A DNA stretch of 64,000 nt from Candidatus Latescibacterota bacterium (GCA_965223905.1 CBDCXV010000002.1:544001-608000); one strand, 5' to 3'. Numbered from the stretch's first letter, positions 1 through 64,000 are shown. Translations and numbers: made by a program. The notes: generated by a model not told the origin, from the sequence alone.

Positions 1-2
1 CT

Positions 3-740
3 CTCGACTCCGGGGACTGGGTCGAGCTTCACAACCATGGCGCCGTCCCCGTCGAGATCGGGGGCTGGCGCTTTCGCGATGCGGGGAACTCGCCCGACTT
101 CATTCTGCCCCCCGATGTCCTTCTCGAGGCGGGCGGCTACGTGGTGCTTTGCCGTGACAGCACCGATTTCAGAATGGCCTTTCCGGAGACCGATGGCTGT
201 CTCGGCGACTTTCCCTTCGGCCTGAGCAGCCGCGGGGACCACATTACTCTTTTGACCGGCCTGGAGCGGGTGGTCGATTCGGTGGTGTATGACGAGCGCC
301 CTCCCTGGCCGACCGAGCCGAACGGAACCGGCTTCACCCTGGCCCTGATCGAGCCCACGGCCGACAACTCCCGCCACGAAAACTGGTACGCCTCACCCGA
401 CGGGGGGACCCCCGGAGTGTGGAATGCTCCGGCCACTCCCTCCGCATCGAATCCGGGGGTGAGGGCGGTCAGCTATCCGAATCCCTTTTACACCAGTGCC
501 ACGGTGTTCCTGAGCCTGTCGAGAACTTCCAATGTGTCCGTTCAGGTGTTCAACCTGCTGGGAGCCCATGTGGCGACCCTTGTCGATGACGAGATCATGG
601 AGGCGGCCGAGCACTCGCTTGTCTGGGACGGCCGGTCCGCGGCCGGACATGAGGTCGCCTCGGGAGTCTACCTGTGCCGCATCACGATCAACGGGTTCCC
701 CATGACCAGGAAGATGTTGAAGGTCGCGCGAAATCGGTGA
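3..740 (+). CDS. 5'-partial secreted protein: lamin-tail domain (LTD) plus C-terminal FlgD-Ig/T9SS-like domain (possibly the tail of a CotH-type protein)
   Basis: Frame is open from the window edge. LDSGDWVELHN...GWRFRD...F.LP...GGYVV and F.LS..GD.I.L...VDSV.Y...GTPG..N are LTD motifs. C-terminus SYPNPFY...VFNLLG...WDGR...VASGVYL. Confidence 0.8.
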   Translation, partial: LDSGDWVELHNHGAVPVEIGGWRFRDAGNSPDFILPPDVLLEAGGYVVLCRDSTDFRMAFPETDGCLGDFPFGLSSRGDHITLLTGLERVVDSVVYDERPPWPTEPNGTGFTLALIEPTADNSRHENWYASPDGGTPGVWNAPATPSASNPGVRAVSYPNPFYTSATVFLSLSRTSNVSVQVFNLLGAHVATLVDDEIMEAAEHSLVWDGRSAAGHEVASGVYLCRITINGFPMTRKMLKVARNR

Positions 741-993
741 CCTGAAGGTCGAATCCGCTCAACAGCTCCAAGGGGCTGCGTAATGGCGCGGTGGTCCACT
801 TCCCGGGGAGGACCTCTGCCGCCCGACAGCGACCCGAGCCACGCCGGCGCGCCCCATCGAGACATCCCCCCAACCGCCGGAACTTCTTGAATTTGAACAG
901 CTTGGAGACGAACTTCATGGCGGCCTTCGGTCGCGTTTCGCTTCCCTTCCTCTCTACCCCGCCTTTTGAAGGTTACTCAGGAGTCAGTGTCTG

Positions 994-1674
994 ATGGATA
1001 GCCTGTTGCTCGATTTCGGGACGATCAAACTCCACTGGAACCAGGTCCTTCTCTCCCTCGTATTCGCCTTTTGCCTTTCGAGCATAATCGCAATGGTGTA
1101 CGAGTGGACGTTCCAGGGCCTGTCCTGGTCTCGCGGTTTGATGCAGACCATGGTTCTGGGCAGCATCATCACCTGTCTGCTGATGATTGCGATCGGCGAC
1201 AACGTCGCCCGGGGCATCGGTATCGTGGGGTCGCTGGCCATCATCCGTTTTCGCACCAACCTGCGCGATCCGCGCGATCTGGTGTTCCTCTTCGCTGCTC
1301 TTGGTGCCGGGGTAGCCTGCGGCGTTCAGAGCTACCTCGCCGCCACCTTCGCAACCGCCCTGTTCTGTACGATCGCGGTAGTCATGCACGCGTCGCTGTT
1401 CGGCACGCGGATGAAATTCGATGGACTCGTGCGCTTCCAGATACCGGCGGGGCCGACCTTTGCCGCCCAGGTGGCCCGGATACTGCAAGAGGTACCGAGA
1501 ACGTTCGCCCTGGTCACCATGCGGGACGTCGCCCAGGGCGATCTCGTCGACTGCACCTACCAGGTGAAACTCGCCGACGAAGCGGACTCGACGCGGCTGA
1601 TCGAGGTTCTCGGACAGATCGAAGGCATACGCGGGCTGACCTTCATGAACCACTCCTCTGCCGTAGAGGTGTAG
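994..1674 (+). CDS. DUF4956-family membrane protein (several TM helices plus C-terminal ACT-like domain)
   Basis: Signature GIGIVGSLAIIRFRTNLRDPRD, hydrophobic helices, RBS AGGAG upstream. Confidence 0.85.
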   Translation: MDSLLLDFGTIKLHWNQVLLSLVFAFCLSSIIAMVYEWTFQGLSWSRGLMQTMVLGSIITCLLMIAIGDNVARGIGIVGSLAIIRFRTNLRDPRDLVFLFAALGAGVACGVQSYLAATFATALFCTIAVVMHASLFGTRMKFDGLVRFQIPAGPTFAAQVARILQEVPRTFALVTMRDVAQGDLVDCTYQVKLADEADSTRLIEVLGQIEGIRGLTFMNHSSAVEV

Positions 1675-1677
1675 TGG

Positions 1678-2769
1678 ATGAAGCGCTGGCTGAGGAGGAA
1701 CTCTTTCCGTGCCCTGTGGGTGGCGGGCGTGCTTGCCGCGGCCACCGGCTATCGGGAGTGGCGTGCCGACCCGTATCTGATCGGCACGGTGGTATCGACG
1801 GTGCGCTCGGTGGGCGCTCGCGAGGGAGGTACCATCCAGGAGGTGAGTACCGCAGTGGGGGAAAGCGTCGTGGCCGGCCAGGTCCTGGCTCGCCTGGACG
1901 CCTCCGACCTGTTGGCGGAAAAACGACTGCGTCAAGAAGAGCTGGCCTCCCTGGAGTCGATAGTATCTGCAGACCGGCGTCGATACAGCGTCGAGTACGA
2001 CCTGTTGCGGCTGCGCGTGTCCGAGCAGTACGCCGCCGTCCAGGCGGAGGAGGCCGAGCTCGAGGCCCTCGGCCGGGAAATCGCCGCGCTTGTAGCAGCG
2101 GAGAAAGCCGGCCTGGGACACGATCGCGATCTCACCCGCATGACCATCCGCCGCGATGCCCTGGCGCAGTCGGTAGCCGGACAGTCGACGCTCATTCGGC
2201 CCGACGTGCTCAAGCTTGGCGCCGGCGATTCGGGTGCCTATGGCGACAGCATCATGATTTCGCTTCTCGGCGACCGCGTGCAGCGCCAGCACGAGGTCCG
2301 GCAGTCCCTCGCCCTGATCGATCAGCGCATCGAGTACCGGACGGTCAGGTCGCCGTGTGCGGGATCGGTCTCCGAGATCCTGGCCTTGCAGGGAAGTACG
2401 GTCGATGCTTTCGTGCCCATTGTTTCCGTGGGGAGCGCCGACGCCTCCGCGGTTGAAGTGTACGTCCCGGAGACGGAGGACCTGCAGTTCGATGTCGGAC
2501 AGGAGGTGGAAGTGATGTCGAGGCGGTCGAGCGAGTTCGACGCCAGGGGGAGGATCGACTTCGTGCATCCTGGGTACTCACCGATGCCCGAGAGGCTGTG
2601 GCTGCGCGGGCAGATGTTGTGGGCCAGAAGGGCCCGTGTCCTCCTCGAGCCGGGCCACCTCCTGCTGCCCGGCGAGTCCGTACGCGTACGCCTTGCCGAT
2701 CGCCCGTCCGCACCGTGGGGCGCCTTCGCGGAAGAGAGCGATCCGGAAATCGGGAGACCGGGGCGATGA
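1678..2769 (+). CDS. HlyD/membrane-fusion (periplasmic adaptor) protein
   Basis: N-terminal TM, lipoyl halves GTIQEV...GESVVAGQVLARLD and VRSPCAGSV, long coiled coil, beta-barrel with G.I.FV.P and LLPGE.V.V. Confidence 0.85.
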   Translation: MKRWLRRNSFRALWVAGVLAAATGYREWRADPYLIGTVVSTVRSVGAREGGTIQEVSTAVGESVVAGQVLARLDASDLLAEKRLRQEELASLESIVSADRRRYSVEYDLLRLRVSEQYAAVQAEEAELEALGREIAALVAAEKAGLGHDRDLTRMTIRRDALAQSVAGQSTLIRPDVLKLGAGDSGAYGDSIMISLLGDRVQRQHEVRQSLALIDQRIEYRTVRSPCAGSVSEILALQGSTVDAFVPIVSVGSADASAVEVYVPETEDLQFDVGQEVEVMSRRSSEFDARGRIDFVHPGYSPMPERLWLRGQMLWARRARVLLEPGHLLLPGESVRVRLADRPSAPWGAFAEESDPEIGRPGR

Positions 2770-4079
2770 GAGCAGGCGGCCGGTTTCTCGTGGTGCTGGC
2801 CCCTTTCGTTGCGATCCCCGGTTCGACGGCAGCCTCGGCCGATCTCCCGGGCGAAGCCCCGGGCGTTCACAACGCCGGCAACAAGGGCGGGGTGCCCCTG
2901 ACGATTGAAGAAACGGTGGCGGTGGGTTTGGACAACAACCCGCGGCTGCGTGCGTTCGAAACAGAGACGGACGTTCGCATCCACCGGATTCGCTCGCTCG
3001 ACTGGATCGACAATCCGGAGCTGCGCGTCCGCAACCTGGCCTCTCGGCGCGGGAGGGCCCGGTTCGACGAACTCGAGATCGGCATCCGCTGGCGTCCTCC
3101 TTCCCTCGGTGAGGTGGGAGCGCGACGGCAGCGGAAGCAGGTAGCCTTGTGGGAGCGCAAGGTGGAGGCGGTGAGGGAGCGGCATTGGCTGGCTTCGCGA
3201 GTGCGCCGGTCCTGCGCCGATATCGCCATGCATGCCGAACTGGCCCGCATCGCCGCCATGCGGGTTGAGAATGAGAACCTGCGGATCTCCCAGATCGAGA
3301 CCATGATGGACCTCGGCCGGAGGTCGATCGTCTACTTCACCAAGGCAAAAACGGTCGTTGCCGAGGCGCGCCAGGGTCACCTTCGCAGCTTGCACGCACT
3401 GCGGGAGGAAGAGCGCAGGTTGCGACGACTCACAGGTATCTCCACGCAGACCCGGGTGCTTTCGGAGCCGCTTCCCGAAGTCGCCTTGAATGAAGAGCGA
3501 CTCCTCGTCCTCGCCTACGCCAACCGCCCGGAGCTTCGGTTGGCCGAGGAGCAGCGACAACTCGCCCTCGAAAGGCGAAACCTCGAGAGCTGGCGGCTGC
3601 TGCCGCAGTTGTCCTTCCTGGAGGTTTCCCGACACTTCGAGCGTTCCGAAGGCGACTGGCATGAGCTGGTCTTCGGCCTCGAGCTCCCCCTCTTCAACCG
3701 CAATGCGGGCAACCTGGCCGGCGTTTCCCTTGCGGTGTCGGGAAGCGAGCTCGAGGTCCTCTCCGTTCGCGAGCGCATCGCCGAGGAGGTCCGCGAAACG
3801 CTCTCGGACTACAGGGAAACACTGCTCGCCCGCGACCTGACTCTCCGGGAGGGCGAGGCCATCATCCAAGGCTCGTCGCAGGTTATCGCCGAGACACGGG
3901 ACTACCCTACCGTGCCGGCTGACGAGATCCTGGAGCTCGAGCGCACGATCATGGATGCTCGGGTCGCAATCGCCGAGAGCCAGCGCGATCTGGCGCACGC
4001 GCTCTATTTCCTTTTCTACGAGCTGGGCATCGAGGATCCGGGGGTCCTGCAGGAGGAGGAGGCCCACGATGGCGGTTGA
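2766..4079 (+). CDS. TolC/outer-membrane efflux family protein
   Basis: ATG overlaps the HlyD stop (ATGA). Signal peptide. OEP-repeat motifs LTIEE.V..GLDNNP.L, AYANRPEL, LELPLFNRN. Confidence 0.85.
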   Translation: MRAGGRFLVVLAPFVAIPGSTAASADLPGEAPGVHNAGNKGGVPLTIEETVAVGLDNNPRLRAFETETDVRIHRIRSLDWIDNPELRVRNLASRRGRARFDELEIGIRWRPPSLGEVGARRQRKQVALWERKVEAVRERHWLASRVRRSCADIAMHAELARIAAMRVENENLRISQIETMMDLGRRSIVYFTKAKTVVAEARQGHLRSLHALREEERRLRRLTGISTQTRVLSEPLPEVALNEERLLVLAYANRPELRLAEEQRQLALERRNLESWRLLPQLSFLEVSRHFERSEGDWHELVFGLELPLFNRNAGNLAGVSLAVSGSELEVLSVRERIAEEVRETLSDYRETLLARDLTLREGEAIIQGSSQVIAETRDYPTVPADEILELERTIMDARVAIAESQRDLAHALYFLFYELGIEDPGVLQEEEAHDGG

Positions 4080-4839
4080 GCTGCCCGCGGTCCACCGCTA
4101 CGAGTTGAAGTACACGGTGACCGAGCGGCAGGCCGCGGAAATCCGCGATTTCATTCAACCGCTGTTTTCAATCGACGCCAACGTCCCCACGGAGCAGGGA
4201 AGCTACACGGTCAACAGCGTGTACATGGATACTCCCGGGTTGCGCTTCTACCACGACACCAGGCTTCGTCAGCTGCTGCGGTTCAAACCGAGAATCCGTT
4301 TTTACGGCACCGGCGCGGTCGAGTATGTCACCCTCGAGGTCAAGTACCGCCACAACCGCACCGTCTGGAAGGTCCGCGACCGAATCGCTATGACGGAGTG
4401 GCCCGGGGTGCTCGAAATCGCCAGGAGCGAACGCACCTCGCCGACGTACGAGGCCCTGCCGCGGTCCTTCGTCGACGTCCATCATCTGTACGGCACCGCG
4501 CCCGTGCTCCATCTCCGCTACCACCGGGAGCCCTTCGTCAGCGACGTGGACGCGTACGGACGCATTACGTTCGACCGCGGTATGCGCTACCGGCTGATGC
4601 GCGGTTCGTACGACCTGTCGGGCCATGATGAGGAGATGAGCTACTACGACGACGCGGTCACCGCGCAGTGGGCGGAGTCCCCGGTCGTTATGGAGATCAA
4701 GACCGAATCCCTGGTGCCTTTCTGGGCGCTGGACCTCATCAAGCGTTTCTCCCTTGTCCAGCGCGGATACTCCAAGTACCGCTACGTGATCGACCACTGT
4801 CTCGAGCGCCTCGGTAGCCGAAACGACATCGCAGTGTGA
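4069..4839 (+). CDS. VTC-domain (polyphosphate polymerase-like, CYTH/TTM fold) protein
   Basis: Motifs RYELKY, SVYMDT, KPRIRFY, LEVKY, YHREPF, RITFD, MEIK, SKY. Strong GGAGG RBS. Overlaps the TolC stop. Confidence 0.88.
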   Translation: MAVELPAVHRYELKYTVTERQAAEIRDFIQPLFSIDANVPTEQGSYTVNSVYMDTPGLRFYHDTRLRQLLRFKPRIRFYGTGAVEYVTLEVKYRHNRTVWKVRDRIAMTEWPGVLEIARSERTSPTYEALPRSFVDVHHLYGTAPVLHLRYHREPFVSDVDAYGRITFDRGMRYRLMRGSYDLSGHDEEMSYYDDAVTAQWAESPVVMEIKTESLVPFWALDLIKRFSLVQRGYSKYRYVIDHCLERLGSRNDIAV

Positions 4840-4991
4840 GGCCTCCACTGGCAGCTACCTGAGGCTTCACCACGGTACGAAATACATTTTCCGACCAACC
4901 GGCTGCTCTTGTTCCACCGCCTCCGCTGCACTGGGCACGCTAAAACGGTGCGGGTGTCCGGAACCGCAACCGGATCGTGCCGGCCAAGCCA

Positions 4992-6893
4992 TTATGCGGT
5001 TTTTCTTTCTGGAATAACCGGCAACAGAACGTGCGACGGTTGCGCCGCGTTGTGGTGGACCCTGTTGTCCGCGCCCTGTCGCCGCCGCTCCCGGCCGATG
5101 GGGTCGCCGGTGTTGGGGTTGACGTCGAAGCGGGGGAAGTTCGAGCTGGAAACGTCGAGGCGGATCCGGTGCCCGGCGGCGAACAGGTTGCTCGTCGGGT
5201 AGAGGGTGATCGTCAGCTCGGCGACCTCGCCCGGCTCCAGCAGCTCCCCCTTTTCGCGCCCGTTGCGGTAGCGCAGGCGCGCGATGCTGTCGGTCAGGTT
5301 GAGCGCGTACCCGTGCGGATACCAGCGGCTCGGCGGATAGCAGTCGACCAGCTTGGCGGTGAAGTCCGTATCCGGCGCCGCCGACGAGACCCACAGCTTC
5401 ACCTCGATCGGTCCGGTCACCTCCACGTCCCCGGCCAGCGGCCCGGTGGCGAAGACCAGCACGTCCGGCCGCGAGCCCAGCGGCAGGTAGGGAGGCGCAC
5501 AGCCGTAAAACTCCGGCCCCTCCACCTGGTCGAACCCGCCCGGCACCATCAGCTGCTCCACCCGCGCCCGCCACGGCGCATTAGCGGAATCCCCCACGCC
5601 CGGAGGCAGCGGGCCGATCTCGGAAAGCGAGGAGACATTGCCGCCGATCGAGGGCACCGGGTTGGCCGGGTCGAAGCGATAGACCGTATCGCCGCCGTCC
5701 GCGGCCGGCTCTTCCGTCGACAGGGTGCCGTCGCCCTGCAGGTAGTACCTGGTATTCTGCGTCCGCGCCAGCGGCCACTCGGCTTCGTCGCGCCAATGCC
5801 CCCCGTGGAAAAGCCGGCCGCTGCTGGTGCGATACCCGCCGCCGCCGCCCATGGCGAAGATCCGCACCGGCGGCGCCCTCTCCTCGCCGTTGTCGACTCC
5901 CTTGAGCACCCGGTCGAAGAAGCGCAGGTGCAGGTCGCGGAAGTCGGCCAGCGCCGCCTCCTCGCCGAACTCCACGTCCCCTGCAACGCTCTGCTCCAGG
6001 GTCTGCGTCCCGTGCGTCCACGGCCCCATGAGCATGCGCACCGGCCCCTGCTTGCGGGCCGCGAGCCCCTCGTAGTTCTTGCAGGTCGAGCGCGTGTAGG
6101 AATCGTACCAGCCCCCGATGAGCAGCATCGGCACGTCGGGGAAGTCGTCCCAGAAGAGGGCCGGCGCGTAGCTCGGGTGCTGCCAGTACTCGTCGTAGTC
6201 GGCCCTGGTCAGCAGGTCCAGCGCCCACTTCTCGTAGGGCGGCACCAGCTCGAGCTGGGTCTGTCCCTTGCGCAGCGGCATGCGCGTCAGCCAGTCGGCA
6301 AAGGTCGGGGCGCCCAGGTTCAGGGCGGCGTCGACCGCCGGGTCGGCTTTCAACGCGCGCTGCGTGTTGGCCGCCGAATGCCAGAAGGCCCACGCCAGGA
6401 ACCGCAGCTCCAGGGCGCCTCCGTGCCGCACCGAAGACTCGTGCGCGTCGGCGCCGCTCATGTTGACCACCATCGCCTTTAGGTTCGCCGGCCCCAACGC
6501 CGCCATCGCCGTCTGCGTCCAGCCCGACCAGGAGGTCCCCCACGACCCCACCTTGCCGTTGCTCCACGGCTGCCGGTCGATCCACTGCAGGGCGTCGTAC
6601 CCGTCCTCGGCCTCGGGCAGCAGGAAATTGACGTCCCCCTCGGACCGGAACGTCCCGCGGCAGTCCTGGTACACCGCCACGTACCCGCGCTGGGCGAAGA
6701 ACCGGCCGTACCCGCCGGTGCGCTCGACGTCGCTCTTGTCGTAGGGGGTGCGGTGGAAGACCGCGGGGAACTTCCCGGGCAGCGGCTCCCCGTCGCGGGC
6801 GGGGAAGTACAGGTCGGTCGCCAGCCGCACCCCGTCGCGCATTTCCACCATTGCATCGCGTTCTGTTACCACGTCGTAGAGGCCGTTCGTCAT
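4992..6893 (-). CDS. CocE/NonD family (peptidase S15-like) alpha/beta hydrolase
   Basis: MRDGVRLATD.Y.P, RTPYDK, QD.RG...SEG, nucleophile GTSWSG, GWYD, GPWTH, SSSNFPRF. AAGGAG RBS. Confidence 0.93.
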   Translation of the reverse strand: MTNGLYDVVTERDAMVEMRDGVRLATDLYFPARDGEPLPGKFPAVFHRTPYDKSDVERTGGYGRFFAQRGYVAVYQDCRGTFRSEGDVNFLLPEAEDGYDALQWIDRQPWSNGKVGSWGTSWSGWTQTAMAALGPANLKAMVVNMSGADAHESSVRHGGALELRFLAWAFWHSAANTQRALKADPAVDAALNLGAPTFADWLTRMPLRKGQTQLELVPPYEKWALDLLTRADYDEYWQHPSYAPALFWDDFPDVPMLLIGGWYDSYTRSTCKNYEGLAARKQGPVRMLMGPWTHGTQTLEQSVAGDVEFGEEAALADFRDLHLRFFDRVLKGVDNGEERAPPVRIFAMGGGGGYRTSSGRLFHGGHWRDEAEWPLARTQNTRYYLQGDGTLSTEEPAADGGDTVYRFDPANPVPSIGGNVSSLSEIGPLPPGVGDSANAPWRARVEQLMVPGGFDQVEGPEFYGCAPPYLPLGSRPDVLVFATGPLAGDVEVTGPIEVKLWVSSAAPDTDFTAKLVDCYPPSRWYPHGYALNLTDSIARLRYRNGREKGELLEPGEVAELTITLYPTSNLFAAGHRIRLDVSSSNFPRFDVNPNTGDPIGRERRRQGADNRVHHNAAQPSHVLLPVIPERKTA

Positions 6894-7298
6894 AACGCTG
6901 CTCCTTGTTTTTTTCTGTTCGGGCACCGGCCGCAAAAATCAGCCCCCCGGCCCGTTTTTCAGCCAGCCGGAGGGGCTGGTTGGCAACAGCGCCGCCACCT
7001 GGCCTCGTGACCCTGGCTCGTCCGCATGGCCCGGCTCGCATGAGCCGTTGGCTTCGAACCGAGCCAAACCCAGGTCGCCAACCAGCAGACCAAGGTTTTT
7101 CAGGACCCTCGCCTTGCAGTAGAATGTGGGCGGGAGGACAGCGCATGGCCATGCACGCGATCGTCGGATGCTGCGCCTCGGGGCGGGAGCACATCTCGGC
7201 CATGAGGCCGATCGTCAAGCGCTGGAAGGCGCTATGGGGTCCAAAGCCGAAGTGATCGGGAAACGGGGTGTTTCCGAGCAAAGGGAGTCGGGATCGAA

Positions 7299-8588
7299 TT
7301 GAAAACCGTTGACGAGCTGCAGCATGAGATCCACCTCATGCAGGCCATCTTCGACAGCATCAGCGACGGCGTGATAGTCGCCGATGAGAACGGCAGCCTC
7401 ACCTTCAACAAAAGTGCGCAACAGATCGTCGGTGGCAGGCTGGATACGGTCCTCGAACAATGGACGGAGGAGTACAGCATCTTCTACCCCGACAAGGTCA
7501 CGCCCATTCCAAAAGAGGAACTGCCCCTGGTGCGCGCCATGCGCGGGGAAGCGACCGATGAGATGGAGATGTTCATCCTCACTGCGGCCAAGCCTGAAGG
7601 CGTTTATATAAGCGCCAGCGGCAGGCCCATTACTTCGCCGGGCACTGCCGCTCTCGGCGGGGTCATCGTCTTCCGGGATGTGACGGAAAGAGTGCGGGCC
7701 GGAGAAGCCCTGGCCCAGGCCTTCGCCCAGGGCCGCCTCGAGGTCATGGACACCATCCTGCACAACATCGGCAATGCCATAAACAGCGTGGCCATCGGCA
7801 TCGGAACACTCAAGGAACAGTTGGCCGACAATCTGCTGATCGAACGGTTGTCGGGCCTGTCACAAGCCGTCGGGGCGCATTCGGAGGATTGGATCGACTA
7901 CCTCCGGCATGACCCGCAAGGCCGGAAGGTGCGGCCGTTTCTCCTGGCTCTTGCCGAGGACCTCGTAAAGCAGAATCAGAAATTGATCGGCACGGTTGAA
8001 CGCGTCGACAGCCAGACGGGTCAGATCGTCGACATCGTCCGCGCCCAACGGGGTTTCGACAGCAAGGCCATGACCTGCAAGGACGTCAACCTGCGTGAGG
8101 CCATCTTCGGCTGCCTGAGGATCCTGGAGAACTCGTTTTCCAGCCGGGGAATCCGCACACATGTCAACTGCGGCAGCGCCCCGGAAGAGATCCGCATTCA
8201 GGAGACCCAGTTCAACCAGATGCTCGTCAACCTGCTCAAGAACGGGATGGAAGCCATCGACGAGTTGAAGCAGTCAGGGGGTCTCGAAGGAGAGTCTCGC
8301 ATCGAGATAAGAGCCAGCGTCAGCCAGGACCTGCTCGTCCTCGAGGTGGAGGACAACGGGGTCGGCATCGACCGGAAGAACCTCCAGGCGATCTTCAGGG
8401 CGGGTTATACGACGAAGCGGGAAGGGAGCGGGCTCGGTCTGCACTCGGCGGCCAATTTCGTCACCAGTATCGGGGGTAAAATCCAACCCTTGAGCCGCGG
8501 CCATGGCACGGGCGCCACCATGCGCGTCACGCTGCGGCTCGATTCCGCCGGTCGGGATCGGGACACCACGCCGGCAACCCCTGCCTGA
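7299..8588 (+). CDS. Cytoplasmic PAS sensor histidine kinase
   Basis: PAS (SISDGVIVAD..G...FN, FRDVTER), H-box LHNIGN, N-box NLLKNG.EA, DNGVG, TTK..GSGLGL. No TM segment. TTG start. Confidence 0.9.
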   Translation: MKTVDELQHEIHLMQAIFDSISDGVIVADENGSLTFNKSAQQIVGGRLDTVLEQWTEEYSIFYPDKVTPIPKEELPLVRAMRGEATDEMEMFILTAAKPEGVYISASGRPITSPGTAALGGVIVFRDVTERVRAGEALAQAFAQGRLEVMDTILHNIGNAINSVAIGIGTLKEQLADNLLIERLSGLSQAVGAHSEDWIDYLRHDPQGRKVRPFLLALAEDLVKQNQKLIGTVERVDSQTGQIVDIVRAQRGFDSKAMTCKDVNLREAIFGCLRILENSFSSRGIRTHVNCGSAPEEIRIQETQFNQMLVNLLKNGMEAIDELKQSGGLEGESRIEIRASVSQDLLVLEVEDNGVGIDRKNLQAIFRAGYTTKREGSGLGLHSAANFVTSIGGKIQPLSRGHGTGATMRVTLRLDSAGRDRDTTPATPA

Positions 8589-8669
8589 CGCCTTCTGCTG
8601 TTTCTGTGAGCCTCGAAACCACCATTTCGAAGTCGTCCCTCGTGACCGGGCGACCATAAAGGCAGCTGC

Positions 8670-10589
8670 ATGAAAACAAACCCCTCCTGGAACTACCGCG
8701 TGCTGGTCGTCGACGACCAGGATGAAATCCACAACGACTTCGAAGAGATGCTGGCTTCCGGCTCCACCAGGAGGGCGACGGATGACTTGGCGTCGGCGTT
8801 CGTCCGGGAGACCGGAAAACTCGTTCTGCCGCAGTTCGAGCTTTCCCATGCGACCAGCGGGGATGAAGCCTGCGACATGGTCAAGGCGGGCAGGGAATCG
8901 AACCGCCCCTTGGCGATGGCCTACGTCGACGTCAGGATGCCCCCGGGTACCGACGGCATCGAAACCGTGCGCAGGATCCGGAAATTCGAGCAGGATATCG
9001 AAATCGTCATCATGACCGCGTACTCCGACAAGACGCTGCCGGAGATCGTCGACGACATGGAGTTTCTTCACAAACTGCTGTATATCCGCAAGCCGTTTTC
9101 GCGGGAGGAGATCCAGCAGATCACGCTGTCGCTTACCGGGAAGTGGAACATCGAGCAGGAGCTGGCGGAGCACCGGCATGAACTTGAAACCAGCAATCGG
9201 CAGCTGGAAGCCAGCAACCAGAGACTCGAGGCGGTGCTCGACGCGACCGGAGATGCCATCGGCATGTTCAATGCCGGCGGACGCCTCCAGGTCGCGAACC
9301 AGGGGTATGAGAAGCTTCTCGACGCCACGGAAAGCGAGCTGAAGGAAATGCCCGCAAGAGACCTCAGGGCACGCCTCATGGCGCGCCTGCGGCCGCCCGT
9401 TCTGCCCGAATCGGAAGGCGGGCTGGTTCTCGGCAGCAGCGGCGAACTCGAGGAGGAAGTCACCGAAGCCGGCGTCTCCAAACCCCGGCTGTTTTACCGC
9501 TCGACAGCGCCCGTGAACGACAGTCGACAGAGCTCAACGGGGCATGTCGTCATTTACCGCGACGTGTCCCGGGAGGTCGAGAGCGAGCAGATGAAAGCCG
9601 AAGTGTTGCGCTTGCGCGCCGAGCTGGGAACGACGTACGGCTTTGACGGCATGGTGGGGAAAAGCAATAGGATGCGGGACCTCTACGCGCTGATGCAGCG
9701 GGCGGCCGAAAGCGACATCACGGTGCTGGTTCAAGGGGAAAGCGGCACCGGCAAGGAGCTCGTCGCCAGGCTGATCCACTACAACAGCCCGAGAAAGACA
9801 GGCCCGTTCGTCGCCGTCAACTGCGCTGCCATCCCCGAGACCCTGATCGAAAGCGAGCTGTTCGGACATGAACGCGGGGCCTTCACCGGGGCGTCGACGC
9901 GGCGTATCGGGCAGTTCGAGCGCGCCCAGGGGGGAACCGTTCTGTTGGACGAGATCGGCGACATGCCCATCGCCCTGCAAGCCAAGCTGCTGCGCGTCCT
10001 GGAAGAGCGGGAGATCCAGCGGGTGGGGGGAACATCGGCGATTGCGATCGACATTCGCGTGATTTCGGCGACCAACCGGGACCTGGAAGTCGCCGTAAAG
10101 GAAGGCGGATTCCGCGCCGACCTGTTCTATCGCCTCGCTGCCTTTCCCTTTGTCATCCCGCCTCTCAGGGAACACCGCGAAGACATTCCCCTGCTGGCGG
10201 CGCAATTCCTGAAAGACCATGCCGAACGGGCCGGGGAAAACATTCGCGGGATCTCCCCCGCGGCGCTGCAGAGATTGCTCGCGTACGACTGGCCGGGAAA
10301 CGTGCGCGAGCTGAAGAATGCCATTGAACGCGCCGTGTTGCTGGAGACCGCGGACCGGCTTCAGGTAAACAACCTCCCCTCCCAACTTTCCGCCCTGCCT
10401 CCCTCTTCAACCGGCCCCGGAGGTCCTGACCACCCCCCCCTGTCGATGCAGGAAGCGGAGCGGCAGGCAATCGTCCGCGCCCTCGAGGTATCCGGGAGCA
10501 ATATCACCAGGGCGGCCCAGGTACTGGACATCGATCGCACGACCCTGCACCGGAAGCTGAGGAAGTACAACCTGCTGCCGGAGAAGTGA
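8670..10589 (+). CDS. Sigma54-dependent response regulator (REC-PAS-AAA+-Fis HTH; NtrC-like enhancer-binding protein)
   Basis: [67 protein letters not shown]. Confidence 0.95.
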
Positions 10590-10670
10590 ACCGCCTGCCC
10601 GGCAGCCGCCGGCCCAGGTCGGACCGGCCCTGAGGCCAGGCCGGGACCTCCCGGTTCGATCCGGCCCCGA

Positions 10671-10809
10671 TGTGGTAAAATGCCACAGCGCGGCATATCA
10701 CCACAGCCACCGCCCCTTCCCGCCAAGTTACGCATAAGTCACACGATTTCAGAGGGTTAGGCCCTTCTTTCGGCTCCTCGTCCGCTTTCAGCCGTTGTAT
10801 TCTGCATCA
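10671..10809 (+). promoter_or_regulatory. Putative enhancer sites of cassette A (tandem pair plus a third site)
   Basis: TGTGGTAAAATGCCACA 10671-10687, CGCGGCATATCACCACA 10689-10705, CGTTGTATTCTGCATCA 10793-10809. Conserved at 23426-23565. Confidence 0.65.
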
Positions 10810-10888
10810 ATCCTGCTTTTTACAGTCTTCCCGCATTGATCCTCCAACCTCCTTTGTAATCAGGAGGTTAGGCGATTCCTCCAGTGCC

Positions 10889-10904
10889 TGGCACGGTGCG
10901 TGCA
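10889..10904 (+). promoter_or_regulatory. Sigma54 -24/-12 promoter (cassette A)
   Basis: TGGCACGGTGCGTGCA (GG-N10-GC). IHF-like AATCAGGAGGTTA at 10858-10870. Lies 60 bp before the ATG. Confidence 0.78.
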
Positions 10905-10964
10905 AGAGTATGGGCTGCGAGAACGATTTCCGTTCTGGCCGAACATGCGGAGAGGGAGGGCGAC

Positions 10965-13900
10965 ATGAGAAGGATGTCAGTCGACCTGCAGAGACGGGGG
11001 GAGGAAGATGCCGGAGGAGGGACTTCACAAGCGCGGGCGGCAAGCCGTTTCGGTCCCAGGGTCAGGCGATGGCTTCGACAAGTGCAACGGCGAGGCCACG
11101 CGTCGGCCCGCCCGCGAGGCGGGGCGCGCGGATCCGGCACAGTGCTTCTGGCGGCAGCCACCGCCCTTGTCGTCGCCGCGGCCGCCTCCGCTCAAGAGTA
11201 TGATCCGCCGGTCACCACGCTCGTGACGAACATGGTGCAACCTTCAGGATCGGACCTGGTCGTATGTCTGTCCGAGGGTCAGGACGGACTGTTTCAGGGG
11301 TTCAGAACCGGGCCGAACCAGGGTGGATACGAGCTGACGAGTATTCTGCTCTATGTGCGAGCGACGCATGAAAGTCGGTACATGACGATAAACGCCGGCC
11401 TGTACCGCGGCCGCGGCAACCAGTACACCAGGGTCGCCGACCTCACCAGGGCAGGTTCCTTGAACGACTTTGCCCACAATGAATGGCAGGCCCCCGCCAA
11501 CACCTACCTGGAGCCGAATACGGATTACCGTTTCGTCCTTGACTGTGTCGCCGGCTGCGCCAATGACAACAAGGCCCAATTCGGCAGGACCTACAGCATG
11601 GAAGAGGATTCGGGGGCGGAAGAGGGCTGGACTCTCCATGATCATCTCGGCTTTCGGAGAGCTGGCGAGACCCACTGGCTTTGCGATCTCAACAAGGTTC
11701 TCAGGATACGTATCAAGGGGCGTCCCAGCCCTCACCGCGCCTACAGGACGGAGATCGTGTCGACGCCGGAAAACGGGGGCACCTACCTGTACGGGGAGAA
11801 CATCGATGTCGCCCTGACGTTCAACACGGACGTGTACGTGCCGGAGGAGGGCTCCGAGATCGGCATTCGGGTCGGCGAGGCTGCCGACGGCCCCACCTAT
11901 CGCGCCGCGGAATACCTGTCCGGCTCCCGCACGAATCGTCTGGTGTACCGCTACCGGGTGCAGATGGGCGATACTGACGCCAACGGCATCAGCGTCGACG
12001 CGGGAGGACCGGACACCGGATACAGCAGGTGGGTGCCAACGATCGTCGCCAGTCTGGGTCTGTTGCCGGTCGACCGCTATTTCCCCGGACGGGCAGACGA
12101 CGGCAACCACAAGGTGGACGGCTCGCTTCAGGTCACCGATGTGGAGATCACGTCGAGACCCGGGCACGGGGATGGCTACCGGTTCGGCGAGGAGATCGAC
12201 GTCACCCTGACGTTTTCCGCCGAGGCGTTTGTCGGGCAGGACGCCTCGGTCATTGCCATTCGAGTCGGGGACGGTGCCGGCGAAGAAAACTACCGGGCTG
12301 CACGGTACGAATCCGGCTCCGGCACGAAGCGGCTCCTGTACCGTTACCGGGTGCAGTTTGCCGATTTCGATGCGGACGGCATCAGCGTCGATGTGGGCGG
12401 GGCCCACTCGGGCTTCGATGGGCCGCTGCCCACGGCCAGCCCCGGTCCGGGCTCAGTCCCGGCATCCCGGCACTACCCCGGCATGGCTGACGACGCCGGT
12501 CACAAGGTCGATCGATCGGTGACCGCTTCGTTCGTCGTGGAAGCCTTGACCATCTCCGAGGACGGAACCTCGGCGACGGTGACCGTGGAGCTGGACCCCG
12601 ACCCCGATCGTTCGGTGACCATCCCGATCGTCGTTGCCCTTGGCGACGGGGCGTCCGTCGACGACTACACCCTGTCTGCAACCGGCCTCGCCTTCGCGCG
12701 CGGGGAGACCTCGAAGAGCTTGACAGTGACCGCGACCGACGACAGTGAGGACGACGACGGGGAGAGCCTGGAACTCTCCTTCTGGACCTTGCCGTCCGGG
12801 GTGCGCGCCGGAAGTCGGGCATCCGCCACGGTGACCATCGCCGACGACGACGGGGCAACGACGGGACAGACGATTTCGATCAGCGCCGGCAGGGACGCCT
12901 ATATCGCAGGGTTGGACGACGTGGTCTTCGACCTGACGCTGGCCGAGGCGTCGGATCGGGCAATTGCGGTCGACGTCAGGCTGACGCAGGAGCAGCTGTT
13001 CCTGAATACCGGCGACCTGACGCAGCGCGTCGATTTTCCCGCTGACGCGACCGCCGCGGAGCTGCGCATCTCCCCCTCCCTGCAAAACGAGCGCGTGATC
13101 CAAAGCGGCACGCTTATGGCTACGGTTATCGAGGGGGCCGGCTACCACATCGGGACGCCGGCGGCGGCGAGCGTGCGCATGGCGGTGGGCAACCCCGCGT
13201 TGATCGCGCGGCTGGGGAAGTCCTCGTACAGCTTCGAGGAAGGGGCGACCGGCGCGGCAGCGGGCATCGAGGTCATCCTGGAGACGCAGCCGGGATTTCC
13301 GGCACCGAACCGGAGCCACGAAGTGACCCTGTCGACGGAGAGCGGGACGGCGGCTGCCGATGAGGATTTCGTCCCCGTTACGGAAACGATGACGTTCACT
13401 CCCGAGGAATTCACGGCCGCCGACGGCCGATGGGTTGCCCGAAAGAATATCGAGCTGCAGCTGGTGGACGACTCGGCGGACGAGCTCGAAGGGTTCTTCA
13501 TGGCAACGCTGGCCCGGGACGTTTCGCTCGGCGACCTGATTCAGGTGCGCAATCCCAACCGCACGCAGTGCGACGGCCCGTGCCGGTCCAGGATCGTCAT
13601 TGCCGACAACGACGAAGTGGGTGTCGCCTTCCTCGACGGCGACGGCAACCCGCTCACCGATTTCCGGCTGACGGTCCGCGAAGGGGAGCAGGTCACCTAC
13701 CAGCTCGAGCTCGACAGGCCGCCGGCGCAATGGGTGATTCTCGCCCGGGAACCGGGTGAGGGGGACCCCGACCTGGTTTCGCTCGGCGAGCAGTCCTGGA
13801 TGTTCACGGCGGGAGAAGGCGGGGCCCCTGAGGATGTCGACCATCTCCATGAGACGGTCCCGGGGATGGAGCACACGACCCCCCTGGAAATTCACCATTC

Positions 13901-16205
13901 GACGGAACCCTTTCCTGTTACCGTGGAGGCGCGGCATGACAACGACGCCTATAGTGGCGAGCGTCGCTTCCACCACTATCTGTACAGCCATGATCCGGGC
14001 CGGGACCGCGTCGAGCTGCCCGATGTCGTGATCGTCGAAATCGACAACGAGGCGGAGGGTCCGCTGCGGATCTTCGGAACGCCCGTAGTGGTTTCCCGGC
14101 CGGCGTCGGGAGGGAACACCTACGGGCTCGGCGAACGCATCGAGATTCAGGTGATCTTCACCAGGCCGGTACAGGTGACCGGCAGCCCGTATCTCGAATT
14201 CGGCCTGGGGAATTCCGGGGCCGCGGGCATGGCGAGGGCCAACTTCGCGGGCGGAGACGGTACGCAGACACTCATCTTCGCCTATACGGTTGGCGACGAA
14301 GACTGGGACGACGACGGGATCGAGATCGGCTCGGGGGCCCTCCGCCTGAACGGTGGTACGATCCAAAGCGTCGTGACCGGCGAGGATGCTGCCCTCGATC
14401 AACCCGCGGCAGGGGTGCAGCCGGAGCACAGGATTCGCGGCCCGGCGACGCTGTCGGTTGCCGACGCCAGGGTGACGGAGGAAGTGGATGCAACGCTCGA
14501 GTTCGTCGTTTCCCTGAGCAGGGAAGCCTCGGATACGGTGACGGTGGATTTCGCGACCGCGGACGGCACGGCCGCCGCGGGCCAGGACTACACGGCCGCG
14601 GAGGGGACGCTGACCTTTGCACCCGGCGAGACGGAGAAGACGGTTTCGGTGGCGGTTCTCGACGACGCCCACGACGAGGGGGAGGAGACGCTGACGCTGA
14701 CCCTGAGCAACGCCTCGGGGGCGCACATCTCCGACAACACGGCGACGGGGACGATCGAGAACGCCGATCCGTTGCAGCGGGCCTGGCTGGCGCGCTTCGG
14801 CCGCACCGCGGCCCAGCGCGTGCTCGACGGAGTTCAGGCGCGCCTTGAGGCGCCGCGCGAGTCGGGGATGCAGGCAAGGTTTGCGGGCCAAACTCTCGGG
14901 GCAGCAGGTGAGGAAGCGGCGTTTCCGTCCGGCGGCACCGGTGCGGTCGCCGAGCAGGGCCGCTTCGTGACGCCCTCCGCCCGGCTCGGCGGCAGCGTGG
15001 CCGAGGCCCGGGTGCGGCCGCAGTCGCCGGCCCTGCGCGACCTGGTGACCGGAAGCGCGTTCACCATGAGCCGGCAGGCGGGTGAAGGCCATGGCACTCT
15101 CTGGGGCCGCGGAGCGTATTCCAGCTTCGGCGGAAGTGTCGACGGCCTGTCGCTCGACGGCGGGGTGACGACGGGGATGTTCGGGGCCGATTTCGCCATC
15201 GGGCCCTGGGTGGTGGGGCTGCCGCTGTCGCACAGCCGGGGGGAGGGCGGCTGGTACACGGCGGACCGGGGCGAAGGGAGCATGGCCTCCTCTCTGACCG
15301 GGCTGTATCCGTATGCCGGCTACGGGTTTGGGGAGGATCTGTCTCTGTGGGGCCTGGCCGGGTACGGTCAGGGGGAGCTGGCGGTGATGATGGAGGACGG
15401 GGAGTCGTACCGCACCGGCATGGACCTGACGATGGCGGCGGCCGGGGTGCGGGGGGACCTGGTATCGGCCCGACAGGCGGGGGATCTGTGGCTGACGGTC
15501 GAGTCGGATGCGCTGTTGGTGCGCACGACCTCGGGGGCGGCTTCGGGCCCGTCGGGTCTGCTGGCGGCGGCGGTTGCGGACGTCAGCCGCCTGCGCCTGG
15601 GTCTGGAAGGTTCGGTGGATCTGGCGGTGGCAGGGGGCGGGTGGTTGACGCCGACGGTGGAACTGGGTCTGCGCCATGACGGCGGCGACGCGGAGACGGG
15701 GTTCGGAGTGGAGGTCGGGGGCGGTTCGGTGTTTGTCGACGCGGGCCGGGGTCTGAGGGCGCAGGTGATGGTGCGCGGCTTGGCGGCGCACGAGGCCGCC
15801 GACTTCCGGGACTGGAGGCTGTCGGGTTCGCTGCGCTTCGACCCGCAGCCGTCTTCGGAACTCGGGCCGGCAGTTGAGCTGATGCCCTCGTGGGGAGCGT
15901 CCTCTTCGGGCGGGGTGGAGGCGTTGATGGGACGCGAACCCCTGGCAGGTCTGGCGGCCAACGCCGCAGGTCGTCTCGAGGCGGAGGCGGCTTACGGGGT
16001 TTCGGTGTTGGGCGGCCGGGCCACGGGGATCCCCTACCTCGGGGTGGGGAATTGCGGGGCCCGGCGCGAGGTGCGCCTGGGCTGGCGGCTGAAGCTGGCG
16101 CAACAGGAAGGGCTGAAACTGGGCATCGAAGGGACGCGGCGGGAGAGCACCGCCGGCAACGCCGCTCCGGACCACGGGGTCATGCTGCGCCTGGCGCTGC
16201 GATAA
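10965..16205 (+). CDS. Large surface protein A: long leader, N-terminal beta domain, 3 Ig-like repeats, Calx-beta domains, C-terminal autotransporter-like beta-barrel
   Basis: GGAGGG RBS. Hydrophobic signal ending ASA-QE. Calx-beta VDFATADGTA.AGQDY....GTLTFAPGET.KTVSV.VLDD..DEGEET.TLTLSN. AWLARFGRT linker, LWGRG, PTVELGLRHDGGDAETGFG. Confidence 0.85.
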   Translation: MRRMSVDLQRRGEEDAGGGTSQARAASRFGPRVRRWLRQVQRRGHASARPRGGARGSGTVLLAAATALVVAAAASAQEYDPPVTTLVTNMVQPSGSDLVVCLSEGQDGLFQGFRTGPNQGGYELTSILLYVRATHESRYMTINAGLYRGRGNQYTRVADLTRAGSLNDFAHNEWQAPANTYLEPNTDYRFVLDCVAGCANDNKAQFGRTYSMEEDSGAEEGWTLHDHLGFRRAGETHWLCDLNKVLRIRIKGRPSPHRAYRTEIVSTPENGGTYLYGENIDVALTFNTDVYVPEEGSEIGIRVGEAADGPTYRAAEYLSGSRTNRLVYRYRVQMGDTDANGISVDAGGPDTGYSRWVPTIVASLGLLPVDRYFPGRADDGNHKVDGSLQVTDVEITSRPGHGDGYRFGEEIDVTLTFSAEAFVGQDASVIAIRVGDGAGEENYRAARYESGSGTKRLLYRYRVQFADFDADGISVDVGGAHSGFDGPLPTASPGPGSVPASRHYPGMADDAGHKVDRSVTASFVVEALTISEDGTSATVTVELDPDPDRSVTIPIVVALGDGASVDDYTLSATGLAFARGETSKSLTVTATDDSEDDDGESLELSFWTLPSGVRAGSRASATVTIADDDGATTGQTISISAGRDAYIAGLDDVVFDLTLAEASDRAIAVDVRLTQEQLFLNTGDLTQRVDFPADATAAELRISPSLQNERVIQSGTLMATVIEGAGYHIGTPAAASVRMAVGNPALIARLGKSSYSFEEGATGAAAGIEVILETQPGFPAPNRSHEVTLSTESGTAAADEDFVPVTETMTFTPEEFTAADGRWVARKNIELQLVDDSADELEGFFMATLARDVSLGDLIQVRNPNRTQCDGPCRSRIVIADNDEVGVAFLDGDGNPLTDFRLTVREGEQVTYQLELDRPPAQWVILAREPGEGDPDLVSLGEQSWMFTAGEGGAPEDVDHLHETVPGMEHTTPLEIHHSTEPFPVTVEARHDNDAYSGERRFHHYLYSHDPGRDRVELPDVVIVEIDNEAEGPLRIFGTPVVVSRPASGGNTYGLGERIEIQVIFTRPVQVTGSPYLEFGLGNSGAAGMARANFAGGDGTQTLIFAYTVGDEDWDDDGIEIGSGALRLNGGTIQSVVTGEDAALDQPAAGVQPEHRIRGPATLSVADARVTEEVDATLEFVVSLSREASDTVTVDFATADGTAAAGQDYTAAEGTLTFAPGETEKTVSVAVLDDAHDEGEETLTLTLSNASGAHISDNTATGTIENADPLQRAWLARFGRTAAQRVLDGVQARLEAPRESGMQARFAGQTLGAAGEEAAFPSGGTGAVAEQGRFVTPSARLGGSVAEARVRPQSPALRDLVTGSAFTMSRQAGEGHGTLWGRGAYSSFGGSVDGLSLDGGVTTGMFGADFAIGPWVVGLPLSHSRGEGGWYTADRGEGSMASSLTGLYPYAGYGFGEDLSLWGLAGYGQGELAVMMEDGESYRTGMDLTMAAAGVRGDLVSARQAGDLWLTVESDALLVRTTSGAASGPSGLLAAAVADVSRLRLGLEGSVDLAVAGGGWLTPTVELGLRHDGGDAETGFGVEVGGGSVFVDAGRGLRAQVMVRGLAAHEAADFRDWRLSGSLRFDPQPSSELGPAVELMPSWGASSSGGVEALMGREPLAGLAANAAGRLEAEAAYGVSVLGGRATGIPYLGVGNCGARREVRLGWRLKLAQQEGLKLGIEGTRRESTAGNAAPDHGVMLRLALR

Positions 16206-16530
16206 GAACCGTCGGCCTGTCAGCTCGACACGGGCTGCCCGAGGAGCTCCATCCCCGATATCTCTGATTTCTCAGTATCAGTAGCTACCCCTTGTCTGCT
16301 TGGCACTGGTCCTGGAGTACAAATCCGGGGCTTGGGGGACTTCCATCGCGATGTCCAGGACGTCGGCCACAGGTGCCCCGAGTGCCGCAGCAGGAAGAAC
16401 GACAACCGGCAGCCGGGCCCCACGGACCCCGAACAGGAACAGGAAACTCCGGAAACACTGTTTTCACAGGGGGAACCCTGGGAGCGCCAGCCTCACATGG
16501 AAGGCAACTTCCAGGCAGGGTGCCTGAACC

Positions 16531-19500
16531 TCAGCGCAGCAGTGTGAGCTTGCGGGTTTTCGCGCCGCCGGCCGTAACCAGGCGGTACACATAAACCCCA
16601 CTGGAAAGCGGGCGGCCTCGATCGTTCCGGGCGTCCCAGCGCAGGCGGTGAGGGCCAGCCTTCGCGGCACCTTCGTGCAACACCGCGACCCTTTGACCGG
16701 TCAGCGCAAACACCTCCAGGCGCGCCAACCCCGGCTGCAGCTGGTACCAGATTATCACCGTCTCGCTGTTGAAGGGGTTGGGGGCGTTCTGCTGCAGTTG
16801 CGGGCCGTCGGGAAGCCCGATCATTTCGTGGGCCAGGGCCAGCAGCTTCCCTCTCGCCTCTTCGCCGAAGTGGTCGGCGAGGAGGAAGAAGTCTCCGAAG
16901 CCGACCAGGCCATCGCCGTCGAGGTCGAAGTAGGGTTCACTGCTGCCGAAGTAGTCGGCGAAACGGAAAAAGTCATTGAGGTCGATCTGGCCGTCGGCGT
17001 TGAAGTCGGGGGAGGCCTCCCCGACGGCGGTAAAGACCACCGGCTCCAGGCCCTCTACGGTCACCTCCACGCGGATGGTCCCCCACACCTCTGCCGGCGT
17101 CAGCAGGCTGGCAGCGCGGCCCTGGGCATCGGTGAGGGCTAATTGAACCGACAGCAAGCCGTCGCCGGCGGTGACCGCAAAGGTGACCCGCACCCCTTCG
17201 AGCCCGTTTCCGTTCTGATCCAGCACTTGAACGATCAGCGGCTCACTCAATGCCGTCCACACCGGTCCCTGCTGCTCATCGCCGGACAGCTTGGTCAGTG
17301 TCCGGGGGGCAAGCAGCCCCACAGCGGTGAACATCACCGGCTCCAGGCCCTCCACGGTCACCTCCACTCTGACGGTACCCCCCACCCCCTCCAGGGTCAG
17401 CGTGGCGGAAGCGCGGCCCCCGGCGTCGGTAGTGGTGGTCTCCACCGACAGGGTGCCGTCGCCGGCGGTGACCGCGAAAGTGACCTCGGCCCCTTCGAGG
17501 CCATTGCCTTCCTCATCCAACACTTCAACGACCAGGGGCTCGGCCAACGCCGAGCCGACCGGCCCCCTCTGCTCATCGCCGGAAAGCTTGGTCAGCCCTT
17601 GCGGGGATAGCAGCCCCACAGCGGTGAACATCACCGGCTCCAAGCCCTCCACGGTCACCTCCACGCGGATGGTTCCCCCCACTTGCGGGGTCAGGATGCT
17701 GGCAGCGCGGCCCTGGGCGTCGGTGGTGACGGTTACTCGCGATAGGTTTCCATCCCCGCCAATGATCGCGAAAGTGACCTGCACCCCCGCGAGGACATTA
17801 CCATTCTGATCCTGCACTTGAACGACCAAGGGCTCGCTCAACGATGTCCAGACGGAGCCCTGCTGCCCATCGCCGGAAAGCTTGGTCAGCGTCCGGGGGA
17901 CCGGCACCAGCAGCCCGACAACCGTGAAAGTCACGGGTTCCAAGCCCTCCACGGTCGCCTCCACGCTGACGGTCCCCCCCTCGTCCCCCAGCGTCAGTGT
18001 GGTGGTGGCGCGGCCTCGGGTGTCCGTAGTGGCCGTTGCTGACGACACGGTCCCGTCCCCCTCCGTAACCGCGAATTCAACGGCCACGCCGGACAAGCCC
18101 GCCCCGTTCTGGTCCCGCACCTCGACGACAAGGGGGTCCTCGACCCGAGTGCCCGTCGGAGCCTCCTGGCCATCGCCCGAGATTTTGGCCAGGCCCTGAA
18201 GAGCGCGAGAGAAAACGACCTCGACACCCCCCGCTTCCAACTGTGGAATCTGCACGTTGGCTGCCGACGAATTCAGTGGATTGCCCTCGAGATTCAGGCG
18301 GGTCAGTTGCGTTGCCCATTCGAGACCCGTCAGAGAGCGGATCCCCCGGCTCCTCACGTCAAGGGAGCTCAGGCGGTCCATATCCTCCCGGGTGAGAGGT
18401 CCGTAGCCGGATTTGCCCAGGGCTTCCCGTACGGCCGCTTGCAGGTTGAAGTCGGCGATATGTACTACGGGGGTGACATAAGGGTCCAGGTTCCACAAGA
18501 CGATGGTGTAGTCCCCCAGTCTTTCGTAACCGCCGCCCAATGACGTGGCGAAAGTTGTGCCGTCGGGGGAAAATGCCGCACAGGCACCAAGCAGTCGATC
18601 GCCGCTGTTGCCCTGAAATCTCGCGAGTCTTCTGTAATCTCTCGCACCCGGATCCACTTCCCAGATGCTGATATCCCCATCCTGTACGGCGGTGACGATC
18701 TTCCCGCCATCGAGGGTAAAGGACACATGACGGAGAAGGTTCAACGCCCTCATTTGAAATTGATCCTTGAAGGCCCTCTTCTCCACGTCCCAGAAGGCGA
18801 CTTTGTTGTTGAAGGCACTTGTAACGAGTGTCTTCCCGTCCGGTGAGAAGGCCACGGAAGTGACCGAGTTCTCATAGGGGAAATTGGCAGTCTCGGTCTT
18901 TGTCGCTACGTCCCACAGCCTGATCGTGTTATCGAAAGCACCCGAAGCCAGGGTCTTGCCATCCGGTGAAAATGCCACGCTCTGGACACCCCCTGTATGG
19001 CCTGAAAGGGGGGGGAGCTGGGTTCTCCTCTCCATGTCCCAGAGCCTGATGATGTTCGGGCCGGTCCAATCATCCGTTATCCCCGAGGCGAGGATTCCTC
19101 CATCGGGCGAGAAGGCCAGGGACATGATCCGGGCGCGATAGGCAGTCAGTCTGAAGGTGGTTATCTCGGTTTTCGTCGGCACGTCCCACAGCTTGATGCT
19201 GCCATGCCATGTCCCCGTGGCGAGGGTTTCTCCATCGGGCGAAAAAGCCAGAGAAAAGACCTGCTGAACACGCCCCCGATTCGGGTCATATCCCTCGAGG
19301 GTGGCGATGTGTTCCCCGGTCTCTGCGTTCCACAGTTCAACGGTCAGGTTCTCTGTCCCTGCGGCGAGAGTTTTTCCATCGGGCGAAAAGGCCACACCGT
19401 TGGCTCCCTCTCCCCTGACCCCTTTCTGTCTGTCCAGGGGGATGACGAGCTTGTGGGTCGAATCATGCAGCAGGGTAAGACCCATCCTGCGGATATTGCC

Positions 19501-20547
19501 GCGCACATCCACAAGCTCGATGGTCATCTTGTGCGTAAGGAGGGAGGAGAGATCCGCAGCACCGGGATCCGATGGAATAATACCGTCATACTCGAAGTCG
19601 ACAGTCGCATTCGTCGCATCTCCCAACAGACGACCTGTCTTCAATTCCGGAAAGCCTGCGGAAAAGTGGGTTTCCGGTGTCGTGGTAAAAAGAGAGACCT
19701 GCTGAAGACCGTCGGGATCGCTGAGTTCCAGTTGGATGGGGACGCTTGTTGCATCTGTCTGATAGGAACGCGGTGAAAGGACCCGACACGTTGGCAGCTC
19801 TACCGCTATCTCCGTTCGCGTCGAACTCTCGGGGTTGAAATGGGGATGTACAGCCAGATGCCCGGCGCTGAGCTCGGATAGTCTGCCTTGCCCGGGACCA
19901 TATGACATGATGTAAGCCCCATCGTTGAAATTGTGCCACAGTCCGAAAGCATGTCCCAGTTCATGGGCTGCCCGGGTGACCCAATCGGGGTCGATATATT
20001 GCCTCAACATCGCCCATCCACCATTTCTCGACATCTGGAGACCGAGCCCGATAACATTTCGGGATTGAATGTCTTCCTCGTTGCCCAGGACGATGAAGTA
20101 GATGTTTGAACTGAGATCATATCCATACACCGATTCAATCCTGTTTAGCGCTCCGACATAGTCGTAATTGCCTCCGGTGCCGTTTACGACATGCACCACG
20201 GGTTCACCCTGTGCATCGGTTTCATAACGGAAGGTTCGGTCTCCAAATCCGTGCGTCCTGATCTGGTCCGCATAAATGCGCTGTACCTCGCGGATCGTCG
20301 TTTTCATCTGGTCCACCACGTCCTGCCTGAAGGCCTCCGGATCGGATACGAAGTAGATCATTCGCACGGTGCGCGGTTCTCCCGCATCCAGAAGGGCCGG
20401 CTTGGCCGCAGCCTGTTGCAGTTGGCGCTCAAGCCTCTCCGGGTCTACAGGGACACAGAAATGCGTACCGTCGGGCGACGGGGGAGCAGCTCGACTCCCT
20501 GACGAGAGCAGGATGAGCAAGGAAAGGGCATGGATGGTTTTTTTCAT
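16531..20547 (-). CDS. Secreted multidomain protein: metzincin-like metallopeptidase, WD40 propeller, LRR, 4 Big_1-like Ig repeats, EF-hand/dockerin-like, FlgD-Ig CTD
   Basis: Signal peptide. HELGHAFGLWH...YIMSY. Repeated AFSPDG..LA....D.TI.LWD. IRSLTGLE...L..LNL.GNPL. KLSGD.Q.G.....L.EPLVV.V.D x4. DFNADG.ID..DF. NAPNPFN...SGVYVYRL. Confidence 0.88.
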   Translation of the reverse strand: MKKTIHALSLLILLSSGSRAAPPSPDGTHFCVPVDPERLERQLQQAAAKPALLDAGEPRTVRMIYFVSDPEAFRQDVVDQMKTTIREVQRIYADQIRTHGFGDRTFRYETDAQGEPVVHVVNGTGGNYDYVGALNRIESVYGYDLSSNIYFIVLGNEEDIQSRNVIGLGLQMSRNGGWAMLRQYIDPDWVTRAAHELGHAFGLWHNFNDGAYIMSYGPGQGRLSELSAGHLAVHPHFNPESSTRTEIAVELPTCRVLSPRSYQTDATSVPIQLELSDPDGLQQVSLFTTTPETHFSAGFPELKTGRLLGDATNATVDFEYDGIIPSDPGAADLSSLLTHKMTIELVDVRGNIRRMGLTLLHDSTHKLVIPLDRQKGVRGEGANGVAFSPDGKTLAAGTENLTVELWNAETGEHIATLEGYDPNRGRVQQVFSLAFSPDGETLATGTWHGSIKLWDVPTKTEITTFRLTAYRARIMSLAFSPDGGILASGITDDWTGPNIIRLWDMERRTQLPPLSGHTGGVQSVAFSPDGKTLASGAFDNTIRLWDVATKTETANFPYENSVTSVAFSPDGKTLVTSAFNNKVAFWDVEKRAFKDQFQMRALNLLRHVSFTLDGGKIVTAVQDGDISIWEVDPGARDYRRLARFQGNSGDRLLGACAAFSPDGTTFATSLGGGYERLGDYTIVLWNLDPYVTPVVHIADFNLQAAVREALGKSGYGPLTREDMDRLSSLDVRSRGIRSLTGLEWATQLTRLNLEGNPLNSSAANVQIPQLEAGGVEVVFSRALQGLAKISGDGQEAPTGTRVEDPLVVEVRDQNGAGLSGVAVEFAVTEGDGTVSSATATTDTRGRATTTLTLGDEGGTVSVEATVEGLEPVTFTVVGLLVPVPRTLTKLSGDGQQGSVWTSLSEPLVVQVQDQNGNVLAGVQVTFAIIGGDGNLSRVTVTTDAQGRAASILTPQVGGTIRVEVTVEGLEPVMFTAVGLLSPQGLTKLSGDEQRGPVGSALAEPLVVEVLDEEGNGLEGAEVTFAVTAGDGTLSVETTTTDAGGRASATLTLEGVGGTVRVEVTVEGLEPVMFTAVGLLAPRTLTKLSGDEQQGPVWTALSEPLIVQVLDQNGNGLEGVRVTFAVTAGDGLLSVQLALTDAQGRAASLLTPAEVWGTIRVEVTVEGLEPVVFTAVGEASPDFNADGQIDLNDFFRFADYFGSSEPYFDLDGDGLVGFGDFFLLADHFGEEARGKLLALAHEMIGLPDGPQLQQNAPNPFNSETVIIWYQLQPGLARLEVFALTGQRVAVLHEGAAKAGPHRLRWDARNDRGRPLSSGVYVYRLVTAGGAKTRKLTLLR
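17020..18200 (-). repeat. Four tandem ~300-bp intragenic Ig-like repeats
   Basis: Near-identical blocks such as CCCTCCACGGTCACCTCCAC and AGCTTGGTCAG recur with ~300-bp period. Boundaries approximate. Confidence 0.85.
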
Positions 20548-20894
20548 GTCCAATCACCTTTCATGTCATGCTTGGCCCCCATACGGGCAAGCCATGTATC
20601 AGATGGGGTTACTGTGAAGGTGGGAATTCCCGGGAGGAGCTCACTGCTACCACGACAGGGAGGCGCCAGTTCTTCCCGGCACGTCATCGACTGTGCCACG
20701 CAGTCCATCGTGCGAGTTTCGGATGGTTTTTCTGCTTTAAAATTACCCCAATCTGTATGAAATCAGTGTGAATTATTGGCATATTTTTATGACCATTACG
20801 TGATTTATCGAATTTCCGGTGGAGATTTACTGGGGCACCGAAATTCTCGCTGTGCCATACCATGGACCTGACTTCAGGCCGGCAGGAGTAGCGG

Positions 20895-23306
20895 ATGCAA
20901 ACCCGAGACCAGGAGGACCTGCTGATGAACCGCGCCGATGACCAAAGACTGGAGAACCAGGCCGCCAAGGAACGCCTGTCCCGGCTGTGCACGGCCATGC
21001 TCCGCATCAGTGCCAGCCTCGACCTCGATACGGTCCTGCACGAGGTCCTGGACAGCGCCCGCGACCTGACCGGTGCCCGCTACGGCGCCATCACCACCCT
21101 CGACGAGGAGGGGACCCTCCAGGACTTCGTCACCTCCGGTCTCACGGAAGAGGAGCACCGTCAGCTGGCCGACTGGCCCGATGGACCCAGGCTCTTTGAG
21201 TATCTGCGCGACTTTGAGGGAACCCTGAGGTTGTCGGACGTGATCGCCTACGCGCGCTCCCTTGGCTTTTCCGGGGACCTGCTGCCGTCCTCGACCTTCC
21301 AGGGCACCTCGATGCGCCATCGGGGCGTGCACGTGGGCAACTTCTATCTCGCCGAGAAACAGGACGGGAAGGAGTTCTCGGCTGAAGATGAAGAGATCCT
21401 GATGCTGTTTGCCTCCCAGGCGGCGACCGCGATTGCCAACGCGCGCGCCCACCGGGCAGAGCAGCGCGCCCACCGGGCAGAGCAGCGGGCCCGGGCGGAC
21501 CTGGAGGCCCTGGTCGAGACCTCGCCGGTGGGTGTGGCGGTTTTCGATGCGCGAACCGGCCGTCCGGTGTCGTTCAATCGCGAGGCCAAGCGGATCGTGG
21601 AGAGCCTGCGCACGCCGGGCCGTCCGCCCGAGGATCTGCTCGGGGTGATCACCTGCCGCCGCGCCGACGGACGCGAGATCGCTCTCGACCGGTTCCCGCT
21701 GTCCGGGTTGTTGAGCACTGCAGAGACGGTGCGTGCCGAGGAGATCGTGCTCTCGACCCCCGACGGCCGGAGGGTGACGACGCTGATGAACGTCACCCCG
21801 ATTCACGCCGAGGACGGCACGATCACGTCGGTGGTCGTCACCCTGCAGGACCTGGCCCCGTTGGAGGAGCTGGAGCGCATGCGGACCGAGTTCCTGAGCC
21901 TTGTCAGCCACGAGCTACGCACGCCGCTGACCTCCATCAAGGGCTCGACCGCCACGGTGCTGGGCGCTTCCCGGCTCTTCGATCCGGCCGAGATTCAGCA
22001 GTTCTTCCGCATCATCGACCAGCAGGCCGATCACATGACCGGTCTCATCAGCGACCTGCTGGATGCCGGACGCATCGACACCGGCACGCTGTCGGTGGCC
22101 CCGGAGTCTTCGGAGGTGGCCCCGATGGTGGATCAGGCAAGGAATACGTCCCTGAGCGGCGGCGGCCGACACACCGTCCTCATTGATCTGGCGCCGGACC
22201 TGCCCCGGGTGATGGCGGACCGGGGGCGCATCGGGCAGGTGCTGAACAACTTGCTGGCCAACGCCGCCCGTCACGCTCCGGAGTCCTCTCCCGTCCGGGT
22301 CGCCGCCGAGCGCGACGGGGTGCACGTCGAGATCTCGGTATCCGACGAAGGCCGGGGCGTTCCACCGGAGCGCCTGCCGCATCTGTTTCGAAAACATGCC
22401 GGGCTCGCCGGCGGGGAGCCGGAAGCCGGAACCGGCGGCTCGGGGCTCGGCCTGGCCATCTGCAAGGGGCTGGTGGAGGCGCACGGAGGCCGCATCTGGG
22501 CCACCAGCGGCGGAATCGGCCTGGGCACCCGGTTCACCTTCACCCTGCCGGTTGCCGAGGAGGCCGGACCCGCCGCGGCCACCGGCTCCACCCCCGGCCC
22601 CTCGCGTTCCCTTCAGCCCGGCGGGGAAAAGGCGCGCATCCTGGTGGTGGACGACGACCCGCAGACGCTGCGCTACGTTCGCGACGCGCTGTCCACTGCC
22701 GGCTTCGACCCCCTGGTCACGGGCGACCCCCGGGACCTGTCGCGCATCCTCCGCACCGAGAAACCCGAGTTGGTTCTGCTCGACCTGATGTTGCCCGACA
22801 CCGACGGCATCGAGCTGATGGACCGCCTGCCCGAACTGGCCGATCGGCCGGTCATCTTCATCTCGGCGTACGGGAGGGACGAAACCATGGCCAGGGCCTT
22901 GGAGGCCGGCGCCGCCGACTACATCGTCAAGCCCTTCTCGCCCACGGAGCTGACGGCGAGGATCCGCGCCGTGCTGCGCAGAAGGGCCGATCCCGAACCC
23001 TTCGTGCGGGGGGAGCTGACCATCGACTTCGACCAGCGCCGGGTGACCCTGGCTGGACGCCCGGTAGACCTGACGGCTACCGAGTACGAGTTGCTGCGCG
23101 TCCTCTCGCTCAACGAGGGACGGGTCTCCACCCACGACGCCCTGCTCCGCCAGGTCTGGGGCGAGAGGGGCAGCAGCGACCCGAAGCTTGTTCGGGCATT
23201 CATCAAGAAACTCCGACGCAAGCTGGGCGACGACGCGGCCAGGCCGGACTACATCCAGACCGAGCGCGGAGTGGGGTACCGCATGGCCCCGTCGGGCGAG
23301 CCCTGA
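20895..23306 (+). CDS. Soluble hybrid sensor-regulator: GAF-PAS-HisKA-HATPase-REC-OmpR winged helix
   Basis: SLDLDTVL (GAF), SHELRTPL, NLLANA, DEGRG, GSGLGLAIC, LVVDDD/DLMLP/KPF, LTATEYELL...VWG...LRRKL...IQTERGVGY. Confidence 0.92.
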   Translation: MQTRDQEDLLMNRADDQRLENQAAKERLSRLCTAMLRISASLDLDTVLHEVLDSARDLTGARYGAITTLDEEGTLQDFVTSGLTEEEHRQLADWPDGPRLFEYLRDFEGTLRLSDVIAYARSLGFSGDLLPSSTFQGTSMRHRGVHVGNFYLAEKQDGKEFSAEDEEILMLFASQAATAIANARAHRAEQRAHRAEQRARADLEALVETSPVGVAVFDARTGRPVSFNREAKRIVESLRTPGRPPEDLLGVITCRRADGREIALDRFPLSGLLSTAETVRAEEIVLSTPDGRRVTTLMNVTPIHAEDGTITSVVVTLQDLAPLEELERMRTEFLSLVSHELRTPLTSIKGSTATVLGASRLFDPAEIQQFFRIIDQQADHMTGLISDLLDAGRIDTGTLSVAPESSEVAPMVDQARNTSLSGGGRHTVLIDLAPDLPRVMADRGRIGQVLNNLLANAARHAPESSPVRVAAERDGVHVEISVSDEGRGVPPERLPHLFRKHAGLAGGEPEAGTGGSGLGLAICKGLVEAHGGRIWATSGGIGLGTRFTFTLPVAEEAGPAAATGSTPGPSRSLQPGGEKARILVVDDDPQTLRYVRDALSTAGFDPLVTGDPRDLSRILRTEKPELVLLDLMLPDTDGIELMDRLPELADRPVIFISAYGRDETMARALEAGAADYIVKPFSPTELTARIRAVLRRRADPEPFVRGELTIDFDQRRVTLAGRPVDLTATEYELLRVLSLNEGRVSTHDALLRQVWGERGSSDPKLVRAFIKKLRRKLGDDAARPDYIQTERGVGYRMAPSGEP

Positions 23307-23425
23307 AGAAGCCCTTTGCAGCTTCAGGCGTAAGGAATTTCAACCAGCCCGCAGGGAAACAAGCGCCTCCTCCTGACCGGAGAATTCCGACCGTCTGGCC
23401 GGCTTCCGGCTGGGTCCGGGCCGCC

Positions 23426-23565
23426 TGTGGTAAAATGCCATAGTGCGGCAACTCACCACACCTGCCGCCCTCCCGGGAACCACCGCCGCAAGCAGCAGGA
23501 TTTTCAGTGGGTAAGCCCTTGCGAGGATCTCCACCGGGCCACCCGAACTGTGGTATTCCGCCTCA
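23426..23565 (+). promoter_or_regulatory. Putative enhancer sites of cassette B
   Basis: TGTGGTAAAATGCCATA 23426-23442, TGCGGCAACTCACCACA 23444-23460, TGTGGTATTCCGCCTCA 23549-23565. Confidence 0.65.
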
Positions 23566-23644
23566 CTCCGGTTTCTCCCGCCTTCCCCGCATTTATCTCC
23601 TAACCTCCTTTGCAGTCTGGACTTAAGCCCCTTCCTCCGGCGCC

Positions 23645-23660
23645 TGGCACGGTTCGTGCA
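23645..23660 (+). promoter_or_regulatory. Sigma54 -24/-12 promoter (cassette B)
   Basis: TGGCACGGTTCGTGCA, 58 bp before an ATG with AAGGAGG RBS. Confidence 0.8.
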
Positions 23661-23718
23661 AAGGAATCGGAAGGAACGATTCCGTTTTGGCTGAACCAAA
23701 AAAGGAGGCAGGGCGATC

Positions 23719-26718
23719 ATGCGACAGAAATCTGGTTCGGACCTGCAGAGAGGGGTGGGGACAAACGACGGGGGAGGGACCTTGCAACCGCGGGCGACAA
23801 GCCCTCGCGGCCTCAGGGGGTTGGATTTCAGGCGCCGGGTTCGATTATGGCAACGGCAAGACCATGTGTCTGCCAAACCTCTAGGTAGCTGGCGACTAGG
23901 TGGCTGGCGCGGGACTGGAGCGGTGTATCTGGCCGTGGCCGCCACCCTTGTCATCCCGGCGACTGCCCCTGCTCAAGAGTACAATCCGCCGGTCAGAACG
24001 CTTGTGAAGAATGCCGACCAATCATCAGACAGGCTCGTATTGCTGAATGCGTCCCAGGACGGACTGAATCAGGCATTCAGAACCGGCCCCAATATCGGGG
24101 GGTATGAACTGACGAGCATCGTGCTGCATGTGCACGACACCCATGAGAGCCGGTACATGACGATAGACGCAGGCATCCACCTCTGGGATGAATCCGGCTT
24201 CACCCGCGTCGCCAAGCTCACCAGAGGCCAATTGAACGACTATGCGGCCAATGAGTGGTGGGCACCTGAGAACACCTATCTGGAGCCGGACACGGAGTAC
24301 TACTTCCTGCTTGATTGCACGGCAGGTTGCGCAAATGACAACGTGGCCAAATTCATCGGGACCTTCAGCAGTGAAGACGACCCCGGGGCCGAAGAAGGAT
24401 GGGATATTCACGATCATTGCGGCTACAGGACCGCGGGCGATCCCGATTGGAAATGGTCCTCCAGCTTGATTCTCAAGATAGAGATCAAGGGACGTCCCAG
24501 TTACCACCGCGCCTACAGGACGGAGATCGTATCGACGCCGGCAAGCGGGGACACCTACCTGGTAGGTGAAAACATCGATATCGCCCTGACGTTCAACACG
24601 CCCGTGTACGTGCAGGGCGAATCGTCCATTGGCATTCAGGTCGGCGATGTCGCTGCCCAGGCAGCCTACCTGTCCGGCTCCTTCACGACTCAGTTGGTCT
24701 ACCGCTATGAGGTACAATTGGACGATGCCGACGCAAACGGCATCAGCGTTGACGAGGGCGGACCGGACACCGGATTCGTCGGGTTCGTGCCCACGCTCGT
24801 CGCCAGTTTGGGCTTGTGGCCCGTAGATCGCTATTACCCTGGCGTGGTTGACGACCCCGGCCACAAGGTGGACGGGTCGATCAACTGCACCGTCCTGGAG
24901 GACGGGTCGGTCCACTGCGTCCCCGGATCGACGGCCAGGCTGTCGGTTGCGGACGCGCGGACGACGGAGGCGGCGGACGCAACGCTCGAATTCCCGGTGA
25001 CGCTGGACCGGGCGGCCTCGGAGACGGTGATGGTGGATTTCGCGACCGCGGACGGCACCGCACAGGCGGGCCAGGACTACACGGCCGCGAACGGAACGCT
25101 CACCTTCGCAGCGGGCGAGACGCGGAAGACAATTTCAGTAGCGGTTCTCGACGATGCCCTCGACGAGGGGGAGGAGACCCTGACGCTGACCTTGAGCAAC
25201 GCCTCGGGAGCGCGTATTGCGGACGCCACGGCGACGGGAACGATCGAGAATTTCGATCTGTTGCCGGGAGCCTGGCTGGGGCGCTTCGGCCGCACCTCGG
25301 CGCAGCGCGTGCTCGACGGGGTTCAGGCACGCCTGGAGGCGCCGCGCCAGTCAGGGGTGCAGGCCACCTTCGCGGGCCATGCTCTCGGCGGTTCGGGTGG
25401 GGAAGCGGCGTTTACCTCAGGTAGTGACGGAGAGGTCGCCGCAAGTGGGCCCGGCTCCAACAGGGCGGCGCGGGATCGCTTGGGGGCGCTTCCCGAACGG
25501 TTCGGCGACGAGGCGGGCGGATCCCGGGTGCGGCCGCAGTCGCCGGAGCTGCGCGACCTGGTGACGGGAAGCTCGTTCACCTTGAGCGGGAATGCGGGTG
25601 AAGGCCATGGCACCCTCTGGGGCCGCGGAGCGTATTCCAGCTTCGGCGGGAGCGCCGACGCCCTGTCGCTCGACGGCGGAGTGACGACGGGGATGTTCGG
25701 GGCCGACTACGCCATCGGTCCCTGGGTGGTAGGGCTGCCGCTGTCGCACAGCCGGGGCGACGGTACCTGGCATTCGCCCCGCCGCGGCGACGGCAACCTG
25801 GCCTCCACGCTGACCGGGTTGTATCCCTACGCCGGCTACGACCTCACCGGGCGTCTGTCCCTGTGGGGGACCGCCGGTTACGGTCTGGGGGACCTGAGGC
25901 TGGGGATGAAGGACGGGGAGTCGTACCGCACCGGCATGGATCTGAGGATGGCGGCGGCCGGGGTGCGGGGGGACCTGGTATCCCCCCGGAAAGCGGGCAA
26001 TCTGGCGCTGGCCATCGAGTCGGATGCCCTGTTCGTGCGCACGACCTCTGATGCGTCGTCGGACCCGTCCGGTCTGCTGGCGGCGGCGGTGGCGGACGTC
26101 AGCCGTCTGCGCCTGGGACTGGAGGGCTCCCTGGACCTGGCGCTTGCAGGTGGGTGGCTGACGCCGACGGTGGAGCTGGGTCTGCGCCATGACGGCGGCG
26201 ACGCGGAGACCGGTTTCGGGGTGGAGGTCGGGGCCGGCTCGGCGTTTGCCGACGCGGCGCGGGGCCTGACGGCGCAGGTGACGGTGCGCGGTCTGGTGGC
26301 GCACCAGGCTTCGGACTTCCGGGACTGCATGCTGTCGGGTTCGCTGCGCTTCGACCCGCTGCCGTCCTCGGAGCTGGGCCCGTCGGTGTCGCTGATGCCC
26401 TCGTGGGGGACGTCGTCTGCGGGCGGTGTGGAGGCGCTTATGGGGCGCGAGACGCTGGCGGGTCGGGCGGCCAACGCGGCGGGCGGTCTCGAGGCGGAGG
26501 CGGCTTACGGGGTTTCGGTGTTGGGTGGCCGGGCCACGGGGATCCCCTACCTGGGGGTGGGTCGGTCCGCAGCCTTGCGCGAGGTGCGGGTGGGCTGTCG
26601 CCTGGAGCTGCCGCGCCGGGCAGGGCTGAGGCTGGGCATCGAGGGGACGCGGCGGGAAACCACTGCCGGCAACGCCGCTCCGGACCACGGGGTCATGCTG
26701 CGCCTGGCGCTGCGGTGA
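23719..26718 (+). CDS. Surface protein B, shorter paralog of A (1 Ig-like repeat, 1 Calx-beta, autotransporter-like barrel)
   Basis: Shares the N-terminal domain (FRTGPN.GGYELTSI, THESRYMTI, C.AGCANDN) and the whole C-terminal barrel with 10965-16205. Confidence 0.85.
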   Translation: MRQKSGSDLQRGVGTNDGGGTLQPRATSPRGLRGLDFRRRVRLWQRQDHVSAKPLGSWRLGGWRGTGAVYLAVAATLVIPATAPAQEYNPPVRTLVKNADQSSDRLVLLNASQDGLNQAFRTGPNIGGYELTSIVLHVHDTHESRYMTIDAGIHLWDESGFTRVAKLTRGQLNDYAANEWWAPENTYLEPDTEYYFLLDCTAGCANDNVAKFIGTFSSEDDPGAEEGWDIHDHCGYRTAGDPDWKWSSSLILKIEIKGRPSYHRAYRTEIVSTPASGDTYLVGENIDIALTFNTPVYVQGESSIGIQVGDVAAQAAYLSGSFTTQLVYRYEVQLDDADANGISVDEGGPDTGFVGFVPTLVASLGLWPVDRYYPGVVDDPGHKVDGSINCTVLEDGSVHCVPGSTARLSVADARTTEAADATLEFPVTLDRAASETVMVDFATADGTAQAGQDYTAANGTLTFAAGETRKTISVAVLDDALDEGEETLTLTLSNASGARIADATATGTIENFDLLPGAWLGRFGRTSAQRVLDGVQARLEAPRQSGVQATFAGHALGGSGGEAAFTSGSDGEVAASGPGSNRAARDRLGALPERFGDEAGGSRVRPQSPELRDLVTGSSFTLSGNAGEGHGTLWGRGAYSSFGGSADALSLDGGVTTGMFGADYAIGPWVVGLPLSHSRGDGTWHSPRRGDGNLASTLTGLYPYAGYDLTGRLSLWGTAGYGLGDLRLGMKDGESYRTGMDLRMAAAGVRGDLVSPRKAGNLALAIESDALFVRTTSDASSDPSGLLAAAVADVSRLRLGLEGSLDLALAGGWLTPTVELGLRHDGGDAETGFGVEVGAGSAFADAARGLTAQVTVRGLVAHQASDFRDCMLSGSLRFDPLPSSELGPSVSLMPSWGTSSAGGVEALMGRETLAGRAANAAGGLEAEAAYGVSVLGGRATGIPYLGVGRSAALREVRVGCRLELPRRAGLRLGIEGTRRETTAGNAAPDHGVMLRLALR

Positions 26719-26781
26719 AACATCCCCTGTGCATCCGGGGCGTGCTGCCTGAAACCTGATTCCTTCAGTCTCCGGCTCTTC

Positions 26782-26819
26782 AAGCCTTCCGAAGGTTCCC
26801 ATGCCTTCGGAAGGCTTTT
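26782..26819 (+). terminator. Intrinsic terminator
   Basis: Perfect 14-bp stem AAGCCTTCCGAAGG/CCTTCGGAAGGCTT with 8-nt loop, ending in a short T run, downstream of protein B. Confidence 0.7.
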
Positions 26820-26936
26820 CGCATTCTACCTGCTACACCTGCTTCCTGCCGGCCATGCCGGTCCCGTTCCTGCGTTCGATATTCTTGACAGAGGATTCAC
26901 AGAAGGTATGCTAATCGCGTTCACCTGAGAGGGAAT

Positions 26937-27320
26937 ATGGCTGTCGATACTGCCGCCGCCGCCCGCTGGGTTGTCAGCCGGCACGAGCGGCGGCGTGAGG
27001 CTCTTCGCCGGCGGTTGCAGTCGGCACAGCGAGATGCCGCCCGGATCATCTCCGCGATTGCCGCGGAGTACCGGCCCCTGCGCATTTACCAGTGGGGATC
27101 CCTCGTCCATACCGAACGCTTCTCCGAAATTTCGGATATCGACATCGCCGTCGAGGGGATGAGCTGCGACGAAAAAACCCTCGCGGCCATCCGCTCCCAG
27201 GCGGATTCGATGACCGACTTCCACGTCGACCTCGTCGTCATGGAGCGCCTCGATCCGGGAAGGGCCGACCTCATCCGGCGCTTCGGCAAAGTGGCATGGG
27301 AAGATGGAGACCCGGCCTGA
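26937..27320 (+). CDS. Minimal nucleotidyltransferase (MNT; HEPN/MNT TA antitoxin type)
   Basis: WGSL......F...SDIDIAVEG...VDLV..E motif. Confidence 0.85.
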   Translation: MAVDTAAAARWVVSRHERRREALRRRLQSAQRDAARIISAIAAEYRPLRIYQWGSLVHTERFSEISDIDIAVEGMSCDEKTLAAIRSQADSMTDFHVDLVVMERLDPGRADLIRRFGKVAWEDGDPA

Positions 27321-27534
27321 ACGCGGCATCGACGAGCTGATCGCGGAGCTCGCACAGGCGCGAGAACGAGTAGAGGCAATCTACTCGAAGCTCGGCCATG
27401 CCCGGGACACGACGCTGCCACTCCTCGGCCGCACCGATGACAGCGCTCTCGTAGTTGCCGGCTACCTCGAGATGTACTATTCAGTCCTCGAGACCTTCTT
27501 CGCCGGTCGAATTGACAAGGATGCAATACAGTAG
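27304..27534 (+). pseudogene. Truncated HEPN/HepT-like toxin
   Basis: Overlaps the MNT. AGYLE.YYS.LE.FF helix present, but the ORF ends before any R-x4-H motif. Confidence 0.6.
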
Positions 27535-27539
27535 CGAAA

Positions 27540-28072
27540 ATGGCGTGGCGACCGCGAAAAAATCGATTCACAACGACGCCTAGTAAAATCGAGGTGAATG
27601 TTCGGGCGATTCCGCTCCTTCAACCGAATGGATGGAGGCTATGCACCCTGGAAGAGTTTCCCATTGTAGGTGCAGTCCCTAAGAATTATTTGGCCTACGG
27701 CGATCCGCATTCACCGGCAACGGTTGGCTACATTGCCTCTTTCGTGAATGTTCAGATGCTGATTTGAACAAACATGCGAAACAGAAAGGGCGAGAGCTTT
27801 TTCTCGAGAACTATGCTAATCGTTCGCAGCCAATTATTAGTACAGGCCAGGCGCAGCCAGATAACCACTTTTCGTTGGTGAAGTGGATTTCCGTCAACTA
27901 TCCTATGTGTAGGAACATGATGTGTAGAGTGTTCAATGCGGTCGATCTTCCATCGATCGAGCGCATGCTACAACAACGGTTCCGTCGAATTATCACCCAA
28001 GATCGAATTGGGTTTATTCGAGACCTTCTAGCGATTCGAATTGAACGTCTTCGACAGGAGGTTCGGGCATGA
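27540..28072 (+). pseudogene. HipA-like kinase with internal deletion (N- and C-terminal remnants)
   Basis: N-lobe-like G..PK and YIA motifs, then an abrupt end. Second fragment is helical with R..FI..LL..R..RL. Catalytic core is missing. Coupled to the next gene by ATGA. Confidence 0.5.
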
Positions 28073-28476
28073 AGAAAAGCTTTATGGATCTACTGAATCC
28101 GAAAGTGTGGAGGGCTAACCTCATTCGCACGTCCTCAGCAACCCCGATGGAACGAAAATTGGACATCTATAAGCAAACGCCAGACGGGCTGTGCTTGGTA
28201 GGTCGACTCTCCTGCGAGCAAGACGAGTTTGTGTTCCGATATGATCCCGCTTACAGGGAGGAACCGATCTCGGCGTTCCCCCGGATTGATCAGGAATACC
28301 GCTCCCAGCACCTATGGCCGTTCTTTGCGGTCCGTATCCCACCGATTGATCGAGAGGATATGCGTAAAGAAATTTCGGACTTGTCACTCGAAGAAGATCA
28401 AATCATTGAGATTCTTGGATTGGTAGCCAAGGTTTCGGTGACCAATCCTTACGAATTCAAACTCGCTGGTGATTGA
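28069..28476 (+). CDS. HipA N-terminal (Couple_hipA)-like protein
   Basis: VG.LS......VFRY...Y.....SAFP.....Y.S..LWPFF..RIP...R. Confidence 0.7.
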   Translation: MKKSFMDLLNPKVWRANLIRTSSATPMERKLDIYKQTPDGLCLVGRLSCEQDEFVFRYDPAYREEPISAFPRIDQEYRSQHLWPFFAVRIPPIDREDMRKEISDLSLEEDQIIEILGLVAKVSVTNPYEFKLAGD

Positions 28477-28635
28477 ACGCCGTAACCCAGGTCCAGATGT
28501 GATGTTACTCGGCCCTGAGAACTGATGCCCGCTTCCACTTGCTATAAGGAATTTGCAACAATCCCACGGATGAATGCCGGCACGTTAAGTAACTCCAACC
28601 CGGATGGCTAACCCAGAATCAGCCTTTGATCTACC

Positions 28636-29625
28636 CTACCTGCCGGCATGGCCGGGGCCCTTGTACGGCCTTCCGAACGGCAGCCCGAAAGGCTCTTCAA
28701 ACGGCCGGAACGGCACCAGGTCCGCGATCTCCTGAAGTTCGGCGAGGAGATCCCCCTCCAGCGGCCCCGCTTCCACCGCGCGCACATTCTCTTCTACCTC
28801 CTCCACCGACCGCGCTCCCATCAGAACCGTGGAGATGTCGGGGCTTGCCACCATCATGCGGAGCGCGGCCTCCGGCAGCGACAGTCCGGTTTCATCCAGG
28901 AATCCGTACAGCCGCCGAAACTGTTCCTGCCGCGGCGGGCTGAGCCACGGCGCCCCGGTCTCTACCTCCGGGTAGCGCCGCGACAGGGCGCCCTGTTGCA
29001 GGGGTGAGCCGATGACGAGGCCCATGTTCTGCCGCCTGGCTTCCGGGAAGACGGCGATGGCCGCTTCCCGCCAGAGCAGGCTGTAGTTGAACGCCGTCAG
29101 GACGACGTCGTAGTTCCCCGTTGCCATGATGAGGGGAAGCTGATAGGCGGTGGTGCCGCCGAGCCCGGTGAAGCGGATGATCTTCTCCGCCTTCAGTTCC
29201 TCCAGCAGATCCCAGACCGGTCCGTGGAATCGGTCGTAGTCCGTCCACCAGTCGTACTGACCGGGGCGATCCGGTTCATGTATCAGCAGGACGTCGATAC
29301 AATCGCGTTTGAGCAGCCGCAGGCTTTCATCGACCGACCGACGCAGGAGATCCTTGTCCTGCGGATCGAACGGCTCCGGGCGGCCGCCGAGCTTGGTCGC
29401 GAGATAGTACGGCTGGGTCACCCCTTCGAGCGCGATGCCCAGAACCTCTTCGCTGTCGCGGTAGGCGGGCGCCGTATCCACGTAGTTCACGCCGAGCTCG
29501 AGTGCGCGGTGCACGGCGCGGCACCCTTCGTCACGTCCACCGGTACCCGCACCGGAGACGTAGAGTCCCCCCATTCCCAGCAGACTGACCTCGAGTCCCG
29601 TGCGGCCGAGAGTTCGTTTCTCCAT
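28636..29625 (-). CDS. Aldo/keto reductase
   Basis: KRTLGRTGLEVS.LG.G, G.NYVDTA..Y..SE..LG, ATK, SL.LL..D.ID...IH, SPL.QG.L. Confidence 0.93.
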   Translation of the reverse strand: MEKRTLGRTGLEVSLLGMGGLYVSGAGTGGRDEGCRAVHRALELGVNYVDTAPAYRDSEEVLGIALEGVTQPYYLATKLGGRPEPFDPQDKDLLRRSVDESLRLLKRDCIDVLLIHEPDRPGQYDWWTDYDRFHGPVWDLLEELKAEKIIRFTGLGGTTAYQLPLIMATGNYDVVLTAFNYSLLWREAAIAVFPEARRQNMGLVIGSPLQQGALSRRYPEVETGAPWLSPPRQEQFRRLYGFLDETGLSLPEAALRMMVASPDISTVLMGARSVEEVEENVRAVEAGPLEGDLLAELQEIADLVPFRPFEEPFGLPFGRPYKGPGHAGR

Positions 29626-29805
29626 TTTGTTCCCTTCCTTGCCAACCTCACAGAGGCTTGAATTGTCAGGCCATAGCGCTGTCAGGGCCATGTCCGGTGC
29701 GGTCCAGGTACATGGTTTACAATCAGTCCAGGTGATCATCAAGGTCCAGGTGAACGGCGCGGCCCTCACGATGCCGGCCGGGCTGACCGCAGTCAGGGGG
29801 TGAGA

Positions 29806-30006
29806 ATGGACGCGACTCTGGGCATCACCGGCGAGCACCTGGCCCACTTCGAGCGCAACGGCTTCTTCCTGATCCCCAACCCCTTCGGCGCCGAGGCGAT
29901 TCGCCAGGTCGACATCCGGCAGCAGGAGATGGAGCCGGTGTGGGAGCGCACCCGTTTTCCCCAGGACTGCAAGCAGCTGGCGGCACCGTGTATCTTTGCT
30001 CCGTGA
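29806..30006 (+). pseudogene. N-terminal remnant of a phytanoyl-CoA dioxygenase (PhyH)-like gene
   Basis: IT.E.LAHFERNGFFLIPN is a typical PhyH start. The ORF ends after about 66 aa. Confidence 0.55.
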
Positions 30007-30081
30007 AAGAGGCTTGGTTGATCGGAACGATTTTGGGGATTAATGCTCTATGTGCCGTCTCGAAACGGATGTTGCCTACCA

Positions 30082-30399
30082 GCCTGTACTACGTCACCGC
30101 TTCTGTATCTCTATCGAATCGACGCCCTGAAATGGCTTTCCACCCTGTGTAATGAAGTGTGGATTCCAACGGCCGTGTCGCAAGAGTTGTCGGAAGGACG
30201 ACAAAGAGGGTATGACGTTCCCGATCCACAACACTACGAGTGGCTCAAGATCGTTGACCCTCGCGTGATTCCATCCGAATGGTTGAGTCTGGATCTGGGA
30301 GTGGGAGAATTGGCCGCACTGGCTTTGGCCTTGGAGCATCCTGAGTGCACGGTGCTGCTGGACGACAGGCACGCACGGCGTATCGCGCAGGCTTGTTAG
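30082..30399 (+). pseudogene. PIN-domain/DUF3368 protein remnant
   Basis: TSPL.YL..I..L..L..L...V.IP.AV..E, LG.GE.AALALA, LLDD..ARR.A. Both termini are missing. Confidence 0.7.
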
Positions 30400-30434
30400 C
30401 CAGGCGGCCAACCGCGCAGAATCGAGGGAACCTC

Positions 30435-32267
30435 ATGTACGAGCAGTTGGAAATTCATTTTGAAGGACAGACGGAGTTCGTCGCCACCGACCGGCAGTGC
30501 AAGCCCCTGCGGCTGTTCGTCGCATGTCCGGCCGGCCTGGAAGCCGGCGCCGACGTGCGCGTTTCCGTCAGCACCTTCCATACCTATTCACACCAGTGGA
30601 CGCTGGCAGACCCGTTTGTCGAAGGGGGCGAGGGCGTGGTGGTGATCGGCCACGGGCTGCCGGGCGACTGGACCGATCTGACCCGGGGCGGCGACGGTCC
30701 TGCCGGCGGCGGCCTGGTGGGGCGGCCGGTCAACGAGGTCTACCTGTGCACCGTCCAGGTCACCGGGTCGCTGAGCCCGGGAGCGCGGCTGGTCTTTCCC
30801 TTTGGAATTGCGCCGTCGCCTCATGCGGATGTAGGCGGCGCCCTGCAGGTGCGGGTGCGGCGGCCCGAAGCCGAGGTGTTCGAGAAGGTTGGCGAGCCGA
30901 TTCCGCTGCTCAACGCCCCCGGCCCCCTGACGCGGCTGGAGGGCCGGATCTCCGCTACGGCCGACGCGGAAGGAAAGCGCAGGGTCGTGATCTTCGCCAC
31001 GGACGACAATCTCAATCCGATACCCTCTTACCGCGGGAAGGTGGCCGTGCAGGCCGACGGTGCGGTCGCCGGGCTGCCCGCCGAGGTGGAAACCCGCGCC
31101 GACGGCCGGGGCGTGGTCGAGGGCGTCGAGGTGCAGGCCGACGGCCCGGTCCGCATCGAGGTGAGCGATTACGAACGCGGGCTCGAAGCCCGGGGCGGTC
31201 CGGCGCATGCGGTCGGCGAGCGCGGCCATTACTTCGGGGGCATCCACTTCCACACGCGGCTTTCGGTGGACGGCGACCGCGAACCGCGCGCGGCCTACGC
31301 CTATGCCCGCGACCACCTCAACCTCGACGTGATCGCGATGACGGACCACGCCCCGATCGGCCCCGGGTGGGAGGAGTGCCTGGCGGTAAACGAGGAGTTC
31401 AACGAGCCGGGCGGCTTCGTGACGATCCCCGCGTGGGAAAGCTCCAACGCCTACGGACACGCCAACCTCTACCTGCGCACCCCGGAGGTCGACGGCGGCA
31501 CCTGGCACTGGAAGCCGGAGCTCTGCCCCTCGGAGGTGGCCTGGGACCGGGACGTGGTCGTGGTGCCGCACCATCCCAACTGCGGACAGCCCATCGAGTA
31601 CGGCAAGCACCGCGAGGTCATGGGCAAGTCGTTCTACTGGTCCGAGTACCACTGGGAGTTCCCCAACGAGCGGGCGAGGCTGGTCGAAATCGTCCAGGGG
31701 CGGGGCAATTTCGAGGCGGACGCGCTCGACGAGTACTGGGGTATTCGCAACGGGGGGATGGGTGCTTCGGTGCAGGATGCCTTCGCCAGGGGCTGGCGCC
31801 TGGGTTTCGTGGCCGGGACCGACAACCACCAGGGGCACCCGACGCAGAACCCGGACGGCTACGTCGGGATGACCTGTTTCCGCGCGGCGGAGCTGACCCG
31901 CGAGGCGGTGTGGCAGGCGATGGACGAGCGCTGGACCTACGCGACGTCCGGCGTGCCGATCGTCTGCGACTACGCCGTCAACGGCGTGCGCTCCGGCGCC
32001 GAGGGGGTGCTGGCCGAAGGAGAGAAGGAAGTGCACTTCTCCGCCAGCCTGCACGGGACTGCGCCGATCGAGCGGGTGGAGATCATCGCCGGCGGGCAGT
32101 GCGTCTGGCAGGACGCGCCCGATTCCTGGGACGTGGAGATCGCCGGGGCCGAGCTGCCGGCGCCGGAAGGGACGGGGTCCTGCTACTACCTGAGGCTGCG
32201 GCAGAAGGACGGGCACCGGGCGTGGTTGAGCCCGGTGTGGCTCGACCGGGAGAACGGGGCGCGGTGA
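30435..32267 (+). CDS. DUF3604/PHP-fold metallohydrolase
   Basis: H.HT.LS.DG, TDH, GH.N, PHH, LVEI, G.VAGTDNH, E.TREAVW.A...R.TYATSG, YYLRL.Q.DG..AWLSPVW. Confidence 0.85.
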   Translation: MYEQLEIHFEGQTEFVATDRQCKPLRLFVACPAGLEAGADVRVSVSTFHTYSHQWTLADPFVEGGEGVVVIGHGLPGDWTDLTRGGDGPAGGGLVGRPVNEVYLCTVQVTGSLSPGARLVFPFGIAPSPHADVGGALQVRVRRPEAEVFEKVGEPIPLLNAPGPLTRLEGRISATADAEGKRRVVIFATDDNLNPIPSYRGKVAVQADGAVAGLPAEVETRADGRGVVEGVEVQADGPVRIEVSDYERGLEARGGPAHAVGERGHYFGGIHFHTRLSVDGDREPRAAYAYARDHLNLDVIAMTDHAPIGPGWEECLAVNEEFNEPGGFVTIPAWESSNAYGHANLYLRTPEVDGGTWHWKPELCPSEVAWDRDVVVVPHHPNCGQPIEYGKHREVMGKSFYWSEYHWEFPNERARLVEIVQGRGNFEADALDEYWGIRNGGMGASVQDAFARGWRLGFVAGTDNHQGHPTQNPDGYVGMTCFRAAELTREAVWQAMDERWTYATSGVPIVCDYAVNGVRSGAEGVLAEGEKEVHFSASLHGTAPIERVEIIAGGQCVWQDAPDSWDVEIAGAELPAPEGTGSCYYLRLRQKDGHRAWLSPVWLDRENGAR

Positions 32268-32458
32268 ACGGCAGGAGCCGGGCCGGCATACAGCCAGGTG
32301 TACGCGTTGCCATAGTGCAGAAGCAGGACCAGGGCACGGGCCGTCTGACCGAGGGGGTCGTGCGGGATATCCTCACCCGGTCGGCGTCGCATCCGCACGG
32401 GATAAAGGTGCGCCTCGAGACCGGCGAAGTCGGCAGGGTCAGACAGGTGAGCCGGTAG
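32264..32458 (+). CDS. ywbE: YwbE/DUF2196 family small protein
   Basis: V.IVQKQDQ.TG.LTEG.V.DILT.S..HPHGIKVRL..G.VGRV. GTGA overlap with the upstream gene. Confidence 0.9.
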   Translation: MNGRSRAGIQPGVRVAIVQKQDQGTGRLTEGVVRDILTRSASHPHGIKVRLETGEVGRVRQVSR

Positions 32459-32545
32459 AAACGGCCGCCTTGCAAAGGGCGGGATTTCGCGTCATGCAGC
32501 GCCGGCCGAATTCACGCGGAATTGCGCCCGCAGGCACTGGCTCTC

Positions 32546-34693
32546 TTACGGCGCCGTCGAGAGCCGTTCCACCGTCTGGCCGCAGTCGATCAAGTCGGTG
32601 CCCGTCATATCGAGGGTGCTGGTTTCATAAGCCTGCACACAACGGAACCCGTCCTCGATCGTGGCGCCGGACAGGTCGGCGTTTCCCGTTCTACCCACGC
32701 GGATGCCATACCAGTTGGCATCGGAGGCTACGCCGGCTTCATCGGATGAACGAAAGGTGATGTTGCCGGCGCGAGCGTCGAGGGTGCCCTCGACGATGAG
32801 CTCCGAACGGAGGTCGTCATTGCCGCCTCCGGTCTCATCCCCCGGGGCGAACGCCACGGTCGTTCCCGCAGACAGGGTCAATTTCACACCGGCAGGAATC
32901 TTCACATCCCCGCTCAATGCGACGAGATCGTCCCAGGGTTCGAAGCGGAACAGCTTCCCCTCTCCCGGACCCAGGGATAGTGAAAAGGAAGGGGAAGGGC
33001 CGTTGCTGGTCGCTACCATCTCTTTGGTATGGAGATCCCTGACCAGGTAAGAATAGGCGGGGCCGTTCAATTCGGACGGATCCAGTTTGACGGTCACCGT
33101 CCGAGGCCTGGGAAAATAGGAGGGCTCGCAGCGGCGGTTGACGACCATCAGGTAACGCGTGCCATCCGCATGGGTAAAGGTGCCCAGGTGGTAGTCTGCC
33201 GGATCGGAGAGGCGCCGGACCAGGGATTCGGGAGCGTCGCCGCGGAAGACCGCGTCTGAAGTCAACTGCAACAGGGTATCGTCCAGTTCCTGCAGCATTT
33301 TGTTGAGGGCCTGCACTTCTCTCCATTTGGGGGTGATGCGGTAGTTTCCGTCTACCAGGCCCTGTATGTCGGCCCTGCCGTCGGCATTGGTATGGCTGGA
33401 ATACATGAAGTAGTAGATGCCCGTCACGCCGTGGGCGAGAACGAGATTGACCTGAACCCGGATTTCCTCCGGCGTCGGGTCGTGGAAGCGGTTGGGGATG
33501 CCAAATGCCTGGATAATCGCCCAAAGAGGTATGCCGGCACCCTTTGCCACCTCCCGTGCGCGTCCATACAAGGTGACGAATCTATCCAGGGAACTCTGCA
33601 GGCGGGTCGCATATCTTGCCTTACCGGGCCTCGGCAGGGAAGGCCCCAAAGTATAGAAATCAACCAGGAATTCCGAAGGGAAAACCGTGCCCACGAAATG
33701 CCGCATGAAATCCTTGCGGGTCTCGTGGAACGCCACCACCCCCGACTTGCCGGTCTGCGCCTTTATCAATTCGTTCACATAGGCGATGCTCTCGTCCTTT
33801 TCCGTCCACCGGGGCTCATCGTCCGCGTAGAAGCGCCAGGGTTGGTCGACCGATATGCCGTCATATGAGGCCAGGTCGTTCACGATATCGGCGTCATAGT
33901 ATCCGGAGAAGAGCCTGTAGCCGTATTGGTCGTGGGCCCTGATCCTGTCCACCCAGAGGTTCCCTGTCCCGCTCCAGTCGATCTGGTAGCGCACCCAGTC
34001 GCCGCTGCGAGGCACGGAATAGCGGATCAGGAAATCCTGGTAGGTATCGACGGCGCGAAACTCCAGTTTTCGCACATCCCGCGTGCGCAATACCGTGCCG
34101 TCGGAATGCCTGAGGATTCTGAGAGTGGCGATCGGGTCCGGGCCGCTGTTGTCGTCCGTCTTCAGGCGGAAGACATGTATCCCGTGGCGCGCCCTGTTTT
34201 CAACTACTTGCCCCCGGTCATTCAGTTTCTGTTCCCTGTAACGCAGGAAAATCCCGGAGCCCTCCGGGGGGGTGTCGAGAAGGAGGCCCGGGGTGTGATC
34301 TGCCGTATTCGCATGCCAGGCATCTCCGTCCTGCGTTCCGACAGGATGGGTGAACCTCCTGTTCTCCGCTTCCACGGTCTTGGTCCAATAGGTTCGGGTT
34401 CGGGTCCGCCAGGTTGGAGGCATATTCCAGTTGTACAACTGAACATTCAGTCCCCGCTGGTGCGCCAGGTCCAGGAAGACGCCATTGACCGACGCATCGT
34501 TTCTTCCTTCGAGAGCGGCGTGGATGGTGTTGAAGTTGGCATCGACTACCTGGTCGAGCCGCGCGGCAAACTGTGCCGATTGATTGTTGAACAGGCCCGG
34601 AAACCAGGCCCCGATGGGAAATTCCTGCGCAAGACCCAACCTGTGACAAAAGAAAACAAGGGCCGAAAAAAGCAGGATTTGATGGGCCTTCAC
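32546..34693 (-). CDS. Secreted glycoside-hydrolase-like (TIM-barrel) protein with inserted CBM-like domain and partial beta-helix tail
   Basis: Signal peptide, FPIGAW, FNT, FYADDEP, D.Y, W.IIQAF, PT.EEIR.Q..L.LAHG.TGI.YF.Y. GTG start overlaps the upstream stop. Confidence 0.65.
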   Translation of the reverse strand: MKAHQILLFSALVFFCHRLGLAQEFPIGAWFPGLFNNQSAQFAARLDQVVDANFNTIHAALEGRNDASVNGVFLDLAHQRGLNVQLYNWNMPPTWRTRTRTYWTKTVEAENRRFTHPVGTQDGDAWHANTADHTPGLLLDTPPEGSGIFLRYREQKLNDRGQVVENRARHGIHVFRLKTDDNSGPDPIATLRILRHSDGTVLRTRDVRKLEFRAVDTYQDFLIRYSVPRSGDWVRYQIDWSGTGNLWVDRIRAHDQYGYRLFSGYYDADIVNDLASYDGISVDQPWRFYADDEPRWTEKDESIAYVNELIKAQTGKSGVVAFHETRKDFMRHFVGTVFPSEFLVDFYTLGPSLPRPGKARYATRLQSSLDRFVTLYGRAREVAKGAGIPLWAIIQAFGIPNRFHDPTPEEIRVQVNLVLAHGVTGIYYFMYSSHTNADGRADIQGLVDGNYRITPKWREVQALNKMLQELDDTLLQLTSDAVFRGDAPESLVRRLSDPADYHLGTFTHADGTRYLMVVNRRCEPSYFPRPRTVTVKLDPSELNGPAYSYLVRDLHTKEMVATSNGPSPSFSLSLGPGEGKLFRFEPWDDLVALSGDVKIPAGVKLTLSAGTTVAFAPGDETGGGNDDLRSELIVEGTLDARAGNITFRSSDEAGVASDANWYGIRVGRTGNADLSGATIEDGFRCVQAYETSTLDMTGTDLIDCGQTVERLSTAP

Positions 34694-35463
34694 TCTAGTT
34701 CTCCATTTGCTTGATCGCTCTTGATGCTTCCCCATAGTCGGGGCTCGACAACAGTCGAGATGCGCACCTCCACGGGGCCCCATGGGACTTCGAAATAGGT
34801 ATCTCCGTCCGGGACGAAATCGTGCGAACCGTTTTTAGTGGTTTTGGCCGTCCACTTGAAGTTGAAATACCCTCTTTCTTCTTCTTCCAGAGTGTCTCCG
34901 GGACTGCCCAACGCCGACCAGGGGACAGCCCCTTCCAGCCATTGACCCGACAGCGCTACCTCCACTTCAGTCAGATCCTCGCCTTCGGTGACAACCCATT
35001 GATCTCCGACGAGACGGCGGTAAACCTCTTTGGTGAGCCCCCCATTCCGGCCGACGATTTCGATTCGATGATCCGGGAGAAACCCGACCCAGGGCGGCGT
35101 GGCCTCGCCAAGGGTCGAATCGGCCGACACGTCGAAGAACAGCTCCACCGAAGTCTGGGCCGAATCCTGAAAGGGATCCTCCAGAAACCTGAAAATGAAG
35201 GCGAACAGCTCCTCCGTTCCGTTCGCATCGTCCCGGCGGAAAGAACCGAGTCCATAGCCGTAGGTAATGATATCAATGCTGCTGTTGGTATCGGGGGTGA
35301 CATCGTAAAATTCATCCCCCTCCGCGGGACCGCCCCGTCCCCAATCTCCCCAGTCTCCGTCGACGACGAACTCCGAGGTATCCTGGGCATGGGCCGTATC
35401 GGTGCCATTTCCCGGCATGAGGGCGCAGACCGAACCGAAGAGCAGGTTCCATATCACGCGCAT
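34690..35463 (-). CDS. Secreted hypothetical protein with C-terminal WGSIK motif
   Basis: Signal peptide, VDGD.GDW, LE.AVPW..LG (DOMON/CBM9-like), tail STVVEPRLWGSIK. Confidence 0.7.
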   Translation of the reverse strand: MRVIWNLLFGSVCALMPGNGTDTAHAQDTSEFVVDGDWGDWGRGGPAEGDEFYDVTPDTNSSIDIITYGYGLGSFRRDDANGTEELFAFIFRFLEDPFQDSAQTSVELFFDVSADSTLGEATPPWVGFLPDHRIEIVGRNGGLTKEVYRRLVGDQWVVTEGEDLTEVEVALSGQWLEGAVPWSALGSPGDTLEEEERGYFNFKWTAKTTKNGSHDFVPDGDTYFEVPWGPVEVRISTVVEPRLWGSIKSDQANGELE

Positions 35464-35614
35464 GGCAGGAGTCCTTTCAGTGAGAATGAGCTGTTGCGGC
35501 TCTGCATCCGGTTTCGGCCGTTTCAAGGCAGACCGAAAAGTACTGCGCACTATTGAGAAGGTTTCACGCTGTCCCGGCCTTCATACACCGGGGTCGGTCA
35601 AGACCGATGGAAAA

Positions 35615-37231
35615 CTACTTGAGATAGATCAGTCTCCGCGTCTGCTCCCCGCCGGGCCAGGTCAGGCGGGTGAAATAGATCCCCGCTGCGACCGCGGCCC
35701 CCCGCCGATCGCGCGCATCCCAGGAGACCCGGTACGCGCCCGCGGCCTGGGTCTCGTCAACCAGCGTATGTACCTGTTGCCCCAGGAGGTTGTAGATCTC
35801 CAGCCGCACCGGACCGGAGGCGGCCAGGCGGTAGGCGATGCGGGTGCCGGCGTTGAATGGGTTGGGCGTGTTGGGATGCAGCTCGCTGGCAACCAATCCT
35901 TCCGGCGCCGCGACCTTGGCCGCGGCCAGCGGTTCGACCGACACCACCTGCATGCCGCCACCCAGGGTCAGTTCCAGGAACTGGCGCTCGTCGCTGTTGA
36001 GAGGAATGCTGTGCCACTGGCCCACCACCTTTCCGGCGGCGGTGAGGGCGCGGGCCTCGTAGAAGCCGCTGACGCCGGGGAAGAGGGTCAGTTCCAGCCG
36101 CCCCGCCGTGTCGGTGACGGCCCTCCAGACGTAGTGGCGGCGGCGTCCGGCGATGGCCCGGGAAAACTCGACGGTCAGCCCCTCGACCATGCCGCCCAGG
36201 ACCGCGGCCTCCACTTTGGTGCGGGGCGCCAGATCCCACAGCACTACCGAGAAATGACTGCTCTCGCTCCCACTCCTGCTCCTGCTGCCGCTGGCCAGGG
36301 TGTTGCCATCCGGGGAGAACGCCACCGAAGAGACCCAGCTCTCATGTCCATCGAGGGCAAGGGTGGCCCTGAGCTGTCCGGTCTCCACGTCCCACAGCCG
36401 GATCGCGAGGTCGTGAGCGCTGGCCAGGGTATTGCCGTCCGGCGCGAACGCCAGGGACCATACCCATTCCGCAGGTCCCTCCGCCGTATATCCCTCCCAG
36501 GTAGTCTCCGGATCTCCGGTGCCTGCGTCCCAGAACCGGATCGTCCCGTCCCAGCTGCCGCTGGCCAGGGTCTTGCCGTCCGGCGAGAACGCAACCGCCT
36601 GGATCCAACCTGTATGCCCCTCCAGGGTATTCCTGAGCTGCCCGGTGCCCGCATCCCACAACCGGATCGTATAGTCCCCGCCGGCACTGGCCAGGGTTTT
36701 GCGGTCGGGAGAGAATGCAAGGGCCTCGACCTCCCCTGTATGTTCCTCCAGGGTATTCCTGAGCTGTCCGGTCCTGACCTCCCATAACCGGATGGCGTGG
36801 TCCCTGCCGCCGCTGGCCAGGGTCTTGCCGTCCGGGGAGAACGCCAGGGAACGGACGAAACCCGCAGGGCCGTCAAGGGTGGCCTTGAGCTTTCCCGTGC
36901 TGACCTTCCACAACCGGATTTCCCCACCACTTTCTCCGGCGAGGGTCCTGCTGCCGGGTGCGAACGCCACCGATCGGACGAACCCTGAACCAAGGCGGGC
37001 CTTGAGTCGGCCGGTCCGTGCACTGTAGAGCCAGATACCGATGGTGCTGGGCGCCGCCAGCCAGGCGCCATTGGGCGAATAGGCGATTTCACCGGTAAGT
37101 ACCGCTTCGCCAAAGCGTGCTCTGGTGCCATTGGGTAAAACCAGGCGGGAATGCTCCCTGGCGAGGCTGTCCTCCATGAACACGCAGGACAGCAACAGGA
37201 AGGTGAGATGGAACAACCGGGTCGTTTTCAT
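35615..37231 (-). CDS. Secreted WD40-repeat protein with FlgD-Ig CTD
   Basis: About 7 repeats of AFSPDG.TLAS...D..IRLW.......TLEGH. NTPNPFN...IYNLLGQ...WDARD...GIYF. Confidence 0.9.
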   Translation of the reverse strand: MKTTRLFHLTFLLLSCVFMEDSLAREHSRLVLPNGTRARFGEAVLTGEIAYSPNGAWLAAPSTIGIWLYSARTGRLKARLGSGFVRSVAFAPGSRTLAGESGGEIRLWKVSTGKLKATLDGPAGFVRSLAFSPDGKTLASGGRDHAIRLWEVRTGQLRNTLEEHTGEVEALAFSPDRKTLASAGGDYTIRLWDAGTGQLRNTLEGHTGWIQAVAFSPDGKTLASGSWDGTIRFWDAGTGDPETTWEGYTAEGPAEWVWSLAFAPDGNTLASAHDLAIRLWDVETGQLRATLALDGHESWVSSVAFSPDGNTLASGSRSRSGSESSHFSVVLWDLAPRTKVEAAVLGGMVEGLTVEFSRAIAGRRRHYVWRAVTDTAGRLELTLFPGVSGFYEARALTAAGKVVGQWHSIPLNSDERQFLELTLGGGMQVVSVEPLAAAKVAAPEGLVASELHPNTPNPFNAGTRIAYRLAASGPVRLEIYNLLGQQVHTLVDETQAAGAYRVSWDARDRRGAAVAAGIYFTRLTWPGGEQTRRLIYLK

Positions 37232-37567
37232 CCGAAGACGCTCAACATGCGAATGCTGTTTCAGGGGGACCTGGAGTTGACCCGGTTCCCTGGACACTCA
37301 ATTTCTCGAAAAAGTGGACGACTTCGATCATCTCCTGGCCCGGTCACGATCGCCGGGGACTTCAAGCGCCAGCTCGCCCGACTCGAAGCGTGTCGTAGTC
37401 GCTTAGGGCAGCCGCGGGAAGCGCGATCTGCAGGCGGGAGAGGTCCGTGGTTTTTCAGTCACTCCCAGCCGGCCCGAAGGCGGCCGATCTGTTGGTTTCC
37501 CTGTGTCGTTTCGGGGGTTGCTGAAAGCTACGCCATCCCTCCATCCGGTAAAAACCGAGGCCCTGAA

Positions 37568-37760
37568 ATGACCCCTCCCGTGCCCCTCAACTCCGGCGGG
37601 GCCGCCATCCAGACCACCAACCTCGCTGTCAGCAGCGACGGCATCCGCTTCGAGCAGCCGGAGCTGGGGTTGGTGGAGTTCAACGGCACGCGCAGGAACA
37701 ACGTCGAATCTCTCAGGGCTCCGGACAACTACCGGGGAGCTGCCGCCACGAATCCTCCCC
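37568..37760 (+). pseudogene. Fragment of a five-bladed-propeller glycosidase-like gene
   Basis: AVS.DGI.FE.PELGLVEF.G...NN motif with no full-length ORF. Confidence 0.45.
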
Positions 37761-37788
37761 GCCGAAGAAGTGAGAAAGACAGGACGAA

Positions 37789-38760
37789 ATGCCTGATTTG
37801 CCGGCCATTCAGGTCGAGACCTTGACCACCGTCCGCAAGGACGACAACCACAACGCCTTCACCGACCTGTGTGTCTACTCGGGCAGGTACTACCTGACCT
37901 TCCGGAGCTGCCCCGACGGCCACCGGGTCTCGAGCTCCGCTTGGGTCGTCGTCCTCGAGAGCGGCGACGGCCGCAGTTGGTCGGAGGCGTTCACCTTTTC
38001 AGTCCCCGGTCGCGACACCCGCGACCCCCACTTCCTCGTCTTCGGGGGGTCGCTGTTCGTCTACACCGGCACCTGGCTGCTGCACGAGGCGGGCGTTCCC
38101 CTGAACCTCAACGAACATCTCGGGTACGCGGCCTGGACCGCGGACGGTTCCGAGTGGAACGGGCCGGCGCAACTGGAGGGGACGTACGGCCATTACGTCT
38201 GGAGGGCGGCTTCCCACGGCGACCGCGCCTTTCTGTGCGGGCGCAGGCGCCGCGGCTATGGGTCCGGCATTGAGGACGAGCAGCAACCCGAGTCGATCGA
38301 GTCGGCGATGCTCGAAAGCAGCGACGGCCTGGTGTGGTCCTTCCGCTCCCTCTTCGCCCGGGATTTCGGCGATGAAACCGCGTTCCTGTTCGAGGAGGAC
38401 GGCTCCGCCGTGGCCCTGGTTCGCGACGGCTCCGGAAAGCGGGTCCGCATCTGCCGGTCCGCGCCGCCCTGGAAGGCCTGGACGTCCGCATGCCTAGAGC
38501 GCAATGTCGGCGGCCCCCTGCTGGCGCGATGGGGGGGCCGCTACCTCGTGGGAGGACGCAAGAGCATGGGGGACACCGCGGCGACCTCGCTCTGGTGGCT
38601 GCACGGGGAGGCGTTGCACGAAGCCGCGGAGCTGCCGAGCGGCGGCGACAGCTCTTATCCCGGGTTCGTGGCGCTGAGCGAGGAGCGGGGACTGCTGTCC
38701 TACTACTCGACCCACGAAGGCAGCACCGCCGTCTACCTCGCGGAGCTGTCGTGGCGTTAG
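37789..38760 (+). CDS. Sialidase/BNR-like beta-propeller protein
   Basis: HNAFTDL......YLTFR....H, Asp-box-like S.DG.SW and SSDG.VW, RDP, LPSGGD.SYPG, SYYS.HEG. Confidence 0.7.
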   Translation: MPDLPAIQVETLTTVRKDDNHNAFTDLCVYSGRYYLTFRSCPDGHRVSSSAWVVVLESGDGRSWSEAFTFSVPGRDTRDPHFLVFGGSLFVYTGTWLLHEAGVPLNLNEHLGYAAWTADGSEWNGPAQLEGTYGHYVWRAASHGDRAFLCGRRRRGYGSGIEDEQQPESIESAMLESSDGLVWSFRSLFARDFGDETAFLFEEDGSAVALVRDGSGKRVRICRSAPPWKAWTSACLERNVGGPLLARWGGRYLVGGRKSMGDTAATSLWWLHGEALHEAAELPSGGDSSYPGFVALSEERGLLSYYSTHEGSTAVYLAELSWR

Positions 38761-39055
38761 TGCCTGCGCGCGGAAGCAAGCGTACGAACGAGGGCGAGGA
38801 ACTACGCCCCTGCACCGAATGCGCCCGGCTCGCAAGGCGCCTGAACGAGTCGTACCGGGGATGCAGCGGCGACCGAATTCACGCGGAACGGTCCGCCCCG
38901 GATGATCCGCATCTGCTCGGATCCGCCGCAGCAGGAAGCCAGGAACTCGGGGGTATGGACCCCCGGATCGGGCGCCGTCATGCCCAGGCCGGCGTAGTCG
39001 ACGGCGCCCCACCGGCCGGTCGAGCGGGGGGCCGGGCGGCCCTATTTTCCTCCCC

Positions 39056-39982
39056 ATGAAGAACCTCTCCACGGAGCCGATCCGCGGCCGGCGGGTGTGG
39101 ACCGCGGCAACCATCGACGACGCCTCGGCCTGGACCACCGCCCTGAGCAACGAGTCCCTCGACGAGCTCGAGGCGCACGTCGGCGGCGAGGACACGGCGC
39201 CCCCGAGCCTCTCCCGTCCTCACCTGCCTCGTTGCGCCGAGCAGCTGGCCCCGGCGCGCGAGGAGCTGGATCGGGGCCGCGGCTTCGCCCTCGTGGAACG
39301 CCTCGACGAGGCCCGCTTCGGCCGCGGGACCGTGGCCGCGTACTGGGCCCTGGGCCGGCTCCTCGGACGGCCCTTCGCCCAGGACACGGCCGGCAACCTG
39401 CTCTACGACGTGCGCGACACCGGCCGCTCCGTGGCCGACGGCGCCCGCTTCTCCGTGACCCGCGCCGAGAGCACCTTCCACACCGACAACGCCTTCAACG
39501 AGCAGCTGCCGGACTTCGTCGGGCTCCTCTGCCGGCGCGCCGCCCTCGAGGGCGGACGGAGCCAGCTCATCAACGCCATGGCCCTCTACAACGAGCTGCT
39601 GGGCTCCGTCGATCCGGAGACCCTGCACGGGGCCTTCTGGTTCGACCGGCGCGGCCAGGAGGGACGGGAGGAGCCCCCCATCGCCCGCCGCCGGATCTTC
39701 ACCCGGAACGGCGACGAGCTGTCCATGCGCTACATGGCCTACTACATCGAGGTCGGCCAGGAGCGGGCGGGCGAGGCCCTGACCCCCGCCCAGGCCCGCT
39801 TCCTCGAGGCCGTGGAGGAGGTCCTGGCGCGCCCCGGGATGCGCGTGGAGTTCGACCTGGGGCAGGGGCAGATGTTGTTCACCAACAACCACTGGATCCT
39901 GCACAACCGCACGGCCTTCACCGATCACCCGGAGGCCGCGGACCGGCGGCATTGCGTGCGGCTGTGGCTGCGCCGCAACTGA
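39056..39982 (+). CDS. TauD/TfdA family Fe(II)/2-oxoglutarate dioxygenase
   Basis: FHTD, VGLLC...A..GG.S, G.M.F.NN..ILHNRTAF.D, R...RLWL. Confidence 0.92.
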   Translation: MKNLSTEPIRGRRVWTAATIDDASAWTTALSNESLDELEAHVGGEDTAPPSLSRPHLPRCAEQLAPAREELDRGRGFALVERLDEARFGRGTVAAYWALGRLLGRPFAQDTAGNLLYDVRDTGRSVADGARFSVTRAESTFHTDNAFNEQLPDFVGLLCRRAALEGGRSQLINAMALYNELLGSVDPETLHGAFWFDRRGQEGREEPPIARRRIFTRNGDELSMRYMAYYIEVGQERAGEALTPAQARFLEAVEEVLARPGMRVEFDLGQGQMLFTNNHWILHNRTAFTDHPEAADRRHCVRLWLRRN

Positions 39983-39984
39983 GC

Positions 39985-41430
39985 GTGCCGTCCCGGACCC
40001 CCTTCCATCCCGACCCGTCCCTGCTGCGCCGCCTCGGCGGCGAGGCGGGCGTGCACCGCCTCATCGACGCCTTCTACGACGCCGTGGCCGGCGACGAGGA
40101 GCTGAGGCCGCTGTTTCACGAGTTCCACCTGCGTCGCGGACGGGAGCGGGTGAAGGCTTTCTTCGTCGAGTGGCTGGGGGGGCCGCCGGGTTACTACCGC
40201 ACCGCCCGCATGGGTATGCGCCGCTTCCACGACCACCTGTTCATATCGCCGCGTCTCTCCGAGCGCTGGCTGGGGCGGTTCGGCGGGGCCCTGCGGGAGG
40301 TGGGGGCCCCGGACGCCGCCGCGGCCGAGGTGATGGCCGCCCTGCGCCGCTTGGCCGACCACGTGGTCAACGACCTGGAAGAGCGCCGGCCCCTGCTGCC
40401 GGGCGGCGGCCTGAGCTGCGTGCGCTCCCGGCTCTTCCGCGAGCCCCTGGCCCGCGTCGCCGCCGGCGACCTGCCGGGCCTGCGCGCCATCCTCGAGGGC
40501 GACCCCCTGCTGCCGCGGGTGAGCGGCCCCGGGGGCCGCACCCTGCTGTGGGAGGCGGCCTGGCGCGGCCGGCTGGAGATCGCCCGGTTTCTCCTCGACC
40601 GCGGCGCCGATCCCTGCGAGCCGGGCCTGGCCGCAACGGCCTCCCGCCTCGACGCCGTCGGCTCCGACCTCATGGTGACCCCCCTGTGCGCGGCCCTGTG
40701 GCGGGGCCGCCGCGAGACCGCGGAGCTGCTGCTTGCCCGCGGCGCCGAGGTGCGCCCCCACAGCCGCGGCCTGCTCGACCGCGCCGCCCGCCTCCAGCGC
40801 GTCGACCTCGTGAGGCTGCTGCTCGATCACGGCGCCGACCCGGCGCGGGTGATCCCCGGCCCCTGGGTCGTCGACCGCGCCATCGCCAGGCTGCTGGCCC
40901 CGAGCGCCGCCAACCTCGGGCACTCGCGCTGGGTGCGCCTCTCCTGCTCCGCCGACATCCGCAGCCGCCGCGGCGCCGCTCCCCTGGCCCGGGCCTTCCT
41001 CGACTTCGGCGCCGACGTCAACGCCCGGCAGGCGGACGGACGCTACCCGCTGCACGCCGCGGCCAAGGCCGGATTCCTCGAGACCATCGAGCTGTTCGTC
41101 CACCGCGGCGCCCATGTCGACGCCCGGGACGCGCAGGGGGAGACCCCCCTTCACTACACCCTCAAGGGGGGCCGGCGCGCCGACGCGATCGCCGCCATGC
41201 AACTGCTGCTGGAGGCCGGCGCCGCCGGCGACTTGGGCGCCACGGTCCTGCACCGGGCCGCGGCCCGGCGCGACGCCGACGCGGTGGCCTTCCTGTTGTT
41301 GGAGGGGGCCGACCCCGACCGGAGGGACCGGCGCGGCCGTAACCCCCAGGACGCGCTGCACGCCGGCCGCGGCACCCCGGACCCCGCCCTCGTTCGGCTG
41401 CTGTCGGAATTCTCCGCCCCGCCCGCCTGA
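39985..41430 (+). CDS. Group II truncated haemoglobin fused to ankyrin repeats
   Basis: LGG...V..L.DAFY, LF, WLGGP..Y, RRFH (proximal His), ERW. Then ankyrin units (RTLLWEAA..G..EI...LL..GAD, TPL, YPLH.AA..G, GETPLH). GTG start 2 nt after the TauD stop. Confidence 0.82.
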   Translation: MPSRTPFHPDPSLLRRLGGEAGVHRLIDAFYDAVAGDEELRPLFHEFHLRRGRERVKAFFVEWLGGPPGYYRTARMGMRRFHDHLFISPRLSERWLGRFGGALREVGAPDAAAAEVMAALRRLADHVVNDLEERRPLLPGGGLSCVRSRLFREPLARVAAGDLPGLRAILEGDPLLPRVSGPGGRTLLWEAAWRGRLEIARFLLDRGADPCEPGLAATASRLDAVGSDLMVTPLCAALWRGRRETAELLLARGAEVRPHSRGLLDRAARLQRVDLVRLLLDHGADPARVIPGPWVVDRAIARLLAPSAANLGHSRWVRLSCSADIRSRRGAAPLARAFLDFGADVNARQADGRYPLHAAAKAGFLETIELFVHRGAHVDARDAQGETPLHYTLKGGRRADAIAAMQLLLEAGAAGDLGATVLHRAAARRDADAVAFLLLEGADPDRRDRRGRNPQDALHAGRGTPDPALVRLLSEFSAPPA

Positions 41431-41672
41431 TCCGCCTCGTGCTCGAAGGCCCCTGCCGGCAGCTCTCCCGCGAATCCAGTCCGGCACCGGCGGGGCGAGC
41501 CTTGCCGTTGCGAAGAGAGTCGCGGAGACCGCCGCCCGCCTGGCAGTTCCGGGTACTTGCGGGCAGCCGCCGATTGGCGATCCTCTCGCCCGGGACCGCA
41601 TGCGGCGGCGTTCAGTTCCTCGGTGAAAGCCTCCCGGACGGCCTGCTTTTCCGATGAGACGGAGGATCCGAA

Positions 41673-43076
41673 ATGGAGAATAAAGCGAACGTCGTTTTCA
41701 TCCTGACGGACGACCAGGGACCCTGGGCCGCCGGTTGCTGCGGCAACGACGAGATACGTACCCCCTTCCTCGACCGGTTGGCCTCGGAGGGGACCCGCTT
41801 CAGCAACTTCTTCTGCACGAGCCCGGTCTGCTCCCCGGCGCGGGCGAGCCTGATGACCGGACGCATCCCCTCGGCGCACGGGGTGCACGACTGGATCCGC
41901 GAGGGCAACATGCCGCCGGATCCCGCTCGCTACCTCGAAGGACTGACCTGCTATACCGATGTCCTGGCCGGCAACGGCTACACCGTCGGGCTCAGCGGCA
42001 AGTGGCACCTCGGGGACAGCATGACGCCGCAGCACGGCTTCAGTCACTGGTTCGCATTGCCCACCGGCGGCAGCCAGTACAACGACGCGGACATGATCCG
42101 GGACGGACAGGTCGAAACGCAGCCCGGGTACCTCACGGACATGATCACAAACGACGCGCTGGAATTCATCTCCGCGAACCGGGAAGGGCCGTTCTGCCTC
42201 AGCGTCAATTACAACGCGCCGCATACCCCGTTCACGGGGCACCCCCGGGAGATCGTCGACTCCTACGACGACTGTCCGTTCAGGACCTGTCCACAGGAGG
42301 CATTGCACCCGTGGGCGGTGCAGGCGGCGGCCGTTCACATGGGCAACCGCGAGTCGTTGAAAGGGTATTTCGCGGCGATAACGGCGCTCGACTTCAACGT
42401 CGGGCGGATCCTCGAACGGCTGGCGCAGCTCGGTATTCGCGACAACACGCTCGTCGTCTTCAGCAGCGACAACGGCTACTCGTGCGGACATCACGGGTTC
42501 TGGCACAAGGGAAACGGCACCTTCCCGCTGAACATGTACGAGAACTCCGTGAAGGTCCCCTTCATCGTCAGCCAGCCCGGCAGGATCCCCGCCGGACGGG
42601 TGAGCGAGGCGATGGTGAGCCAGTACGACTTCATGCCGACCCTGCTCGACTACCTCGGGTTGCCCGATCCGAACGACGACATGTCCCCCGGCAGGAGCTT
42701 TCTCCCGGCGCTTTCCGGAGAGACGAACGACGCCAAGGAGGAGATCGTCGTCTTCGACGAGTACGGTCCCGTGCGCATGATCCGCACGCAGGAGTGGAAA
42801 TACGTCCACCGGTATCCGTACGGTCCGCACGAGCTCTACGACCTGGTGCACGACCCGGGGGAACGAAGAAACCTGGTGGACGACAAGTCCCGGAAGGCGC
42901 TGATATCCGACATGCGCCAACAGATGAGCGCTTGGTTCAACCGCTACGTCATGCCGGGACTGGATGGCGCGGGATTCCCGGTTACCGGCGGCGGGCAGGC
43001 AGCGAAGATCGGGGAGGGGCAATGCGGCGAAGGTGCGTTCTTTCCCAGGTACGATGCCCCGCGGCGGGATGTTTGA
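41673..43076 (+). CDS. Formylglycine-dependent sulfatase
   Basis: NVVFILTDDQ, CSPARAS..TG (CxPxR), GKWHLG, PH.P, SDNG, GKG-like HKG, ELYDL..DP.E. Confidence 0.95.
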   Translation: MENKANVVFILTDDQGPWAAGCCGNDEIRTPFLDRLASEGTRFSNFFCTSPVCSPARASLMTGRIPSAHGVHDWIREGNMPPDPARYLEGLTCYTDVLAGNGYTVGLSGKWHLGDSMTPQHGFSHWFALPTGGSQYNDADMIRDGQVETQPGYLTDMITNDALEFISANREGPFCLSVNYNAPHTPFTGHPREIVDSYDDCPFRTCPQEALHPWAVQAAAVHMGNRESLKGYFAAITALDFNVGRILERLAQLGIRDNTLVVFSSDNGYSCGHHGFWHKGNGTFPLNMYENSVKVPFIVSQPGRIPAGRVSEAMVSQYDFMPTLLDYLGLPDPNDDMSPGRSFLPALSGETNDAKEEIVVFDEYGPVRMIRTQEWKYVHRYPYGPHELYDLVHDPGERRNLVDDKSRKALISDMRQQMSAWFNRYVMPGLDGAGFPVTGGGQAAKIGEGQCGEGAFFPRYDAPRRDV

Positions 43077-43174
43077 TTCAGCCGTTGGAACAGTCCATCC
43101 GGGCTGCGGCCGGGCCTTGCGGCCGCGAACCCTTTGGGGGGAGGCCGCCCCGGACGAGTTGCCAGACGGCGACC

Positions 43175-44740
43175 CTACCGAAGCAGCGTCATGAATTGAG
43201 CCAGGGACTTCTCGGCCAGCCGCAACCGGGCCAGGTACACCCCGCTGGCCACCTCCCGGCCACGATCGTCGCGGCCGTCCCAGGAGACGGCGAAAACCCC
43301 CTCGGGATAGACGCCCTCCGCCAGCGTCGTCACCCGTTGACCGGTGAGGTTGTGGACGCGCAGCGACACCGGCTGACGGCGGTCCAGCTCGAAGCCGATG
43401 GTGGTGCGCGCATTGAACGGGTTGGGATAGCTGTCGAACAGACGAGATTGACCCGGAGCCCCGGAGCTGCCGGGCTCATCCTCTACCGAGGTCGGCCCCT
43501 GGGGCAGGCGCCAGCGGCCCAGCCGCCTACCGGCTGTCCACAGCACCTCCCCGTCGTAGTACAGCTTCTGAGCTGCCTGATCGACCGGGCTGCCGAAGAC
43601 ATCCGGATTCGAGCCGATGGGCGTGCGGTAGAATTGGCCGGACTCGAACACGCCGATCCAATCTCCATCTCCCTCAATCCAGATACGACCGGCGCGCTCT
43701 GCGGCCATCGAGCGTCCCATCCGGGTCCCTCCTCCTCCCGTCAAGACATACTCGTACGACATCCACCCGCTGGCAGTCTTGTATGCCAGGAGATATGAAC
43801 TGGAAATCCACAGCGTGCCACCCGGATCGACCACCATTCCCACTGTGCGTTCCGCGTGGCTTTTCAGCGAGATCTCGTACCCGCGCCACTCGCGGCCGTC
43901 ATACGAAACCAGGGCGTAAGCGACAAACCAATCCGGAGTATCGACTAAATCGGGATTGGGAAAATCATAGACGGGGTGGCCCCACACCGTGCCGGTGCTG
44001 TCCACCGCCATCGCGTCGATCCACGAAAAGCTGGGCAACCCGTCGGTACCCGAGAACAGCCGCCACTCTCGCCCGTCGAAGCGCAGGAACAGGGCCGGAT
44101 TCGCCTCCCTTCCGACTACACTGTACCCCCCCATCCACACCGTGTCTCCACTCCCCGCCGCGAAGGTGGACAAACTCCCGACTCCGAGATCCCGGAAGCC
44201 GCTGTACTCCGTCAGCGTATTACCCGATATGCGGTACACGTCGCTGCGATTCCCTATCACCCAGATTTTGCCCTGCGCGTCCCGGCCGAGCTCCTGGGCA
44301 CCATAAGTCGAAGAGACGCGCTGCCAAGAAGTGCTGTCGGAGAATACATACAGCCCATGTGGCTCCCTGGCCGTCGCCCATATCCGTCCCAGGGAGTCCT
44401 TGGTGACGTGGCGGAAATTTTGGGGATACCCACTGGGTTCGGTGACCAGATCCGATACCGTGACCGTCGGGGTGATGACGGTTCCGGAACCGGTTCCGAT
44501 CCGTCGGCCGGAGTCCGTGACCGACCGCCCCGGCCCTATGTCAACGGTATCAAGCTCGGAGACCTTGCGCGTCTCGAAGGTCAGGGACGCGGTGCCGTCC
44601 GGCGAGCGCGGACCGGAGGGGTCTTCCACCAGCACCTCCAGGGTTCCCGAATTGTTTTGGGCGGCTGCCTTGAGCGGTGCCCCCAGTAGCAGCGTCAGGC
44701 CGATGCTTGGGATCACCGAGAGTCGTCGCAGTCGTCGCAT
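43175..44740 (-). CDS. Secreted beta-propeller (Reg_prop-like) protein with FlgD-Ig CTD
   Basis: Signal peptide. Repeats D..G.IW and FDG..W. Tail PTSVE...SYPNPFN...VASGVYLARL. Confidence 0.8.
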   Translation of the reverse strand: MRRLRRLSVIPSIGLTLLLGAPLKAAAQNNSGTLEVLVEDPSGPRSPDGTASLTFETRKVSELDTVDIGPGRSVTDSGRRIGTGSGTVITPTVTVSDLVTEPSGYPQNFRHVTKDSLGRIWATAREPHGLYVFSDSTSWQRVSSTYGAQELGRDAQGKIWVIGNRSDVYRISGNTLTEYSGFRDLGVGSLSTFAAGSGDTVWMGGYSVVGREANPALFLRFDGREWRLFSGTDGLPSFSWIDAMAVDSTGTVWGHPVYDFPNPDLVDTPDWFVAYALVSYDGREWRGYEISLKSHAERTVGMVVDPGGTLWISSSYLLAYKTASGWMSYEYVLTGGGGTRMGRSMAAERAGRIWIEGDGDWIGVFESGQFYRTPIGSNPDVFGSPVDQAAQKLYYDGEVLWTAGRRLGRWRLPQGPTSVEDEPGSSGAPGQSRLFDSYPNPFNARTTIGFELDRRQPVSLRVHNLTGQRVTTLAEGVYPEGVFAVSWDGRDDRGREVASGVYLARLRLAEKSLAQFMTLLR

Positions 44741-45165
44741 ATCGATCTCCTTTTTTCAGAAGGCTTCTGGCCTTATACCCGGCGTGCTGACCAGCAGGTT
44801 GTTCAGGTTGGCGGCATCGGTTGTCCTGAAGAACCGATCCTAATTTGGACTCCTCTTAACCGCCCCCCGCCCGACCAGCCGGCCGGCTGGTACACACCGA
44901 TGACGAACCGGCCGATGGGGGACCCCAGGCCTGTGGACCCCATTCTTTGGACAGCCGAACAGAAGGGATATTTTGGACTCATTGGGTGACCAGAAACTAC
45001 ATGCCGATGCAAACAAACTGATGGTTAAAGGGAATTTCTCCTCCACCCGCCCAATAGTAGGAGGAGCGCGAGAGGGCGACGGCGAACAATCGGGAGGCCG
45101 GGATGATCCGGATCGATCATCGCCACCCTACGGTCGCGGCTCAACGACCGAAGGGGCATGACAAA

Positions 45166-45253
45166 TCGGATTCAGGTAACGCTTGGCAGCGAGTTCGGCC
45201 AATCCTCTGATCGCCGACCGGGCCTCCAAGGCGACTTTGGCCTTGATCTTCGG
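45166..45253 (-). mobile_element. Degenerate IS3-family OrfA remnant
   Basis: PKIKAKVALEA..AIRGLAELAAK resembles the IS3 OrfA HTH (FKAKVALEA...T.AELA). Confidence 0.5.
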
Positions 45254-45298
45254 ATAAGTGGCCGGCCTTACCGGCGGGCGGCCAAGGGATAACCCACA

Positions 45299-45466
45299 AT
45301 GAAGATCCTCGTCCCGGGCGGCAGCGGCACGATCGGCGGTTACGTGCTGAGAGAGTTGATAGGGGCGGGCCATGCCGTGTCCTGCTTCAGCCGCACCGCG
45401 CCGCGGGTGGACGGGGCACAGTTCGTGCAGGGGGACATAACCGACCCTGACCAGCGTCCGACCTGA
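45299..45466 (+). pseudogene. N-terminal remnant of an NAD-dependent epimerase/dehydratase
   Basis: MKILV.GGSG.IG......L...GH.V....R......GDITD, then a stop after 55 aa. Confidence 0.75.
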
Positions 45467-45637
45467 GCGAACGGCGATTTCGGGCCCCGGCGCTCCCCCT
45501 CGACGAGGAACATCCCGCATGCGGACGATCTGCCGAGCCTCGTCCTCGGCGGCAACCTTGCCCGCATGTTGGAAACCGGCAGGCGGTGCCAGGTTCGACC
45601 CGGTAAACGGCGGAAATCAAAAAAACAGGAAAGCCTG

Positions 45638-47083
45638 ATGACGGCTGAACGCCCGAATATCGTGCTGATCATGTGCGATCAGATGCGCTGGGACGCGGCC
45701 GGGTTCGCCGGCAGCCCCACGGTCCGGACCCCCAACCTCGACCGGCTGGCCGCGAGCGGCGTCTGCTTCGAGAACGCCTACTGCGCCTCTCCGGTCTGTT
45801 CTCCCGCGCGGGCGAGTTGGTTGACCGGCCTCTATTCGCACGCCCACCTGCAGCTGCGGAACTACGGCCCCGGCAGGAAGGGGGAGTTCGGTGCCTCCCT
45901 GCCGGAGGACTGCATTACCATTGGCGATGTGCTCAAGGAGGCGGGATACCGCTGCGGCATCGTCGGACCGTGGCACCTGGGGGACGATCACCGCCCGCAG
46001 CACGGCTTCACCGACTTCTGGTGTACCTATCGCTACCTGGGCGAGCACCCGGATCCGCTGTTCGGCTATTTCGAACGGGAAGGGGTGCCCAACCTGTATC
46101 TCTCAGACGCGCCGGGTATGACTCTGTACGAGAACACCCTCGAGTTCGGCACCATCGAGGACCCCCGGCAGCAGCGCACGACCTGGACCGTCGACCGGTC
46201 TCTCGAGTTCATCGGGCAGAAAGGGGATGCCCCGTTCTTCCTGTTTGCGAGCGTAAAGGATCCGCATCCCCGAATCCTGGTACCGCCCGAGCTGCTGGTG
46301 AGCTACCCCGAAGAACGGATGCCGCTGTCCGCATCCCTGCGGGATCCGCTCGAGGGCAAGCCGGGCTTTCAGGCGCGGGGGAAGTTCCGCATTCACCCCT
46401 CGGTAACCGACGCGGAATTCCGCCGCATGACGGCCTTCTACTTCGCCCTCGTCACCCACATCGACACCCAGGTCGGGCGCCTCCTCCAAGCTCTCGAGGA
46501 ACGGGATCTTTTGAGCAATACAATCGTCACCTTCATAAGCGACCACGGTGAACTGCTGGGCGATCATGGCTACGTCGAGAAATGCCTGATGTATGAAGCG
46601 TCGGTTCGGGTTCCCTGCCTGATCTCATGGCCCCGGCAGTTGCCTGCCGGGTTCCGGGTTGCGGCGCCGCTGGCCGGGGTCGACCTGATGCCGACGTTGC
46701 TCGACCTCGCACATGAAACCCCGCCGGCCCCGGTCGACGGACGTTCCGTGGCCGAGGCCATCCTGAACCGGCGGGAGCCCGACCGCCAGCCCGTCTTCGC
46801 CGAGATCGCCAGCCTCGACGCGATTTACCACAACGCCCAAGACCCGGAGCAGCTCGCCGCCCACGCGATGGTCCGCGACGGCAACTGGAAGTATGTCCGC
46901 AACCGCTTCGATATCGACGAACTCTACGACCTCGACGCCGACCCGGGCGAGATGAACAACCTCGCCGGCGATGCCGATTGCGCTAACCGGATCGCTTCGA
47001 TGCGGGGGCAGATCGCCGGGATGATCCGCCGCACCGGGCCCGGCCCGTACGAATGGTGTTTACACGAAAGGGAGAAGGAGTGA
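45638..47083 (+). CDS. Formylglycine-dependent sulfatase
   Basis: RPNIVLIM.DQ, CSPARAS.LTG, G.WHLG, DPH, SDHG..LGDHG, ELYDL..DP.E. Confidence 0.95.
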   Translation: MTAERPNIVLIMCDQMRWDAAGFAGSPTVRTPNLDRLAASGVCFENAYCASPVCSPARASWLTGLYSHAHLQLRNYGPGRKGEFGASLPEDCITIGDVLKEAGYRCGIVGPWHLGDDHRPQHGFTDFWCTYRYLGEHPDPLFGYFEREGVPNLYLSDAPGMTLYENTLEFGTIEDPRQQRTTWTVDRSLEFIGQKGDAPFFLFASVKDPHPRILVPPELLVSYPEERMPLSASLRDPLEGKPGFQARGKFRIHPSVTDAEFRRMTAFYFALVTHIDTQVGRLLQALEERDLLSNTIVTFISDHGELLGDHGYVEKCLMYEASVRVPCLISWPRQLPAGFRVAAPLAGVDLMPTLLDLAHETPPAPVDGRSVAEAILNRREPDRQPVFAEIASLDAIYHNAQDPEQLAAHAMVRDGNWKYVRNRFDIDELYDLDADPGEMNNLAGDADCANRIASMRGQIAGMIRRTGPGPYEWCLHEREKE

Positions 47084-47290
47084 TCAGGTGAGGGCCAATA
47101 CCTTGATAACCGTTTCCGCCGGGGCGGAGTCTGTTCCGGGGCTGCAGGAGGCCTTGGGTCGGATGGACGTCGAGTAGAATGATCTCCCCGGCTGTCCGGC
47201 AAAGGACCACCACAGGGCGGACAGGGCAGGGAGTCCCGCGTTTCAGACTTTTTAAAAACCGGGCTTGCATAACTCCAGGAGGGACAGGGA

Positions 47291-48268
47291 ATGCATACTC
47301 ACAACCTTCATGTCTGGCGCCACAGCCATACCTTCGGACAGGACCTGAAACGCCCGGGGGAGCGCAGGACGCTGATCGTCATTGCCGTCACCGGCACGAT
47401 GATGGCTGTCGAGATCGTCGCCGGAGTCCTTACGGGATCCATGGCCTTGCTGGCCGACGGCCTGCACATGGGGTCGCATGCCGCGGCCCTGGGGATCGCC
47501 GCGCTGGCCTACATCTATGCCCGGCGCCACGCCCACGACGAGGATTTCACCTTGGGCACAGGCAAGGTCAACGCCCTGGGAGGGTTCACGGGCGCGGTCC
47601 TGCTGGCCCTGTTCGCGCTGCTGATGGCGTGGGAGAGCTGCGACCGTCTCCTGAACCCGGTGGACATCATCGTCGATCAAGCCCTGCTCGTGGCCGTTCT
47701 CGGGTTGCTCGTGAACGGAGCCAGCGTCTTCATCCTGCGGGTGGACGACCACCAGGGGGTGGGCGCCCACCAGGGTCATCACGATCACGACTCCGGTCAC
47801 GCGCATCACCACGATCACAACCTGAAGTCGGCCTACCTGCACGTGCTGGCGGACGCGCTCACCTCGCTTCTGGCGATCGTCGCCCTGCTTTCCGCCAAGT
47901 ATTTCGGGTTTGCGTGGATGGACCCGGCGGTGGGGATCGTCGGCGCCGTCCTCGTGGCCAGCTGGTCCATCGGCCTGCTGCGGACCACCAGCGGAACCCT
48001 CCTCGACAGGCAGGGTCCGGAATCGATCCGCGACAGGATCACCGACAGCATCGAGCAGGACGGCGACAGCAAGGTCACCGACCTCCATCTGTGGTCCATC
48101 GGTCCGGATATCTATTCGGCGCTGATCGCCGTCGTGGCTCACCGTCCCGCCATGCCGGGGCAGTACAAGGAGCGCATTCCCGGGAACCTCGGCCTCGTGC
48201 ACGTAGCGGTCGAGGTTCATACCTGCCCGGGAGGCGCGTCGGATATAGGAAGGGGATTCCGCGGATGA
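47291..48268 (+). CDS. dmeF: CDF family metal efflux transporter (DmeF-like, Co/Ni)
   Basis: HSH.FG...GERRT, GSMALLADGLHM.SH, His-rich loop, NL.SAYLHVLADALTS, WMDP, DLHLW. Confidence 0.88.
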   Translation: MHTHNLHVWRHSHTFGQDLKRPGERRTLIVIAVTGTMMAVEIVAGVLTGSMALLADGLHMGSHAAALGIAALAYIYARRHAHDEDFTLGTGKVNALGGFTGAVLLALFALLMAWESCDRLLNPVDIIVDQALLVAVLGLLVNGASVFILRVDDHQGVGAHQGHHDHDSGHAHHHDHNLKSAYLHVLADALTSLLAIVALLSAKYFGFAWMDPAVGIVGAVLVASWSIGLLRTTSGTLLDRQGPESIRDRITDSIEQDGDSKVTDLHLWSIGPDIYSALIAVVAHRPAMPGQYKERIPGNLGLVHVAVEVHTCPGGASDIGRGFRG

Positions 48269-48324
48269 CCGGACGGGAATTGGAGCCGCAGGGCTAGTCG
48301 CCGGGCGAGCGTTTCGCGCAACGG

Positions 48325-49959
48325 ATGGCCCGTTTGCTGCAGCCGGAAGGCATGAAGACGGAGAGCTACCAGTGCGGGATCGAGCCGGTGGACGGGAACC
48401 AGGCCTGGGAGCTCTTCTGCGCCAGCGGCGCCGGAGATCTGGAGCGGGTCCGCGCCTTGCTCGACAGCGACCCCCGGTTGGTCAACGCCCAGTACTGGTA
48501 CCAGTTTCCCATCCACATGGCGGTGCGCGAGAACCATGCCGAGGTGGTCGAGCTGCTGCTGCGGGCCGGGGCGGATCCGGGGCAGTCGCGCTATACCTAC
48601 AACTCGTGGGACAAGCTGCTGGCCATCGCCGAGGAGCGCGGCTACAGGGAGGTGCAGGCGCTGCTGGCGTCGGCGATGCGCGGGCGCTTCGGCTACGATC
48701 CGGGGTTTACAGCGATGGCCGAGGCGATCAAGGGCCGCGACCGCGCCCGGGTCGAAGCGGTGCTGGCCGGGCATCCAGGTTTCATTCGCGCCGCCGACGC
48801 GCTGGGCAACGGGCCGCTGCATTGGGCGGCGCTGACGCGGCAGAACGACCTGGTGGATCTCTTTGTCGCCCGGGGCACCGACCTGGAAGCCCGCCGCGCC
48901 GACGGCCAGACTCCGTTGCTGGTCTCGCTGAACGGCGACTACTGGTACCGGACGCGCAACCTGCCGGCTGAAGCGCCGCAAGACTCGTGGACGGTCACCC
49001 GCCACCTGCTCGCATGCGGCGCCGAGTACGCTCTCAGCATCGCCTGCGCTGCCGGCGACGAAGACCGCGTCGATGCGGTGCTGGCGGCCGATCCCGCCCA
49101 GGCCCGCGACCTCGATGACGGAAGGCGAAGTCCGCTCTCCTACGCCGCCCGCAACGGCCATACCCGGATCGTCGAAAAACTGCTTGACCTGGGGGCCGAT
49201 CCCAACCGGCCAGAGGAACTGGCGCCGCGCGGCGGGGCACTGTTCGGCGCTTCCGCGGGAAACCACCTGAAGACGGGGAAACTGCTGCTCGAACGCGGCG
49301 CCGATCCCAACGCCGGAGTGGACTCTTCCGGCACCTGCCTGACCATCGTCGAGTACAACCACGGAGAGAAGGGCGGTCCGATGCAGGCCCTGCTGCGCGA
49401 GCACGGAGCGGTGACGCCCCCCTATGCCATGGACGACGCGGCGCTGGAACGGGCCATGCGCGCAGGGGAGGAGGGGGTTTCGGACCCGCAACTGCTGCAC
49501 GAGGTGATGGGACGGGACAATCCCGCGCTCATCGGCCTCTTCCTCGACACCACGCCAAATGCGGGAGAGCTGTTCCAACTGACCGACATCTGGGGCGGCA
49601 ACTACCCGTCCGACCCCGGTACGATCCGCGCCCTGGCCGATCGCGGCGTCGACATGCGGCGCGCCAACTGGATCGGCCGCACCTTCCTGCACGGCTGCGC
49701 GGAAAAGGGGGACGTCGCCGCGGCCCGGGTCTTTCTGGAGCTGGGAGCCGATATCGAGGCGGTCGAGCTCGAATACGGGGGCACGCCCCTGGCCGCTGCC
49801 GCGCGCAAGGGGCAGGCGGAGATGGTGCGGTTTCTTTTGAACCAGGGCGCCGATCCGACGGCCCCGGCGCAGTCGCCCTGGGCGCAGCCGCTCCATTGGG
49901 CGGAGAAGGAGGGGCACGGGGAAGTGGCGGCGCTGCTCAGGGAGCGGCTGAGCGGGTAA
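48325..49959 (+). CDS. Ankyrin-repeat protein
   Basis: Many units of the type G..PLH.AA..G......LL..GAD.N. Confidence 0.92.
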   Translation: MARLLQPEGMKTESYQCGIEPVDGNQAWELFCASGAGDLERVRALLDSDPRLVNAQYWYQFPIHMAVRENHAEVVELLLRAGADPGQSRYTYNSWDKLLAIAEERGYREVQALLASAMRGRFGYDPGFTAMAEAIKGRDRARVEAVLAGHPGFIRAADALGNGPLHWAALTRQNDLVDLFVARGTDLEARRADGQTPLLVSLNGDYWYRTRNLPAEAPQDSWTVTRHLLACGAEYALSIACAAGDEDRVDAVLAADPAQARDLDDGRRSPLSYAARNGHTRIVEKLLDLGADPNRPEELAPRGGALFGASAGNHLKTGKLLLERGADPNAGVDSSGTCLTIVEYNHGEKGGPMQALLREHGAVTPPYAMDDAALERAMRAGEEGVSDPQLLHEVMGRDNPALIGLFLDTTPNAGELFQLTDIWGGNYPSDPGTIRALADRGVDMRRANWIGRTFLHGCAEKGDVAAARVFLELGADIEAVELEYGGTPLAAAARKGQAEMVRFLLNQGADPTAPAQSPWAQPLHWAEKEGHGEVAALLRERLSG

Positions 49960-50022
49960 GGTACTGGCGCTAGGCCGGCACTGGGCTTAGTCCTGTTGCA
50001 ACCACCTGAAAGGAGCAAACCC

Positions 50023-50904
50023 GTGATACCATTGGTCAGCACCCTCTGTCAAGGCCCGCTGGGCGTGGCCCAGCTGCCGCGTCTCTGGTGGAAGAACCGT
50101 CTACACCAGGCCGGTCAGCTCGACCCCGGCTACCCATTCTGCAGCGGCGGCCTCGACAAGTACGTCCTCGAGGTGCTGTGCCTCGACCGGGACCGCACCC
50201 TGCAATTCCTGTGGGACCAGCGCCCTTCCTACCTGCAGTTCGAGGAGTGGGTGACTGCCGAAGGCACCTGCGATCCCGCCCGCATCGCGCGCTGGAACAA
50301 GGCCCTGGTGCAGCGCCCCCACCACATCCCGGAAAAGATCGACGAGACCTATGGGGACATAGGCTGGTCGCAGGAGGAGACGACCGAGGTATCGGCGGTG
50401 CTGCTCAACTGCCTGCAGGACTGGCAGCTGTTCCACCGCCAGGTCTTCGCTCCCGGCGCCGAGGGTCTGCCAGGGCCCGTTGCCCCGACCCTCAGCAGCA
50501 TCGACCGGGGGCCCCTGGGGATCTGCCAGCTTCCCCGCACCTGGCTCAAGACCTGTCTGCGCGCCAGGGGCCTGCTGCATCCCGACTATCCCGACTGCGC
50601 CGAGGGCAGCCTCGACCAGCGCTGCCTGCGGACCCTGCAGGTGGATGAGGACGCGGCCCTTGCGTTTCTCCGCGGGGAGATGCCGGCCTACCTCGCATTC
50701 GAGGACTGGGTCCGGCGGGAAGGTGTTGTCGAGGAAGGAGCTGTGGCGGCCTTCAACCGGCGCATGCTCGAGCGCGTGCACATCGAGGCCAAGCAGGCGG
50801 AAATCCACGCCACCTTGCAGCGGCCCCGGACGTGGACTTCAGGGGTGCTGCTCAACCACCTGGAGGACTGGCATTTCGCCCACCAGGGGTTGGAAGGGCT
50901 GTAG
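50023..50904 (+). CDS. Internally duplicated DUF5069-like protein
   Basis: Two halves, each GPLG..QLPR.W.K.....G.L...YP.C...LD...L..L.........P.YL.FE.WV and ending VLLN.L.DW..F/H. AAGGAG RBS. Confidence 0.65.
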   Translation: MIPLVSTLCQGPLGVAQLPRLWWKNRLHQAGQLDPGYPFCSGGLDKYVLEVLCLDRDRTLQFLWDQRPSYLQFEEWVTAEGTCDPARIARWNKALVQRPHHIPEKIDETYGDIGWSQEETTEVSAVLLNCLQDWQLFHRQVFAPGAEGLPGPVAPTLSSIDRGPLGICQLPRTWLKTCLRARGLLHPDYPDCAEGSLDQRCLRTLQVDEDAALAFLRGEMPAYLAFEDWVRREGVVEEGAVAAFNRRMLERVHIEAKQAEIHATLQRPRTWTSGVLLNHLEDWHFAHQGLEGL

Positions 50905-50924
50905 TTTCTTCAACTTTTTCAAAG

Positions 50925-51135
50925 ACACATCGTCGATCAAGGCACGGTAGATCCCGTCGGTCATTGCCCGGGCGAAACCGACGAGGCGGTCCCCTTCCCA
51001 GGCCCCCAGCGTGAGGGATGTTCCTTCCAGCATTCTCCGGACACCCTCGATGCTTCTCTGGTTCGCCCAGCCCGCCTGCCGGAGCAGGCCCATCAGCTGT
51101 TTCGGTTCGATCCTTCGGTCAAAAGAATAGCGCGA
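50925..51135 (-). pseudogene. GNAT acetyltransferase remnant
   Basis: L.QAGWA..RS......ML......GAW.GDRLVGFAR..TDG..RA.I.DV, truncated before the acetyl-CoA motif. Confidence 0.75.
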
Positions 51136-51177
51136 CAGATCCTTAGGTGTCTTCGTCGGTGATCGTCGGGTCGGTCG

Positions 51178-51280
51178 AGAGCCCATCTCCGGATCCCGTT
51201 GACGATCCCGGTTCTTTGGTCGAAGGAGATGCCTGAACGATCGTCGCGTCCATGATAGTACCCTCCCTGAGCAGCAAACC
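51178..51280 (-). mobile_element. IS5-family transposase remnant (frameshifted)
   Basis: GLLLREGTIMDATIVQASPST, then +1 frameshift, KNRDRQRDPEM. Matches the IS5 N2 region (DATII.APSSTKN....RDPEM). Confidence 0.8.
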
Positions 51281-51348
51281 CCGGTACGAGGGTCGGGACT
51301 CCCAGTGCATCCAGGGGATCGAGCTGGTGATCTGCTATGTGTGAGGTG

Positions 51349-51597
51349 TGTTGCAAAATGCGACTCGTGTTCCAAATTGCAACACATTCCCCGTCCTGCT
51401 TCTTATTCTTTTCTATAACTTATTGATAAACAAACAGTTGCAGTTTCTTCTGCCACAGGGCATTCGGTCTTCGGAGCGATGTACGTGTCGCATTCTGCAA
51501 CGCTTCCCCAAATCTTGCAAGGAGACTCACATACGATATAACTCTCGCATTTGCAATAAGTTAGTCCGCTTTCTAACAGATTGGCACAGGATTTGCA
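51349..51597 (+). promoter_or_regulatory. Sigma54 promoter cassette C (three enhancer-like sites plus -24/-12)
   Basis: TGTTGCAAAATGCGACT 51349, TGTTCCAAATTGCAACA 51368, TGTCGCATTCTGCAACG 51486. Consensus TGGCACAGGATTTGCA at 51582-51597. Confidence 0.8.
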
Positions 51598-51677
51598 GAC
51601 CGAGTCTTGATATGCAAGACTCTTCCCCCATCACTGCTGAACGATTGAGGAGAGGAAAGCACCATGGAAACGAAAAA

Positions 51678-52751
51678 ATGGAAACGAAAAAGATGATCAG
51701 CCTGACCCTGGCCGAGCTGCTCGTAGTGAGCTGGGCCTGGGGGGCCGTAGCTGCCGACTGTGAGGCCGCGGACTACCTGCCGCCGGCCGTGGGCAACTCG
51801 TGTACTTACAAAGATTCTGCCCATTCGGCCATTGGGGATACCAAGGCTGCCCGGGCGGGGCTAATTCTGGAGACGTACGCGGATTCAGTCGGTGACCTCG
51901 CCGAGCCGCCGCCGGCAGGGGTGATCCTGAAAGGCGGTCAGATCGACAGCAGCAGGGTGGAGGTGGGCGCCTTTGCGGTGGTGATCCATGGGCAAGGGGA
52001 GCGGCACCCGCTATCCGGGGAGTGGGAAAGGCTGGAGACCGCCCGTGGCTACATCCAGGCCATCAATGGGGAGACGTTGACCCTATCCCAGGGACGAGAC
52101 GGCAGGCTGAAACCCATGGCCCTGGAGCGCATTCAAACGCTGGTCCAGGTAGGGTCACTTTCCCGGAGAGCGACGGGGCGGCCGCAGAGAGTACGGTCGG
52201 ATGGGCTGCCACAGGCCCTGGCGGTGGTAGATACGCAACATGTAGAAAGCGGCGCGACGTTGGATAGTCTGGCGGAGAGCAAAGGAACAAGAACTGGTAA
52301 GCGGGTTGCTCTCAAGCTAATCACCGGACCTTTTTTTGGGATGCTGGGGGGCGTGATAGGTGGCTCAAGCTGCGGTAGGAATCAAGATTTCGACTGTTTG
52401 GGACCTGTATTCGGTTATCTGGCCGGAATGGCGATTGGCGTTTCTGCGGTTGACTACAGTGTGGTTGATCCACGATACGACCCCTCTATGCTGTCCTTCA
52501 TCGCGGACACAGGCGTGTCCCTGGGCGGCAGTGTAGTGGGATTAAGCAGTGCAGTGTTATTAATGGAAGGCTTTGGGTTGACGATGGCCAATCCAGAGGT
52601 GCTCTGGCCATCCCTCCTTGCCGGCCCTGTCGTCGGTGCGACGCTGGCGTCGGAATGGTGGCGCAGGTTCTGCGCAGCCCGCGGTTTCTCAATCGGCTTT
52701 GCACCGAACCCGAGGGGCAGCTTGTCCGCGGTCGCCACGCTGCACTTTTGA
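51678..52751 (+). CDS. Secreted/membrane hypothetical protein (glycine-zipper-like C-terminal half, terminal Phe); paralog of 63314->64000
   Basis: Signal peptide, DYLPPAVGNS.TY, VIL.GG.IDS..VEVGAF.V.IH. Gly-rich hydrophobic helices. Ends LSAVATLHF. Confidence 0.65.
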   Translation: METKKMISLTLAELLVVSWAWGAVAADCEAADYLPPAVGNSCTYKDSAHSAIGDTKAARAGLILETYADSVGDLAEPPPAGVILKGGQIDSSRVEVGAFAVVIHGQGERHPLSGEWERLETARGYIQAINGETLTLSQGRDGRLKPMALERIQTLVQVGSLSRRATGRPQRVRSDGLPQALAVVDTQHVESGATLDSLAESKGTRTGKRVALKLITGPFFGMLGGVIGGSSCGRNQDFDCLGPVFGYLAGMAIGVSAVDYSVVDPRYDPSMLSFIADTGVSLGGSVVGLSSAVLLMEGFGLTMANPEVLWPSLLAGPVVGATLASEWWRRFCAARGFSIGFAPNPRGSLSAVATLHF

Positions 52752-52840
52752 ACAGAGCGCCTGAAGACAGAATTCACTAAAAAAAGAAGGAGAGTCCACA
52801 TGGAGGCTGGAATTTCGGAACAGCTCTTGGCGTAACAATA

Positions 52841-53131
52841 GTAGACCCATACGGTAAATTTACCTACATTTACGCATTTGCAGGAAGTTGGATGGGATTT
52901 GAAGCGGGTGGTATACTGGCCACCATAGTACACAATACATTAGTGAATACATCTGAAACCTCAAAAGCAAAGATAGCACTCGGTTTCTATTTCGGCGTTC
53001 CGGCGATCATGGCTGCGCTTGCATCCGAAGGAACGCGCGGTTTCCATGAAGAGGCCCGCTTCTCCGTCGGTCTGACCCCGGACCGCGGGGAGGTATGTCG
53101 GCCGTTTCCACGCTGCGATTTTGGACGATGA
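52841..53131 (+). pseudogene. C-terminal remnant of a paralog of 51678-52751
   Basis: A.LASE..R....ARFSVGL.P.RG, then a frameshift into SAVSTLRF. No start or N-terminus. Confidence 0.6.
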
Positions 53132-53396
53132 CTCACTCCTGCATGAAGGAGGAAAAATGAGGCTCCTCTGGAGAATCTGTGGGTTGAGGAGGGGAGGCCT
53201 TGACGATGGGGATGGAGGAGGCCAGGTAGCACAGGCGCATCATCCCCCGGTATGTTGGGACAGTCCACCAAGACCGATCCCAACCTGTGGAGGGAATGAT
53301 GCGCCTGATCACGGTACTAAACCGGTGCACGACCTTCAAGAGGTTTGTGTTTGAGGGCAGTCACCCAGTGATCACCGGGTTTACTTACACAATCGG

Positions 53397-53513
53397 CTAA
53401 TGCACCCGTCCGGGAGTGGGGGACCACTGCCTCGCGTACCCCAGCGCGCACCGGTCATAGGCGTTCCCGACCAGGGCCCGGTAATCGGCCCCGGGGTCAG
53501 CGACGATTCTCAT
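53397..53513 (-). pseudogene. N-terminal remnant, methyltransferase-like, ending at a repeated 23-bp motif
   Basis: MRIVADPGADYRALV..AYDRCA.GY. The stop falls inside GGGTGCATTAG. Confidence 0.4.
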
Positions 53514-53633
53514 CGGAAAGGTCTTTTCTCCGGAAGTCGGGTTCGGGAATCTGGAACCGGCTCACGGACGAAGACGGTCCGCCTTCAAAGGGGCTTTGGC
53601 GCCTCGATGCGGTGATCCCCAATGCGTGAGGAC

Positions 53634-53882
53634 TGTCGCAAAATGGGACATTCGTTGAAAAATGCGACACATTCCCCGTCCCCTCTCCGAATATTCCCTG
53701 TAACTTGTTCAAAAACTTACAGTTGAAGTCTCCCCGCAACAGGGCATTCGGTCGTCGGGCGGGATGGGCGTGTCGCATTTTGAAACACTTCCCGAAATCT
53801 TGCCAGGAAACCCACATACGATATAACTCCCGCATATACCGTATGTTAGTCTGTTTTCAAACAAAATGGCACAGAATTTGCA
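53634..53882 (+). promoter_or_regulatory. Sigma54 promoter cassette D (diverged direct repeat of C)
   Basis: TGTCGCAAAATGGGACA 53634, CGTTGAAAAATGCGACA 53653, TGTCGCATTTTGAAACA 53771. TGGCACAGAATTTGCA at 53867-53882. Shared blocks ACACATTCCCCGTCC, CAGGGCATTCGGTC, CACATACGATATAACTC. Confidence 0.8.
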
Positions 53883-54332
53883 AACCGGATCTTAACAAGC
53901 AGGGAGGGTACAGCGCGCCCGAACCCGGTGATCTACGGATAGGAGAGGTGGGCGCCCATAGCAGAGATAAAGGGGGCAAGGGGGGATATTTTTGCTCCAA
54001 AACAAATTTAGGTATTGGTATTGACAAGGGCATATTGGCGGGGTTTCTTGTTCGGGCCAAGCGAAACCCTGCGCAGTTAGGCGCAATTACACTTAGGGCG
54101 CTGTGTGTAGCGAATGATGGAGTGGGTTTTGGCAGCGGCGAAGGCGCCCTGTGCTCGTGCACTTTCCCCGCGCTCATGCAAAAGGGCCCGAATCACGTAA
54201 GCGGTGGCGGTGTCTGGGCGCTTGTTTTGGCAACCAGAGGGTCATCTTGTGTGCGATGATATCAGTAGAGTAGTCCATAACTTGGGACGTGAAATTCAGA
54301 TGCTCGCCACGGTACCCATAGGAGATTACTCG

Positions 54333-54776
54333 ATGAAATGTCGTGGGATGAGATTGCCAATGTTCATGCTCGTTTTTTTGGTTAGCTATTCAGCCGTTGT
54401 GGCCGTCCATGAAATCGATGAGCCCGATTCTCTCCGGTTAGAACTCGATCCGCACGACTACGTCCCATTGGCGGTGGGTAATCGCTGGACGTACGAGCAT
54501 CACTATGCGAATGACACGTATCCCGGTACCGAGTCGGAATACCTGAAGGCCTTCGAGATACCGGGTTATCCGCATGGACGGGACAATCCCGTTCCGCCGG
54601 AATCCCTGACCCATGTAGAAAGGATGTTGACCATTGAAATCACTCATACTGAAATGATCGATGGCTTCGAGTACTATGTCTTTAGTGACGCGGATTATGC
54701 GTGGCCGCCCTTGCCCGAATTGGGACGAAGGGTTTCTGGTTTTTCGATGGGACGGGCAGGATGTTCCAGTGTATGA
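54333..54776 (+). CDS. Secreted hypothetical protein with DYxPLAVGNxWTY motif, probably 3'-truncated
   Basis: AGGAG RBS, signal peptide, HDYVPLAVGNRWTYEH. Confidence 0.6.
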   Translation: MKCRGMRLPMFMLVFLVSYSAVVAVHEIDEPDSLRLELDPHDYVPLAVGNRWTYEHHYANDTYPGTESEYLKAFEIPGYPHGRDNPVPPESLTHVERMLTIEITHTEMIDGFEYYVFSDADYAWPPLPELGRRVSGFSMGRAGCSSV

Positions 54777-54824
54777 CTTTAAATACAACTTGGCCAATTC
54801 AGGAATCGAAAAGTGATTTTTTCA

Positions 54825-56180
54825 GGCTCATCCGGTTTGAGAGTGGGCCCCCCCAAGATGTAGTGGTATCATAGGGCTGCCGTCCCTGTCCCACCCTCAT
54901 CGGGGAGTGCCGTCGTGGAAGACCTCAAGCAGTTCTATGCCCGTCTGTTGCGAATCGAGCGGCCCTGGATCGTCATCGAGGTGCGGTTTCCGGACCAGGA
55001 GCGAGTCGACGTCTACGTGGATCATGAGCGCGGGATCAAGCTGCGCTGCCCTCGGTGCGACGCCTGGTGTCCCGTCTACGACCACTGCCCCGAGCGGGAA
55101 TGGCGGCACCTGGACACGTGCGACGTGCCCACCTACGTCCATACCCGCCTGCCCCGGGTGCAGTGCAAGGTCCACGGCGTGCTGTCCATCGCCTCGGAGT
55201 GGGCCGAGCCCGGCTCGAATCTGACCCGGGCCCTGGAGGCCCACGTCATCGACTTGGCCAAGGAGGCCAGCCTGCAGGCGGTGAGCCGTCTCACCGGGCT
55301 CAGCTGGGACCGCTGTTGGGGGGTCCTGGGCCGCGCCGTCCGCCGGGGCCAGCGCCGCAAGGCGTGGAAGGTGCCGGCCCATCTCGGCGTCGACGAGAAG
55401 GCCTTCGCCAAACGTCATCAGTACATGACCCTGGTCTGTGACCTGGAGACCAAGAGCGTGGAATACGTGGCCGAGGGCCGCCGCTGGGAGAGCCTGGAGG
55501 AGTATTTCCTCCCCTTCGACGAGGAGGAGCTGGAGCGGATCGAGGCCATCTGTGTGGACATGCACGACCCCTACATCGCGGCCGTGCGAGCCTGGGTGCC
55601 CGACGCCCAGGACAAGATCGTGTTCGACAAGTTCCATGTCCTGCGTCTGATGAACGAGGCCGTCGACCGGGTGCGCCGCCAGGAGCACAAGAAGCTGCGG
55701 GCCCAGCACGACGAGGTGCTCAAGGGGACCAAGTATCTCTGGCTCTACCACCCCGACCACATCCCCGAGGCCCTGCTGCCCCGATTCGAGGAGCTGCGTC
55801 GCATGGACCTGCAGGTCAGCCGCGCCTGGGCCCTCAAGGAGAACTTGCGGCAACTGTGGACCTACCGCCGCGAGGGCTGGGCTCGTCGCTTCTTCCGACG
55901 CTGGTATTTCTGGGCCACCCATAGCCGGCTGCCGCCCGTGATCGCGGTGGCCCGCACCCTGAAGCGGCGGCTCGACAACATCCTGACCTACCTGCGACAC
56001 CGGATCACCAACGCCCTCAACGAGTCCCTGAACGCCCAAGTGGAGAAGGTCAAGCGCATGGCCCGCGGCTATCGCAACCGCGCCCACTTCCAAACCGCCA
56101 TCTACTTCCATTGCGGCGGACTCGACCTCTATCCACGCCCACAACATGTAGGGGCTACCCACAGTAATTCCCGATGAGCC
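54825..56180 (+). mobile_element. Complete ISL3-family insertion sequence (1356 bp)
   Basis: Imperfect terminal IRs GGCTCATC.GG...GTGGG at both ends. 8-bp direct repeat TTTTTTCA at 54817-54824 and 56181-56188. Confidence 0.95.
54915..56177 (+). CDS. ISL3 family transposase
   Basis: CP.C, R.WRHLD, PRV.C..HG, LGVDE, DM..PY, FDKFH, TNA..E.LN, ARGYRN. Confidence 0.96.
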   Translation: MEDLKQFYARLLRIERPWIVIEVRFPDQERVDVYVDHERGIKLRCPRCDAWCPVYDHCPEREWRHLDTCDVPTYVHTRLPRVQCKVHGVLSIASEWAEPGSNLTRALEAHVIDLAKEASLQAVSRLTGLSWDRCWGVLGRAVRRGQRRKAWKVPAHLGVDEKAFAKRHQYMTLVCDLETKSVEYVAEGRRWESLEEYFLPFDEEELERIEAICVDMHDPYIAAVRAWVPDAQDKIVFDKFHVLRLMNEAVDRVRRQEHKKLRAQHDEVLKGTKYLWLYHPDHIPEALLPRFEELRRMDLQVSRAWALKENLRQLWTYRREGWARRFFRRWYFWATHSRLPPVIAVARTLKRRLDNILTYLRHRITNALNESLNAQVEKVKRMARGYRNRAHFQTAIYFHCGGLDLYPRPQHVGATHSNSR

Positions 56181-56187
56181 TTTTTTC

Positions 56188-56320
56188 ATGACAGCGCGCG
56201 TTTTACTGGTAGCCGATCATTCGGTCATGCAGGAAGGGTTGCGGGTATTGCTCGGTCGTGAAGACGATATAAAAGTCGTCGGCGTGGCCGGGGACGGCCG
56301 CACCGCCGTCGAAATGGCCC
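56188..56320 (+). pseudogene. NarL-type response regulator N-terminal remnant
   Basis: RVLLVA-DH.VM.EGLR.LL....DI.VVG.A.DG..AVE.A, then unrelated sequence. Confidence 0.75.
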
Positions 56321-56874
56321 CTGATCATTTCGAAAGACAAAAAGCAGCATTTCGGAAGGCCAATATCAGACATTCGCCCACAGACTGGCTCCCGGCTGGT
56401 TGCTATCTTCTTGGGCGGCAGGTATCCCAGATTTTTCAGGGACGGTCGGCCGGGGGGTTCCGGCCGGCACATCCGGGTTTCATGGCCGGCTTAACCAGGG
56501 CGCCTGCAACCCATCTGGGCAAGTAATGCACCCTGGGACGTAGTCTTGGTCACTTTGGGGATACTACCCCTAGACATGCCGGCAATACTGCGGTGAACGA
56601 CGCGGTGGACCAGTTCAAGTACGACGACCTGCCGCACCTCTACACGCGTTTCAGGGACGGTCGCCTGATCCCGGTGCCGTCCAGCTAACGATGGAGGATT
56701 TCAAGCGCTTTTTCAGCGGCTTGCCCCCGGCGACCGCCTCGACCGAGACGATGCGCACGCGGCGGGGCCAGCGGCGCTGGCGTTCGGAGACGCCGTGGAC
56801 CTCGGCGAGAATGCGCTGAGAGAAAATATAATTTGTGCAAAAGCATAATATATTTTGGCAAATTCAAAGTGCAG

Positions 56875-56972
56875 TTATAGCGGGGTGACGCCGAGTTCGG
56901 CCCCGGCGCGGGCCAAGTTCTGGTGGCGGGCGGCGGCCTCGAAGAAGCGCAGGCTTTCGAGTGGGGGCAGGA
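56875..56972 (-). pseudogene. LysR (GcvA-like) HTH remnant
   Basis: LPPLESLRFFEAAARH.N..RA..ELGVT, then a stop. Confidence 0.75.
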
Positions 56973-57504
56973 GCAGCACGGCAGCGAAACTTCCGGAAGG
57001 GCTTGGGTAAATTGCGGCTATGTGATCGCACATTTTCGCGTGGGGGGGGCAAGCCGGTCTCTGGGGGGAAACCGGGAGAGAGGGCAAGTCCCCCGGCCGA
57101 CGCAACATCTATGGGCAAATATAATTTGTCAAACCCCCAGAAGCCAGGGATAGTTTAACTATGTCATAGGCATTGTTAAACTATCCCAAATTACACTTAT
57201 CGCAAATTACACCTTGCCTTTTTGGGGAAATCAGTTAGAATTAAACTTTAATCCGTGAAGCGGGGAGCCTGATTTTTTTTGCTTGTCGAGGGGAAACTAG
57301 GGGTTACAAAATCGGCTAATGCACCCTGTCGACCTACCGGATTCACGGACTACGAGGACGAACCAGACGATTCCGGCCAGCCCCCCGGTGCAGCTACGGT
57401 TTCTGCCACTGCAAGCCGCTCCTGGGGATTCGTCAAGGATTTGTTTTTAAATCGCTAAGCAACACCCCTCCCGATCATACTTTCATGCGAAAGGAGCCGC
57501 AGCC

Positions 57505-58416
57505 ATGAACCGCCGCATTTTTGCGCTCGTCCTGCTGTTGACCTGGCCCGCTGGCGGCCACGAACTGAATAACACGGTCTATCCGGCGTTTCAGTGGCCG
57601 TGGGGTGCAGATGAAATTCTGGTCGACGGCGTCATCGACGATTTGGCCATTGTTCCTTTGTTCGAATTTGGCCATTGGATTTCGTCTACGGAGCTTCGAA
57701 ATGAAGAAGGGGAAGCCCCCGACCCCAATTCTCTGTATTCCGAAATTCTCGTCCTCTGGGACGACTACACCAACAGGATATATCTGCTGGAATTTCGGTA
57801 TGACGACCATGTGTATCAGTCCAGCGACCTAGATGGCGACATCTTCCTCCTCAAGGCAGGTTTGAACCCCGAGGGTAGCGCGACCCAAGCCCATTTCATG
57901 GGCGTGAGACCGGACTCGATTTATTTGGCTCCGCTTCGAAATACCTGGCACGACGAGCCTCCCTATGTAGAAAAGGCTTTCTCGTCCATCGACAAAATGT
58001 GGCCTGGTACATTCCCGGAAGCGACGGTGTACGAGGATTGGCTGTACATCGAATCGAGCTGGACCCTGTGGGAAGAATTGGTCTATGGGGAGTCTGGCGA
58101 AGTGCAATCGGCGGTGGAGTTCGACCTGGAAGAAGGCCAGATCATCGGTCTCGCATGGGAGTATTGGGATCTCGACCGCTCGAAAGGCCCGGGCCCCGAA
58201 GTCTGGTACAGCGTCGACCATAGGCCCGGATTGACTCGCTTCGAAAATTGGGCCCTGTCCGCTTTTCTGCTGGAACCCGAGACCCCTGGGTTCTATGGTT
58301 GGGTTTACGGATTCCAGGATCCACCTAGCCTACCCGAAGACGACGGATCCGAGGATGATTCCGCGGTTGTTGCCCGCAGCTGGGGATCCCTCAAGGACCT
58401 GTTTCGGAATCGTTGA
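57505..58416 (+). CDS. Secreted acidic DOMON/CBM9-like protein with C-terminal WGSLK motif
   Basis: AAGGAG RBS, signal peptide, I.VDG..DD, WD....RIY....YDD, L.EGQIIG.....D.D. Tail SAVVARSWGSLK. Confidence 0.72.
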   Translation: MNRRIFALVLLLTWPAGGHELNNTVYPAFQWPWGADEILVDGVIDDLAIVPLFEFGHWISSTELRNEEGEAPDPNSLYSEILVLWDDYTNRIYLLEFRYDDHVYQSSDLDGDIFLLKAGLNPEGSATQAHFMGVRPDSIYLAPLRNTWHDEPPYVEKAFSSIDKMWPGTFPEATVYEDWLYIESSWTLWEELVYGESGEVQSAVEFDLEEGQIIGLAWEYWDLDRSKGPGPEVWYSVDHRPGLTRFENWALSAFLLEPETPGFYGWVYGFQDPPSLPEDDGSEDDSAVVARSWGSLKDLFRNR

Positions 58417-58444
58417 ACCCGCCCCTCCCGAAGAAAGGGATCTG

Positions 58445-61400
58445 ATGATCCGGCTGTTGCCCGTGTTGCTTGCCCTGATGCCTGTATCCGCTCTGGCATT
58501 CGTGTGCGGATTCGCACTCGACGAAACCGATGAGCAGGCGGCTGCCGCAAAGGCGGCTGCCGGGTCGATTGATTTCACCCAGGACGACATAAGCCTGTTG
58601 CTTCTGTTTGGAACGTACCAGGGTGATACGACCGGGCCAATTTCTCTGTCCGGAAGCAACATCTCTGGCTCGGCAGGCGATTCTGATGATGTCCCGATGT
58701 ATTCGCCGTCTGATTTTTTCGACATCGGCATGCCGGGCAGCCTTTCCCACTACATGCGGGAAATGTCCGGAAACGATCTCACGATCACGGGCACCCCCGA
58801 TGACCTCATGACAACGTGGCATCAGTCAACGACGGGAACGGAATTTGCCGCTTACAACAACGGACCAGACGATTGCCCTGGTGGCGTAGGTCCTATGAAA
58901 ACTTTTGCACGTGAAGTCCTTGCCGCAGCCTATAATGAACACGGCGGAGATGACAGGATTCCCTTTGAGGACTACGATGCGCTTGGCGTGGTGATTCCGA
59001 AGGATTTTAAGAAATGCGCCAATGGAACCGTCATCTTGAGCTACCCTTTCGATGTTCCCGGGCAGTCGGCGGAATACCGGAAGGTGCTGATCATTACGCT
59101 GGAAAAGTTCGACCGCATGGTGGGGTTCATGGCTCATGAGTACGGTCATTTCATGGGCCTGCCGGAATTGTTCGATCGCAGCCACCGTCAACCCCGACTC
59201 CGGGAGCGTGCCGACCTGAGAGCCGATCGGCTGAAAGAGGACGACATAGACGACCTGTCAGAGGCTCGGCTCCACGCCCAGGAAGAACACGACCTGTATC
59301 TTCACAGCGCCGGTCTGGGGTTCTGGGGCCTGATGGCCGGCGGTGCCCGCGGGTGGCAGGTGGTAGACCAGGAGGTGCAAAACGAGGACGAGTCGACCGA
59401 GACCACGTTCTTTCATTTTCCGGCCCCGCATCCCATGACCGCATGGTCTCGACTGGAGGTCGGCTGGCTGGACGAGAATGTCATCCAGGGGAACTCCACG
59501 GTCACCGTCAAGGACATATCCGAAGAAAGCGAGGCGTACAAGATCCCGATCTCCGGGACCGATCAGTATTTCCTGTTCGAAAACCGCCAGAACACCTACG
59601 ACGCAGATGACGACAACTCCGTGGGCAGTCCGTATGCCGAACACGATCCGAAAAGCGGACTGTTCATATGGCACGTGGACGAAAATACGGGCATCGGCAA
59701 CGATGCCAACGAATGGGAGGAGCGCAAGCGTGTCGACTTGGAATGCGCCGACGGGCTGAGCCTGGGCCATTCGACCACCGGTGCGGCGGACTCGGAAACC
59801 GGGCTGGATGGTATGGACAGACGGCACCACGTGCCGGACGAACGATTTGACCCCCAGGAGTTTGGAGGCGACAACGGCGACGCGGGCGACCTGTGGGACG
59901 GCACTGCGGGCAAAAGGAAGTTCACGCCGGATTCCAACCCGTCGAGCAACGGCTACGAGACGTGGACAAAACCCACGGAAAAGTTCCGGGAGATTTTTAG
60001 TGGCGAGGTCGGATTCGATCCGGAACTGGGTTCGGGCGATACCCTGCTTGCGGGGTACGGAAAGCCCCAAAACGTCTTTTCCGGCATCTATATCGAAAAC
60101 ATCCGAAGCAACGAATCTCCGGCCGGCTCCATGAGCTTCGACGTCCTTTTCGCTCCGATGGCCCCGCAAAACCTGGAAGCCCTGTCCGGCGGGCGGCTGG
60201 TGGAGCTCATGTGGGATCCCCCGGCGAACAGCGATTTTGCCGGTATTTCTTCCTGGACCGTCCGGTACCGCTTGAAGCCCCCGGGTTCCATCGTCGAACG
60301 GGGGCCCCGCAGACCCGAATGGACCGACATCGAGAATCTGGCTGCGGACACCGGGTTGTACGTGGTCAGAAACCTGGAAAACGAACGAACCTATGAGTTT
60401 GAAGTTTTCGCCACGGGCAGCGACTACGAGAATCCGGACGGCACCGAGTACAGCAAGAAAAGAGGCGAGCGGGCCCGGGTGGAAGGCACTCCTGACCGGG
60501 TCATGTTCGTGGGAAAAGAATCGATTGACACCAAGGAGGTGATCCTGCCGGACCCCGACTGGGACGTGTCTCTGGACCTGTACGAGCTGGCCGCGGGTAC
60601 GAACTGGATGCTGAAAAGCTCCGAGGAGAACGGCACGGACCACGAGCTGTTCCAGCTGAAGGGATCGGGCGGCTCCCGGGATCTTCACTTCAGGGATCCG
60701 CCCGACTTCGAGCACTCGCGGTATGCGAGCGCGGACCGGACGCACAACATCGTCATCCAGGCCACGGTCGGGGGGACCGATTACACGAAGAACGTCTCCG
60801 TAACGATCGAAAACCTGGAGGAGGAAGGTTCCGTTACGCTGTCGACCGAGGATGCTCGAGCGGGCCAGCCGATTACGGCGACCCTGACGGATCCGGACAT
60901 TGTCGATACCGAATCGGTCACGTGGCAGTGGAAAAGGGAAGTATGGAAGGAGGTGGAAGGAGGTGGCCACTCCCTCTCATACCCCGAGGACGAACTCATC
61001 GATGGGGCTACCTCCGCTGGAGCTACCTCCGCAACGTATGAGCCCACAGGCGAAGATGTCGGGTTCCGGCTCAAGGCGACCGCTTCCTACACGGACGGAG
61101 AAAGCGGCAGCACCCGTCGGGAGAAAAGCTCCGAAAAAACTCTCAAAACGAAGGGACCCTTGGTCTCGCCCATGGACGTCGAGTTTGCCGAAAAGGATAC
61201 CCAGCCCGTGGGGACGGCCGTCGTGAATGACGCAGATGGCAACGCGGTTACCGAAAACGTGACCTGGTCCCTGGACCTGGACCGGGGAACCGAACAGCAG
61301 GACGAGGCCGAGTTCACGATCTCGACGGGCGGCGTGCTGGAGTTCAAGGAGCCGCCCAATTACGAGAAGCCCACATCGGTCGTCGATCCGTTGTTGGATT

Positions 61401-63217
61401 TGGCGGCCCGAAACGTCTACTCCGTGAAGGTAATTGCCGAGGTCGATGGCATCTTCGTAAGCCGCATCTTTACGATAACGGTGACGGACGTGGACGAGGA
61501 CGGCACGGTGACCTTGTCCACGACTACGCCAGTGGTGGGTCATCCGTTGGGGAGCGCGCTCGATGAACCGGATGGGGGCGTGACCGATCTCCAGTGGCAG
61601 TGGCAGCGCCGGTTGAGCGGTACGAAGAGGTGGGAAAACATCTCTTCGAGCGGGGCCCGGTCCGAGGAATTCCATCAAGGGGAGGGGTATACGCCGAAAC
61701 CGGGGGATGTAGGGTATGAACTGCGGGCGACGGTCGGCTATACCGACGTGCATGACGAGGGCAAGAGCGCGGAGAGCGCGGAGAGCGCCCCGGTGGTGGA
61801 CGAGCCGGGCCCGGTTCGCATCCTGCGAGCGGCGGCGGGGAATGGTCAGGTGACGCTTTCCTGGGTGGCGCCGTTGTCGGATGGGGGCTCGGCGCTGACG
61901 GGGTATGAGTATCGGCAGAGCAGCGACGGGGGCGGCACGTGGTCTCCGGACTGGGGGCCGGTTCCGGGCAGCGATGGGTCGACGACGAGCCACACGCCGA
62001 TGGGCCTGACCAACGGCACGGAGTACAGCTTCGAGGTGCGCGCCGTCAACGGGGCGGGCGAGGGGGCCTCCGCGAGCGACACGGCGACGCCGGCGAGGCC
62101 GGACACGCGCGGCCGGGTGGAGTGGAGCACGACTCAGCCGCGGGTGGGTCAGGAGCTGACGCCGACGCTCATCGACCCGGACAACCCGGCGCTGGCAGAG
62201 GCGCGCTGGCGCTGGCGCCGGCAGAGGTGGCCTCGGTCCGATGACGGCGATTCGCTGGCGGCGCCGGTCCCCGGGTCGCGCTCCGGTGAATCGAAACTAG
62301 GAGTGATCGCCCGCACGCGTCAGTATAGGCCCCAGGTGAGCGATCTCCATCAGTGGTTGTGGGTTGAAGTCACTTATACCGACGACTATACCGACGATTC
62401 CGGCCGGCACCGAGTAAGCGCGACGACGTCGAGGGCGGTGGGACCGGGCCCCCCGTGCGCCCCCGCCAACCTGAAGGCTAAGCCCGGGGACGGGCAGGTG
62501 ACGTTGACCTGGGAGGCGGGCTGCAACAACGGGGGGACCATCGACAGGTATCAATACCGGCGTCCGGAGGCGGTGAAATGGGTGCGGGTGCCCGGGGACG
62601 GCTCGGCCCGTCGTCAGCAGGTGGAGGGCCTGACCAACGGGGAGGCGCACACGTTCGAGGTGCGGGCGAGGAACGGTCAAGGGTGGGGTCCTGCCGCCCA
62701 GGCCACGGCCACGCCCGCGGCGGCGGAGCGCACGGTGTCTTTCGCGGCGGCCGCGTATCAGGCGAGTGAAGGGGGGGAGGCGGCGACGGTGACGGTGCGG
62801 CTGTCGCCGTCGGCGTCGGAAGCGCTGAGCATCCCGATCACGGTCAATCCCCCGTCGGGCGACTTCACGGTGGCCGGGCTGACGGACGGAGCGCTGTCGT
62901 TTTCTTCGGGCGCGGAGCGGCAAACGTTTACGGTCACGGCGGATCAGGATGACGACTGGGACGACGAAGAGGTGACGCTGGGTTTCGGCACGCTGCCGGC
63001 GCAGGTGGGCGCCGGTGCGACCGCGCAGGCGGTGGTGACGCTGGAGGACGTACCGCAGCCCCTGACGGTGACGTACGGGGCCGAGTCGTACCGTGCGGGG
63101 GAAGGGGAGGATGCGGTATCGGTGACGGTATCGGTATCGCCGGAGACGGACCGGGCGCTGAAGATCCCGATTTCGGTGACCCCGGATTCGGAGACGAGGA
63201 AGGCGACTACGCGGTGA
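58445..63217 (+). CDS. M6 (immune inhibitor A-like) metalloprotease with FN3, cadherin-like and Calx-beta domains; 3' end appears truncated
   Basis: Signal peptide. HEYGHFMGLPELFD, WGLM..G, AWSR...GWL, YFLFENRQ, GL.IWHVDE. FN3 (GLTNGTEYSFEVRAVN). P.DFE/PNYE cadherin-like repeats. Confidence 0.88.
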   Translation: MIRLLPVLLALMPVSALAFVCGFALDETDEQAAAAKAAAGSIDFTQDDISLLLLFGTYQGDTTGPISLSGSNISGSAGDSDDVPMYSPSDFFDIGMPGSLSHYMREMSGNDLTITGTPDDLMTTWHQSTTGTEFAAYNNGPDDCPGGVGPMKTFAREVLAAAYNEHGGDDRIPFEDYDALGVVIPKDFKKCANGTVILSYPFDVPGQSAEYRKVLIITLEKFDRMVGFMAHEYGHFMGLPELFDRSHRQPRLRERADLRADRLKEDDIDDLSEARLHAQEEHDLYLHSAGLGFWGLMAGGARGWQVVDQEVQNEDESTETTFFHFPAPHPMTAWSRLEVGWLDENVIQGNSTVTVKDISEESEAYKIPISGTDQYFLFENRQNTYDADDDNSVGSPYAEHDPKSGLFIWHVDENTGIGNDANEWEERKRVDLECADGLSLGHSTTGAADSETGLDGMDRRHHVPDERFDPQEFGGDNGDAGDLWDGTAGKRKFTPDSNPSSNGYETWTKPTEKFREIFSGEVGFDPELGSGDTLLAGYGKPQNVFSGIYIENIRSNESPAGSMSFDVLFAPMAPQNLEALSGGRLVELMWDPPANSDFAGISSWTVRYRLKPPGSIVERGPRRPEWTDIENLAADTGLYVVRNLENERTYEFEVFATGSDYENPDGTEYSKKRGERARVEGTPDRVMFVGKESIDTKEVILPDPDWDVSLDLYELAAGTNWMLKSSEENGTDHELFQLKGSGGSRDLHFRDPPDFEHSRYASADRTHNIVIQATVGGTDYTKNVSVTIENLEEEGSVTLSTEDARAGQPITATLTDPDIVDTESVTWQWKREVWKEVEGGGHSLSYPEDELIDGATSAGATSATYEPTGEDVGFRLKATASYTDGESGSTRREKSSEKTLKTKGPLVSPMDVEFAEKDTQPVGTAVVNDADGNAVTENVTWSLDLDRGTEQQDEAEFTISTGGVLEFKEPPNYEKPTSVVDPLLDLAARNVYSVKVIAEVDGIFVSRIFTITVTDVDEDGTVTLSTTTPVVGHPLGSALDEPDGGVTDLQWQWQRRLSGTKRWENISSSGARSEEFHQGEGYTPKPGDVGYELRATVGYTDVHDEGKSAESAESAPVVDEPGPVRILRAAAGNGQVTLSWVAPLSDGGSALTGYEYRQSSDGGGTWSPDWGPVPGSDGSTTSHTPMGLTNGTEYSFEVRAVNGAGEGASASDTATPARPDTRGRVEWSTTQPRVGQELTPTLIDPDNPALAEARWRWRRQRWPRSDDGDSLAAPVPGSRSGESKLGVIARTRQYRPQVSDLHQWLWVEVTYTDDYTDDSGRHRVSATTSRAVGPGPPCAPANLKAKPGDGQVTLTWEAGCNNGGTIDRYQYRRPEAVKWVRVPGDGSARRQQVEGLTNGEAHTFEVRARNGQGWGPAAQATATPAAAERTVSFAAAAYQASEGGEAATVTVRLSPSASEALSIPITVNPPSGDFTVAGLTDGALSFSSGAERQTFTVTADQDDDWDDEEVTLGFGTLPAQVGAGATAQAVVTLEDVPQPLTVTYGAESYRAGEGEDAVSVTVSVSPETDRALKIPISVTPDSETRKATTR

Positions 63218-63313
63218 CGTGGCCGGGGTCGACGACACGCTGGCCCCGACCCGGACGGCGGCGTAAACGGAAGCAAGTGGCAGTGGTGGCTACCCTACCC
63301 GGAGCAAGGGAGA

Positions 63314-64000
63314 TGCAGATGAAAACAGCCTTTCGAATCCTTCTCACAGTTATTTCGCTTCTCGCAATGGTGAACTTTTCGTACGCGGATTCAGCCGAGA
63401 CTTCACAGGAAAGAGTGATCCTGGAAGCTGGGGAGATCGACAGCAACACGGTGGAGGTGGGTGCGTTTTCCGTGATTATCCATGAGCAGAGAAAAGGGCA
63501 TCCGGTCTCGGGAAAGTGGGATAACTTGGCGACGGTCGGAGCTACGTTCGAGTCGTTGATCCTGGCCTTGGGGAGAGATCGGCGAACGAAGCCGATTTCT
63601 GTAGATGGAATTCAAAGGTTGGTCATAGTAGGAGCGCCTTCCCGGAGGGTGGTGGAGCGAGCCAATATGCGTACGACCAAACAGTTGGCCGGTGAGGCCG
63701 AATCGTTTTCCCTGGAAATTACGGACAAAAATAGTATGCAGGCCCAAGTGATCGTCGATTCAGCGGCCGTTACACCACCAGCGCCGGGACCAGCGGACGA
63801 AGACAGTACTCAGGCAGAGCTCGGCCCCGCCGTTCGCAGGCTCATAGCGCCGCCGGATACGGTTCATCTGAGATTGGAACCGGAGAAATGGAAGCCGACG
63901 ACGGAGGACAGGCGGATAGCTGCCAAGTTGGGCCTCGGATTACTAGGTGGGGCCGCGGGGGGCGCCGGCGGGTTCGGCATAGGCCTTTTGCTTGGATTTG
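63314..64000 (+). CDS. 3'-partial secreted/membrane protein, paralog of 51678-52751
   Basis: MKTAFRILL... signal peptide, VILEAGEIDSNTVEVGAFSVIIH, HPVSGKW, RRIAAKLGLG.LGG..GG. Open to the window end. Confidence 0.75.

Follow-up and report, generated by a model that had tools for sequence, protein, structure and literature searches.

A Conserved DUF4956-HlyD-TolC-VTC Gene Unit without a Conventional Pump: A Possible Trans-envelope Exporter of Polyphosphate

Here, we report that four genes of a Candidatus Latescibacterota bacterium, encoding a DUF4956 protein, an HlyD-type periplasmic adaptor, a TolC-like outer-membrane factor (OEP), and a stand-alone VTC domain protein, form one tightly packed unit that has been co-inherited over many phyla. 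Our preferred reading, to which we assign a probability of roughly 45%, is that the unit encodes a three-part polyphosphate exporter with DUF4956 at the inner membrane, that the VTC protein makes the polymer, and that the product serves secreted CotH/LTD proteins. In the literature searched, we found neither a description of this four-gene arrangement nor a function assayed for any bacterial VTC-domain protein. Bacterial polyphosphate is ascribed to PPK enzymes (PMC12526157), and some bacteria accumulate it extracellularly (PMC10653871, PMC12772234); the titles and abstracts found on this topic name no exporter for it.

The stretch of DNA that we analyzed (64,000 nucleotides, hereafter the window) carries the unit on its plus strand at positions 994–4839. 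According to the ORF listing and Pfam, it consists of the genes for the DUF4956 protein (994–1674, 226 amino acids), the adaptor or membrane-fusion protein (1678–2769, 363 amino acids), the OEP (2766–4079, 437 amino acids), and the VTC protein (4069–4839, 256 amino acids). The original prediction of four co-oriented, tightly packed genes agreed with the sequence at every junction: the DUF4956 stop codon TAG (1672–1674) is separated by 3 nt from the adaptor ATG at 1678, the adaptor and OEP genes share an ATGA at 2766–2769, and the VTC start codon at 4069 lies within the end of the OEP gene, whose TGA occupies 4077–4079, giving an overlap of 11 nt. The gene content of that prediction was also right, but it listed VTC first; the actual order is DUF4956-HlyD-OEP-VTC, with VTC last.

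A survey of related neighborhoods, which had been proposed along with the prediction, revealed that the four-gene linkage is conserved elsewhere. A profile search of genome contigs with the VTC alignment yielded 221 relatives, and the best 80 were kept, representing 78 loci. These loci were picked by likeness to this VTC protein, and all counts given for them apply to its closer relatives only. The full set of four genes occurs in 59 of the 78 loci (56 recognized by script and three, L025, L035, and L059, by inspection), always in the same order except that in L025 an inserted LTD gene separates DUF4956 from HlyD. Contig ends truncate a further 17 loci, whose order agrees as far as the sequence reaches. 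There are two real exceptions: L002, which has transposases in place of DUF4956, and L076, which is without the OEP. Of the 55 loci whose sequence extends 4.3 kb or more beyond VTC on the upstream side, 53 are complete. The closest relative among these best 80 of 221, L001, has a VTC protein 91% identical to that of the window, and the loci as a whole span at least 14 phylum labels. The VTC tree tracks taxonomy (14 label changes compared with a minimum of 13), the gene order is kept in two deep clades, and the distance matrices of the four genes correlate with a Spearman rho of 0.86–0.90 over 60 loci. The median gap between DUF4956 and HlyD is 4 nt, and 52 of 61 gaps fall within −10 to +20 nt.

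Because it recurs in one order in these complete loci, with the single LTD insertion, the arrangement is far beyond chance. All 78 loci come from metagenome-assembled genomes, which is what could be said for a fortuitous adjacency or an artifact of bin assembly. We give that explanation next to no probability; the same order turns up within individual contigs that bear 14 phylum labels, some of the assemblies reach chromosome level (OZ242214.1, for example), and a cultured strain carries the DUF4956-HlyD-OEP set, there without VTC, on a plasmid. Chance or artifactual adjacency was rejected on the recurrent order across the 78 loci drawn from the best 80 of 221 relatives.

The VTC protein is proposed from its sequence as a candidate polyphosphate polymerase. 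It matches the Pfam VTC family (PF09359) with 102.4 bits against a cut-off of 23, over model positions 2–228 of 235, and the PDB matches of a profile built from 27 relatives were all yeast Vtc4 chains (3g3q, E = 7.4e-8). In the HMMER alignment, Arg-75, Arg-77, and Glu-209 pair with Vtc4 Arg-264, Arg-266, and Glu-426 and are invariant in the 27 relatives, as are Lys-14, Lys-92, Ser-235, and Lys-236, which align with the catalytic Vtc4 residues Lys-200, Lys-281, and Ser-457/Lys-458. The three Vtc4 residues Arg-264, Arg-266, and Glu-426 are those mutated to inactivate the yeast enzyme (PMC9911596). We count the invariance of the Vtc4 catalytic columns in favor of polyphosphate being made by the VTC protein. 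Its 256 amino acids hold only the VTC domain; an SPX sensor domain is absent, as is a three-helix VTC membrane domain, whether fused or as a partner, to form the channel.

Two residues before Lys-14, at position 12, the family carries a nearly invariant glutamate, whereas Vtc4 has a threonine. This difference, together with the variety of triphosphate substrates on which the tunnel-enzyme superfamily acts, as described in PMC4641920, lends some weight to a rival explanation in which the DUF4956-adaptor-duct architecture is the same and the cargo is not polyphosphate. What is exported could then be a cation, a nucleotide (for instance, ATP destined for the secreted kinase), or some other small phosphorylated molecule, and the VTC-type enzyme would make or hydrolyze another triphosphate compound or regulate the exporter. 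We regard this as unlikely; the family match is VTC-specific, the solved structures retrieved are of Vtc4 alone, the catalytic columns do not vary, and VTC closes the same unit in the 59 complete loci of the 78 (best 80 of 221).

The adaptor matches HlyD_D23 (44.4 bits, cut-off 30) and HlyD_3 (40.3 bits, cut-off 22.2) in Pfam. Its structural model (pLDDT 83.5) contains the lipoyl, hairpin, and β-barrel domains of a periplasmic adaptor, preceded by a helix at residues 2–30. The hairpin arms are ∼68 and ∼70 residues long, the second in three segments, and on our reading the model is without a membrane-proximal domain. The best solved matches were EmrA (8zal_A, E = 6.3e-19; 4tko, 1.3e-18) and MacA (3fpp, 1.5e-17). 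As modeled, the protein is a short-form EmrA/MacA-like membrane-fusion protein with an N-terminal membrane anchor. Adaptors of this type, with a membrane anchor and without a membrane-proximal domain, generally serve inner-membrane partners that have no large periplasmic domains. The DUF4956 model has only short loops of 3–7 residues between its helices, and we count these two features together in favor of a pairing of DUF4956 with the adaptor at the inner membrane.

The duct protein is a divergent member of the TolC family of outer-membrane factors: the Pfam OEP model is matched in two stretches with 52 bits (cut-off 22), and the NCBIfam TolC model scores only 16.9 bits where its cut-off is 225. 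Its N terminus is signal-peptide-like. The OEP gene occupies the same position in related loci, and the divergent OEP form of loci L061–L078 matches the window OEP with an hhalign probability of 97.6% (E = 4.5e-12). We found no enrichment of basic residues in the duct proteins, the median pI being 5.65 for the OEP (net charge −6, n = 40) and 6.69 for the short HlyD (n = 29). By contrast, Lys/Arg residues line the yeast VTC channel (PMC9911596). We count this difference against the passage of polyphosphate, and the acidic to neutral character of the duct proteins favors another cargo.

Adaptors are normally encoded together with their pump. The original prediction claimed a unit free of ABC, RND, and MFS genes, and Pfam and NCBIfam scans of the 7 proteins of positions 1–8588 revealed no such domain; neither did the 24 further window ORFs. 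The only transporter among the scanned window ORFs is a cation-efflux (CDF) gene at 47291–48268, 42 kb away. An ABC or RND gene just upstream had been named as a finding that would speak against the prediction. L001 has no such gene upstream; the gene in that place encodes a CotH protein. Across the 78 loci (best 80 of 221), no recurrent transporter family appeared among 571 clustered unassigned neighbor ORFs, and 85 same-strand neighbors scanned with Pfam included one MacB-type permease (L012) and one AcrB (L056), the latter with its own adaptor and 5 kb away.

The first gene product matches DUF4956 (PF16316) with 42.8 bits (cut-off 30.6); its match to MgtC (PF02308), at 18.3 bits, lies under the cut-off of 31.4. 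Of the four genes, DUF4956 shows the highest conservation (mean pairwise identity 56%); it belongs to a family of 6214 clusters (50% identity, E up to 1e-3). The model (pLDDT 78.6) has five predicted membrane helices (15–39, 47–67, 71–88, 93–110, and 114–133) followed by a C-terminal ACT-like β-α-β-β-α-β unit, and an invariant basic motif, Arg-85, Phe-86, Arg-87, Thr-88 … Asp-95, lies at the predicted cytoplasmic face. A fold search matched ACT domains and the MgtC C-domain (E = 3e-3 to 1e-2) and no chain of the yeast VTC complex. Language-model features likewise gave MgtC as the nearest named family (score 0.76–0.79), a lead only. In the account cited in PMC12345266, MgtC is a regulator, not a transporter, acting on ATP synthase and PhoR. 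Three points are counted against polyphosphate export: no likeness of DUF4956 to the channel of the yeast VTC complex could be detected, its nearest named relatives are described as regulators, and true VTC-DUF4956 or DUF4956-adaptor fusions were looked for and not found.

The likeness to MgtC, a protein described as acting on ATP synthase and PhoR and not as a carrier (PMC12345266), also bears on an alternative in which the adaptor and duct use a pump encoded elsewhere. DUF4956 and VTC would then act at the inner membrane only, either regulating the balance of phosphate, magnesium, or ATP in the manner of MgtC or making intracellular or periplasmic polyphosphate, and the linkage would reflect co-regulation and not a single machine. 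A five-helix protein is, moreover, small for a channel unless it is oligomeric. We nevertheless find this alternative improbable. DUF4956 sits directly before the adaptor, in the slot that pump genes take in ordinary operons, an order retained in both deep clades. No pump is conserved at the 78 loci (best 80 of 221), contrary to what is usual for adaptors. The four single-membrane relatives, furthermore, are without exactly the adaptor and the duct.

In all four single-membrane hits (Paenibacillus, Nonomuraea, Planococcus, and Pseudobutyrivibrio), VTC lies directly upstream of DUF4956, and HlyD and OEP are absent, which fits a product that must exit the cell. The region is best explained as the form that a conserved CotH/VTC/DUF4956 module takes in two-membrane (diderm) bacteria. 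A cotH, polyphosphate polymerase, and DUF4956 triad has been described beside Gram-positive pel loci (PMC7112168), and in Streptococcus intermedius, deletion of the DUF4956-type or the CotH gene lowered Pel levels and aggregation (PMC12345266), which gives the module an extracellular phenotype.

Two plasmids carry related sets with no VTC within 7 kb: DUF4956-HlyD-divergent OEP in Chondrinema, the cultured strain mentioned above, and DUF4956-TolC in Hymenobacter. We count these sets in favor of DUF4956 pairing with a duct on its own. They also indicate that VTC is not obligatory for whatever DUF4956 moves, which favors a cargo other than polyphosphate, and that VTC polymerization cannot be the general driving force.

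Upstream of the unit, the C terminus of a probable secreted CotH kinase-LTD protein is encoded at 3–740 on the plus strand (245 residues, its 5′ end cut at the window edge). This product matches LTD in Pfam (43 bits, cut-off 34.3) and the type IX secretion sorting domain TIGR04183 in NCBIfam (33.8 bits, cut-off 23). The guess that a CotH domain lay upstream is supported by L001: its homologue is a 1003-residue protein with the architecture CHB_HEX_C-CotH-Flg_new_2-LTD-Por_Secre_tail (T9SS), whose residues 759–1003 (the C-terminal 245) are 83% identical to the 3–740 fragment, and the CotH domain of the window gene would fall beyond the window edge. The N terminus of the L001 protein, judged by eye, resembles a signal peptide. 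Among the 78 loci (best 80 of 221), CotH or LTD ORFs occur in 44, and in 42 they lie no more than 1 kb from the cassette. Phosphate-related neighbors were seen in two loci, L078 (PHO4 and a phytase-like protein) and L074 (PhoD). We count this proximity and these neighbors in favor of polyphosphate export and the absence of CotH/LTD from the fetched DNA of the other 34 loci against an export that serves these proteins.

Taken together, the conserved pump-free unit, the CotH protein of L001, and the single-membrane pattern support the original interpretation in part; DUF4956 does not resemble the yeast channel, the duct proteins are not basic, and polymerization by VTC cannot be a general driving force. 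In the polyphosphate exporter that we prefer, the cytoplasmic VTC enzyme would make polyphosphate from ATP. DUF4956, with five helices, its N terminus out, its ACT domain in, and its basic motif facing the cytoplasm, would oligomerize as the inner-membrane translocation unit, standing in for an ABC, RND, or MFS pump. The membrane-anchored adaptor and TolC-like duct would take the product across the periplasm and outer membrane, where it could serve the CotH kinase and LTD proteins as a phosphoryl donor, a bound polyanion, or a matrix component. Overall, this would amount to synthase-dependent secretion of an inorganic polymer via a three-part duct. Rather doubtful is the bolder proposal of a new class of trans-envelope machine, in which an MgtC-like DUF4956 oligomer is the pump, fed by a Vtc4-type polymerase, and polyphosphate is synthesized and exported in one step as donor or ligand for the secreted CotH/LTD proteins; this would account for the supply of energy-rich phosphate to an extracellular kinase.

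The secretion of CotH kinases raises the problem of how they obtain a phosphoryl donor. An operon that combines a Vtc4-type enzyme, an envelope duct, and DUF4956 at the pump slot offers one testable answer to the role of VTC, polyphosphate export, and the CotH donor. It may show a route by which polyphosphate, or a phosphate compound related to it, leaves bacterial cells, and would provide the first proposed role for DUF4956, a large family. Even with a cargo other than polyphosphate, the unit would represent a three-part exporter whose inner-membrane component is of a new kind.

The unit can be compared with several known systems. Like the yeast VTC complex (Vtc4/Vtc3/Vtc1), it has a tunnel domain of the same Pfam family with the Arg-264, Arg-266, and Glu-426 columns kept and, as proposed, a polymerase at the cytoplasmic face that feeds a membrane passage. 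Unlike that complex, it has no SPX domain, fused three-helix membrane domain, or Vtc1-like gene; its membrane partner is DUF4956, of another fold, joined by the adaptor and duct. With EmrAB-TolC and MacAB-TolC, the unit shares the adaptor architecture, a TolC-like outer-membrane factor, and the gene order of inner-membrane protein, adaptor, and outer-membrane factor. It differs in that the inner-membrane gene encodes the 226-residue DUF4956 and not an MFS, ABC, or RND protein, in that a cytoplasmic polymerase gene is included, and in that the adaptor of 31 of the 78 loci (best 80 of 221) has an extra C-terminal DUF6929/DUF6910/SdiA-regulated-like domain. The accessory genes of Gram-positive pel loci, as described in PMC7112168 and PMC12345266, also link the three families and have a secreted CotH. 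Here, in contrast, the adaptor and outer-membrane factor lie between DUF4956 and VTC, the hosts have two membranes, CotH carries LTD and type IX sorting domains, and a scan of 31 window proteins turned up no pel genes. DUF4956 resembles the MgtC/SapB family in its roughly five membrane helices and C-terminal ACT-like domain, a likeness that is architectural only, given the Pfam score below cut-off. We know of no MgtC in operons with adaptors and ducts.

Finally, we inspected the boundaries of the unit. The spacer before it (741–993, plus strand) contains a terminator-like hairpin at 920–934, and no σ70-like promoter was found there. An Rfam scan of window positions 1–7400 gave no match. Terminator-like sites number 5 within 600–5100 compared with 2.8 ± 1.7 in shuffled sequences, a weak signal. 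As predicted, a convergent gene closes the unit. It lies at 4992–6935 on the minus strand and encodes a CocE/NonD family S15 hydrolase (Peptidase_S15/PepX_C in Pfam; TIGR00976, 415.7 bits, in NCBIfam). This hydrolase bounds the four-gene unit and is not a member of it; among the 78 loci (best 80 of 221), it is kept only in L002, with 92% identity.

The ORF listing places five same-direction genes across window positions 1-4839. An LTD (lamin-tail) protein with a type IX secretion sorting domain (3-740, plus strand), open at the 5' edge of the window, is followed by a DUF4956 protein (994-1674, plus), an HlyD-type periplasmic adaptor (1678-2769, plus), an OEP/TolC-like outer-membrane factor (2766-4079, plus), and a stand-alone VTC domain protein (4069-4839, plus), all five assigned by domain matches. 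A convergent CocE/NonD hydrolase (4992-6935, minus; domain matches) ends the unit. Reading of the sequence bore out exactly the tight packing claimed in the original prediction, with a 3-nt gap between DUF4956 and the adaptor, an ATGA overlap at 2766-2769, and an 11-nt overlap at 4069-4079. VTC, which had been listed first, is in fact the last gene of the unit. The claim that the unit has no pump also held: ABC, RND, and MFS domains were all unseen in the cassette, and none was present among 24 further ORFs of the window.

Two antisense ORFs overlying the cassette, 973-2568 (minus, 531 aa) and 2322-4067 (minus, 581 aa), were favored over the real genes by a GC3-based gene picker; we set them aside as high-GC artifacts, since it is the plus-strand genes that match known families and have orthologues. 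Around the unit, a search for sigma-70-like promoters found none, and terminator-like sites were no commoner than in shuffled sequences. Rfam gave no match at E up to 0.1 in window 1-7400, and PADLOC gave no defence-system match among the five proteins.

To follow the cassette into other genomes, we relied on its VTC protein, a search with which returned 97 relatives, 85 of them in a tight clade at ≥41% identity, followed by a sharp drop. An alignment of 27 relatives was used to scan genome contigs and retrieved 221 VTC relatives, the best 80 of which were kept as 78 loci (141 scored lower). These loci were therefore picked by likeness to the window's VTC and all come from metagenome bins; ORFs, with the longest possible starts, were called at each and matched to profiles built on the five window proteins. 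In a scripted count, VTC was preceded on its own strand by DUF4956, HlyD, and OEP, in constant order, in 56 loci. Three complete cassettes were added on inspection: L025, where an LTD gene is inserted within the cassette, and L035 and L059, overlooked by the script owing to long ORF calls. Among these best 80 of 221 relatives, the complete cassette is thus present in 59 of 78 loci, its order constant save for the L025 insertion, and the predicted linkage of VTC with HlyD and OEP is conserved in other genomes. Contig ends truncate 17 loci, whose order is consistent as far as the sequence reaches, and where at least 4.3 kb is available upstream of VTC, the cassette is complete in 53 of 55 cases. 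The real exceptions are two, L002, with rve and ISL3 transposase ORFs in the expected place of DUF4956, and L076, where OEP is missing.

Loci L061-L078 are mostly from Gammaproteobacteria, with Fibrobacterota and single loci of other phyla. Their ORF at the OEP position escapes the profile of the window's OEP, and five of the six scanned escape Pfam too; profile-profile comparison matched it to OEP with 97.6% probability (E = 4.5e-12, 323 columns), by which it is a divergent OEP. Spacing is tight throughout: the DUF4956-HlyD gap has a median of 4 nt and lies between -10 and +20 nt in 52 of 61 pairs, the HlyD-OEP gap is ≤20 nt in 49 of 51, and the OEP-VTC gap is ≤30 nt in 53 of 57. Pairwise distance matrices of the four genes correlate (rho 0.86-0.90, 60 loci), the VTC tree has two deep clades with the cassette in both, and 14 phylum labels on that tree require 14 changes against a minimum of 13, which is nearly maximal clustering. 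Together, these patterns point to an old unit, for the most part vertically inherited.

The nearest relative, L001, lies on a Latescibacterota chromosome and carries the same order, with VTC 91%, DUF4956 97%, HlyD 93%, and OEP 92% identical. The gene upstream of its cassette encodes a 1003-aa CHB_HEX_C-CotH-Flg_new_2-LTD-sorting-domain protein, the last 245 residues of which are 83% identical to the product of window 3-740; the CotH domain that had been expected upstream of the window is therefore present in the closest relative. Further upstream are two divergent ORFs without family matches, and the pump gene that might have lain just beyond the window edge is not there in this genome.

The whole is a conserved four-gene operon that lacks a pump gene and frequently adjoins genes for secreted CotH/LTD proteins. 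We propose, with a probability of roughly 0.45, that it exports polyphosphate: VTC would produce the polymer in the cytoplasm, DUF4956 would carry it across the inner membrane, the adaptor and duct would convey it out of the cell, and once there it would be used or bound by secreted CotH/LTD proteins. The absence of CotH/LTD genes from the retrieved DNA of 34 of the 78 loci speaks against this proposal. When 571 unassigned neighbor ORFs were clustered all against all, the only recurrent families were the divergent OEP, CotH, response regulators, histidine kinases, and PPDK_N.

For the first step, yeast Vtc4 chains were the sole solved structures that the VTC profile matched (3g3q, E = 7.4e-8). 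In the 27 relatives, columns aligned with Vtc4 residues K200, K281, and S457/K458 are invariant, as are those aligned with R264, R266, and E426. The latter three are described as mutated to inactivate yeast Vtc4 (PMC9911596). The window protein has neither an SPX nor a membrane domain, and a search of longer proteins found no VTC fusion. A predicted DUF4956-VTC complex reached a best score of 0.17 against a mark of 0.32, which speaks neither for nor against binding.

DUF4956 is the unit's most conserved gene and belongs to a large family (6214 clusters at E up to 1e-3). Its model (pLDDT 78.6) shows five helices followed by a C-terminal beta-alpha-beta-beta-alpha-beta unit. A fold search with this model yielded weak hits, all to ACT domains or the MgtC C-domain; the yeast VTC channel was not among them. 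Language-model features place MgtC/SapB as the nearest named families, which is a lead only, the Pfam MgtC score is under the cut-off, and a profile search of PDB sequences found nothing. This kinship to MgtC counts against polyphosphate export through DUF4956. The distribution of charged residues in 47 sequences is consistent with an N-out, C-in topology, which would then put an invariant basic motif (around R85-R87, R94/D95) at the cytoplasmic face. None of the best 150 DUF4956 representatives, the longest being 351 aa, was long enough for a full-length fusion. The only match of the longer-protein fusion search, a 512-aa metagenome protein (P0098) annotated "multidrug resistance efflux pump," shifts out of the DUF4956 frame within the ACT domain and goes on as adaptor sequence; this probably reflects a frameshift or sequencing error, not a true fusion. 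In the window, the DUF4956 and adaptor genes share a frame, with one stop codon and one further codon between them.

The adaptor model (pLDDT 83.5) comprises an N-terminal helix, a lipoyl domain, a hairpin whose two arms span about 68 and 70 residues, and a beta-barrel; in our reading of this model, the membrane-proximal domain is absent. The closest structural matches are to EmrA, from the EmrAB-TolC pump, and to MacA. One alternative is that the adaptor and duct would serve a pump from another locus, with DUF4956 and VTC functioning apart from them. We consider this improbable; among 85 Pfam-scanned neighbors (same strand, ≥200 aa, from 177 ORFs lying no more than two genes from the cassette, of which the remaining 92 are short or on the opposite strand), the pump genes were one MacB-type permease (L012) and one AcrB (L056), the latter with its own adaptor and 5 kb away. 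The polyphosphate proposal is weakened by the charge of the duct proteins, which are acidic to neutral, so that the test for a basic duct was negative.

The window adaptor is of the short form. A long form of about 690 aa, with a periplasmic C-terminal domain, occurs in 31 loci (e.g. L009 6641-8671, L013 6558-8645, and L043 6578-8650); scans matched this domain to DUF6929 and DUF6910 in four adaptors and to SdiA-regulated in a fifth (L076), and the VTC tree implies at least nine gains or losses of it. Some short-adaptor loci (L007, L024, L032, and L078) have NHL, SdiA-regulated, or phytase-like proteins encoded separately nearby, and no separate propeller gene resembling the domain was found in the window.

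A tblastn search of a plasmid collection with DUF4956 returned seven records. In all four single-membrane records, VTC is directly upstream of DUF4956, and HlyD and OEP are absent: VTC-DUF4956-Cthe_2159 in Paenibacillus, VTC-DUF4956 in Nonomuraea, a polyphosphate polymerase domain protein-DUF4956-CotH in Planococcus, and CotH-polymerase-DUF4956 within a polysaccharide cluster in Pseudobutyrivibrio. The two-membrane records have DUF4956-HlyD-divergent OEP without VTC within 7 kb (Chondrinema), DUF4956-TolC without VTC (Hymenobacter), and a DUF4956-like gene alone (Sinorhizobium). The adaptor and duct so track the two-membrane envelope and DUF4956, and a strict dependence on VTC is absent. DUF4956-adaptor-duct sets without VTC argue against polyphosphate as the substrate, and the main rival, which we regard as less likely than polyphosphate export, is that the same machine moves a different cargo. 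The Chondrinema litorale WSW3-B12 set (NZ_CP111047.1, plasmid of a cultured Bacteroidota, 6944-9884) has a HipA-family kinase gene 1.4 kb downstream.

The single-membrane VTC/DUF4956/CotH sets match the accessory genes of Gram-positive pel loci, named in PMC7112168 as cotH, poly-phosphate polymerase, and DUF4956. Pel levels and aggregation fell in Streptococcus intermedius when either the DUF4956-type or the CotH gene was deleted, and the authors report having seen the three-gene synteny at pel loci only (PMC12345266). The literature searched, which held few subscription journals and was covered through abstracts and excerpts, contained no description of the version with adaptor and duct. As proposed, the system is a variation on two established types of machinery, the three-part exporter and VTC-type coupled synthesis; a bolder reading, if the mechanism holds, is a new class of machine.

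Several loci showed individual features. The two-component regulators beside several of them are all of generic OmpR or sigma-54 type, and none reached the PhoB/PhoR cut-offs. Phosphate genes adjoin the cassette in two Thiotrichales-type loci, L078 (10834-14043), where VTC is immediately followed by a PHO4 phosphate transporter and a phytase-like protein, and L074 (1445-3268), with a PhoD phosphatase upstream. PPDK_N (ATP-grasp, dikinase-type) proteins adjoin the cassette mostly in Myxococcota (L017 3218-5314, L023 2241-4382, and L058 11993-15109; the same cluster includes L055 4363-6522 and L059 13080-14312) and may act in place of CotH as a further phosphotransfer enzyme. In L003, a solo VTC paralogue lies next to a CotH-LTD gene on the minus strand, 5 kb upstream of that genome's complete cassette (9893-13733; 15463-19425). 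In one clade, a protein of 700-1100 aa comes after VTC or is read through from it (L024 10937-14344, L035 3043-6480, and L041 1023-3176); DUF2460 matches were weak and sub-threshold, in L024 and L041 only, and the L035 ORF is continuous with VTC.

The Latescibacterota record OZ242214.1 holds both L001 and L002, two HlyD-OEP-VTC copies with identical VTC proteins. An ISL3 transposase lies 1.6 kb downstream of L001, and in L002, rve and ISL3 transposase ORFs also stand where CotH is expected. Downstream genes of the window (4992-16205) match L002 (CocE 92%, kinase 88%, and sigma-54 activator 91%), and upstream genes match L001; this split, with the transposases, suggests IS-mediated duplication or rearrangement in that relative. 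Downstream of the cassette, domain matches in window 7299-63999 identified a PAS histidine kinase and sigma-54 activator (7299-10589), Calx-beta giants (10884-16205 and 23719-26718), a WD40 protein also matching Big_1 (16531-20553), a hybrid kinase-receiver-OmpR-type regulator (20895-23306), a second WD40 protein (35615-37297), a globin-ankyrin fusion (39097-41430), two sulfatases (41673-43076 and 45566-47083), a CDF transporter (47291-48268), an ISL3 transposase (54915-56177), and a 1640-aa fn3 protein (58295-63217).
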